From contig CM082597.2 in assembly GCA_040954595.2 (NCBI GenBank), positions 8,204,343 through 8,268,342 on the forward strand: DNA of 64,000 nucleotides, given 5' to 3'. The notes under the pieces are model-generated. The model searched no databases. It had not been told where the DNA came from and saw only the letters and a list, made by a program, of their open reading frames with translations. Positions 1-64,000 of the stretch are shown piece by piece (positions within the stretch are counted from its first letter, which is position 1; every line of letters starts with the position of its first letter). The position numbers were made by a program, and so were the translations under genes. This DNA is from Balanoglossus misakiensis. Its lineage: Eukaryota; Animalia; Hemichordata.

Positions 1-810
1 GGTCATTAAATGCTTTGAAATATCTATCAAAACATGTTCCTTTGTATTTCAGAGTCCGGAAGAGGTACCATGATGCCCATACTATTGTTGACCCTGATCC
101 AGGACTGTGTTACACACGGGCGAAGAGGCTCCGTTGTCCAAGATGTAAAGATGAATACACTGTTGATAAGACTCAAACTGTGGACATTTCTAGTTGTGAT
201 GATTGGACCAGTTCTTGTGGTTCAATACCAACAGGTTTCTCATATGTTCAAATTATGAACCATGTGAAAAAGTCGGGCAAAGTTGTTGGGGATTATGTTG
301 AAAAACCACTTGATAAAGGGTACAATTTTTTGTTATGAAAATTATGTACACAATGTAAAAAGCTGCAAAACAGACACACATTGTTTAATCAAAGGGAGGT
401 GTTACAGGTCCCAAAAGAAAAATGAACCGCCCCATTTTGTCAGCTTGTCACTATGTTTAGTAACAGCTGAGGTTTTTAATGCAAAGTGCTCATAACACAA
501 CGACATAGAAATCCCAATTTTCGAAAACGAAGATAAATTCGGATTTTTGTATGGAAATACTCATTATCAATGTCAGCCCAATCAAAAATTACAAAATTCC
601 TTTGAAAAAACCCATGGTTGTCAAAGGGAAATTTTGAAATTGATTTTTCAATGGAAAAGTGCATAAATGTTACATTAAAGACCCTCATTATTATTTGTAT
701 TGAATAAAAAACTAACTTTGAGCGATGCTAAATTTGATTTGACTTTTTTCAACAGAAAAACGAGCGCAGTTTAATTGTCAATGGGAAAGGAATCTTGTAT
801 AGCTTGAAAT

Positions 811-988
811 CTTGCCAATTGGCAGGAAAACCGCAACGACTTAGAAATCCCTGCCAATTGGCAGGATTTTCAGGCTGTACTAGACTCCTGCCAATCGGCA
901 AGATTTCCAGGTTGTACAAGACTCCTGCCAATTGGCAGGATTTTCAGGCTGTACAAGACTCCTGCCAATCGGCAAGATTTCCAGGCTG
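811..988. repeat. 37-bp tandem array built on the palindrome CTGCCAATTGGCAG
   Basis: Palindrome starts at 851, 888, 925 and 962 (period 37), with one more copy near 812. AATTGG and AATCGG variants alternate. Confidence 0.92.
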
Positions 989-2267
989 ACGTACCAGTTC
1001 CTGCTCATCGTCGCTATCAAAGTGCACAAGTGAGCACGTATTTTCGAGCGCACGATCGCTGAGCACGACATATTCGTCACTTGAATCAAATTACGTACTG
1101 GTTGATGAAAAAAATACTGCCATTAATCGACATGCTGACAGGCGCAGAAGACAGCCCTGATACACGGCCGAACAACCTGGCAGTAGCCCTGACCTCGAAC
1201 GCCGCGGGCCAGCTTAGGCTTGTAGTTAGTTTTGGCACAGTCACTTGGTAGATTCCATTCAATTGAAGGGTTTCCTGATTTAAAGCACCGGTCAAGTAGG
1301 CGAAGTAATTGGACTTTTACTAGCTAGAAATACTAGAAAGTAGTCATACTGAAAAATTATAACCCATGTAAGATTTCAGTAACATATATCCGTCAGTTCG
1401 TATTTTTTACTGAAAACATACTAGTACTCAATCATTGAAGCGCCTTTCCCAAGGTTGGCCCAACCTAAACATAATGGTTTATCTATTCTCTAATACTAAT
1501 TTGAATAGTAAAGGTTAAGGGTTATAAGATATATCCAGGCACAAAGGTGGCGACCCACGCGGCTAAGGTGTGAATCGCCAAACATATCTATGGAACAATA
1601 AAAATCTCCGGATTTCTATTGTTTCTGTGGACAGCGACGGTTTTCGCCAAGTTCTCAATGATGCGATTCAAACCCGGGTTTGAGCAGAGTGCCCAGCGCA
1701 AACTGTCGACGTCCAACGTTATAGCGTTGCTATCTTGTGGAAGAAGACCGGTGCACTTTAAGTAAATAAACAAGAATCAAAGAAAACTTCCAGGCTGATC
1801 AACAAGCGCAAGGGTGAACCGTTCTGGCCATTGAAAACGTGTCAAGCTTACAAGGACACCCATAAGGTAAGAATGATTGTCGTCCACTAGGTCTCTCTGT
1901 TTCCGTGATGTATGGTGACTGTGTCGCCGTCCCGTGAAGTTTTGTAGCCAGCAACATTTCTCAACGATGGGCATGTGTGTCAGGAAAGACCACCCTTTCC
2001 GACCACACACCTGTGTTGTGATCGCGTTCTTTATTGTAAGTTATGTAACATGTATTTGATGTTTGTTCAACAACCTTCAAAGTCGCGCTTTTATTATATT
2101 TTACATATGGAATGCTTTTTTTTTCTTTTCAGGGAACAACGACATCAATGGAGATGCTCTATGATTGGCCAAGCCCTCTTATAACCATTTTGGACCCAGA
2201 AAAGTTTTCATTGTAAAATTTCCAGGAGTTTTTATATTTTAAGCGAGTGGATGTGTAATGTGTGTCT

Positions 2268-2572
2268 CTGCCAATTGGCAGAGTCAGCCATCTTGTCTCT
2301 GGCCTCTGCCAATTGGCAGAGTCAGCCATCTTGTCTCTGGCCTCTGCCAATTGGCAGAGTCAGCCATCTTGTCTCTGGCCTCTGCCAATTGGCAGAATCA
2401 GCCATCTTGTCTCTAGCCTCTGGCAATTGGCAGAGTCAGCCATCTTGTCTCTGGTCTCTGCCAATTGGCAGAGTCAGCCATCTCGTCTCTGGCCTCTGCC
2501 AATTGGCAGAGTTGACTATCTTGTATCTTGCTTGGAAGGCTAAAAGGCAGATTTTCTGCCGATTGGCAGAGA
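2268..2572. repeat. 38-bp tandem array (about 7 units) built on the same palindrome
   Basis: Unit CTGCCAATTGGCAGAGTCAGCCATCTTGTCTCTGGCCT starts at 2268, 2306, 2344 and onward to 2496, with a degenerate copy near 2557. Confidence 0.93.
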
Positions 2573-4385
2573 TACAGTAAAAGAAAACATGTTTTTTTCA
2601 ATAGAAAAATTAAGTACACTTTTGAATGCCTAGAAATTCAGATTTTCTTTGTCAACTTTTGATGTATTATTTTTAAGTGCAATAAAACTCTGATTTTCTA
2701 TAGAAATATTCTGTCCAAAAAGCCATTCTTTGCGTGTTAGTATATTTCCAAGAAAAAAACTTGCCTCATCAACATTTGTTGCTACAAGTTCTGAACAAAT
2801 GTTAAAAAAATAAGTATTTGTCCAAGGATAAAAGCAAGTATAAGTTGTGCGTATTTTTTTCTGAGGAAAATTAAAAGTCTTACAAGGCAATTCCGGGAAA
2901 TTATTCCAAATATATGTTTTTCCTAAATATTAACCAAAGACACAAATTCCAGTGTTTTCCTGATTCTAGAATACAATTAAGAAAAAAGTCAGTTCAAAGT
3001 TATATTTGTTAGCTTTTTAATTTTTGGTTGATAATATACAAGAATCAATGTAATTTATTAAGGATTTTTAGGTATTTTGTCAAAAAAATCTCAAAAAACC
3101 TTGTTTTTCGGAAATTGGGATTTCTATGTCGTTGTGTTTCATGTGTTGCAGGTACTGCAGGACATTGCAATCATATAGTGGGACTTTTATATTTACTTGA
3201 CCACTGCAAGAAATTAAAACTGAGAGAGTTTCCTTTACTGGGAACATGCACAGATAATCCACAAAAGTGGCATCGTCCCAGGACTGATGGAATTGCACCT
3301 GAACCAATAATGGGCTACAATGTTTTTAGACCAAAGTATGGGACATCTTCCTCTGGGGTAGCTTGTACTTTGTATGAAGCTAGGGGGAAAGCTGTATTGC
3401 AGACATCAAATGATCAATTGAAAGAGCTCAGTAATGATATTCAGGACTTAAATTTGGGTTTTTCTCATTTGACCCCCACAACTGATGATACTGATATGGT
3501 ACCAACAAAAATGGGTTTCCATGTGCCTGTGGGTAGTGTTCTCAGTTACCAGTTGTCCTTAACCGAAGGCAATTTTGATGTCCTGTGTAATATTTCCAAT
3601 GATTTCATTGTAGAATTTATTCCAGAAACCTACCCTAGGCTTCCACTGTCTGCTGTCCCTATCTTCAACGTTAATGGCCCTTGTATTGAGAGTGTGTCAA
3701 AGTTCCTAGATAAACTTAAGCTGAACTCTGATGCATCAGCGCAACTAGAAGAACAAACCCGTGGCCAGTGTTGTAACCCCTTATGGTTTGAAGCCAGGAA
3801 ATTCAGATTAACGAGCAGCAAATTTGGGGGGGGTTGTTAAAAAAAGACCTTGGGGAAATCATAGCAAATTTGTACGCAGCTTATTAATCACAAAAGACAT
3901 GTCGCATATTCCAGCAATAAAATATGGCCAGGATAACGAATCAAAAGCTTTAAAAAAATATGAAGATTTCATGATAAGTAGTGGTAGGCAGGTTTCTGTT
4001 TTTAGGGCGGGTTTAGTTGTGAACCCATCAATGTCCTGGTGTGGCGCATCACCAGATGCCAAAGTTATTGATGAACACAGTGGTGTTGGGATTGCTGAAA
4101 TAAAATGTGCATATGCATATAGAGATGTCAGCCCCAGAGATGCATGTAGTGACACAAGATTTTATTGTGAAATAGTGGATGGTGTGCCTCGTCTTAAAAA
4201 AAATCATAATTATTATTTTCAAGTTCAAGGCCAGATGGGCATATGTGGTGTGTCATGGTGCGACTTCGTTGTATACACAAATAAAGGTCTGTTGATAGAG
4301 AGAATAAAGTTTGACGTTTCTTTCTGGGAGTCAATGATGGAAAAACTTATTGGTTTTTACGAGACACATTTTGTTCATGTAGCAT

Positions 4386-4502
4386 CTGAAATGATAGATT
4401 TTGTAAATATAGATGCAAATTAAGCTGAAATGATAGATTTTGTAAATATAGGAGCAAATTAAGCTGAAATGATAGATTTTGTAAATATAGATGCAAATTA
4501 AA
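4386..4502 (+). repeat. 39-bp tandem triplication spanning the YqaJ stop codon
   Basis: CTGAAATGATAGATTTTGTAAATATAGATGCAAATTAAG at 4386, 4425 and 4464. Confidence 0.9.
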
Positions 4503-4792
4503 CTACTATTGTACTAGCAGTATGGAATTCAGTCTTGTTTTATTGTTGTTTTAACATGCACAATACAATTCAACAAAAACAATAACCATTAGATATCTCA
4601 TACATGACCCTGTTATTTATTATATTAAAATCTCAGTATTGTCCCGTTATAGCCCCAGTAACACTAATTTTGAGACACTGTGTCAGTATTTTTTGTTGTT
4701 ACTCCATATTTCCAAAACATGATGAAAAAAACAACAGAAATGTTATTTAATAACATTTCTGTTTTTTTTTCATCATGTTATACCACCGGGCT

Positions 4793-6981
4793 TTAATCTG
4801 GCACAGAAATGATTGGGTTCTGGAAGAGAGTCAAAAGTGCACAGACTGTCCATATCTGATTGATTGACCCTGTTAATGACATGGGGATCACAGAATCAAA
4901 AATATGGAAATTTTTCACTTTATTTATTGCTCTTTCTACATGGATTCTTTCTGATGCAATCTGCTGAGTTTCAATAACATCACAATCTGGCATTTGTCCC
5001 CTTTGCCCCAGAAATGGTGGGATATTTAGCTTTACATTGATTGGATCAAGTAGATCCTGAATATCAAAGCCTTTGTCAGCTAGTATGCGATCTCCTGGCT
5101 CAAATGAATTTTGCAATAGGCCACTTCTGATGGTCAAATCACGATCTGAAATACTACCAGTGTACAGCTGTGAGACAAAGCTGATGTTACCAGCAGGACT
5201 GATTCCAATCAGACCTTTCAGTGTGTTTGTTGATTTATAATTTGAATATGATTGAGATTTCAACATTAATGATGATGGCATTTCAATCTTTATTTATGTT
5301 GCATCAATGATTATACGTGTATCAGCATCTTTGAATGAATCTGGCATTGTGTTCACAAAAACTTGCTTAGATGGCCATATATTTATGGTACCAAGTCGGA
5401 GATACAGAAAATTTGACCAGGACAGAACAATATTACTGACAGTGGTGACAGAAACTGAAAATCGATATGACAAATCACGCTCAAAAAGACCCAACCGTAC
5501 CCTGCACAAAAAAAGAAATAACTGATTTTGCACAGACAATTTCCGCGGTCTTCCAACCTTTGTTCCAGTCTGCTGGTGGGAACTTGCTGTCTGGCGAACA
5601 TTTACGAGATTTTCACCATTTGGCCCAGGGTTTACATATTTTAGAAGGGAATTAAAAACATGAATATTAGGAAAACCTGTGTAAAAAGAAATATCACACT
5701 CTTTGATGTTCTGTATCAAAAATTCGGAGTTGCGAAGAGCAATCTCCAGACGATGGTTCTCTACAGTTAATTGTTGGATTTTGTTTTTAAGTTCCTCCAT
5801 TTCTTTGGCCATGATTTCAAAACGTGAGGAAGTTTCTTCATCAGCCCTTGCAACCTTGGTCGATGCATCCCCAGATTCCAACTGCATCATGGTTGTCTGG
5901 TTCTCATCCGTTTTGCATAACCGCGACAGTTGCAGAGCATTAAATGGCCGACTTGGCTTAGGCTGAGCTGTTATATGAGGAATATCTTCCCAACACTTAA
6001 AAACACACGGGACAGCCCCTGAATGAATCGTCCTCCTGCCACTGAATTGGTGAAACTCAATATCATCTTCTCTGAAATGGAGGAAGCAAACAACTGTATG
6101 ATTTCCAACCTGAAAAATAAAAAACAAATATAAGCAATAGTAGAGGGATTATATTTTAGATTCAGCATGTTTCCAAAGACTTGATTTGTGTTGGAAAGCT
6201 ACACAGTGGCTGTGACCTATATTTATATATGTACAACAATTACATTAATGAAATTTTCATCTAATTCTTTAGACAGGAATATTTGATTTTTCATTTTTCA
6301 TAACAGCAAGATGGTGTTTAGGGCTTTAAACAAATCGCTCCAAAATGTTCATTTTAAGAAATTTAAATACCTTAAAGGACTTGTCTTCATCACGTCTTAT
6401 TTTTGTCAGCCATATCTTTTTCATTTCTTCATTTTGTGGAAATTTATGATACGTAACAGTACCATGCCCAGGAACAGAAAACTTCCCATAGCTGGTACAG
6501 CGTGGCACAGCACAGTTTTTTTTTGTAGCATTCCTGGAGCTCACCTTAGAAAAAAGCTGAATAAAAAAATAATATGTGATGTAAAAATATATGAAAAAAA
6601 CATCATGGTGGTATCTACAAGTTATGCTGATCACAGCCCTGGCTGGCCCATGTATATTGCGGTTAAATGAACAAAAGATCGTGAAGGAAACAAAAACCAG
6701 AGGTGTGAAACAGTTGCTAATAGTATTTAGTTGTTCAGATGTTGTGTCATTGTAGCTATTGGGTCTTTTGTATTAGTTGTGAATGAAAACTGGATCACTG
6801 AGCTGCTTAGAGCAAGTACGTTGAGGACATGAATAAGTAATAGGATGTAAATATTTAAGTAATGAAAATTAATGCCGCCGATGAATATTTATGAGTGACC
6901 GGCAGTCTGAAATTACTTGGCAGAACCAAATAAGGACTTTGAGAAGAAAACTGAAATCGCACTCACCATTTTTGCAGCCAT
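4793..6981 (-). pseudogene. THAP-HTH-DDE (DDE_Tnp_4/Harbinger-like) transposase of element 1, one nonsense codon
   Basis: Inferred exons 6981-6967 (MAAKM), ~6556-6371 (CAVPRC...HKFP...W..KIRR, THAP) and 6109-4793 (VCFLHF, GRPRKLS, LRLGLFERDL-like HTH, IIDAT, ADKGF, HVERAI). An in-frame TAA at 5296-5294 replaces the E of DATE. Confidence 0.9.
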
Positions 6982-7492
6982 TTCCAGCTTCCCGCGACCG
7001 CGTTGAAAAAACACCAGGCGCCACATAAGAAAAAAAACGTTGACAAAATGGCTTTTTCAAACTTTCCCCCGAATGACGTCATCGCCTGTAGAGGGCGCTA
7101 CTTATGAAAGTGGTGTATAGGCCCTACTGAGTAACACACACTTGGCAGTCTAACAGGTCTGGGTGCCAGGATTCTAGGAACCCTGGTAATCAAACCAGAT
7201 TTAACCGACATGCCAGTGTTAGTGTTAGAGTGGAAAGTTGCCCCAAATTGCAACCATCATTATCTTCATACGACCAATCCTCTGAAATCAATAGGGCTGT
7301 ATATCACGGAGAAGTATATGATGGCTTCAATGCCTCTTTACGGAAAGGTACCCGGATGTAAATCAAAACGAGGCTCTAGGGGGCACTGCAGGTCAGGGAC
7401 ACTGCGCCATTGTTTGAACAAAGTTTGTTTACATAACATGACCTTTAGTGACACTAATCTTTTGCGTACGTAAGACGTACTACGTTTAAATA

Positions 7493-8921
7493 ATGGGAAA
7501 GTGGTATTGTGCTGCAGCCCTGTGTAATAACCAAGCCAATAAGTGTCCAGAACTGTCGTGGCATACATTTGCCACTGACGAAAAGCGTCGGAAAGTGTGG
7601 ATCGCGCTGATGCGGCGAGCAGACGATTTCTGCACATTTCAAGACATCAGACTTTAAGATCGGATTGGCGGGTAAGCGATATCTAAAGCCAGGAATTTTA
7701 CCGTCCATCTTTCCCTGGACAAAATCCACAGCTACCCGTCCTTCGCCGAGTCGAAGCCGTCTCTGTCTCGTTGATGATAGCGTACGTCTGCCCGTAACAA
7801 CGACATCTGGTAACATTTCGCCCCAGTCCAGTTCAGCGGTTTTAGGACCCCTTACTCCGGAGGAATGTCTTACTCTTGCCGACAAAGTTCAACGACTCGA
7901 GAAAGAAAATCAACAGTTGAAGAAAGAAAATCTACAACGTCAACAGCAACTAGACATTTATAAGTTTGGACTGGACCGTTTTTCGTGTAGTGACGATGAC
8001 ATTTATTTTTATACCGGCTTTCCGGATTACAGAACTTTAGTCGGGTGCTACGAATATTTAAAACCGTGCGCCGAACATTTGCATTACTGGCAGTATGCAC
8101 AGAGAAGGGCGAGAGAAAGTTCGTACACTCCGAGTCCGGACAGCGATGCCAGAAAAACTGGAAGACCACGATCGATGCAGCCTATCGATGACTTTTTTTT
8201 AGTACTTTGTCGGTTGAGGTTGGGCTTATTTGAGCGAGATTTAGCCCATCGCTTTTCTGTTTCAATTTCCGTTGTATCTGATATTTGTATTACTTGGATT
8301 AATTTTATGTATTTACAATTTGGAAGTTTGCCCATTTGGCCATCGAGACAAAAAGTCAATGAGCATATGCCTGAGATTTTCAAATCCAGTTATCCTGATA
8401 CCAGGTGCATCATCGACTGTACAGAAATTAAATGCGAAACACCCAGTGACTATGGGAGACAGTCGGAACTGTGGTCTGAGTACAAAACCCATGATACTTT
8501 GAAAGGCCTTGTTGCAATAGATCCTGCTGTTGCCGTGACTTTTATCAGTCCGTTATTTGGGGGCTCAGCATCAGATAGAGTCATCACTGAGCAATGTGGT
8601 CTTCTCGACTTGCTGGAGCCAAACGATAGTTTAATGGCAGACAAAGGGTTTGATTTGGGTGATCTACTTATCAAACGAAGGGTGACACTAAATATTCCTC
8701 CAAAACGTCGACCTGGTCAAAAGCAAATGAGCTGTAATGATGTTTTTCAAACTCAGAGAATTGCAAGTGTTCGCTTACACGTTGAACGAGCTATAGGCAG
8801 GGTGAAGGCGTGGCACATATTTGATCACGTGATTCCACTAACTTTGTACGGATCTATAAATCAGATGTGGGTTGTCTGTTGCTCTATTGTGAATTTTCAG
8901 AGGCCAGTGCTGTCATGCTAA
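7493..8921 (+). CDS. THAP-HTH-DDE transposase of element 2; 418-aa core open, THAP N-terminus frameshifted
   Basis: ATG 7493 gives MGKWYCAAALCNN...WHTF..DEKRRKVWIALMRR. The frame shifts near 7628 to SAHF...LKPGILPSIF, then GRPRSM, LRLGLFERDLAHRF and the catalytic motifs IIDCTE, ADKGF, HVERAIG. Confidence 0.9.
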
Positions 8922-9812
8922 TTGTAATTACTTATGATTATGTTAAACAATGATTAAGAAGATCCACTTTGTAGTGCTCAATATATGCTTGGTATTGTCA
9001 TCTGTGGGGACTATGAGTTCTGGATACATGGCTGGGTGAGGGTGTGTCTATTGTGGTGTCTGCAAGGTCATTGAACTTCTGGTCATCACTCAGTGACCTT
9101 GTTGACCCCACAATAGGCAATACCCCCCTGGTTTCCAAGGGATGAATATATGGAAAAGTCGCTCATTTTTACATTATTTATTTTCTTTTGAAATATTTTT
9201 TTTATGTTTTAATTCTATATATGAGCTACTTTTCCATAAATGATTTGTAAATCAATTCATATATCAAACAATCACTACATCATTACTTGCTAATTTGACA
9301 GGGAAATTAGTATGTCTTCTTGATTAATTCCTGAAATTTATGTAACTATGTAATAAACTTGAGCGTAGACAATGAATAATCATTAATTTATTTTATTGCA
9401 GTACCTTTTAATAAATAAATAAATATTTTGTAAATTAATAAAATAATTCAAACCATCTATCATTATGGTTAAAAAATACTTTAAATAGTATGTGTATACA
9501 TATCCTTAAAAGTCGCTGATGGAAAATTTCTATCAATATTTACAGAGAATGTATTTACAAATTACATATATTTACAGATTTGAATTAAAAGTTTGATATT
9601 TATTTGGACAGCAATGCCACATGGTCTCTTGGTAATATTTTTCACCAAGTTTTAGAAAGTCAAGCAAGCATTTGTGACTGAAGAAAATACACCATGTTTC
9701 CAGATATAAAATGAATAAAATGTATGTACTTCATTTTTCTCACAATGTTTTCTGACTTAACCATGAAAACAATCACATATTTTTCAGTCTTTTCAGGTTT
9801 AACAGTATTGAA

Positions 9813-12586
9813 TTACATTTCATTTTCACAATGTGCAAATTTAATGTATGTTGAGGTGAGGACTGGCAACATGACTTTAATCCAAACTTCATGACTGAAT
9901 CTCACTCTTTCAACATAAATTTCACCATGTCCTGTGTAGACAATAATGTCACACCATTTCAGGCCACTGAGGGCCATCTGTCCCTGAATTTGATAAAAAT
10001 AATCACGCTCTTTATTTAATCTCATACAGTCAGTATTTTTCAAACAAAAATTTACCATATCAGGATGAGAACCTGACTGTAGAGGTGACAGACCTAACTG
10101 ATTTGCTTTGTGCGATGTTTTGATCTCTGCAAGGCCAAATGAATCTTCCTCTGTACAGTCATACACAACAAGGTCAGGGGTAGCACCAAGATATGGAATA
10201 GCTGGATTTATTATCAAGCCAACACTAGAAGTTTGAACAGGTGAACAATTCCTGTCTTTAAATTCTCTGTACAATTTAGCTACAGTAGCTTCATTTTCCT
10301 TTCCAAACTGGATTGCTTTTATGTGTGACAAATTTCTGGGGAATTTAAGATATTGAATAAATTTTTCAGAGATTACTTTCCTTTTGATAATTTGACTAAA
10401 GTTGGATGCAGTAATTCTGTTTGCTCTTAAAACATGCCACTGTGAATTACTACTCTGTGTACGAGTTTGTTTTTTTTCAATATTTTGTGATTTAGCTAAA
10501 GATACTGCCAGAGACTTTAAGACATCAGTTGGAAATAAAGTGAAATTTATAGAGTGATTAAGTACATTTACAGGTAATGGAGGAAAAGATATTGATAGAC
10601 TGGCACTGTCACTGACAGGCATATTGCAAATTGACTTTGGACCATATCACATTCATCAGGTATATTTCTTACAAGAGCATTAACAATATTGTTCTGTTTG
10701 AAATATTTCTTTAACTTTTGAACTTTTCTCATTTCAAAGTTAGCATACTGTGCGGGTCGTGGATCATACAATGTTTGATGAATGCCTTGTTTTCTTTTAG
10801 TGCTTGTAGAACTTGTGGAAGGTTTTGGTCTCTGTATTGTAGAATGGATGATTGGTGTATGTGCTACCTGTCTTTTAGTTTTACTCGGCTTGCCCCATTG
10901 TTGTTTTTCTTCAGTTTTACTTTTCAAAGAGGGTGCTTCTTTGATATCACGACGACAGAAGTCATCAAGCTGCCAAAGGAGTGCAACCACATGACAACAT
11001 GTACCACTCAATCTGATAAAATAGAATAATGATAAAACATACAGTGTAGTTTAGTACGATAATATAAGTGTAGAATATGTTATAAAATATACATTGTAGT
11101 ACAATACAGTTCTGGACAGTTACAGTATTTTAGAATCCATACTTTATAATAAAATACAGTACAACACAAAAGGACTACACTACAGTATGTACATGTATCA
11201 CTGTAAAGGATAGTACATGCTATACTGTTAAAAAGTGTGCAGTATATTAACGTGCACCAAGATTTAATGATTCATTTGATAACAGACTTGGGAAAATGAT
11301 ACTGAATGATATAGACATACCCTGCAACACATTCTGGTCTGCATATAGCAGCTGCAACACGATTAGTACCAACTTTGTCCAGAACAACCAGTACACTGTG
11401 TTTAGTTCCCTTAGCCATTGATGCCCAACAGAATGCCTTAACATACACCATTCTTTCAGTTGCAGCCATCTTAACACCATGGACAAATCCAGACTGAAAC
11501 AGGGCGAAACCTTTACTAAAATTATTGCCAGTCTTTATGCATCCAGTGCTCTCCTGAAAGAAAAAAACAGACATTTGAAGTTTTGATTAAGTTTCATTCC
11601 ACCATGTTACATTATTCTTAAAACTTGCTAGTTGTAATTTCTGACTATTTTACAGCATTTTTTCAACAACAGTTTCTTGGTCTACTCTCAACAGAAGTCA
11701 GAACTTTTCACTACTCAAATGATCAAAATACCTGTACAGTGAAGCCCCCTAAATTGAAATGATTATTGCCATTTGAAAATGAATGCGGGAATGCACAAAT
11801 CAAGTGTCACTTACCTTAGACTTATATGTCATTTTGCCCGACAATTCCAATGCAGAGTCTATATCAGCAGGTGTGAAAACAGGTATCTGTGTCACATCTG
11901 TCGTGAACTTCTCATCTCATAGTGACCCGGGTGTTTACGTGTATTCAGACCAGCGGAATTTTAGACAGCAAGAGACTGTGGTCAAACCATAGACATCTGA
12001 CACTGACGTGAAACGTACCATCATGGAGGTATAACGCTTATACCTCCGTACCAAACAAGCAAACCTATAAACTCTGTCAAAGTTGATTAAACTTTGATGC
12101 GATGGGATAAACATTTGTGTGACTAAACAACAACTTACACAACGGTGCCAATCTCGTCGGCCGTCTGCTCTGTGGAACAAAGTCATAGTACCGTTCGGCT
12201 TCAAGTTGAATATCACGATCACAATGTCAATACATAGTTAACAACATGCACACGATATAAAACCCAGAAATAAATGCGCGACGAGACGAGAATATTGCCA
12301 CCGAGTGGGATATTTCAAGAATTGGCGTTTTTCCACAAAAATATCACGATATCGATAAAATGTACATTGAAGTTTGAACGACGACGACAAGCAATAATAA
12401 GTGTACTCACCGTTCGACCAAAGTCTTCTTATTGCCAGTCACACCGAGTCTTCGAACACGAAGCCAGAACACTTATTCACTGACCCTAAGCGTTGTAGGA
12501 TCACGACCGTTCAGATCTGACCCAGGTATGTCCGCTGGAACCAGCCGAACATCACCAAGTTCGACGACTGATGCCTGATCATTCAT
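9813..12586 (-). pseudogene. SAP-like/SWIM/YqaJ protein of element 2, spliced and disrupted
   Basis: Exons 12586-12411 (DIPGSDLNGRDPTTLRVSE*VFWLRVRRLGVTGNKKTLVER, SAP-like with an internal stop), an exon ending at 11815, 11553-11321 (...CRPECVAG) and 11012-9813 (LSGTCCH; frameshift near 10620; QTRTQS..WHVLRANRITAS, GATPD, EIKT, YFYQIQGQM..WCD). Confidence 0.87.
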
Positions 12587-13100
12587 GTTATGTAAACAAA
12601 CTTTGTTCAAATAATGGCGCCGTGTCCCTGACCTGCAGTGCCCCTTAGAGCCTCGTTTTGATTTACATCCATGTACCTTTCCGTAAAGAGGCATTTCTCC
12701 TAAACTTTTGACTCAGATCCAAAGACAATGAAGAATTCAGTCTTCAAGATGTAAACTTCGCAGAAACATAAATAAATCAGTTAGATTGTTTTACCACATT
12801 TTGCAGAGAAAGGTTTTTGTTCAACGGTAAAATGGACATATCTCACAGTTTCCGAATTGAATTTTTCCACAAAAGGAGACATGTGTACGCAATTATAAAA
12901 GAGATAAAATTGTGAAGATATTGTCCATTGTAACAACTGCATTTCTTTAAATTGTCAATCAACTCTGTCCCTACTGATTTTCCATTCTGAGCTTCTGCGC
13001 ATGACACAGAATGATTGCTTCAAGTTGAGCTGTATTATTATGAGTACAAAAAACACACAGTTTTGCATATTATAATATAGTTTCAAAACGCTCAACTCAC

Positions 13101-13608
13101 GCCATTGAGAGACACTCTCCATTTTTCTCTGAAAAATCTGTCCTCCTGGGCCTGTGAGTCAAATTTCCCCGTCTCTTGTGATTACGCGTCCGTTGTCAAT
13201 CAGTCGAGCATCTATCCAGAATATTTCTCCTAGTCTAAGAATGACTAGTTCTTTTAAACTGTTTACTATAGCTGTGTGTTTTTCTTCGCTGTCATCTTTA
13301 ACAAGGCGAAGACCTAATCGCTCACAAAAATTGTAGGCAGAAAGATGATCCCTCTGCTTGAAAATCTGTAGGGTGACGCAACCTGGTAATCAAATAATAA
13401 TTTTAAACAATCACAAAATATAAGATATGTGATGAGCTCCTGTTTTGAGGAATTTCAAACATTCTGAAGATGCAAAACCCAAAATTAGTGTCTTACCTGC
13501 TTGCTGCAGTAATGTCATCGACAACATCACGAATGTAGCGACGAGCGTTAACTTCAAAGGTATTTCACGACATTCTTGTAACATCTTACAGCTTCTCCTG
13601 CAAGCCAT
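13101..13608 (-). pseudogene. Lectin-GAIN array copy D: leader exon and first C-type lectin exon only
   Basis: Exon 13608-13497 (MACRRSCKML...LTLVATFVMLSMTLLQQAG) and exon 13382-13101 (CVTLQIF...FCERLGLRLVKDDS...FWIDAR). A 1-bp deletion gives ATT-TGA where paralogs read ILTH. The downstream intron is cut by ISL2EU element 2. Confidence 0.8.
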
Positions 13609-15441
13609 GGTTGCGAGTTTGCGGCTAATCTGCGAGCATTTTATACATGAATATTTTGACAAATTATGTGTGTTTTGCAAAGAATTGTAACCACTGCAGA
13701 GAGAGAGATCGGGTCCTAAATGGTGACGCTGTGTCGTGCTCGTTCATTTATGCGCTAGATGTTTTCCCTCTTGTATTAATTATACACATGTTAAGAAATG
13801 CGTGACATTTAATGAATTTCTTTATGACTGTCGCAAGATGAAATTGAATTTGTTAATGTTACACGTGTTGCTTCCGGCTAATCGATAAAGTAAACAAAAG
13901 TGGTAGTAATCATCAAGGTGTCCGTGTCATAACCAGCGGGGATCGTATATAGAACGTCGGTTGGATACAAAAGTGGAAAACCGGCATATTGTCTTGCAAG
14001 TATACATTTCTCGAGTGCACATGTGAGATATATTTAATTACTTTCCCTTCAGTGCATTGTCGACGCTAATAATAATGCTACAATGCGGATTAAGGGGGAT
14101 TAACTTACCGGTATAGGGCTCTGAAGTAGTTACTGAAAGAGTGGCTTTAATTTATTTATGGCAACATATCTTATTCTCAAATTTTTGTAGTTCTAGAAAA
14201 TCAATTTGTAATATTCTACAGCCTCCCACGTCGTCCCCATTTGCATTATTCAGATAAATAAATTACTTGATAACTTACATTCCCCACTACATTTCATTTA
14301 TTTGCCGGTTTGCCTAGTGTACCAGGGCAGAGTACTTGCCACCCCACCCCACCGATGCTAACTTTGAGTGGAGTGGCAAAAGTAAAATTGGTCCTCCTAA
14401 ACATTGAGTTAATTTGCTTTTGAGTTCATTAAAATGCAACTTTGAGCTACACATTTTACAAAATTTTCTTAGGTGGGACACGACCAGCCCCTCCACTTTT
14501 CTTGTTTACCAATTCTACAAACTATTGTATTGACGTGTCATTTTAATTTATTCATATATTTCTTTATTTCAATGCTATACTATTATACACTTCAATTATA
14601 AATTCCTTTAAGAAATTTATAATTGCGTTGTCAGGAACCCCTTTCCCTTTATTGCACACAGTGTACATAAGATCACAATGGCGAATGTTTTCGGGGGGGG
14701 GGGGGAGTCATCATATGCTTGGGCCTGGCAAAGAGGGGGGTCATCATTTTTGGTCCTGGGTGAGGGGGGGGGGGGTTGGCCTGATTTTGAAAACCGATGA
14801 CACAACCTTGCCGCCCCCAGCAGAAAAAAACCTGAACAGTTGCTTAACTCTCATTTGATTCGTGGATATACACAATGCACAATAAGTGTACGTTTTAATG
14901 GCAACCAGAATAAACCAGAGCAACACAAGTCAAACGCATATAAAAACTCTTTCAATTACAGAAAACTAGAACTCCACCAATTAATGACAAGTAAAATTAC
15001 GGGTTATTACAATGGCAAGTGACAGTACTGGTTATTACAAAACAGAAATATTGATCCATGTATACATGTATATATCCAATCCTGGCAGATTACAAAGAAA
15101 TGTATAAATATCATCGTACTATATGAACAAAATCGATCATAGGCGCACCCAATACAAATTAATTTTAACGACACATCTGACTCTCATCAAAACGCTGCTC
15201 TTTCAGACTAGTTTGTTGGCACCTCTGGCTCAACGTACATCTATGTCTTTCACATTTAATACATTGTCAACAAAACTCGATTTCCAAAAAAGCTAAATGA
15301 ACACTTCTTGCTTCATAAAGTCTAAAAACAGATAACATTTTGGATGGTAAACATTTGTTTAGAACTCGTCCAAAAGGTTATTTTATAATTTCTGTAGACC
15401 AAACGGAGGCCCCTGTGCTAAACGTGGAATCGTCCATCGGA

Positions 15442-18400
15442 TTAAACAACTCCCACCATTGCACTGAAAACAGTCAGGTGATTACACAGACAAAGGGTAG
15501 AATTGAAGTCGGATTTTGGTGACACCTGCAAGATATCAAGCATTAAAAAAACGTGATGACAAAGCATTGGGCGTTTCTTTCCAAGTGAAACAAGATCAAA
15601 CACCTGGTTCACATCCCAGCGTTAATTTAAAAAACGAAAAGCGCCCTCACGTGAATCAGTACATTTTTTACGTTTACGGTATTTTCCTTGTGTCAGTATT
15701 AATTGTAAGATGCAGTACCTTGTTCTGCATTTTAAGTTTTTGTTGCATATTTATCCACAGTACCCACTGAAATCACACTGATTGCCACTTGTCTTAAATT
15801 TCATCAATCGCAAGTACATGGAGCATTTCAACTTTTGCAAAATTTAGAAGAAATTAATTTGTATACCTTACAACCATCATTTTGCCAGTTAGTCTCATCA
15901 AAGTAGCTACATCTGTGTTGAGTAGTGAGAACAGTGATGTCAACCCCATGGGCTGTAGGGAAAAAATATACACAGAACTTCGGTTACATCAACATATTCC
16001 ATATAAAACCAACTGGAGTATCTGTAAGGTAGTGTGCACCCAGAAAATGAAATTCATAAACTTTTGTATTATATTGCTAAAGGCAAAAGAAATACAAAAC
16101 GCATACCAAGTGTTTTGTGTACACCTTTGTATGGAGGCCGATAAAACGGCTTGAGCGCCCGTTTAATATATCACTTGATCAAATTGCAACATACAGTCAC
16201 AATTGGGCATCGACAAGAAGTAAATGTATTACAATCAGTAAGCATATTTAGATGGACCGTTCTAAGCTCGATAGTAAAATTAGAAAATTGGGAACGCTAT
16301 ATTCAAACCGCAAGATCGTAGTATAGCTTTCTACATATGCATGTTCGTTTTTGAAATTAAAAAGAATCATACACAGCAAAAAAGAAGAGAAAACACAACT
16401 ATGTGTTTCAATCAACGATCATTGTGCAATAGTTGTATTAAATATGTAAATACCACAATCTTACCACTAGTAAGGTCAAAGAATATGTAATACAAGCCCG
16501 TCCTGGTGATCTTTGCTTCTGGTAGAAATATGGATGCTGTACACCCTTCAAATACCAAGTCAGTTACATAATGGAAATCACTGTAGCCACCGACGGCGTC
16601 AAGTCTTTCCAGTGACATGTATGCTGTAGTAGTCTCGAAGACCTGCACTGATGCTTCCATGGTGATTTGAAATGCAGAGTAGGCCGATAGCGCCTGCAAC
16701 GAAAATAATGATAAATCGACGCATGATAAACTTCACATAATGAAATATGTGAGGTAACAGATAACACTATGTTTGAAATAACAACAATACCATTAATAGT
16801 CATGTTTGAGTTTTGCCCCGTTGATCAAATGGTTATGTTAAAGACTAGATCAGAAAACATGTAATGATCAGTGAATTTCATATAGTATGTGAAGATTACC
16901 GTTACTGTCAATGCATAGTTAGTGACTCCTTCACTTTCCACGTATACTCCTCTGACGATGCTTTCATTTATAGGTGTCTGATAATTACCAAGCCATACAC
17001 CGAGATCCTCTGATGCATTTTTCACTGAAAATAAAAATGTTATGTTATAACTCAAAGTAATTTCCAAAGTAAATTCACAAATTGGTCATTAATCTACTTA
17101 CGCCCTCCAAGATGAAATTATGAGCGAGTATTTGTATACAAGTATGTTGCTGGGTTTCTAGGTAAAGTTATTTTAAAGAAGGAATTCGCCTTTTCCAGTT
17201 TAAATGGTGCTTCGTTACGACAATGGTGACACAGGACATGCTCCTTGCCCAAATCAATAACCCCTTAAGACAAGGCGTTCCAGAGAGGCAACTTCTTTCC
17301 ACCGAAGATTTCAAGTATTTTTGTGAGTTCCATACGAATGTTAGGATGCCACTTTTGGCCTTAATGAAAACAAACCTTTAATCTCATTACCATCTTCATC
17401 TCTGAATTCTAAGGTCAGTATATCGGTAGTAAAGCCATATGTCTCATTTGCCAATCTGTGGGGATTTACACCCAAACGGAAAATCTAAAGGCAAAAAATT
17501 ACTTTTATTATTCTTGAGCATAATGACACAAGAAGACAGCAACAGGTATTGTACATAAAACCAAATATAATCTTTTAAATATAGTACGGGCTTATTTTTT
17601 TTTTAATGCAACGGATGCATTGACTGAACACAAATATCAGCCTATAGTTCATTCCATTAAAGGGACAAAGTCTCTCTCTCGCTGCCGTTTTTTTCCATTA
17701 ATTATATTTGATACAAGACACCGTTTCTTATTCTACATGTGGATATATAGTGAATGAACGTTCAACCACACACAACTTCCATCCCCCTTATAGACAGGAG
17801 AGTGAATAAAATCGCCAAAAAATAATCGTTCTTTACCATTTATTCATTTTGGGCGAGTTTTTACTCTCATATCATACAAGTGGGATAGAAGTTTTGTGTG
17901 GTTGATCATTGATTCACTATATATCCACGTGTACATTAATAAACAGTGTCTTGTATCAAACATAATTAATGGAAAAAAGGGCAGCGAGAGAGAGACTTCG
18001 TCCCTTTAATGATAGCAAGATCACTGGGACGTCACATTATATTTTAATAGTATACAAATATCAATATACAAGTATAGAGCAGTGTATGATGGAAAATGAA
18101 AGTCATATTTTTCTTCTGATTATAGACGTTGTATACGGACCATTCTGTTCAAGACTGTGTCCCACGACAATTGTGGAAACATACTGTCTGCTGGTGGAAT
18201 ATTGAATCCACTTCCATCTCCAATCATTACATTGGTGTCGCACAAGTCCTGCACAAAGTTCTTTTCCAGATGCAGCACAAGAGAAGAAGTGTTCACGATG
18301 ATTGGTCCATGTCCACAAATAGCCTCGCTCAGTATAAACATTGATAACTGGTCGAATACTTTCGTTATTATCTTTGTCAGGTTATTTGCCTGCCCAGGAT

Positions 18401-21400
18401 TCAGCTTCTCGCTCGGATTGGCGTCAAATAGGGACTGCATTCTGTCTATCACATTTTGCATAACATTCAGTGTTTCTGAAATATATAATTGTTGACATTT
18501 AAAACTTTCTCAGTCTATCGTTATGCATCGGCTCTTGCTTCATACGCCGGTGGAGAATAAGTCTGTCTCATTTCTCGTATCCATCAGCCTTTAGAATTGT
18601 CCAATGCTCAGTTTTTCTGAAAATGACATATTTGACGGTCACCAATTATCTGCATGATTTATTGAAACAAACGAAGTATAGTTGAAACATATCGATACGC
18701 TTAAGGATTGTATGGGTTCTACATTTCTGCGTATGATACACTATCGTATTTACATCATTGGATGATATTTAATGTGGACGGTGTTGAAATGTCTACTGTG
18801 ACGTCACAGATTCATTGTGGTTTTAAATTAAAATGATCACAATACCTTTTGCCAATATAATTCTTCCTTCAAATATGACTCTTTTATTTGAAAGGTCAGA
18901 GGTTAAAGTGTCCACCTTGTCAATTATACTAATACCCTGGCAAAAGAAAATACAGCTTTTTAACTATGTGGCTTCTGTTGTCACAAAATAGTCATATCCC
19001 ATAAAGACATTTAAAGTACGTTTAAGTGGATGTCGCTAACTTGTGGCTTTTTTACACTACAGTGCATTACATCAGTCTCAAATGATTGACACTTTTCTTA
19101 CAACATCTTCTGTTCGTAATTCATCGTCACTTATCTTGACCAAGCTCTCCCGCATCAGAAGTAAGTCATCATCTGAATGTTGCAAATGTAAAAGACAGAT
19201 GATGTGAGAGGTGCCAAAATATTATGTTTTGTATTTACAAAATTAAGAAGGCATTGGCGACTTTAAAATAGTACATGAATATATAACATTTTCAGGGGAC
19301 ATCTTTACTCCGTTGTCAACAAACTTTCATGTCAAGACAGTAATAAATAATTTCAATGTCATGCATTCCTTTATCTGTGTATACTAATGAAATCGGTAAA
19401 AATAATCTCATACAAAAGTCATCGCGAGATCGAACGCTCGAATCATGCAAATATTGTCCATGAAACATTTGAACGGAATTTTCATGTCTACACCGAAGTT
19501 AAGGCGCTGCAATAGTTTCAGTCATTGTTCCTTCTCTTCCTATACACTGCGGGACCATCTTTTGGCCGCCTTGTGGCAGAACAATTCAACTTTTGTTTCA
19601 ATTATCCATTTACTGAAAGCAGCAAGAGATGGTCCATTACACATATAGTCAGGTGGAGATTTGATAAATTGTGACCCCCTCTGGCATTTTTTGGTACAAG
19701 CAAACCAAATATGTTTTTCGGTCAATTCGACTACGCTGATTTCGAAAATGCTTGTTCCCAAAAGATCTTTTTGAGATAAGAGCCTCGTTTTGGCAAATCA
19801 AATATGGCCGCCAAGGATCGCAATTCTCACATGAATAGCATCAAAGAAATGTTCACTTACCTCCTTAAACAATGAAACTAAACTACATGTTTACATCAAC
19901 AACTTTTTTTGGTTGTATAAACACAAAATAGTAACAATTAAACAATAATTATGCAAGCATTTGCATATTGTATGAATAATTCGTTGATTTTTGGCTACCA
20001 AATAATAATAAAGCTAGGTGTAACAGTACATGTACTGAAAACTCACAAGCATTGGAAAAAATTACCTTTTCTTTATTTTAACACCTTGTTCAAAACAATA
20101 CTTCAAGTGTGAAGTTCATTTTGAGATAAGAGCCTCGATGTGGCAATTCAATATGGCCGTCTAAAGCCCTGTAGTGGAGCGGCCAAACCCTAATTTTCAT
20201 AGCGATTGTGCATTTTGTGATAAAAGCACCAAACTTGGCTCAGATGTGTTTTAATGTGTACTAAACAAATTCAGATAGGGAGCCACTAAATATCTGTTGA
20301 TGAGTTTCCATGGCAACCAATTTTTCAAAATGGCCACCAATACAGATAATTTCACCCACCAAATAACATCTGTAAACACCAAGATAAATTTAGATTACTA
20401 TATTTGATACAAGGAACTATGGAAAGAATAATTTGCAAAGATATTATGGTTACTAAACTACTTATAGGGGTAAGTAAGTTATCAAAACACAATTTAAAGG
20501 CACAACTTTTAATCCCTTTCGGATTAATAGGTGCTCCTCTAGAAGTCAAACCATACTGTCTATGGTCAAACATTAGGCTAATTGCGATATTTAACTTGCA
20601 GTACGTAAATTACACATATGAATCACAACAGTTTACCACCTTAGCTAATGATAATCATATAAACAGATCACCGATATATTCGAATTGCACACGGATGTGG
20701 GCTTGGCTTACTCGTGACTGGTAAAATTTCCTTATCAACTTTGTGACGATATTCTGTGATATAGCATAATTGTATGTACTTGTAATTGTCTTTCTAGAGT
20801 TTACGCCCTCGGTGGTGAGATTTAGTATATTGAATACGTGTGTTTTAGTAGCTTGGGGAGTCTTGAGGACCACCTGGTCTGACTACTTCCTAGGGGATTT
20901 TGATTTGATGGCAGCCATAGCGTTTGACGTGTATGATTTTGGATCCATAGACATCCTCCAACCATGTGAGTTTTGACTATCACTTTTCATCTCAACCTGT
21001 GGTATGTTTTAATAACCCAACACACTACACTGAATTGATGTCGAAATGTTTTGAAATTGGGCGTTTAGCCGTATGGAACTTTGATCTGTCAATGGACATT
21101 GCTGGTGTGGAATGAATGTGCGGTGACGTCTCGGTGTACTTTGGCAAGTGCACGAAGAGTATCTGCGTCGCGGTCAAGTCGGACAGGAGGAAGACCTGGA
21201 TGAATTACCAGACTCCACATGCATGCCAACGAGGACGATGTTTGTCGGACTTTATTTATTAGATTCAAGTTAAGTTAAGATAAGTTAAGATTGTAACGGA
21301 TTATTTTCATAAGTTTGACCACGTGGCGTTTTGATTGTCATGTCTGTATATGGTACTTTGATGTACGAGTAATATTTTCATGATTAGTAATTAAATCCCC

Positions 21401-24400
21401 AGGTGGAATATATTTTCGTAGATTTGATCGTTCGATTCGATTTGTCTAGTTCACGTATAGCCGTCGATGCGTGACAACTTGATAGGAGAGTCCACTGCCC
21501 GAAATAGACGTTGATCCAAACTGAGTCCGCGGTCGTCACGTTTATTGGTCGACAGACATAGGGCCTCAAACGCAATGCAATCTAAATGGACCCCGGGTAA
21601 CGAACCACGCGGCTTTGTTTCGACCACAATCGCCACCGCAGCGTTGACAACGATTTTTCGGGGCGTTGATGTTTGTCAAAATGCCATAGGAAATTAAAGA
21701 AACTTAAGTCAAATTGCTGAAACGTTAATAATCGACCATATGTCTTGATACTTTAGATCATGTATCAGTTCCACTCCAGCAATTTTGGCGACTGTTAACC
21801 GAGTTGACCAAAAGATAAATGGTGTCTATGATTCCAAACTCATAAAAATTACACCGGAGGACACAACATTATTTTATTTGTCGAGAATAGTGTCCATCAT
21901 GCCATAAATATTGTCAAAAATGTGTGTTAATTATAGAAACCCAACTAAATATACAAGCAGTTGACCTTTAGATTGGTAAATGGAAAAACAGGTCTTATTG
22001 CAATTTTCTGGGATTAGGTGCCCCAAGGCTCCCAACAAGTCACTTGGAATGTACTTCCATTCTAATATCTCAATGTGTAAAGATCTGACTTTGCAAGAGA
22101 TATTACGGAAAACTTAATTTCATTTAATAGCATGAAGTAAGCGAAATCTTACTCTTTACAGAAAAGCTGTGATCCTGAAGACTTTTGGTGTTTTGAAGCT
22201 TATTTTCACTTTATCATTTTATTCTTTGATTTTGGGGGTTCAAAAATACACAAAATAACATGTCAAAATAGAACTGCTGACTATCATCAAGGTGCGATTA
22301 AAATTATCGATAACATGAGCAATACAAAGCACTTCAAGCGACTTCATCAAAACGCTTTCCGAAGGACAAGTATTGGATGAAAAGTTTGAAACGGATTTTG
22401 ATTTTGATTCCTAACATCTATCTATGTACATGCACCCTAGACATAGTTTGTTTCTATAGTAACTTTAACAAACCAATCGACTGTCATGATACTGGCTTTC
22501 TGCCTCCATTTTATGGGGAAGTGATTCATTATTTGCATGAATCATTTGATGAAGATAAAATAGAAAAGCTGTATTCTGCACTGATTCAAACTGGTCAGAT
22601 CAATTTATAAGGTTGAGAAACAAGATGCCGTTTTTTCCTGGGTTGACTAAATTTGGAATTTTGTTCATCAAAGATATTTTTTATGGGGAAAATAACGAAT
22701 CAACTGAGCTTTACTTGTTAAACTTTTATCACAAAATGCCCAAATGTTACGAAAATTTTGTTTATGCCAGGCCACTCTTATAATATATATATATGGTTAT
22801 ACAGTGTTTTAACTAAGTTTGTTGTAACCGGGGTTATTACCAAACTTGAATTTCTTTAGCGACTGAATCTAGATCCTGTATTTACCCCTATAACTAGTTT
22901 AGTGTTGATATATATTTTGAAAATTACTCTTTGAGCAGTTTCTTGTTTCAAATATTGTAATATGAATTTATTGTGGTGTTTTATAATTCTTATTTTGTGG
23001 GTGAGATTATCTGTATTGGCGGCCATTTTGAAAAAATGAAAAAAATGGTTGCCATGGAAACTCATCAACAGATATTGTGGCTCGCTATCTGAATTTGTTT
23101 AGTACACATTAACGCACATCTGAGCCAAGTACGACACCCAAGTGGATTAAACATACATGTATATATGTTGCCTCACTGACACAATCTTCACTTTTCACAC
23201 AGTATCATATATAAAAACGTAATAAAAATACACATTACTCTTTACTTATGAAGAGAAATTGTTGTTAGAGACCGGGTTTCAAAAAAAACACCGAGGACGT
23301 CGGGCCATCAGTATGCATTCAACGTCTTATAACTAAGCATGAATATACGGTGCTGGCATAATGTGAGTGTGGCCATACGATGCTTTCGCTATTAATGAAC
23401 AACTTGTACGTTAACAAATGCCAGTTTTGTTGGCAAAAAGTATGTTTTTGGCTTTTCACAACATTGAACATACATTCATAGTTCAATAACTTGTGAATTG
23501 TGGACCTAAACGTTCATACGTTCAATGTTCTGGTGTTTTTTAACGGAGCGATCGGTCACGATGTTACCAACGAGCATGTACAGTCTAAACTAAATCGTCG
23601 TTGTGTATGTTTATTTGTTTGTTTTTGTTGTTTTTTACATACAAATATGAAAAGTTTCATTTCAGTTATTCATTAAAATGCAAACATTTGCCAAAAAAAC
23701 ATGTGAATAGACACCTCACAGGCCATAGTTGTATCATTAGCTTTCAGTTGTCAATTTTAGCATGACATCATGACAAATTAAGCTAATTTTGCATATTTTC
23801 CATGCTGCACCTTGTCTGACAAGGTAAACGATTGCATATTTGAATTCCTTGACCCTGAAAACATTGGAATAGACACCTCACTTAACACCGCTGGCTCTCT
23901 TTTGTAGACCATTGATTTTAGATGGCGCGTCGCCTAATTAACATAAATTAGCATTTTTACCAATTCACCAAATGTTTCTAAATTAAAACAATTGTGTAAA
24001 AATATTTAAATGATATAAGAATATGATTTCAATAGACTATTATGGTGTTGACCTGTGATATTGCACCATAATGGCTACAAACAGCGTTTTCTTTTAGGTA
24101 TTTTGAAATTATGACGTCACAAATTAATTTGCCATTTTCGACATGAAAACGTGAAAAGAATTTTTGGGAACAGGCAAATTCGAAATCAGCGTATTCGAAA
24201 TATCCAAAAACAACTTGTTCCCAGCTTGTACCAAAAAATGCCTGACATGCTTTTAAAATGCTCATTTTCTGAAATTTCCACCTAACTAATACGGGCATTT
24301 CCAATGTGACTCCCTTCCAACGCGGATAAATGTAATTACCATGTGTATGCATTTGTCGATTTTCCATGTATCATGGCATATGTTGAATGTATACACACCA

Positions 24401-27376
24401 CAGAACTACACAGGTTGTCAACTATGCAGGAAAGGCTGATGTCCCAACTACTTACTTTTATCCTCGCAAATAACCCTTTGAAGTTCTCTGCAGTTTTTAG
24501 TGTGCCAACTGAATAATCTCTCAGTGTCACATCTGTATAAGAAAGTATTTTTAAGACTTGTACAATGATTACTGTACAGAGTCAATAGTGATCTCTATAG
24601 AATGTGGGTTGGTCATAAGGCCACATTTTGCGTTATTTGAATAAAATCATTAACCATGAAGCATACCCTGGCTTAGTTTTCCAAAAATCGTTCAATATAA
24701 AAACTCAATCTTGACATGGGCAGGGTTCCGATTACTTTCTTACATCCACTGTCTTTCATGTTGTAGGGAACATGTTGGAATTGTAATGCAATCAGCGTTA
24801 GCTGTAAAGTATCATTCTCAAATTGTGCTTTGCAATTCAGACGACATGGCAGATTAAGTTGACAATATACCAGAAATAGTGCAAAATACTGTTATTTTAA
24901 CAGAGTGCAACCTTTAGGATAAGAAACACGTGTTCTAACAAGCATACACACATTTAACTGCCATCATTTCTCCAATGTAATCTCCCAAATTCCCACGCTT
25001 ATGACAACTAGTCAAAATTATTAAAGAAATGGAAAAACATGAATACGGTTCTAGCAACGCGGAAATCAGCGTGAACAAAGAGTGACTCGCTCTGCGTAAA
25101 TGCACAATCCGACTTCAATAGCCTGGTTGGTCGAAAAAGGCGGTTGTTCCAATAGTAAACCACTGGCTGTCTTGACATTGCCATCCGCTGTGATGATAGC
25201 ATCAATCCATACCTCCTCCACCAATGGAACGCCGTAACAGTACTGGCCATAAGCCCATACGGTTGTGTCGGTTAGAAGACGTAATCCATACTTTTCACAT
25301 ACTTGGTATGCATCCATCGCGGTCACCCCGAAACTCGTAGTTACGTCGAAAGAAGCTGCAACTGAGATTAACGTTTATTTATTTCCCTTAAAATCCCCTA
25401 GAGCTGCCACTTTTTGCATTATTTTCATTATTTTATTTTCCAACTTAAATTGATCCATCTCAATAAGCCTACTGATAGGTATACATGAACACCTTATCGA
25501 TGCCCGATTGTGACTGCATGTTGCAATTTTGAACACGCCATGTATTAAACAGTTGCCGCACCGATTTAATTAGCCTCCACACAAATAGTACGCAGCTATC
25601 CTGGTATGCGTCGCCAAGAGATGACAAACTGATGCAATTGCAGGTAATACGGCATGGTGAGGATTTTAGAGGATAGGGAATATATTTGAAGTATTTTACT
25701 GCGGAAATAATGTGAAATTTGGCAACTATAGGGGCCTTCAAATGAATGTCTATAATGATTTGTTGTCTCTCAGTAAGCGTTTATTTGTCGTCTGTATTTA
25801 ACAAAAACGGCAAAAAACACCGATAAGTATCTACATATATTTCGTAAATAAACCAAAAACACGTTGTATCAATTTAAGAAGGTGATTGTTTCATATACAT
25901 AAAGAGGCAAATGTTATGAAAATACATAAATTAAAAACGTGTCTTTCCACTTGAACAAACAAAGATAGGTCGATCAGTCATAAGGAAAAGTATGAACTAA
26001 GTGTCAAAGAATTAATTGAACTAGAACTTACTCGCATCTTCACACAGAGCCACCGTTTGAAGGCCGAAGGTGCCGTTCGTGCCACATCTAATATTTTTCC
26101 ATGCGCCATTCCTGGGAATTGAAACGTAAAGTAATTATATGTTTTCTCCACTCATTAACGCCAATCAACCATCAAACAACAATGGAGAATTCAATCCATG
26201 CACATAATCTTAAATTGACAGAAACATGAGATAAATTTGTTAGATTGTTGTACCACATTTTGCAGAGCAATCTGGCCATACCTCACAGTTTCCGATTGAA
26301 ATTTTCCATAAAAAGGAGCCATGTGTACTCAATTACAAAAGACATCAAATTGTGATCCGAAGATATTGTCCATTGTAACATCTGCATGTCTTTAAATTGT
26401 CAATAAACTCTGTCCCGACTGATTTTCCATTCTGAGATTCTGCGCATGATACAGAATGATTGCTTCAAGTTTAGCTGTATTATAATGAGCACAAAAACAC
26501 ACATTTTTTTCATATTATAATATTATAATAGTTTCAAAACGCTCAACTCACCACAGTGAGAGACACTCTCCATCATACTCTGGAGAAAGTGTACCCCAGT
26601 TCTTGTGAGTCAAAATGTCCCCGTCTCTTGTGACTGCGCGTTCGTTGTCAATCACACGAGCATCTATCCAGTATATAACGGCTGAACTTTGTCGTTCTTC
26701 TAAAATGTTTACAATAGCTGCATGTTTTTCTTCGCTGTCATCTTTAACAAGGCGAAGACCTAATCGCTCACAAAAAATGTAGGCAGAAGAGTGATCAATC
26801 GGCCTGAAAACGTGGTAGGTGACGCAACCTGGAAATAAAATCGTTATTCTTATGACAGTCAGTTTAAACAATCACAAAATAATAAGATTCATGCGCTCCT
26901 GTTTTCAGGCCTAGGTAAGAAATATCAGCAAAGCGGCGAATCTACACAGTCCAGATGGAAAGAAAGGCTGTCAAGCAGCGAAATCGAGATAATTTAGCTG
27001 CGCAAGGGGTTTGTCAAGCAGCAACACCTAGATAGTTTAGCCGCAATTGCCGGGTTTTTTCCCGAAATTCCGTGGGATTTCAAAATGGCGATCAGGAGTA
27101 CAAACACTCGCTAACTATCAGTTTTTCCTGATATTATGTGTTTAAAAGCAAAATTTCGGAATAAACTTTTGAAGAAGATAGAAAAAAAAAACATCGGAGC
27201 ACGGACACGTCTCTAGCTGATATTTCTTACCTAGGCCTGGTTTTGAGGAATTAAAATGTCTTACCTGCTTGCTGCAGTAATGTCACCGACAGAATGACGA
27301 ATGTAGGGATGAGCGTTAACTTTAAGGGTATTTCACGACAATGTCGCAACATTTTACAGCTTCTCAGGCAAGTCAT
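15442..27376 (-). CDS. Lectin-GAIN array copy C: putative secreted protein, leader + 2 C-type lectin domains + polycystin-like GAIN/GPS, no TM region (~646 aa, 13 exons)
   Basis: Exons 27376-27265, 26828-26552, 26111-26032, 25355-25091 (GC donor), 24532-24456, 19172-19102, 18936-18846, 18475-18141, 17484-17376, 17024-16900, 16693-16465, 15952-15867, 15525-15442. Phases are compatible and the frame is open. CTL motifs: FCERLGLRLV, YWIDA, W..IRC...LCE. GAIN-like: NPH...ILTLEFRDEDGNEIKVKN. GPS: CSYFDETNWQNDGCK-VSPKSDFNSTLCLCNHLTVF. Confidence 0.82.
17661..18005. mobile_element. Kolobok-like foldback MITE, TTAA TSD
   Basis: TTAA|AGGGACAAAGTCTCTCTCTCGCTGCC ... GGCAGCGAGAGAGAGACTTCGTCCCT|TTAA with long inverted arms. 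It is absent from the paralogous intron near 42.4 kb. Confidence 0.85.
19646..24288. mobile_element. Academ-like non-autonomous DNA transposon (4643 bp), 3-bp ATA TSD, with nested repeats
   Basis: Ends TAGTCAGGTGGAGATTT / AAATTTCCACCTAACTA with ATA on both sides. The empty site CATTACACATACGGGCATTT is present in copy A (~44368-44387). TAG..CTA ends with a 3-4 bp TSD fit Academ. Confidence 0.82.
26906..27239. mobile_element. hAT-like MITE with 5-bp GTTTT TSD, rearranged copy
   Basis: CAGGCCTAGGTAAGAAATATCAGC...GCTGATATTTCTTACCTAGGCCTG flanked by GTTTT. The empty site CTGTTTTGAGG is seen in copies A and D. Confidence 0.82.
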
Positions 27377-28927
27377 GGTTGCGAGTTGTGCGGCTAATCT
27401 GCGATCAACCTGTATATTAAAAGCTTGATAAGTTATGCGTGTTTTGCAAAGAATTGTAACTACTGGTTGTGTGAGCCAAGCACCATGGAGACGCTATGCC
27501 TTCGGGTTGTTTGGAACTGGAACGTTGCTGCGTCAATTGCCCCGCCCCTACACCTTTCTCAAGATAACAAGGAGAGAGTCTTTGAGCATGTACACACACC
27601 AACTGCTGAAGGACATTAAAAGTGTACAGGGGACTTGAGAAATTATTATGTTTTGTAAAGAATAGCAACCACCGCAGAGAGCATGGGATAAATGGAGACG
27701 CTATGTCGTGTTCTTTCAATTTTTTGTTAGCAGATACATCCTAGGGGTTGTTAGGGCCAACCAACTGGAACGTTACTGCGTCAATTGTCCCTACCGTCGA
27801 GATAACAAGAAGATAGTCAGTGTGCATGTGCACACGTTACCTGCTGAAGGGCACAATGAAAAATGTAAAGGGATGCATGTTTGAACAATTAAATTCGTTG
27901 GAAATTAAATTTGAAAACAGTATTGCAAATATCTAATGACAAGTTTCACTGGTCTATTGTTTAAATCAAGGAAATACGTACGTGTAAATATCAACTTTAA
28001 TTCCTCAACTGTTTCACCCAACTAATGGATTTTCGGCTTATTGTCCTGCAAATATACATTTATCTTGAGTGTACATGTGATATATATTTAATGTCTTGCC
28101 TTTCATGCATTGAGCACACCAATGATAATGCTACAATGCGGTTTCCCAGAGGTTAATCCTCCGGTTAGGGTCCCTGGAGTAGATCTTAAGAGAGTGGCTT
28201 TAATTTATTTATGGTCACATTTTTATTCTCAAATTCTGCAGTTCTAAAAATACAATTTGTAATATTCTACCGCCTCTCATGTCATCTGCATTTAACATTT
28301 ACATTATTCAGATATTGAATGACTTCTGCTGCTGCGGGATATGTTGCTGAAGACATATGCGAGTATGAATTCAGCACATCTGGTATACAAAAGTATCTGC
28401 AAAATTTACCCAAATACGACATACACCCCTCCTTAATATCGACATTCCCAAAATCGATCGTCTCCCACTACGTGAGGAATGCAACATTTTTAAATGCTTT
28501 CGACGAATGTGGCGATGATCGTTAACGTCAAAGGGATTTCACGACAACATTGTAACAATTTACGTCTCCTCAGGCAATCCACGGTTGACAAATTTTGCAT
28601 CTGACCCCAATCAATGACAATTTGGCAAATTGTCCCGCACTTATACATTTCCTTTGAGTGTACATGTGATATATATTCAATAACTTGTCTTTAGTGCATT
28701 GTCCACGTCAAAAATAATGCTACAATACGGATTCCCAGAGGTTAACCCATCGGTTAGGTTTCTGAGGTAGAATCTGAAAGAGTGGCTTTAATTTATTTAT
28801 GCAGACATTTCTTATTCAAAATTCGCAATTCTAGAAATCCAATTGTAAGATTTTATCGCCTCTCATGTCATCTACATTTCACATTTGCATTATTCAGATA
28901 ATGAGTCACCAACAAACTTCCACTGCG

Positions 28928-29000
28928 GAGAATTTTCTGGAGATATTTGAGAATTTTCTGGAGATATTTGAGAATTTTCTAGAGATTTTGAGAATTTTGT
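28928..29000. repeat. Short 21-bp tandem repeat
   Basis: GAGAATTTTCTGGAGATATTT repeated about 3.5 times. Confidence 0.75.
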
Positions 29001-30059
29001 AGTGATAATTCAGAGTTTTTTCTTAGTAATTTAAAATACTGATAATAGTAGTGTAAGTTGTGATGTAAACCACCAACATATGGGTTTTCATCTGGGTTGG
29101 GAGGTTTGTCACACTATCTTTTGTTATTTTAAATTATTTATATGATGGCATTAGATAGGTTTATTAAGATGGCATAGTTTAGAAAGTTTATTTTTACACA
29201 CATACATACACGCAAATTCGTCTGCATATGGTTCAACGTTGATTACGGACTGTCATTACGATCAACGATTTCAAGACGCGTTGTAAACAACTGTGTAACA
29301 TTATGATTGCACTTAACCTATGTACGGCTTATTAAGAAAAACAAAAGAAGCTATCTAGAGGGCAGAACTTCAACTTGTCAATAATCATCCCATATTAGCT
29401 CCATTGAGATGCTAATGATGAGTATAAAAGGGACACCCAGCTTGAAATACGGGCAGTACAAATCAAGATCTGAGGTACTCACAACATCTGGCTATAGTGC
29501 AACAATGAAGTGATGATGTGGCAGACTACCATGTGCTGTTGAAATTGGTTCAATATACAAGGACATGCTCTACTTCAAGCGAACAGTGCTGGACTAACAG
29601 AAATTGCTGGACATCGCCGTGCCATCGTGTTATGTCGCCTGAAGTTCTGTGAAAGCAACGTTGTGTCTACATCTCTACCAGAACTGACTTTCTACGATGG
29701 AGAAGACGCGCGCGAGCCATTGCAGTTTACCGGTAACGTTAGTACACACACACCTTAGAATAGGACTTAGCTAAATGCCATCACAGTTTATTTAATCTTT
29801 TATTGTTAATATTATAAGCTTCACTGCAGTTATTGAATTATTTTCCTGTGACTAGCGCCAGTTAAATTTGTGCTTGGTGACTAGCTCGTGTAGAGTATAT
29901 TTCATCATTGTCAAGTTTGCATTGCAAAGGTTATTGCATTTATTACTCTTGTTTTCCCAAATTCACACAACCAGCACTAGGCTATACCAGATGCTCTGTG
30001 TGTTTTACCAATTATATGATTGATAGGCTGCACAGTGGCAGGAATGGTGGTCGGATGTA

Positions 30060-30610
30060 AGTACAAATGAGAAAACAAACTATTACAGGAATTTCAAAAC
30101 AGATTTAACACTCGAACTGTATATTTCATGTATTGATTTTTTCATATATCGCCGAGCCTCGGCAAGATTTAGATGTGGAAGTCATCGACTAGAAATTGAA
30201 ACTGGGCGTCACAGACAAATAGACAAGATGTTGAGGATCTGTAAATTTTGTCAGAAGGATATAAAAGATGAATATCATTTTTTATTAGTATGCCCTTTCT
30301 GGGATTTTTTGAGGAAAAAGTACCTGCCATATGAATTTTACAGGTCACCTTTCCTATACTCTTTAAAAACTTAAATGGAGACAAAAGATGTAAATCAAAT
30401 CAAGAATTTAGCTTTACTTATCTTTCATGCGTTCAGAGTTAAAGAAGCAGAGTGAGCGTTAGAATTGGTTGTTTGTTTGTTTGTTTGTTTGTTTTTCTTT
30501 CCTCATGACATGTTATTATAATTCAGTCTTAGGACGGTGTCACTTGAGAGACTTCAATATTCTGTATTCATATAAGGGGCCGGAGGCCTACATTATGCAG
30601 AAATAAATTA
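30060..30610 (+). mobile_element. 5'-truncated non-LTR retrotransposon (LINE) 3' end
   Basis: Translates as ...RFRCGSHRLEIETGRHRQIDKMLRICKFCQKDIKDEYHFLLVCPF, the C-terminal CCHC motif of RTEX/L2-type ORF2. AATAAA and an AT-rich tail follow near 30602. Confidence 0.8.
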
Positions 30611-30681
30611 TATATTATAAGTAGATTATTATCTAGAGTTTCACCCTATAGAACCCAACAGAATGTTTATGTCAACATTAA

Positions 30682-31176
30682 AGGTATATGGGCTCCATTA
30701 AAGTTTTAAATAATCTCATATACTTTTAATTATGTCTATTAAATTATATTTCATGATAATATATCAAGCTCAACACTTATTTATGACAAAATGACCAAAC
30801 ATTAAAGAAAAACGAAAATTCCTGCAATTTTTAAAAAAGTGCAATATTACAATGAAAAAGGAAAATATAATGTCTCAGCGGTGTACATATACTTCCATGA
30901 GCTCAAGTGGATGTGATCATGTGTTGCTTATGAAGTTTCATAACTGGAAATGCAACATTTTCATTGTTTCTTGTATTTTCCGAAGGTGGCGGCCCTTTTC
31001 GCTTGCGGCAAAGCTTTATTATTTATCTGGTTAAAACTTGCCTATGCACTCATATTTAGGGTTTATAATGCTTGTGTATAGTTCACTGCCTTCATCTGCA
31101 TGGACTAATAGTAGTACAGTTTGAAACAAAAATTATGATAATTATCCCAAAAGTTGGAGCTTACATGTATGTGCCT
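30682..31176. mobile_element. Kolobok-like MITE, TTAA TSD (same family as 48843-49347)
   Basis: TTAA|AGGTATATGGGCTCCA ... TGGAGCTTACATGTATGTGCCT|TTAA. The body closely matches 48.9-49.3 kb, and it is absent at the paralogous site ~44228. Confidence 0.8.
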
Positions 31177-32655
31177 TTAAAGTTTAGGCGCTGCAACAGT
31201 TTAAGGGATTGTTACTTCTGTTCCTACATACTGCAGGACCACCTTCTGCTATCTCGTGGCGGAACAGTACAATTTTTGTTTCAATTATCCATTTACCGAA
31301 AGCAGCAAGTAATGGTCCATTATACATTTTGATATTCTTAATGCGACTCTCTTACACGCGGATAAATGTATTTATACCATGCGTAACTATGCATGTGTCG
31401 ACTTTCCATGTATCATGGCATATGTTGAATGTATACATTCCACAAAACTATACACAGGTGGACAACTATGCAGTCTACAGTCTACATTGAACCAACCAAC
31501 ATAACCAATTGTGCCACATCTGTATAACAAAGTATTGTTTAAGACTTGTACAATGATTACTGTACAGTGTCAATAGTGATCTCTACAGAATGCGGGTTGG
31601 ACATAAGGCCACATTTTGCATTATTTGAATAAAATTAGTAATCCTGGCTTAGTTTTCCAAAATCATTCAATATAAAAACTCAAACTTGACATTGACAGTG
31701 TTCCAATTACTTTCTTACATCCACTGTCTTTCATGTTGTAAGGCACATGTTGGAATTGTAATGCAATCAGCGTTAGCTGTAAAGTATCATTCTCAGATTT
31801 TGCTTTGCAATATGCCAGATTAAGTTGATAAAATACCAGAAATAGTGCAAAAATACTGATTATTGCAACCTTTAAGATAAGAAACACGTGTTGCAACAAG
31901 CATACAAACATTTAACTGCTATCGTTTCTCCAATGTAATCTCGCAAGTTCTAACGCCTATGACATCTAGTTAAAGACATGAAAGAAATGGAAAAACATAT
32001 ACTGTTCTAGCAACGCGCAAAATAGCGAACTAAGAGCGACTCACATTACATAAATACATGATCCGACTTCAAAAGTCCGGTTGGGCGCAAAACGCGTGTG
32101 TTCCAATATTAAACCGCCGGCTGTCTTGACATTGCCATCTGCTGTGATGATAGCATCAATCCAGAAGAATGGCCACCGTGAAAGGAATTCACAGTAATGC
32201 TCAAATTTCCATTCAGTTGTGTCGGCTAGAAGACGTAATCCAAACTTTTCACATAGCTGGTATGCATCCACCATGCTTTTCTTGAGTGTGTTAGTTAAGT
32301 CGAAAGAAGCTGCAAATGAGATAAACGTAATTTATTTCCCTTAAAATCCTCTAAAGCTGCCATTTTTTTGCATTATTTTCATGATTTTATTTTCCAACTT
32401 AAATTGGTCCATCTAAATTAGCCTACTGATAGGTATACATAAACACCTTATCGATGCCCGATTGTGACTGCATATTGCAATTTTGAACACGCCATGTATT
32501 AAACAGCTGCCGCACGGATTTAATCAGCCTCCATACAAACAGTACGCAGCTATCGTGGAATGCGTCGCCAAGAGATGACAAACTGATGCAATTGCAGGTA
32601 ATACGGGATAATGGTGAAGATTTTACAGGATAGGGAATATATTTGAAGTGTTTTA

Positions 32656-34017
32656 GGGACCGTTCAGTTTTTACGGGCGGGGGGGGGGGGGTGGCAAAAT
32701 CCAGAGTGGGGGGGTCACTTAAATTTTTAAGTCCAAAAGGGGGGGGGGGTCATCTGTGTTTTTTAAAGGTTTAGGGGGGGGGGGGGTCACATACTATTGC
32801 CACCGAACTTTTACTTTTGAGTCCACAAAATTGCAGTTTTGCGCCCTTTATTTTACACAATTTTCTCATGTGGGAGAGGGAAACCCCCTCACACGCCCAC
32901 CCCCTTCATTCTTCGCCACATTTCGTTTTTTGCTGGTTTATCTAGTGTACCACGGCAGAGTGCCTGCCACCCCAACCCCACTGATGATAATATTTAACAA
33001 AATAAATACACAAAGGAGAATAATTGTTTAAACCATTTCGCAAAACTGATACTTTCGCGCTGCATCTTCTATATACTAGAAGTTTTATAAATGATGTCAT
33101 GACGAAGAAAACGCCAAATCTTCTAACTTTGAGTGGAGTGGCAAAAAGTAAAATTGGTCCTCCCAAACATTGAGATTATTTGCTTTTGAGTTCATAAAAA
33201 TGCAACTTTGAGCTACATATTTTACATATAAATTTTCTAATGTGAGAGGGACACCCCCTCCCACACCCACCCCTCCATTCTTCGCCACATATCATTTAGT
33301 CGCTGGTTTGTCTAGTGTACCAGGGCAAACTACTTGCCACCCGATGCGTACTTTGAGTGGAGTGGCAAAAGTAAAATTGGTCCTCCCAAACATTGAGATA
33401 ATTTGCTTGAGGGGACACCCCCTCCCACGCCCACCCCCTCCATTCTTCGCCACATATCATTTATTCGCTGAATTGTCTAGTGTACCAGGGCAGACTTCTT
33501 GCTACCCCACCCCGATGCTTACTTTTAGTTGAGTGCCAAGATTTAAATTTGTCCTGCCTAACATTGAGTTAATTTGCTTTTGAGTTCATTAAAATGCAAC
33601 TTTGAGCACCGTATTTTACAAAATTTTCTTATGTGGGAGGGGGACACCCCCTCTTGCTTTCTCACGCCCATCCCCGCCACTTTTCTTGTTTTACCAATTC
33701 TAGCAACTATATTGTATTGTCTTATCATTTTAATTTGTCCATAGATTTATTTATTGCAACGATATACAATTATATATTTCAATTACTTTTAAGAAATTTA
33801 AATTGAGGTGTGAGGACCCTCATTCCCTTTATTGAATATAGTGTACATAGGATCAGGACGGCGAATGTTTTCGGCGTGGGGGTCATCATATTTTTGGGTC
33901 TGTCAAAAAGGGGGGGGGGGTCATCATTTTTTGGTCCTGGGTGAAGCGGGGTCGGCCTGATTTTGAAAACCGATGACACAAACTTGCCGCCCCCAGCCGT
34001 AAAAACAGAACGGTCCC
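32656..34017. mobile_element. Harbinger/PIF-like non-autonomous element with G/C-run subterminal regions
   Basis: TTA|GGGACCGTTCAGTTTTTACGG ... CCGTAAAAACAGAACGGTCCC|TAA, with internal duplications. Partial copies lie at ~14290-14840 and ~39190-39390. Confidence 0.78.
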
Positions 34018-35234
34018 TAAGTGTCAAAGAATTAATTGAACTAGAACTTACTCGCATTTTCACACAGAGCTTCCACTTGAGGGCCGAAGGTGCCGTTCAT
34101 GCTACATCTAATATTTATCCATGCGCCATTCCTGGGAATTGAAACGTCAAGTAATTATATGTTATCTGCACTCATTAACGCCGATCAACCAGCAAACAAC
34201 AATGGAGAATTCAATGATCTTAAATTGACAGACAAACGAGATAAATTTGTGAGATTGTTGTACCACATTTTGCAGAGACAGGTTTTTGTTCAACGGTAAA
34301 ATGGACATATCTCACAGTTATCGATTGAATTTTTCCCTAAGGATTTATAGTCGATTCTATTTTCCTATCACGTGACGGATTTTGGCGAATCACAACACAG
34401 TATTAGCATGAGGTATATTATAATGTATACAAAAGTTTTCTGCAATTTGTCCTTAACGGTTGACTAAGATCATGGAGAATAAAGTCTGCATGATCTAAAA
34501 TTGGCAGAAACTTAAATAAATCAGGGTTAGATTGGTGTAACACATTTTGTAGTGAAAGTTTGGTGTTCAACTGTACGGTAAACGATGAGATAAATCTGGA
34601 CATATCTCACAGTTACCGAATTGAATTTTTCCACAAAAGGAGACATGTGTACGCAATTACAAAAGACATCAAATTGTGATCCGAAGATATTGTCCATTGT
34701 AACATCTGCATGTCTTTAAATTGTCAATAAACTCTGTCCCTACTAGATTTCCATTCTGAGATCGCGGGCTTCTGCGCATGACGCATGATGATTGCTTCAA
34801 GTTTAGCTATATTATAATGAGCACAAAAAACACACACTTTTTCAAATTTCAATATAGTTTCAAAACGCTCAACTCACTCCAGTGCGAGACACTCTCCATC
34901 ATACTCTGGCGAAAGTGTACCCCAGTTCTTGTGAGTCAAAATGTCCCCGTCTCTTGTGACTGCGCGTTCGTTGTCAATCAGACGAGCATCTATCCAGTAT
35001 TTAGTGTATAGAAGAAAGCCTCGTTCTTTTAAACTGTTTACTATAGCTGCGTGTTTTTCTTCGCTGTCATCTTTAACAAGGTGAAGACCTAATTGCTCAC
35101 AAAAAATGTAGGCAGAAGGGTGATCCATCGGCCCGAAAACGAGGTAGTTGACGCAACCTGGAAATAAAATCGTTATTCTTATGACAGTCAGTTTAAAAAA
35201 TCACAAAATAATAAGATTCATGTGCTCCTGTTTT

Positions 35235-35758
35235 CAGGCCTAGGTAAGAAATACCAGCAAAGCGGCGAATCTACACCGTCCAGATGAAAAGAAAGGCTGT
35301 CAAGCAGCGAAATCGAGATAATTTAGCTCGCAAGGGGTTTGTCAAGCAGCAACAACTAGATACTCTAGCTGCAATTCCCGGGGTTTTCCCCGAAAGTCCG
35401 TGGGATTTCTTTTCTATCTTCTTCAAAAGTATTGAGAGTTTAACAAAATCGTTTGGCACAACTATTTTTAAATGCACTAGTCCCAGAACGCGCAACTTCT
35501 TATTCCGAAATGTTGCTTTTAAACACATAATATCAGGAAAAACTGACAGTTAGCGAGTGTTTGTACTCCTGATCGCCATTTTGAAATCCAACGGAATTTC
35601 GGGAAAAAACCCGGGAATTGCAGCTAGACTATCTAGGTGTTGCTGCTTGACAAACCCCTTGCGCAGCTAAATTATCTCGATTTCGCTGCTTGACAGCCTT
35701 TCTTTCCATCTAGACGGTGTAGATTCGCCGCTTTGCTGACATTTCTTACCTAGGCCTG
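35235..35758. mobile_element. hAT-like foldback MITE (524 bp), ~170-bp inverted arms, 5-bp GTTTT TSD
   Basis: GTTTT|CAGGCCTAGGTAAGAAA ... TTTCTTACCTAGGCCTG|GTTTT at the same intron position as 26906-27239. Confidence 0.88.
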
Positions 35759-35844
35759 GTTTTGAGGAATTAAAATGTCTTACCTGCTTGCTGCAGTTGT
35801 GTCACCGACAGAATGACGAATGTAGCGATGAGCGTTAACTTTAA

Positions 35845-36420
35845 AGGTCCCATGTCATGCTTTGGAAAGTTTTCATTTTTCCACATCAAAAGCTCACCTA
35901 AGGTACTTGTCTATGCATTGCCTATTGTGTCGGTTCCGAAAAATGTGCGCGAATGCCGGAATTTGCCCCCTTTTTTCATGCCTGTGATCAGGGAGCCACT
36001 TCGCACTCGAGCCAGGCGAAGGTATTTGCATATGGACAAACAAGTACACTACGTCGTAGTGTACCATTCTGCTAACAGTGTGGTGTAATTAGCGGTCCAT
36101 GCGTACTTAAGTCCACAGACAAAGACAAGCTATATAAACAGTGTTCAAAGCAAAGGAATCCCTTGTTTCACATTACGGGCAGAGGATTTGCGAAGGTGTG
36201 AAAGACTATTTGTCCACATCAAGATAAGCCTTCGACTGAACTTCGAAAAGCCGAAAAAACTCGACTGAGTTGGGTTAGGGGTACAAGCCCACCCGCCACT
36301 TTTACTTGCTTGTTATCTAAGCACAAGGGGCAAAACGCATTGCAAGATAGTAACATACGTTAACTTCAAGACCCAAATAGTGATTTTACGCGTGGTTGTA
36401 TAGGGCATGGCATGCGACCT
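35845..36420. mobile_element. Kolobok-like MITE (576 bp), TTAA TSD, inserted in the leader exon of copy B
   Basis: TTAA|AGGTCCCATGTCATGC ... GCATGGCATGCGACCT|TTAA. Removal restores AACTTTAAGGGTATTTCACG as in copy C. Confidence 0.88.
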
Positions 36421-37493
36421 TTAAGGGTATTTCACGACAATCTCGCAACATTTTACAGCTTCTCAGGCAAGTCATGGTTGCGAGTTGTGCGGCCAATCTG
36501 CGATCAACCTATATAATAAAAGCTTGATAAGTTATGCGTGTTTTGCAAAGAATTGTAACTACTGGTTGTGTGAGCAAGGCACCATGGAGACGCTATGCCT
36601 TCGGGTTGTTTGGAACTAGAACGTTGCTGCGTCAATTGCCCCGCCCCTACACCTTTCTCAAGATAACAAGGAGAGAGTATTTGAGCATGTACACACAGGA
36701 TGATCGTTAACGTCAAAGGGATTTCACGACAACATTGTAACAGTTTACGTCTTCTCAGGCAATCCATGGTTGACAAATTTTGCATCTGACCCCAATCAAC
36801 GAAAATTCGGCAAATTGTCCCGCACTTATACATTTCCTTTGAGTGTACAAGTGATATATAACTTTAATAACTTGTCTTTAGTGCATTGTCCACGTCAACA
36901 ATAATGCTACAATACAGATTCCCAGAGGTTAACCCATCGGTTAGGTTTCTTAGGTAGAATCTGAAAGAGTGGCTTTAATTAATTTATGCCGACATTTCTT
37001 ATTCAAAATTCGCAATTCTAGAAATGCGATTGTAAGATTTTATCGCCTGTCATGTCATCTACATTTCACATTTGCATTATTCAGATGATGACTAACTTCC
37101 GCTGCGGGAGATGTCGGTGAAGATAGATATGTCTAGGAATTCAAAACGGCACATAAAGTGGGAAAGTATCTGCAAAATCTACCCAAATACGGCATAGTTT
37201 ATTCCTCAAATATCCATTTTCCAAAAAAATCGATTGTTTGCCATTATGTATAGGTATAGTATGCAAACTTTTCAAAAGTTTTGTAAAGAACCCCATCGAG
37301 AAAAAGCTATTTTCTACAACATCGACAACAACAACAACTCCCCCCTCCTTCCTTCCCTCCCTCCATCCCTCCCAATAGGGAGTCCCTCTCTCCCTCCCAT
37401 CCATCAGAGTATAATCAAATGAAGCGTAATTTGATTCTATGGGAAAATGCGCAATACATACATACGCTTTAATATCAACCAGAATAATCCAGA

Positions 37494-38973
37494 TTAAACC
37501 ACGATCGTGACGTCACACTATTCAACAGACAAGTCATTCACTGAGAGAACCTCCGTCTCACCCAAAACCACAGGTTGAAAACCAAGTCCCGGGTAGTTCT
37601 AGAACTACCTCTGGGGGTTCTAGAACTACCGCAGGACTCAGTCTCACCTGTCGTAACAAAAATACAAATACACAATGCTTTATTTGCATAATTACATTTA
37701 CTTCTATACCTGCATTCAAAGTACATTTCATTTGAATAGAGTAATTGTTATGTTAATTGAAAGCGAACTGGATATGCGACAGCAGTCTCCGGATCATTTC
37801 ATATTCAATGCTTCAATTTCACAGTTTTGTCTACTGACGTACAAAGCTAATGTGTTGGTGGCTCTCGAGAGTCTTCATAACATGATAAAGTATAAAATAG
37901 GCAAAAATCAATTCACCAGAAACAAACTAACGTTGCAATAAATATTCACTACAAATTTCTAGAAAATTATACTAAATCACATTATCCCCAGATTTGCTTG
38001 TATTACTCTAACCCGATGCTTCACTTCGATTTTGCTTCACTACCGACATGTAACATGGTTGGCTGTTTTAGGCCTACTGTTTAACAAAACCCGCGTACCT
38101 TGCAAAATTCTGCTTACTTTTTGTTGCTGTTCACCAGATGTGCGTTTGTAATGTCGGACGGCTTCACTTCGGTATCAAGTCTTTTCGCAGATGAGTTACT
38201 CACCAATATCGCTACCATACAGACGCGTTGCCGCTGTGGCTCGTAGAGAGGGGTTCGTTCAAAAGCCAGGGAGGCCAATACACAGACGGGCAGTAGTACC
38301 ATGTAGAGCATTGTTACCCGGTTTTTGCTTTACCAACATGTAGCCGCTTGTTTTCGCAGATGATATAGATCGGAACTACATGTATCTTCAGATCGATTTC
38401 ATGGACATTTGAAGGAAAATAAACTAAAAACGTGACACTTAGGCCAGTCTACTGCATTTGGCCTAGACAATTTTCGCGTAAGCTTACCATGTGCACGCAA
38501 AACCCCAACATCTGTAACCCTTCCCATATTACACTACGTAACACACCTGTAGAGTTTAATTTGATGCAAATTGAAGTTTAAAATTAGCATTTCACTCCAA
38601 CACGTAAACATGGCCATTTAGAGTAACACCTGTCAAGCGTGGGCGATCTTGTAAGGCCCAGCAGGGCGGTCTAGAACTACCTGCCCACAACATGATTCAT
38701 TTATAGGAAGAGGGGTGGCCAACCAAATTTCACAGTCAGCAATGAAGAATTAGCCTCTTTTGATAAAATTTTGTTCCTTATATTTTACTGAATCGTTGTG
38801 TAATACGACGTCTTAAAGATTCACAAAGATCCAATGGTGACAAGGTCTGGGGGCGATCGTGGTTTAAGTTAGAGAACCACCTCCCCTCCGTGGTTCTTGG
38901 TTTCAAATCGCCGAGGGCCGCAGGCCCTCGGCGATTCGACACCAAGAACCACGGAGCGGGAGGTGGTTCTCTA
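37494..38973 (+). mobile_element. Non-coding interspersed element with short inverted ends and a 104-bp terminal hairpin (class uncertain)
   Basis: TTAAACCACGATCG at 37494 pairs with CGATCGTGGTTTAA ending at 38867, followed by a hairpin at 38870-38973. A second, inverted copy lies at 52966-54026. Confidence 0.7.
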
Positions 38974-39974
38974 TTACGTAATCCAAGGCCAACCTATTTA
39001 ATTTGTTTTAAAATTACAGAATATAACTCCACCGTGATGACAAGTGAAATTATGGGTTATTACAATGGCAAGTGACAGCTTATTTTGTCAATGGTGCATT
39101 ATTAGTTCAGAACTTGTCAGGATTGTACATAAAACCAAAGATCCTCATTGTCTTAAATTGAAAAAAATTACAACGGTTGCATTGATCTTCAAGAAATTTA
39201 TAATCGCGGTGTCAGGAGCCCCTTTCCCTTTATGCATACAGTGTACATATGATCATGACGGTGAATGTTTTCATGGGGGGGGGGGGGGTCATCATATTTT
39301 TGGGCCTGGGTGAATGGGGGGTCGGCCTGATTTTGAAAACCGATGACACAACCTTGCCGCCCCCAGCAGAAAAAAAACTGAACAGTTCCTTAACTCTCAT
39401 TTGATTCGTGGAAAAAAGGCACCGCATATACACAATGCACAATAAGTGTACGTTTTAATTTCAACCAGAATAAACCAGAGCATTACAAGTCAAACACAAA
39501 AACTCTTTCAATTACACAAAACTAGAACTCCACCAATTAATGACCAGTAAAATTACGGATTATTACAATGGCAAGTGATATTTCTGGTTATTACAAAACA
39601 GAAATATTGATCCATGTATACATGTATATATCCAATCATGGCAGATTACAAAGAAATGTAAAAATATCATCGTACTATATGAACAAAATCGATCATAGGC
39701 GCACGCAATACAAATTAATTTTAACGACACATCTAACTCTCATCAAAACGCTGCTCTTTCAGACTAGTTTGTTGGCACCTCTAGCTAAACGTACATCTAT
39801 GCCTTTCATATTTAATGCATTGTCAACAAAACTCGATTTCCAAAAAAGCTGAATGAACACTTCTTGCTTCATAAAGTCTAAAGACAGATAACATTTTGAA
39901 TGGTAAACATTTGTTTAGAACTTGTCCCAAAAGCTTATTTTATAACTTCTGTAGACCAAACGGAGGCCCCTGTG

Positions 39975-42900
39975 CTAAACGTGAAATCGTCCATCAGATT
40001 CAACAACTCCCACCATTGCACTGAAAACAGTCAGGTGATTACACAGACAAAGGGTAGAATTGAAGTCGGACTTTGGTGACACCTGCAAGATATCAAGCAG
40101 AAAAAAACGTGATGACAAAGCATTGGGCGTTTCTTTGCAATTGAAACAAGATCAAACACCTGGTTCACATCCCAGCGTTAATTTAAACAAGGAAAAGCGC
40201 CCTCACGTGAATCAGTACATTTTTTACGTTTACGGTATTTTCCATTTGTCAGTATTAATTGTAAGATGCAGTACCTTGTTCTGCATTTTAAGTTTTTGTT
40301 GCATATTTATCCACAGTACCCACTGAAATCACACTGATTGCCACTTGTCTTAGATTTCATCAATCGCAAGTACATGGAGCATTTCAACTTTTGCAAAATT
40401 TAGAAGAAATTAATTTGTATACCTTACAACCATCATTCTGCCAGTTATTCTCATCAAAGTAGCTACATCTGTGTTGAGTAGTGAGAACAGTGATGTCAAC
40501 CCCATGGGCTGTACGGAAAAAGTATACACAGAACTTCGGTTACATCAACATATTCCATATAAAACCAACTGGAGTGTCTGTAAGGTAGTGTGCACCCAGA
40601 AAATGAAATTCATAAACTTTTGTATTATACTGCTAAAGGCAAATGAAATACAGAACGCATACCACGTGTTTTGTGTACACCTTTGTATGGAGGCCGATTA
40701 AACGGGTTGAGCGCCCGTTTAATATATCACTTGATCAAATCGCACCATACAGTCACAATTGGGCATCGACAAGAAGTAAATGTATTACAATCAGTAAGCA
40801 TATTTAGATAAACATCAGTAAGCATATTTAGATTGACCAATCTAAGCTCGATAGTAAAATTAGAAAATTGGGAACTCTATATTAAAACCGCAAGATCGTA
40901 GCATAACTTTCTACATATGCATGTTCGTTTTTGAAATTAAAAAGAAGCATAAACAGCAAAAAGAAAAGACAAGAAAACACAACTATGTGTTTTAATCAAC
41001 GATCATTGCGCAATAGTTGTTTTAATCATGAAAATATTCCACAATCTTACCTCTGGTAAGGTCAAAGGTTATGTAATACAAGCCCGTCCTGGCGATCTTT
41101 GCTTCTGATAGAAATGTGGATGCTGTACACCCTGCAAATACCAAGTCAGTTACATAATGGAAATCACTGTAGCCACCGACAGCGTCAAGTCTCTCCAGTG
41201 ACACGTGTACTGTAGTAATCTCAAAGATAGGTCCTTGTGCTTCCATGGTGATTTGCATTGCAGAGTATCTCGATAGTGCCTACAACGATGAGAAACCAAT
41301 GCAAAGTGAACTCTACAACAGGTACAAATGATTCTTTTGAGGTAAACCTTGCCTGTGTTTTGAGATGTGCAAGTTCAATTCACATGTTGTGTCATTGGGC
41401 ATCAGACCTCGGAACATGATGACAGAGAGGATGGTGATTGCATGTTACATATGTAAAATATTGCATGCTGAGAAATAAATCCCCATGGTTATTATTTGTG
41501 TGCATTTACATAGGGCTTTACCCCTCCCCCGGCTGACCATCACACCAAGATGGGTGGTTTGATGGTACTTTAGAGTTGCTAACATGCAAAAGTCGGTTAG
41601 GTTCATATAATGTGTGAGGTTTACCGTTACTGTCAATGCGTAGTGAGTGACTCCTTCACTTTCCACGTATACTCCCCTGACGATGCTTTCATTTCTAGGT
41701 GTCTGATAATTACCAAGCCATACGCCGAGATCCTCTGATGCATTTTTCACTGAAAAGGAAAATGTTCTGGGATAATTTAAACTGATGTTAAAACTCCACT
41801 CACAATTTGGCCATTACTCGAGTTCCGCCCCACGATGAAAATATGAGCGAGTATTGTAATACATATCACTGGGTTTCTGTGTAAAGTTGATTAAAAGAAG
41901 ATATGTGCCATTTCTATTTGAGTTTTCACTGGTAATACATTTTATCCACAATATAAAAATTTTCATTATGACACTAGTGATACAGGGAATCCCCAATGCC
42001 CTAGCATATAATATGACCCCTACTGACAAGGAGTTCCAGAAATCACGCTGTTTCCAAAGATTTAAGTATTTTTGCGAGTTCCATGAGAATGTTAGGATGC
42101 CATTGATGGCCTTAATGAAAACCAACCTTTAATCTCATTACCATCTTCATCTCTGAATTCCAGGGTCAGTATATCGGTAGTGAAGCCATGTGTCCTATTT
42201 GCCAATCTGTGAGGATTCCCACCGAATCGGAAAATCTATAAAAAAAAAAAACATCTTAATTATTCCCCGAGCACTTGAACGCATTATAACAACAGAATTG
42301 TACTTTAAACCAAAGATCATAATTAAAAATGTTTATGGACTTATTTTGTAAAAAAAAATGACAATGTTTGCACTAACTCAGCATAATACTGTCTAGTTCA
42401 TTCCCATAATGACTTGACTGGCGGAAGAATCCTAATGACCAAAAGTTAGACAAATATCAATATACAAGAACAAAGCAATGTATGATAGAAAACGAAAGTG
42501 AGATTGTCTTCTTAATTATAGACGTTGTATACAAACCATTCTGTTCAAGACTGTGCCCCGCGACAATTGTGGAAACATACTGTCTGCTGGTGGAATATTG
42601 AATCCACTTCCATCTCCAATCATTACATTGGTGTCGCACAAGTCCTGCACAAAGTTCTTTTCCAGATGAAGCACAAGAGAAGAAGTGTTCACGATGATTG
42701 GTCCATGTCCATAATTAGTCTCGTTCAGTATAAACATTGATAACTGGTGGAATACTTTCGTTGTTATCTTTGTCAGGTGATTTGCCTGCCCGGGTTTCAG
42801 CCTGTCGCTCGGATTGGCGTCAATTAGGGACTGCATTCTGTCTATCACCTTTTGCATGACATTCAGTGTTTCTGAAATTATGTAATTATTGGCATTTAAA

Positions 42901-45900
42901 ATGTATCTCACTCTGTCTGATTGTCGGTCTCGGCTTTTCACCAATGCCCGGAAAATATGAAATAAGTTTCGTTTCGTGTAACCATTGTGGGAAATTGATG
43001 AAGGGAAAATGTTGAAGAGATAATGGAGACCTATCTTTCCAATTCTAATTCAGCGTATCATTCAACAGTTGGATACGTCCAATACTCGAAGTTTCTCTTA
43101 GCTACATGTAAGACATTTGACGGTTACCGATCATTTGCATGATTTGTGGAAACAGACGAACTGTAGTTGACACATTTTCGATACTCTTAATAATTGCAAG
43201 GGTCCCTGTTTCTGAATCTGATATAAATATTGTATTTACATCATTGGATGTAGATACTGAATGCGGACGGTGTTGTGATGGAAACTGATGTCACAGAATC
43301 ATCTTGGTTAAAACAACAAAATAAAGATTACCTTTTGCAAATAAAATTCTTCCTTTAAATATGACACTTTTATTTGAAAGGTCAGATGTTAAATTGTCCA
43401 ACATGTCAATTACACTAATACCCTGGAAAAAGAAAAGAAAATTATTTAGTACGTGGCTTTATAGCTTTATATGGAATCATTTAGTATATAGCTTTAGTTG
43501 TCACAAAATAGTCATATCCCATAAGGACCTTTAATAAACGTGTAAAGACAATTACATAGTATGTGGTTTATAGCATTATGTGAAATTATTTTAGAATGTA
43601 GCAGTAGTTGTCAAAAATGTTCTGTCTCTTCAGTGGATTTCGCTAACTTGTGGCGTTATACAATATAGTGCATTACATCAGTCTCAAATGATTGGAATCT
43701 TTCTTACAACATCTGCTGTTCTGAATTCATCGTCACTTATCTTGACCAAGCTCTCCCGCACCAGAAGTAAGTCATCATCTGAATGTTGCAAATGTAAAAG
43801 ACAGATAATGTGAGAGGTGCCAAAATATTATGTGTTGTATTAATAAAATTGAGAATGCATTCGTGACTTAAAAATAGTACATGAATATATAACATTTTCA
43901 GGGGACATCTTTACTCCGTTGTCAACAACCTTCTTTCATGTCAAGACAGTCATAAATAATGTCATGCATTCCTTTATCTGTGTATACTAATGAAATTGGT
44001 AAAAATAATCTCATATAAAAGTCGTCGCGACATCAAACGCTCGAGTCATGCAAATATTGTCCATGAAACATTCGGATATTATAATTCGACTCCCTTGTAT
44101 GTACACGGCACTAAGATGACACATGCAAAGGCAAGCAGACGAATATGGTCTTCAAACAACTTAACTATTATATAGAGTTTCACTTAGTATAACCCATATA
44201 ACCCAACGGAATGTTCATGTCCACACTAAAGTTTAGGCGCTGCAATAGTTACAGTCATTGTTCCTTCTCTTCCTATACACTGCAGGACCATCATTTAACC
44301 GTCTTGTGGCAGAACAATACAACTTTTGTTTCAATTATCCATTTACCAAAAGCAACAAGAGGAGGTCCATTACACATACGGGCATTTCCAATGTGACTCC
44401 CTTCCAACGCAGATAAATGTAGTTACCATGCGTATGCATTTGTCGTCTTTTCATGCATCATGGAATATGTTGAATGTATACACGCCACAGAACTACAAAG
44501 TTGGTCAACTATGCAGGAAAGGGAAATTTATAAACGAGATTTATCGCTGATGTCTCAAAATACTTACCGTTATCCTCGCAAACTAAACCCCTATGATGAT
44601 CACAGTCGCCAGTGAACCATTTACATTTACAATTACACCTGTATAAAGATTCACTGTTCAATGCTTATTGAAGTTTACAATGTGCTCAATGATTACTGTA
44701 CAGTCACTGTGTCTTTAATGATCACCATAGAAAAGATATATAATGATCACTATACGGTGTGTAGAATGATCTCTATAGAATGGCTTATGACCAACCTGCA
44801 AAGTTCAAATCATTAACCGTGCTGCCATACCCTGCCTATTTTTTCCAAAATTGTTGAATATTTAAGTCAAATTTGGTATGGACATGGTTCCCATAAATTT
44901 CTTACATCCACTGTCTATTGTTCTGTAAGGCCCATGTTGGAATGATATTGCAATCAGCGTTAACTGTAAAGCATCATGCTCAAATTGTGCTTTGCAATTC
45001 AGACGATATAGCAGGTAAAATTAGTTACCAAAACATAGTACTTAAACTTGCCAAAATACCAGAAATAATGCAACGATATTGATTTTCAGCAGCATATTGT
45101 AACCTTTGGGATACGAAAACGAAACAATACACACTTATTCAAACCATTCAACTGCCATCATTTCTCCTATGCAATCTCCTATGAAAGTTCCAACGCTATA
45201 ACAGTTAACGCCATGAAAGCAATGACAAACTATATATTTTGTCTGGCACTGTGGACAATGGTTTGAACCGACTCATTTACGTAAATACATGATCCGACGT
45301 CAAGATTCTGGTTGGGAGCAAAACGCGTGTGTTCCAATATCACACCGCTGCTTGTCGTCACAGAGCCATCTGCCGTGACGGTGGCATCAATCCATAATCT
45401 TGGCTGCCGTCGATCACAAATAAAGGACACACAGTACTGGTCGTCGATTTTCCATTCAGTGGTGTCAGTTAGAAGACGCATCCCAAGCTTCTCACACAAC
45501 TGGTATGCAGCCGTCATACGATTCCATGTGGTAGTTAGGTCGAAAGATGCTGTAGATTAGAAAACAACGCTCGTTCTTTCTCGTAAAATCCTTTGTAAAG
45601 CAAAACACGTTCCAAATCGGAGCTGAACCAAATAAAACTAAGTGCAAAAGTCGGAAAATCCAACCTTTTAGGAGTTGGGTCTCTAGCCGATAAATCCAGC
45701 CTGCTTGGAAGCCTTATAGCCCTACGTGTTCCCGTCGTGGCGGCGGTGTAACGCCAGGAACACACATACCTGCACGAGGGGCTAGGAAGCTAGGAAGCCC
45801 TACAAGTTCACCAGTAAGATCGCAATGCTCCTCAGTATCAGAATTTGTCTTGCCTTTTACAACGTGTTTCCGTGGTTACGCGTAAATTTTATTTAAAAAC

Positions 45901-48900
45901 TTACCCACAACATAATGTCGAAATTTATGAACATGTAGGGCTATTGTAGATAATATCGAAAATCACCCCCCCCCCCTCGCGTGTCATGAGACATATGCCA
46001 ACCGGTAATCCGTTTCCCGATGCGCGCCTGTCACTTGCCCGCCTCCTGAAACGAACTTTCAGCTGGCCCGGGCCGTAAAAGCAATGCGAACTTGACATTC
46101 ACTTGTATATGAACATCACATACGGTCGAGACTCTTGCTTCGCTGGAGCAATTACTTCGTTCAGTTCATGCAGTGTTGCGTTCTGTCTGTGTAACATAAT
46201 GATATTTTGGCCCATCCGGACGTGGAGGGCGCTAATTAATGACACACCTGGTACATCTGGGTAAACTCTTTGCGCCAATAGAACTGCCGTGTTCATCCGC
46301 ACCACAGCATTTAAGTCTGGTGTGAAGGGGTCGAGGGGGAAGTCTTCCTAGGCAGCCAGCTGAGCAGAACAGAATTGTGTGAGTGCTTCCCGAATTCGGA
46401 CATTGCCAGCGGAACTGAACGGAATTTCGGCGAGTGCTTCCAGAATTCGGACATTGCCAGCGGAGCTGAACAGAATTGTGTGAGTGCTTCCCGAATTCGG
46501 ACATTGCCAGCGGAACTGAAAGGAATTTCGGCGAGTTCTTTGTGAATTTGGACATTGCAAGCGGAGCTGAACTGAATTGTTTGAGTGCTTCCTGAATTCG
46601 GACATTGCCAGCGGAGCTGAACTGAATTGTGTGAGTGCTTCCCGAATTCGGACATTGCCAGCGGAACTGAACGGAATTTCGGCGAGTGCTTTGTGAATTC
46701 GGACATTGCCAGCGGGGAGCTGAACTGAATTGTGTGAGTGCTTCCCGAATTCGGACATTGCCTGCGGAGCTGAACGGAATTGTGTGAGTGCTTCCCGAAT
46801 TCGGACATTGCCTGCGGAGCTGAACGGAATTGTGTGAGTGCTTCCTGAATTCGGACATTGCCAGCGGAGCTGAACTGAATTGTGTGAGTGCTTCCCGAAG
46901 TCGGACATTGCCTGCGGAGCTGAACGGAATTTCGGCGAGTGCTTTGTGAATTCGGACATTGCCAGCGGGGAGCTGAACTGACTTGTGTGAGTGCTTCCCG
47001 AATTCGGACATTGCCTGCGGAGCTGAACGGAATTTCGGTGAGTGCTTTGTGAATTCGGACATTGCCAGCGGGGAGCTTAACTGAATTGTGTGAGTGCTTC
47101 CCGAATTCGGACATTGCCTGCGGAGCTGAACGGAATTTCGGTGAGTGCTTTGTGAATTCGGACATTGCCAGCGGGGAGCTGAACTGACTTGTGTGAGTGC
47201 TTCCCGAATTCGGACATTGCCTGCAGAGCTGAACGGAATTTCGGCGAGTGCTTTGTGAATTCGGACATTGCCAGCGGAGCTGAACTGACTTGTGTGAGTG
47301 CTTCCCGAATTCGGACATTGCCTGCGGAGCTGAACGGAATTTCGGTGAGTGCTTTGTGAATTCGGACATTGCCAGCGGGGAGCTGAACTGACTTGTGTGA
47401 GTGCTTCCCGAATTCGGACATTGCCTGCGGAGCTGAACGGAATTTCGGTGAGTGCTTTGTGAATTCGGACATTGCCAGCGGGGAGCTGAACTGACTTGTG
47501 TGAGTGCTTCCCGAATTCGGACATTGCCTGCAGAGCTGAACGGAATTTCGGCGAGTGCTTTGTGAATTCGGACATTGCCAGCGGAGCTGAACTGAATTGT
47601 GTGAGTGCTTCCGGACATTGCCAGCGGAACTGAACGGAATTTCGGCGAGTGCTTTGTGAATTCGGACATTGCCAGCGGGGAGCTGAACTGAATTGTGTGA
47701 GTGCTTCCCGAAGTCGGACATTGCCAGCGGAACTGAACGGAATTTGGTGAGTGCTTCTTGACTCCGGACATTGCCAGCAGAACTGAACGGACATTGCCAG
47801 CAGAACTGAACGGACATTTCCAGCGGAGCTGAATGGAATTTTGTGAGCGCCGTTTGAATTCGGACATTCGGAATACGGAATTTTTGTGAGTGCTTCGTGA
47901 ATTCGAACTGCCAGCAGAACGGAACGTTGACCAGTAATTGTCAATTGTTTGTTTTTCATATTTTCTTTGACAAATTTTTTTGGATAGATTTAATGACGTA
48001 ATATATCCTCATAAAAAACCTATGGTGTCTTGTCTTTTCTGCTTTCTACTCCCCACCCACCTATAATTCATATGTACAGGAAAATTGTCAATCACCGAAG
48101 GCTAGTTATACTTTACGAAACAACGGAACCACGAAACAGCGAAACATGGCGATACCATTATTAAAATAGGGGCCAGTCATCAAGGAACTGGCGACCTGCC
48201 GTTTGTTTCCAACGCCAAATTTGATTCTAATGTTGAATTTCCGAGTAAACAATTTATCTGACCTGTAGTTTTCTTGGCTCGCTTACGTTTTTATTTGGAA
48301 ACTTTTAAAAAAATCATACGCCACCGTCTTGATGACTGGCCCCTACTTTAATAATGGTATCGCCATGTTTCGCTGTTTCGTTGTTTCGTTGTTTCGCGGT
48401 TTCGTTGTTTCGTTGTTTTGCTGTTTCGCAAAGTATAACTAGCCATCACCGAACCCCAGACTGACTGCCCGTATAAATAGTTTGTTTTCATGCTCGTTCC
48501 AAAGTTAGCCGGAACGAAAGTGGCTACATCTGCGCACATGAATGTGAGTTCCTATCCATGCGTACAGGTCTGTTTGTTCCCGGTCGTGTAACGCCGGTAA
48601 CGCACAACTAACAATCGGGAGGTAGTCGACTTCTACTGTGCTAGTTCACATTATGGCACAGATGAATCTCCCCAGATATTAAACTGCATTGAGTAATAAC
48701 TTACAGATTTTAATCAATATACTATTCATTTGCATATTTAATGAATCTGAAATAAATGTACCGAATTTGACGAAACACGCTAGAAATGTTGATACGACAG
48801 GGATCTCACTGCACTGTAAGACATTTAGCGGTGTCATGTTAAAGGCACATGAGCTGCAACTGGATAAAAAAATTAAAGTTTTAAAGAATCTCATATATGG

Positions 48901-51011
48901 TTTTAATTTTGTCTATTAAATGACATTTCATGATAATATATCAAACTCAACACTTATTTAGGACAAAATGGCCAAAAATTAAAGAAAAACGAAAATTCCT
49001 TCAATTTTAAAAAAAGTGCAATATTGCAATGAAAAATGAAAATCTGATGTCTCACTGGTGTACATTTATTTCCATGAGCTCAAGTTAATGAGATGATGTT
49101 TTGTTTATGAAGTTTCATAACCGGAAATGTAACATCTTCATTGTTTCTTGCATTTTCCCATGGTGGCGGCCATAATCGCTTGCGGCAAAGCTTTATTATT
49201 TATCTGGTTAAAACTTGCATATGCACTCATATTTAGGGTTTATAATGCTTGTGTATAGTTCACTGCCTTCATCTGCATGGACTAATGGTAGTGCAGTTTG
49301 AAACAAAAATTATGAAAATTATCCCAAAAGTTGCAGCTTATATGCCTTCAAGTAATGGATAATTTGCATATTTAATTAATTAGTGCAATTAAACCCTTGA
49401 ATCCCGAGTTCCTGCACCAAGGTTAATTAAAAAAGTCAAACTGTTTCTACATAAATTATACCATATTTAAAAACACTATGCCACTTTCTAATCAATACAA
49501 TGCAAATTTGCATATTTAATGACTGTTCTGATTAGTGCTCTATTTCTGAAAATAATGCACTAAATGTGACGAAACTCGCCAGATGTATTGTTTTCACACT
49601 TATTCATAATATGAAACTTTTTTCAGAGACACAGTATACAGTGCAGTCATCAACAATCAAACTGCAAATTTGCTTAGTTAACTTTTCAAATTAGTGATAT
49701 ACTACTGAATTGAATGTATGTCTCTAAGAAAAAAAGTACAGATATTGTTACCATTGCAATAAATGTCAAGATTAATTGCCTATTTTTCTCCATATCTGGT
49801 TATGTCGTGTTTTTGTATCTCCCACAAACAGAGAAAAATGACCAGTATAGGTCTAGTTTGTCCAGGGATATAAACATGATATAGAATGCACAAAAACAAA
49901 AACAAACATGAAACTAATTTGCAAAGAACTTCAATAAACTATAACTTACTTGAGTTTTCACATAAAATGAGTTGGCTTTCCAAACAGTCACGATAGTTCC
50001 ACTGTTTATTTCTGTGAATTAAAAGTTATGAAGCATATTAACGTTTCACCACGCCAGTCAACCTGTGCATCTCTCAAACTATATAGAACGTTTTCTACAT
50101 TTTCCCCTTAATTTGATTAAAACCCGGAGATAACTGAGAATTGGGTGAACTTGATCTAAAATTTAGAAAACAATAGACAAATGTGGTAAATTATTGCACC
50201 ACATTTTGGTGTTCAAAGGTAACGATGAGACGAAACTGGAATATCTCAAACTTGAATGAAATTTCCCATAAATTCGAGGTATATAGGTGTGCAATTGCCA
50301 ATAATGTTCTTCCAGTCTGAAGACATTGCCAATTGCAACATCTGGATCTCATTCAAATGTAAATCTATTCTGTCCCAACTGATATATTTCAAAGATGGCA
50401 TAGTTCTGCACTTGATTCCCTGTGGTTGATATAAGTTAAGCAATATTAAAATGACAACACAAAAACATTATTTTTCATATTTAAATATATTGTCCAAACG
50501 CTCAACTCACTGTAGTGTGGCGCACTTTCCTAATTTCCTTTCAACCTGCGGCTTGTACATGTAGGTCAAAATGTCCCCGTCTCTTGTGACTGCGTTTCCG
50601 TTGTCAATTAACTGTCCATCTATCCAGAACGACGCGGTTGCGATGCCTCGTTTCTCTAAAGTGTTTACTATAGCTGTGTGTTTTTCTTCGCTGTCCACTT
50701 TAACAAGGCGAAGACCTAATCGCTCACAAACAGTGTAAGCTGTTTGTTGATTCATCCACCCGTAAACGATGTTGCAATCTGGATATCAAATCGTTAATCT
50801 TATTACAATCATACATGAAACAATGATAACATTCACGAGCTTCTGTTTTGAGGACCTTCAAACTTTCTGAACACGCCAAACACAAAATTAGTGTCTTACC
50901 TGCTTGCTGCAGTAATGTCATCGACAACATCACGAATGTAGCGACGAGCGTTAACTTCAAAGGTATTTCACGACAGTCTTGTAACATTTTACAGCTTCTC
51001 AGGCAAGCCAT
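39975..51011 (-). CDS. Lectin-GAIN array copy A: all 13 exons present, one splice donor appears damaged
   Basis: Exons 51011-50900, 50778-50511, 50011-49950, 45549-~45276, 44638-44568, 43778-43708, 43422-43332, 42871-42537, 42235-42127, 41749-41625, 41279-41051, 40508-40423, 40082-39975. It ends CLCNHLTVFSAMVGVVESDGRFHV*. The exon-4 donor reads GTAAATGAGT instead of GTAAT|GTGAGT. Confidence 0.72.
46358..47930. repeat. ~50-52 bp minisatellite, about 30 units, two alternating unit types
   Basis: Core GAATTCGGACATTGCC(A/T)GCGG-AGCTGAAC followed by TGAATTGTGTGAGTGCTTCCC or GGAATTTCGGCGAGTGCTTTGT. Period 50-51 measured at 46397, 46448 and 46498. Confidence 0.95.
48100..48444. mobile_element. MuDR/Mutator-like MITE, 9-bp TSD
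   Basis: ATCACCGAA|GGCTAGTTATACTTT ... AAAGTATAACTAGCC|ATCACCGAA, with ~85-110 bp inverted arms containing GTTTCGTT 8-mers. Confidence 0.9.
48843..49347. mobile_element. Kolobok-like MITE
   Basis: TTAA|AGGCACATGAGCTGCAAC ... GTTGCAGCTTATATGCCT|TCAA. Same body as 30682-31176. Confidence 0.78.
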
Positions 51012-52412
51012 GGTTGCGAGTTTGTGGCTAATCTGCGAGTATTTTTTGGACCAACATCTCAGAAAGAGATTAGGGGCTAAATGGAGATGCTACGCCGTGT
51101 TCCTTTATTTGTGCGTAATAGTAGCTACCGCCTGGGGTTGTTCGGACCAACCAACCGAAACGTTGTTGCGTCAATTGCCCCAACCCCTACACGCTTTGTC
51201 GAGTCAGTTCACCACAGGCGTTGCATCAGGATAATAATAATAATTTCATAGATAATATATAATGATCATTGTTGATACTGTACAGTAAACGCTGTAGACA
51301 CCGTATACTTATAACGCTTTGAACATTAATTCATTTAACTGATGTGTTATTGAGAAATGTGAATGCTTCACTGGCGACTGTAATATAAAATAGAACGTGT
51401 TCGCGAGGATAACAGTTAAAGCATTCTTGATACGTCAGCAAAAAGTTGAAATCATACATGATCACTTTATTGCATATCTGACCACCTGTATAGTCCTGCT
51501 GTGTGCATAATTGCAATATGCCAATATACATGGAACATCGACAAATGCATACTTATGATAAATACATTTATCCACGTGGAAGGAAGTCGCACTCAAAATG
51601 TTCAATGTTTAATTGATGGTTCGGCATCTCGCGATGAATCTTGTATGAGATTTTCCACCCTATTTTCACCAGTTAATGCGTGACTTTACTATTTATGTAT
51701 TAATGACAGTCATAAAATGAAAAGGAACGAATGAATATGAAACTTGTTGCTCCCGGTTAATGGATAAATTAAACAAAAGTGGTATTAATCATCAAAGTGT
51801 TCGAGTCATAACCAGCGGACATTATGTATAAAACATTTGCTGGACCCAGTTAAGGGAAATTCAGCATATTGTCTAGAAACACATTTTTCTCTTGAATGCA
51901 CATTCGATATATATGTTTAATGCCTTGCCTTTAACGCCTTCTTCACATAAATTTTCCCAGATATCTACATTTAAAAATTGATCGTCTGCCACTGTGTAGA
52001 GAATGCAAAATTTTCTAAAGCTTTGTAACAAACCTCATCAAGGAATAGTTATTTGATAGTCTTGTCGTGTCTTTCTTTGATGATGAGAAACATTCGTAGA
52101 GTCTGTCTGGTCAGGGTTGCCGTTGGGATGTAGGAGAGACGGGGACACATGTAGAGTATAACATTCAACGCCTATGACTTTATTTTAAAAAGGACCGGCC
52201 ATAGACATACAGGACAAGATTTGTAGTCCAGCCTTGACCAATAAAGAACCGCGCTCAAAACATATCTACTTGCTACAAATTATGACAAAAATCATTCAAT
52301 GATACAAGTCATATTTGAAAAGACATCTAAAATAATCTTGAACAACAAACCATAACTTCTGCAGAATGCGTTTCGTGTTGTCACCTGTTAGGACCAATCG
52401 GACGCCCCTGTG

Positions 52413-52472
52413 CTAAACGTGGCATCGTCCATCAGATGTGACGATTTCCACAATTGTCTTGAAAGCACTCAG
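52413..52472 (-). pseudogene. Remnant terminal exon of a further lectin-GAIN paralog
   Basis: Reads LSAFKTIVEIVTSDGRCHV*, homologous to LTVFSAMVGVVESDGRFHV*. The flank GCCCCTGTGCTAAACGTG is shared with 15408-15426 and 39966-39983. Confidence 0.7.
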
Positions 52473-52965
52473 TGTTTATTTCGTATTGTGGGTATTTGGA
52501 CTCACTAGCAAGGAATTGTGGGTAGTTGATGTTAAATTCAAGGATAGTAATACAGAACTATACATTTAAAGACTTTCTAACAAAACATATCAGATATATT
52601 CTCATAAGATATATAAAATACTGCTATTCATACACGATATAAAATACATTTTTAGAATACTTGTGTGTATTTGAATACAAGTACATTGGTTAGAATATTA
52701 CCAGTGGTATAAAAAATTTTATATAATTTTTTTTTCTTGACAGCCAAAAAGCTTTGAGAGAATAATTTGTTTAAGGCAAACTGTAGTTAATAAGAAATAA
52801 TTTTGCAAAATACGTTCATGATTTATAAAAGTTACTCCTACTTCATTTGTTTTTACCGTAAAGATCCAAATTGATTGATTGGATATTTCTAGTTTGTAAT
52901 CAATATTGACAAATTGGCTACCATTAATTTTCAGCAACTATTGAGTGTAGTGTTCATCTTCCCAT

Positions 52966-54026
52966 AAACTTTACAGGTGTGTTACGTAGTGTATTATGGG
53001 AAGGGTTACAGGTATTGGGGTTTTGCGTGCACATGGTAAGCTTAAGCAAAAATTTTCTAGGCCAAATTCAGTAGGCCTACATGTAAGTGTCACGTTTTTA
53101 GTTTATTTTCCTTCAAATGTCCATGAAATCGATCTGAAGATACATGTAGTTCCGATCTATATCATCTGCGAAAACAAGCGGCTACATGTTGGTAAAGCAA
53201 AAACCGGGTCACAATGCTCTACATGGTACTACTGCCCGTCTGTGTATTGGCCTCCCTGGCTTTTGAACGAACCACTCTCTACGAGCCACAGCGGCAACGC
53301 GTCTGTATGGTAGCGATATATTGGTGAGTAACTCATCTGCGAAAAGACTTGATACCGAAGTGAAGCCGTCCGACATTACAAACGCACATCTGGTGAACAG
53401 CAACAAAAAGTAAGCAGAATTTTGCAAGGTACGCGGGTTTTGTTAAACAGTAGGCCTAAAACAACCAACCTTGTTACATGTCGGTAGTGAAGCAAAATCG
53501 AAGTGAAGCATCTGGTTAGAGTAATACAAGCAAATCTGGGGATAATGTGATTTAGTATAATTTTCTAGAAATTTGTAGTGAATTTATTGCAACGTTAGTT
53601 TGTTTCTGGTGAATTGATTTTTGTCTATTTTATACTTTATCATGTTATGAAGACTCTCGAGAGCCACCAAGGCATTAGCTTTGTACGTCAGTAGACAAAA
53701 CTGTGAATGTGAAGCATTGAATGAAATGATCCGGAGACTGTCGCATATCCAGTTCGCTTTCAATTAACATAACAATTACTCTATTCAAATGAAATGTACT
53801 TTGAATACAGGTATAGAAGTAAATGTAATTATGCAAATAAAGCATTGTGTATTTGTATTTTTGTTACGACAGGTGAGACTGAGTCCTGCGGTAGTTCTAG
53901 AACCCCCGGAGGTAGTTCTAGAACTACCCGGGACTTGGTTTTCAACCTGTGGTTTTGTGTGAGACGGAGGTTCTCTCAGTGAATGACTTCTCTATTGAAT
54001 AGTGTGACGTCACGATCGTGGTTTAA
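52966..54026 (-). mobile_element. Inverted, truncated second copy of the 37494-38973 element
   Basis: Near-identical reverse complement of 37494-~38556. The spurious ORFs 37538-37726(-) and 53794-53982(+) match each other. Confidence 0.85.
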
Positions 54027-55148
54027 AAAGCCATATGTCTTAGTTTTTTGTGTTTTATTGTTGACATGAAGACCATGACACATCTGGAAAGAAATCTTGA
54101 TATAAAGAAAAATGTACTCTGGAATTTAGAAAATAAACATTTACAACTACTGTGTCTACTGACCCTCAAGGGATAAGGGTGTTTCACTTCTGTTGCAATG
54201 TCATTTCCATTGACACAAGTTCAGTTGCCAGTTAGCTATTCATTACACATAATAGCAAGACATAACAGTCTGTTTACGTCTGGGTGTGTTTAATATTAAC
54301 AATAAAGGCTGTCCCTTATATGATCAGAATATGTTGATTCCAGTAATTACAAGAAAACATATCAATTTAGTTTCAATTGTAGCAACTGTTATGATTTATC
54401 TGAGCTGAGAAAACATCTCTGCTTTGAAGATTTGTTTTGTGGCATCAAAACACAAAGTGAGTTTCCTATGAAGACAACATTCAGAAAGATTTTCAGGTAG
54501 GCTTGGAGGAAATAATGCTATCCAAATATGCGTTAGAGTACAGGTATAAAAATCTCTCATAACTACCCATCATGCATCAGTCAGACTGTGCTACTTGTAT
54601 CATAGAGCAAAACTAGCAAAAATATCCAAATATCAAATTTGTCTGTTGAAAAGTTTTATACAATACCATATAACTTTTAAATAGCTTCCAGGAATATTGT
54701 AATACAGTGAGTGTTCAATGGGGAAATGTACATAGATAGCGTGAAAACATTCTAGACATTTGATGAGCACAAAGTGAAAAGACACTGATAGAGTTATGAT
54801 ATCAAGTCAAAATGGATTGCAACAGTAATTGCCGCTGTAACTGGACATGCTGGTAGTAGAAACAACATTGGTTAGACTTTATGGTTGAACCCTGTGACTT
54901 GACAAGCATTTGCAGACACTGTACAGGCCATCCAGATGAAAAAAACATTGGAAACGACACAAAAACATGCTAACATACTAAGTGACTTGGCAAACAACTG
55001 ATATCAGCCATATGTGGTTTATTTTCCAGCCATCGATGACAGCGCGAGACTTCATTCTGACCTTTCCACCCCCGACAGTATGGTTCAGCCCATTGTTTTC
55101 AATGATATGGTTTAACCCATATACTATAAATGGGGTGAAAGTCTCTCT

Positions 55149-55275
55149 CTATGTTCTATTTTGTTGTGAAGCTATTAACTTAATAATTCTTCTTCCCAAG
55201 TGGGCATTGTGTTGTTGCAGGTATCTAATCATATCAGCTTGCTTCTCCAAAATATCATCCACCTGATTACTATCC
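55149..55275 (-). CDS. TMEM192: Last coding exon of TMEM192 (lysosomal membrane protein)
   Basis: After the acceptor TTTGTTACAG the frame reads DSNQVDDILEKQADMIRYLQQHNAHLGRRIIKLIASQQNRT*. This resembles the TMEM192 C-terminus as I recall it ([22 protein letters not shown]). Upstream exons were not located. Confidence 0.75.
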
Positions 55276-55427
55276 CTGTAACAAACAAAATACAAAAACA
55301 CTCATTAAAATCACGAATTTACTTCAATTCCAAACCAAGGTAGCGATTTGACGCGCTCGCCTTTGTGTGTGGCTGGGCAGCAGGTGTCTGCCGATGTCAA
55401 ACTGCCATAGCTGTAGTATACTATATC

Positions 55428-55583
55428 TACAGTATAGAGTCAAACCTGTATTAGTGGCTACCTCTATATAGTGGCCACTTTGTTACAGTCCCTGTGCAAT
55501 TTACATATGCATTAATTGACCTGTATATAGAGGCCATTATCTGTCTATAAAGGCCAGTTCAGGAGAGTCCCTTAACTGGCCAC
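55428..55583. mobile_element. Tc1/mariner (pogo-like) MITE, TA target
   Basis: ...GTCAAACCTGTATTAGTGG ... CCACTATAGACAGGTTCGACTG|TA inverted ends, sitting inside another small palindromic element. Confidence 0.6.
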
Positions 55584-56062
55584 TATAGACAGGTTCGACT
55601 GTACTACAGCAGATCGACATCATCAGGCACCTGTGCATGGGTCCTAATACAATGTACTTGTTCTAACTGTGGCCAAAACAAATTTGCTGGCATACCAAAT
55701 CCCCACCCCCAGAAATCAAATGGTTAATCTCCCCTAAGAAACAATACAACATATTTATTCCACATAAAGTGTAGAAAGAATTGTTATCATACAATCAGCC
55801 ACTGACTCACACAGTAACCTGCAATATAGGCCAACTCTTTCATTTTCTGTCAAAGTTTGCAACTGTTATCTTTGTGTAACGAATTGTCCATTGTGTTACT
55901 TCCAGAACTTTTGACCTCAACTTGTGGGTGGATTCAACACCCCAACCAGTTGAAAAACAGCTGTACTAGCCGAGATAAGAAGCGAATAGAAATTGGTGAC
56001 TGACAGTTCAATCAAGAACTGTTTATCTAGGAAATAAAGCCAAATGAAATGAAAACTAATTT

Positions 56063-57928
56063 CATATTGGGCCCCTTCTGTTATTGCTGGAGTTTTTCTT
56101 CTTTCTTCTTGAGTCGTCTTTTTGCTCCCTTTTTTCTCAAAAATCCCTGGACCTACGCCAATGAAACTTGGCACGGTGGTTTGGGCCCATGAGTACTGGT
56201 GCACCTGCCCTTTGAATTTGTAATTAGTCACGTGACTTGGTGGCTATAATCCAGCGAAATTTTCAAATTGACCTAATTTGCACGTTAATGGGGACATGTA
56301 CATTCTTTTCGCGATTTTTGTATACCATGTGGCCAAAATCCCCTGTGCCAAATTTCAAGGTCCTAGGCCACGTCGATTTTGAGAAGAAGATTTTTGTAAT
56401 ATTTTTCGCATTTTTTGGTGGGCTGAGGATGAACACTGGGGCATCGGTCATTACATAATGTTGTGGAAGTCTCAATAGCAGGGTACTCACTTCTGGCGGG
56501 TTGCAGTAGTCCTTGGAAAATCGGCTGAAATACGTAAACAGACCAGTGATTATTTTCCACAGAATGAATTTTGGGACAACACATTATCGGAGTTCAGGCT
56601 GTGTTAGGGCGTTTTATTGAATTACGCTGAGTTTGTTAGCTGTTGCCGTTATATGTGTCTACGCAGACCCGGCTACACTGTACTGGATAGTAGTTCGGGA
56701 AATCGGCCGAAATATACGTCAGCAGAACAATGATACTAGCAATAATTAGAGATCCGGCTTCGTTGCCGTTCAAAAGTTCCTACTTCAGTCGTGACGTTGC
56801 AACTGGGCGTTCAGTATGGGGTTCGGCCCGCAGGTGGCCTTGGGGGTTATCAGGTCGCCCGTAATGGCACGCAGCTTCATGCAGCTGTATGGGACCAAAA
56901 TAATACGCCCGATTCGGGGGTCACCTGTGACACCTGCGTAACTCAATTATGTGCATGCGTAATTGTGGGGTCAATGAAAGGGATGCTAGCGTGGTATTTG
57001 TTGCACATGGATCAATATGAAGTCCGATTTTCCTGTCAAGTTGTGGGCGACCTTATGTGACATTTCACCTACTTTTGCTTAGTGAATGACAGCAGATGCA
57101 TGCAGCTTTGGCGTGGGGGGATATACGGATGGGACCATAATGATATACCAAAGGCGGGGTCACCTGTTGCACCTGCCTAAGTCATTGATTTTGTACATTT
57201 AATTGGACACTAACCAACGGGGCGATATGTGTGGTTTTTGTGCCATACCTCAGCCCGTTGTACAGGTGCAGCTTTGGTATTTGGAGGGATGAAACTATCA
57301 TGAAATGCCAAATACAGGGGGATACCTGTGACACCTGCTTGATTCATATATTACGTGCATACCTAATGGTAGGCAAAGTGAAAGGGCTGCAAATGTAGGA
57401 TTTGTTGCACATGACATAAACAGGAATGAAATTTTTTTGTCAAATTTTGGGGTGACCTCAGGTGTCCATTGACCTGCTTTACATATGTTAGCATGCACAT
57501 CATATATAGTCAGGTGTTTGGAGGGGTAGGGTAGGACCATCAGGAAATGCTAAATTCCTGGGGCCACCTGTAACTTACTTGCGTAACTCATTATTATGGC
57601 CATATCTAATTTGACAAACCCAAAGGGCGAGGATTTTCCGTTGTCTTGAATATGAACCAAATAAGAATCCTAATTCTTCGCCCAATTTTTGGGAACCCTC
57701 AGCTGACCTTTGAAGTACTTACTGAAGTACTTACATAACGTAGAAGTTCACCTTTGGTTGTTGTGTTTGTACTTGTAGGACATCCATTTCGGGTGGTTGC
57801 CTACTTACCCATATCTCCACATCGAGAGCAAATACAGCCTACGCATTTGAATGGTATAACCCTGAATGGAGTCTAATGGTTATTCACTCTATGCTTGGGC
57901 CCTTTCAATGCTGCTTGCAGCTTTAATT
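56063..57928 (+). mobile_element. DINE/HINE-like (Helentron-derived) non-autonomous element
   Basis: GGGCCCC plus a CTT microsatellite near the 5' end; 3' end GCTTGGGCCC...GCTGCTTGCAGC-TTTAATT (subterminal repeat plus small hairpin). The last ~690 bp recur at 60116-60805. Confidence 0.65.
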
Positions 57929-60070
57929 TTAAGGTAATTTCTCTCCAGGGCTACATAATCAATAGCGTGGTTTAGAAACACTTCAGAGATGCGAACAAAT
58001 GTTATAGGTCAACGCCCAGGCCGGGTCAAAGTAAATTGTCTGGAGAGCTGAGCGTCTCACGTTGCCACACCTGTTCCAAGAGTAGAGAGTGTAATTGACC
58101 AATCACAAGGCCCGCTGTCTACCAGCTTCAGCGTGTGGATTGTATTGACCAACCAGAATTGTCGGGGTCTGAATTAATTAGCTGAACTCTGTTGGTGACC
58201 TAGTTGATTGAAAACGCTTGTCTAGTCATCAAATTTAAATATATATTAAAAACGCGTACATTGCAAGACAGTTTGCACCTGCTGGTCAAAAGTTCGGAAA
58301 GGTCAACGAAATGTGACTCAGTTCTTTCTGATAGGAATTTTTTAATGTCGCCACCAACGGCTAGTACGGCAAATAGGGATGTACTAGGAGAAATATGACG
58401 TTTCGGATAGTGTTGGAGGTTTTAATGACGTCACTGACAATTGTTTGAACCAAAGGTTATCGCACATGCTGCAAAAATTAATTCGAAAACATTTTGCTAA
58501 GCAAATTTCCCCTCGTGTTCGGATGATTTTAAATTTCTTTTCATTTGTTTTTCTATTGTGCCGTTGGGCAAAAATATGCAACGTGTTTGATATTTTTTCC
58601 CAGCGAGAAAATGTATTCAAGACTATGGCTAAATTTGCATAGGCGACTGTCATGGTGACGTGCACCTTCCGGGGTTTTGAAGCGCGGCCGGATGGATAGT
58701 CCCCATACACACTGAAATTCGCTGAACTTTACAAAAACATAGACATAGCGTAAGATTTTTACATGTGCAAAATGGGCAAACGCGCAAGTAACTTCGAACA
58801 CGCCCTTCTTAATTATCTTGTGCACTCTACAGTAGCAGATGTTTACCTTTAGGCTTGAACTGGGCATTTCATTACTGATTCAGATACATGTAACTGTATA
58901 CCTAAAATATCTACTCTTCACGTATTAAAATAATACATCTGCAGCTAGAATTCGCTAACGTTGCAGAAAGATAATTCGTGTATTTTAACATAATAGACCA
59001 ATGGATATCGTCTTCTGTTTTGTAGGAAGCTAGGCACTTTGCAGAAATTTGAGTTAAGCTAAACTTTGTGTTCACCGTCTCATTTTTTAATTAAAAAAAT
59101 CCCAAATTGACATTTCTCCATAGAATTAAAATAGAGCGTTGCGACTCTTTTGAATTTCAGATCTGTGAAAATGTTTTCTCTCGCATTCAAAATAATCCAC
59201 GGTAACGCCCAAAATTTAACTATCAATTTTAAGAGAGAATAAACTAAAGTTGCATGAGAAAAAACTGACCGTGAGCAAAATACATTATCGTCCAAGACAC
59301 TCCCTCGGTGTGAAATTTAAAACTATAGATAAAAAGCGTTGACGGGCAGTAAACCTGTTACGGTACACTCAACTGCCCGCAGCGCCTAAAATCTGGAGAT
59401 GATATCGCCATACGCGGGGAGTCATTTCATCAGATGCTCGTACAAGGTGCGTATCACCAGTGTCTTTCTGTTTTTCTGCAAGACTTTGACACATCTTTAG
59501 AATTACTAGTACTGCGATTCGCTCATGTCACAATGCAAGAGGCCAATACGTTCTTCAAACTGATTGAATGTTATGTGTTTCCGCGTATTCTCTTACAGGT
59601 TTTACTTGTAACCCAAGACCAAAAACCCAATCAGTGCAGTCATGTCAACGATTGTGAGAATTTATGTCTGCGTTTTGATGGTAATGGTCGCTGATGTGGC
59701 AGAGACAAGAAATGGAGAACGATGGAATGGTACGGTTGGCTTTGTTTTCATTCGATTACTTGCAAGTTAAACGTTACTTTGCGATATCGCCGAGTGCCAC
59801 GGTAAATATCCGACTCGGCATTTTTGTATAAATGTTCGATGTTGTTCACGGTGATATTCATAAATCTCTATTTGGTATTCACAGTTTTGCCACCATGTTG
59901 GCTAACGATTAGGCCGACATATGAGGGGATAGGTCGTGAATGTTCATTAACAAGAATGTACGCACACCATGATTGCATGTACTGTAGTTGATTTGTAAAG
60001 GTAGTGATTTTTTCACACGAAGAGCCATTATATGTGTGATTGTGTTATTGAAGTTGTTTTGGTCATATAT

Positions 60071-60805
60071 AATTAGGGGCCCAAGCGTAAGGTGATTTGG
60101 ATGACCTCTGTCGTACAGTGCCATATCTCAGCACGTTGTACAGGTGCAGCTTTGGTATTTGGAGGGATGAAACTATCATGAAATGCCAAATACAGGGGGA
60201 TACATGTGACACCTGCTTGATTCATATATTACGTGCATACCTAATGGTAGGCAAAGTGAAAGGGCTGCAAATGTAGGATTTGTTGCACATGACATAAACA
60301 GGAATGACTTTTTTTGTAAAATTTTTGGGTGACCTCAGGTGTCCATTGACCTGCTTTCCATATATTAGCATGCACAGCATATATAGCCAGGTGTTTGGAG
60401 GGGTAGGGTAGGACCGTCATGAAATGCTTAATTCCTGGGGCCACCTGTAACTTACTTGCGTAACTAATTATTATGGCCATACCTAATTTGACAAACCCAA
60501 AGGGCGAGGATTTTCCGTTGTCTTGAATATGAACCAAATAGGAATCCAAATTTTTGGCCCAATTTTTGGGTACCCTCAGCTGACCTTTGAAGTACTTACT
60601 GTATTACTTACATAACGTAGAAGTTCACTTTTGGTTGTTGTGTTTGTACTTGTAGGACATCCATTTCGGGTGGTTGCCTACTTCCCCATATCTCCACATC
60701 CAGAGCAAATACAGCCTACACATTTGAATGGTACAACCCTGAATAGAGTCTAATGGTTATTATCCCTATGCTTGGGCCCCTTCAATGCTTCTTGCAGCTT
60801 TAATT
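60071..60805 (+). mobile_element. Internally deleted second copy of the DINE/HINE-like element
   Basis: 5' AATTAGGGGCCCAAGC is inverted to 3' GCTTGGGCCCC. The body is near-identical to 57240-57928. Confidence 0.7.
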
Positions 60806-61120
60806 ACAATCGATGTCTCCTGATGACCATATGACGGTGCACCTTTTTCAAGCGATTGTCAAAGTGAAAATGTTCGATTTAGCTGCACAGTGGTTACACT
60901 TGCATCAATGACTGTATTCCGTTACCGTGTTTTGTTGTCGTTCACATATGTCGAGCGTGCCAGGAATATAACTTGGCGACCAATTTACACGAGTAAAAAT
61001 GGTGTTTGTTCCACGTTTATTTCAGAAGCCGGTGAAACCACGATGCTACACGCAAAACACTTTGATCACAGAAAAACACGAGATGTTTCAGACGCGCCCC
61101 AAGATTTTTACTTCGTCTTA

Positions 61121-61971
61121 GTTTCTGCTTCCTTGGAACTGGTAACTGTGAGTTACACGGGAGGGACAAAGCGGACGTCTGGTCCGATTCCCGGCACCGC
61201 TTCAACGAAAGACGTCGACATCGGCGACGGCGTGCTGCTCGGAGTGAGCGAAGCAAATGAGCTACAGACGAAAGAATCCATGTCGACACCCGGGTGGCAA
61301 ATTATTCCCAACTGCTGCTGTGTAATAAGTGCGGCTTGGTTCAATTCAAGGGATGAATCAGTTCTCGGTGTTAACGAAGACAACATGTTGGTTACGAGGC
61401 AGGCGTTTGGCAAACACCAGTAAACAGCGGAGGGGTGCTTACTGTTGTCGTGGCGAATTTTATGATTTTCGCCCTGTCACTGGCCAGTGACAGGCACACC
61501 ATCATGATGGCAGATGTTGAATATCCTTTTGAGTGGGTGCATTCATTTGTGGCTGATGATGGTCCTCCTCTCGCCGACTTCACATTCATATTCAGGCCGG
61601 GTGAAGAGCCTGCAGGTGTTCCTCTGTACGTGGGTAACTCCTACCTGGCGATCTGTGCTGGGAATCTGACCACCACAGGGAGTACAGACACAGCAGGTGA
61701 GAAAACGTGTTACATCAGAATGATATGAAATTTACAATACAAAACCAAATTCACAAATGTCTACCGACAAGTTCACTGTTGATTAACACTAACTGCTTGA
61801 CTGCCACACCCATTTCTCCCGTTCGTTCATTCCAGTATTATCTGTTCTGTTGGTGGGGGTTGACAATAAACTGTACTCGTGTACGGGTGGCCAAGCAGAA
61901 GATCCCATGAATCTCGAAGACACTGAACCGATCACTGATGTCGCAGTTTATTAATTTATTAATTAATCAAT

Positions 61972-62002
<31 letters not shown>

Positions 62003-62500
62003 TCTACGTTGTGTGCGAATACTAGTATACTAACAGTATTGAAATCGGGATTTTTTCGTAGAACAACCATTTCTGTTCGTGGGAACGGACAATCAACTGT
62101 ACTCGGGAAATGAATTGCGAGACAATATGAATCTTTTGGACACTGAACCGATCACTGATGTCGAAGTCTTGAGTACTGGGGATTTAATCGCCTTGGATAC
62201 AGAGGGCAAATTGAAAATCAAGAATAAGTGGCCAATGGACGGAGGCAATTTCAACTTCATGCTGAGCGATAGGCGTGGCCGTCGGTCCTGAGGATTTACT
62301 GGTCAGCGTCGGTACAGACAACAGTTTATACCTCTGGTCAAGTCAACAGTCATCCTGGGTAGGGCCAGTACAACACAGTTATGGGGTCATAAAAGTGGCG
62401 CTGTACGGATTGACGTTAGAAGGCGACGGAATCGTTCTCGCGAAATTTCAAGAACCTTTCTGGGATAAAGTTGCAACAGACGCTATGGGTAAAAAGTACT
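61121..62500 (+). pseudogene. Decayed tectonin/tachylectin-like beta-propeller repeat gene
   Basis: Recurrent blade-like motifs: DGVLLGVSEANELQTK...W, ESVLGVNEDNMLVTR, VGTDNQLYS...ITDVEVLSTGDLIALDTEGKL, LLVSVGTDNSLYLW...SWVGPVQHSYGVIKVA. Stops and frameshifts lie between the segments. Confidence 0.5.
61946..62004. repeat. (TTTA)n microsatellite
   Basis: Direct read of the sequence. Confidence 0.85.
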
Positions 62501-64000
62501 GCGATTTCACATTACTGACCGGCTCAACATCGTATGCAATCCATGTGGTAGAATCACAGACATCGCCTATAAAGTCTGTAGCTGTTACCGTTAATCCAGG
62601 CATTGGCCCTGCCAATTCATCACAAGGTTCAATTTATTATTTAGTCTACGTCAGTATTTTATTATCATTTTATGTCAGGATTCCGTTGGCGTCACTGGAA
62701 TCGGTGACGTCACCGCTGCCATTATTGGTTGTGTTATGTATGTTAGCGCCACATGTGTCAATATCCGTAATATCGTCTTCAATTTCTGCAGTTTTGACGC
62801 AACCCGTATCAGCATGCTGATTGGCCAATTCAGTTTCGATTCCAGGTGCACTCAGAACATCTTTGTTAAGAGCATGTGGTGTAAAGTTAGGTGTTAATGG
62901 GAGTCAATTTCGTATGGGTGTTACCATTGTTGTCTGATTGACTTTCTCTATCGTCTATTTATTATTTATTTTTTAGTTCATTTCCCTTTGATATGTCCAA
63001 GCTCTTATTTTACTTCAATCAACGAGTCATGCGTTTCGTTCATTTATACAGGTACAGAGCGCGAGGCAGATAGCAATGGCACTGAATTTGAAAGCGGAGG
63101 TATGCTCAATCTAAGTTATAGAAAATATCACGATTGGACCAGATCTCAATATTTACAATAACTGTAGATTCAATTAAGTGTTTCATTTTTTTTTCCATTT
63201 TGACAATCTTAGAGAGTTCCTAGAGTTACTAAGCCTTTCGTCTCCTTGTATTCGTCAGGAACTGGCGCAGATACAGACAGTAGTGCCTCTAGATTTGGAG
63301 GCGAATGTATGCCCTGCCCCAATACTAAATATATAGTTCGAGAGATTTTTGTTTAGTTGTGGTTCATGCCTGCATGTCCAGCAAGTGACTTTGTTTCGTG
63401 AAACTTGATGTCGGTTCAACAGTTGGCTCTAGCCTTCACCCAGAGGCTGTCACTCGACAGGGGTACCCTTCAGAATTTGTCGTCCCACTTTGTTGCATCC
63501 CTGACTTTTATTTTATTGTATGTTTATTTCAAATTCACAGGTTCTGACGACAGTTTTCGTTTCGTATCCGAAGCAAGCACTGGTGGCTCAGACGCAGAGA
63601 ATTCATGTTCGTTGTTATATCTCACCTTACCACTGTCAGATAATTTTCATCGTAGTTTAGAATGTTGCGTAGGGGCGGCTAGCGCTGGTGGGCGGCTGGC
63701 TGGGTGTTTGAATGACTCTGACTGAAGCTTACAGTCCTGCCAATCTTGTACCACTATCTTCCTTCAACTTCTTGCGTTTTTACACGTGGAAAAAAACATA
63801 TACTCAAAACTTGTTTTCTCATTGATACAGTCCCTCAGGAAAGAGACTGCGTCATGAATAACGTGTGTTCATGTTAATTATGCTTTGAGAAAGATAAAGT
63901 CATATACGTAAGCCAGGCTTAGAAAAATGTTGTACCTTATTGTATATGTAGGTACGTAGGCCCTCGGTCACAACGTTATACATACATCTCTATTTTCACA

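Follow-up and report, generated by a model that had tools for sequence, protein, structure and literature searches.

A predicted membrane-less lectin-GAIN gene in an acorn-worm tandem array, a likely member of an undescribed secreted recognition-protein family

Gene content of the array and gene model of copy A

The window, a stretch of 64,000 nucleotides of Balanoglossus misakiensis DNA, contains a tandem array made up of a remnant (Z), a full copy (B), a partial copy (C), a leader remnant, the gene that is our subject (copy A) and a broken copy (D), the coordinates of which are collected in Table 1. The preliminary description of copy A had proposed 13 phase-compatible exons with an open frame ending after HL|T, and this was confirmed (1941 nt, 646 aa), the spliced translation giving, in order, a leader, two C-type-lectin-like domains, a GAIN domain, HL|T, 10 residues and a stop. 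All 12 splice acceptors are AG and 11 of the 12 donors are GT; in intron 4 only a GC donor works (AGA|gcgagt at 25091), partial paralogue C having GT at this place. That description had overlooked this donor, along with the multigene family and the PKD1-type GAIN discussed below. The 646 codons are free of stops and frameshifts, and on sequence grounds the openness of the frame is above chance, given a full second copy in the array and a protein match in Ptychodera flava.

Table 1. Positions of the genes, exons and sites in the window
Feature	Position	Strand	Remarks
Copy A gene, 13 exons	27376-15442	minus	phase-compatible, 1941 nt total, 646 aa + stop
Copy A exons 1-4	27376-27265, 26828-26552, 26111-26032, 25355-25091	minus	
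Copy A exons 5-9	24532-24456, 19172-19102, 18936-18846, 18475-18141, 17484-17376	minus	
Copy A exons 10-13	17024-16900, 16693-16465, 15952-15867, 15525-15442	minus	
Exon 1, start codon and hydrophobic leader	27265..27376	minus	predicted signal peptide; hydropathy peak 1.97, residue 16
Exons 2-3, C-type-lectin-like domain 1	26032..26828	minus	PDB C-type lectin matches; without EPN/QPD
Exons 4-5, divergent C-type-lectin-like domain 2	24456..25355	minus	placed by similarity to domain 1; intron 4 GC donor
Exons 6-8, predicted GAIN helical subdomain A and start of subdomain B	18141..19172	minus	helices in closest-homologue model
Exons 9-11, predicted GAIN subdomain B and extra PKD1-type beta-sandwich (exons 10-11)	16465..17484	minus	homologue model
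Exons 12-13, GPS motif	15442..15952	minus	spliced translation, Pfam GPS match
His-Leu; predicted cut; tail; stop	15480-15475; before Thr 15474; 10 codons; TAA 15444-15442	minus	
Candidate cryptic donor ATG|GTGGGA in last exon	15451..15459	minus	6.2 bits
Copy B, intact 13-exon paralogue	39975..51011	minus	647 aa, 18 residues past HL|T
Copy C, limited to promoter, leader and lectin exons	31460..36475	minus	exon 1 split by 577-bp inverted-repeat element
Copy D, leader and lectin-1 exon	13101..13608	minus	in-frame stop, then transposon interruption
Remnant Z, decayed last exon	52392..52510	minus	18-codon tail frame and stop position as in copy B
Leader-exon remnant	28502..28587	minus	79% over 86 nt

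The paired Cys, the Trp and the H-L|T/S of the GPS motif all lie in exons 12-13 of copy A. The last exon, which carries half of the motif, matched Pfam GPS with E 5e-4 (20.9 bits vs a cut-off of 22.5), and the GPS region matched GPR126 with E 0.0096. The Kyte-Doolittle 19-residue mean reaches its maxima in the leader (1.97) and at the C-terminus (1.56), the leader being the sole strong hydrophobic stretch of the protein. A C-terminal GPI anchor was considered and rejected, since the short hydrophobic end overlaps the GPS cysteines and copy B and the relatives end polar; so was a longer tail hidden by a +1 frameshift, since that frame stops within ~20 codons and the changes between copies A and B are synonymous in the main frame.

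Lectin domain 1 has the signature of the C-type lectin fold (core Cys, WIG-like motif) and matched C-type lectin-domain proteins of the PDB with E 5.9e-12 and 8.4e-6; its match to Pfam Lectin_C (E 0.013) lies below the cut-off, which the corresponding exon of copy B attains. Lectin domain 2 of copy A gave no Pfam match and is placed solely by its similarity to domain 1 (29% over 68 aa, E 2e-6). The originally proposed layout of leader, two lectin domains and GAIN is consequently sound for domain 1, for the GPS and, on homologue models, for the fold, while its second lectin depends entirely on the likeness to the first; the Pfam check that had been suggested found both the GPS and Lectin_C, each below its cut-off, and left domain 2 unmatched. 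Calcium-dependent sugar-binding C-type lectins carry the motifs EPN or QPD plus WND. Neither EPN/QPD-type nor WND motifs occur in the first 300 residues of copy A or copy B, and because the EPN/QPD motif is absent from both, glycan binding is unsupported.

Relatives and the GAIN fold

A profile of exon 8 from copies A and B was searched, with no length limit, against 1.84 billion representatives and returned 34 matches; the 30 that were looked up comprised 27 P. flava RefSeq models, one from Glandiceps talaboti and two unnamed fragments. Together with 11 records added later the 34 form a set of 45, all of the relatives being predicted gene models. The last Cys-x-Cys of the GPS is reached by 24 of the 45, which stop 0-23 residues past the scissile position; all 24 are P. 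flava RefSeq models, located on 12 contigs, and as they include two isoform pairs they correspond to ~22 genes. Their heads are built of Lectin_C, HYR, F5/8C, SRCR, PAN and pentraxin domains. The remaining 21 end earlier in the domain, before the GPS, and because some of these have endings of the intron-read-through type the annotation of the family is imperfect. A hydropathy window of at least 1.9 beyond residue 45 was found in none of the 45 records, and 7TM, PLAT, channel and REJ families of Pfam were absent from the 34 relatives scanned and were not listed for the other records.

The best match, P. flava XP_070568693.1 (P0001), aligns with copy A at 45% over 364 aa in the GAIN and 33% over 268 aa in the lectins. 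It has the same type of leader, two lectin-like domains, a GAIN, an end at the GPS and no transmembrane segment, but differs in having four HYR repeats between the lectins and the GAIN and in ending one residue after HL. XP_070568693.1 bears an automatic name only, and the P. flava paralogues, some twenty in number, are uncharacterised. A tree of 26 rows, built on the last 400 residues and rooted at its midpoint without an outgroup, placed copies A and B in a clade of eight that includes P0001, with support of 100/99. A word-index search with the GAIN alignment yielded 2 of 7984 scored candidates, both of them P0001 isoforms; since it covered proteins of 672-2000 residues, large membrane-bound relatives lie beyond its reach. 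When exon 8 was used in the same kind of search to look for longer proteins, none of 54 candidates received a score, and a scan of metagenome contigs for the GPS motif gave nine loci, with no tblastn match to the family at any of them. As judged from these comparisons, copy A likely belongs to an undescribed family of some twenty predicted acorn-worm genes for secreted recognition proteins.

The GAIN fold that had been proposed was checked on models of homologues and held. In the model of P0001 the last 360 residues have pLDDT mostly of 77-95 and the lectin heads under 50; it superposes on the latrophilin-1 GAIN (4DLQ) with Z 18.6 and rmsd 3.2 over 238 residues, and the top 11 rows of its structure search were all adhesion-GPCR ectodomains. 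The model of a second relative, P0034, superposes on 4DLQ with Z 17.7 and rmsd 4.0 over 243 residues. Both contain a separate beta-sandwich in subdomain B (831-940 of P0001, ~520-636 of P0034), and an additional beta-sandwich is described as a feature of the PKD1-type GAIN (PMC11697300). From residue 672 onward the P0034 model falls below a pLDDT of 50, and at this low confidence its tail is not docked; most rows of the alignment are without a tail. By homology with P0001 and P0034, copy A would possess a helical subdomain A and a beta-sandwich subdomain B, and a PKD1-type origin is likely, this resting on the fold topology of the models and on RefSeq names rather than on a tree with membrane-bound relatives.

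Copy history, membrane part and tail

Copies A and B are 87% identical in the GAIN and 49-50% identical in the lectins. Between them dN/dS is 0.70 overall (Fisher p 0.007) and 0.69 in the GAIN alone, where it is not significantly below 1 (p 0.16). Exons 6-12 are equal in length while all 12 introns differ, and in 4/4 of the shared-part exons that do differ the difference is a multiple of three, in one case by way of a chosen donor (the intron 4 donor of copy B, at 45273, was selected so that the frame is preserved, and its score is -2.0). The contrast in identity may reflect a recent homogenisation of the 3' end, a possibility raised by introns 11-12, which are 95-98% identical. Divergence between the two copies is higher in exon 11 (28/229) than in introns 11-12 (36/852, p 3e-5); positive selection on this exon was considered and dropped, as pN = pS (0.12) and a conversion boundary explains the divergence equally well. 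The stop of copy A is TAA where copy B has GAA. Since copy B has 18 residues after the cut and remnant Z the same frame and stop, the 10-residue tail is recent and specific to copy A, and since B and Z share tail frame and stop, the habit of ending after the GPS is older than these duplications. The 10-residue length of the predicted C-terminal fragment in the preliminary description holds for copy A, where it results from a nonsense change specific to that copy. The weak GC donor and the shortened tail together may indicate that copy A is decaying. We nevertheless regard it as unlikely that copy A is a decaying duplicate without a working protein in a family that is itself real. Such a duplicate would suit the GC donor where copy C has GT, the TAA, the surroundings (like the leader-exon remnant at 28.5 kb, the neighbours C, D and Z are all partial or broken) and the lectin dN/dS values between A and C, which at 1.16 and 1.38 are indistinguishable from 1, but it would hardly be expected to retain 646 codons without a stop or frameshift, exons 6-12 matched in length to those of copy B while every intron differs, and 1 non-synonymous change in the 56 codons compared in exons 12-13, and a tail of 10 residues lies inside the range of the family.

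The next gene copy begins 1.8 kb past the stop of copy A, and the preliminary description had seen no transmembrane-like exon before it; our analysis agrees. Past the stop, candidate poly(A) signals stand at 15260 and 14899. None of the 48 minus-strand ORFs of at least 55 aa in the 15.4 kb left in the window 3' of the stop belongs to the PLAT, 7TM or PKD-channel families, the significant matches there being the transposon domains THAP, DDE_Tnp_4 and YqaJ, and hydrophobic windows of at least 1.9 occur in 6 of 179 ORFs of at least 25 aa 3' of the stop vs 56 of 1605 in the whole window, that is, at the background rate. A membrane part could still lie at a distance, if the cryptic donor ATG|GTGGGA joined each ectodomain cassette to transmembrane exons that all of them share and that lie outside the array, for which protocadherin offers an analogy as a clustered-cassette locus. 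Scored with a matrix trained on the window's own donors, this site reaches 6.2 bits, within the range of the 30 donors of the array (-2.0 to 10.6), and it is in phase 0 and present in both A and B; moreover, every tandem unit has its own promoter-like region, and exons 1-4 of copy C are in frame with exons 5-13 of copy A. We consider this arrangement quite improbable, however, for a membrane segment is found in 0/45 of the related records, though these are spread over many chromosomes, remnant Z has lost the donor (-0.8 bits) while its tail frame and stop persist, the two changes that separate A from B between their stop positions are synonymous in the tail frame, and the 15 kb downstream hold only transposon families. 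In addition, the best position for a shared GTA/GTG donor fits only 4 of the 15 long T/S-x-F tails of the relatives, which argues against one systematic read-through. The membrane might instead be reached from the other end, with the leader as an uncleaved type II anchor that tethers the N-terminus and leaves the GAIN facing outward, an idea that is compatible with our preferred reading and does not exclude it. In copies A-D the hydrophobic stretch is preceded by 19 basic, Cys-rich residues and followed by residues that fit the signal-peptidase rule poorly; but with a hydrophobic core of ~15 residues, a Gln inside the core in copy C and what by eye are ordinary short leaders in several relatives, such an anchor seems to us improbable.

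Among the 24 GPS-ending records, HL-T/S is kept in 15 and nine are without an intact one; the tail has at most two residues in eight and at least five in 16, and 15 of these 16 start with T/S-x-F, in agreement with the Stachel-like beginning noted for copy A. XP_070568693.1, XP_070558929.1, XP_070532992.1 and XP_070535211.1 are P. flava models whose sequences finish at HL, HLT or HLK. The GPS of copy A has the His and Thr, and a Tyr at the His-stacking position (assigned by motif). A Tyr at this position supports cleavage in latrophilin-1 (PMC13062082), and because this tolerated residue stands there, cleavage at HL|T is plausible for copy A on its sequence. The earlier proposal of a glycan-triggered carrier, in which ligand binding would free the 10-residue tail as a diffusible agonist of adhesion GPCRs or polycystins, could draw on this cleavage site and on the tails of A and B, both of which fit T-x-F-x-x-hydrophobic-hydrophobic and so resemble, if loosely, the T-x-F-x-x-L-M agonist strand of adhesion GPCRs. 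Among relatives, however, a hydrophobic residue stands at +6 in 1/13 and at +7 in 3/13, so that an agonist-type ending is not a family trait; the tail is not conserved, being of 10 residues in A vs 18 in B and nearly missing in 8/24, HL-T/S is not intact in 9/24, and the EPN/QPD motif is lacking. Unforced dissociation of GAIN fragments is very slow, at ~0.0011 per hour (10.1101/2023.01.12.523854), proximity to the ER membrane raises cleavage in several receptors, with distance lowering it in one from 45% to 10% (PMC12488864), and a free peptide would offer force no anchor. We do not uphold the proposal and think it scarcely probable. Somewhat less doubtful, though still unlikely, is that soluble GAINs, their last-strand groove being empty or open to exchange, bind the exposed stalks of membrane-borne C-terminal fragments of PKD1-like proteins or adhesion GPCRs, whether as decoys or as interchangeable recognition heads of a split receptor. 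The eight records that end at most two residues from the cut resemble a released N-terminal fragment, 6/6 P. flava rows in the clade of copy A (100/99) end that short, and the head domains of the relatives are diverse; dissociated GAIN fragments can indeed rebind, but slowly (10.1101/2023.01.12.523854). Against this, the tails of A and B should fill their own grooves, and all eight very short ends, with 19/24 ends overall, could equally be accounted for by gene models that read through a phase-2 GTAA/GTGA donor.

Proposed origin, function and significance

The reading that we favour, and hold to be rather probable, is that copy A encodes a secreted recognition protein with lectin-like heads on a PKD1-type GAIN stalk, derived from a PKD1-like/REJ receptor. 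The multigene acorn-worm family would have arisen as such a receptor lost all parts past its cleavage site. The leader would route the protein into the secretory path, and the C-terminal ~370 residues would, on the homologue models, fold as a PKD1-type GAIN, in which slow self-cutting at HL|T is probable because the His, the Thr and a stacking aromatic residue are present. Since nothing anchors the short tail for force to pull, it would remain held in the fold, serving as a structural strand. Binding would be the task of the head, which is exchangeable and diverges fast, with putative targets on microbial, gamete, mucus or matrix surfaces or, alternatively, on polycystin-type receptors in the manner of the shed PC1 ectodomain. 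On this view the gene directly encodes the counterpart of a shed ectodomain, and tandem birth and death have multiplied its copies.

In adhesion GPCRs and in PKD1-like proteins the GAIN domain is attached to a membrane part; as the gene model of copy A has no membrane domains, it falls outside both groups. With PKD1-like/REJ proteins (SpREJ1-3, PKD1L2, PKD1L3) it has in common C-type lectins ahead of a GAIN/GPS with HL|T and, by its homologues, the extra GAIN beta-sandwich, and 'polycystin-1-like protein 2/3' or 'sperm receptor for egg jelly-like' are the RefSeq names given to several of the relatives; it differs in that neither copy A, within the window, nor the 45 relatives have a transmembrane helix, PLAT or channel after the GPS, in that Pfam REJ is absent from the 34 relatives scanned, and in that only ~370 residues separate lectin 2 from the stop. 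SpREJ1 has one transmembrane helix, and SpREJ10, the sole member without one, also lacks a GPS (PMC1934368). Adhesion GPCRs (latrophilin, BAI, GPR126) share the GAIN core (Z 16.6-18.6 for the top five chains) and the GPS motif, but no 7TM follows the GAIN of copy A, within the window, or of its relatives, and on the homologue models this GAIN moreover has the PKD1-type sandwich. Splice variants lacking the 7TM are reported for Cirl and LAT-1 (PMC13197933); whereas these are isoforms of receptor genes, the acorn-worm family consists of whole genes, on many chromosomes, without a membrane part. The shed N-terminal fragment of PC1 is likewise a soluble, lectin-bearing, GAIN-ended ectodomain, which activates PC1/PC2 and has been proposed as a ligand of the polycystin complex (PMC7728438), but it is cleaved off a membrane receptor and is not a stand-alone gene family with shuffled heads. 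By analogy, the predicted product of copy A may work like a shed PKD1/REJ ectodomain (PMC7728438, PMC9672506).

A 2025 survey gives GAIN domains only for adhesion GPCRs and PKD1-like proteins (PMC11697300), and another paper mentions GAIN domains in other, non-holozoan genes without such a layout (PMC12716839). The author of the preliminary description knew of no described family with this architecture, and we too found no family of secreted GAIN-ended proteins in the open literature, although subscription papers and supplements, including those of hemichordate genomes, may mention one.

A further thought, which we put forward as doubtful, is that an acorn-worm polycystin-type receptor has been divided among separate genes at the point where it cleaves itself, its GAIN-ended heads forming a large secreted family, part of which stops precisely at the cut, and docking in trans on the exposed stalks of membrane fragments; if this were true, one signalling body would gain many interchangeable sensors. 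Genes that stop at the cleavage site would constitute a natural experiment on points debated in the field, namely the role of a released ectodomain by itself, the stability of a GAIN without its last strand and the need of a membrane for cleavage, and a series is at hand of members in which the tail is full, partial or apparently missing and the catalytic His is present or absent. The members of the family are also small, soluble candidates for a structure of the PKD1-type GAIN, which PMC11697300 describes as unsolved.

Probable gene conversion between copies A and B

The 3' end of copy A (14606-16702), a gene predicted to encode a leader, two C-type-lectin-like domains and a GAIN domain, was 91% identical overall to that of its intact paralogue, copy B (39187-41288), introns and flank included, and identity rose to 95-98% from intron 11 onward. 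Given that the introns upstream, unlike the 3' ends, differ widely between the two copies, recent gene conversion between these 3' ends is likely from the sequence comparison.

The predicted structures of the GAIN domains of two homologues, P0001 (Ptychodera flava XP_070568693.1) and P0034, also aligned with the axonemal doublet-microtubule chains 9fqr_Hn and 8glv_AE (Z 9.8-10.7, about 210 residues), matches that sit at rank 12 for P0001 and ranks 12-13 for P0034.

Transposons and repeats

Mobile elements and repeats are collected in the table. The inverted repeats of the transposon in copy D, a fragment with leader and lectin-1 exon, are 96% alike. The copy B minisatellite contains two minus-strand frames free of stops (565 and 585 codons), and a Pfam search of these frames returned no family at significance.

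Transposons and repeats by window position
Feature	Position	Strand	Remark
Short tandem repeats	850-988 and 2266-2512		flank second element
Second element, THAP, HTH_Tnp_4 and DDE_Tnp_4 ORFs	3013-6772	minus (these ORFs)	
Its YqaJ-like ORF	3812-4420	plus	
Transposon	7329-12695		113-bp inverted repeats; interrupts copy D
Its DDE_Tnp_4 ORF	7611-8918	plus	
Its YqaJ-like exonuclease ORF	9816-10646	minus	
Element in copy C exon 1	35845-36421	minus	577 bp; splits leader exon
Inverted repeat	37494-38558 and 52965-54026		1.07 kb, 96% identity
GC-rich minisatellite	46355-47796		copy B intron 3; period about 50/103, 28 copies
Direct repeat	57240-57928 and 60118-60805		689 bp

The partial copy C

The Kolobok-like element within exon 1 of copy C, a partial copy with promoter, leader and lectin exons, is bounded by short terminal inverted repeats, and its target duplication is of the TTAA type. 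It begins AG|GT, the AG coming from the duplicated target, and thus, if exactly spliced, its removal would restore the exon 1 frame and the insertion would be introner-like.

Copy C exons 1-4 (32045-36475) join in frame to copy A exons 5-13 (15442-24532), giving a product of 647 aa with a single, terminal stop. Judged by reading frame, copy C could therefore serve as an alternative 5' lectin cassette feeding the GAIN exons of copy A.
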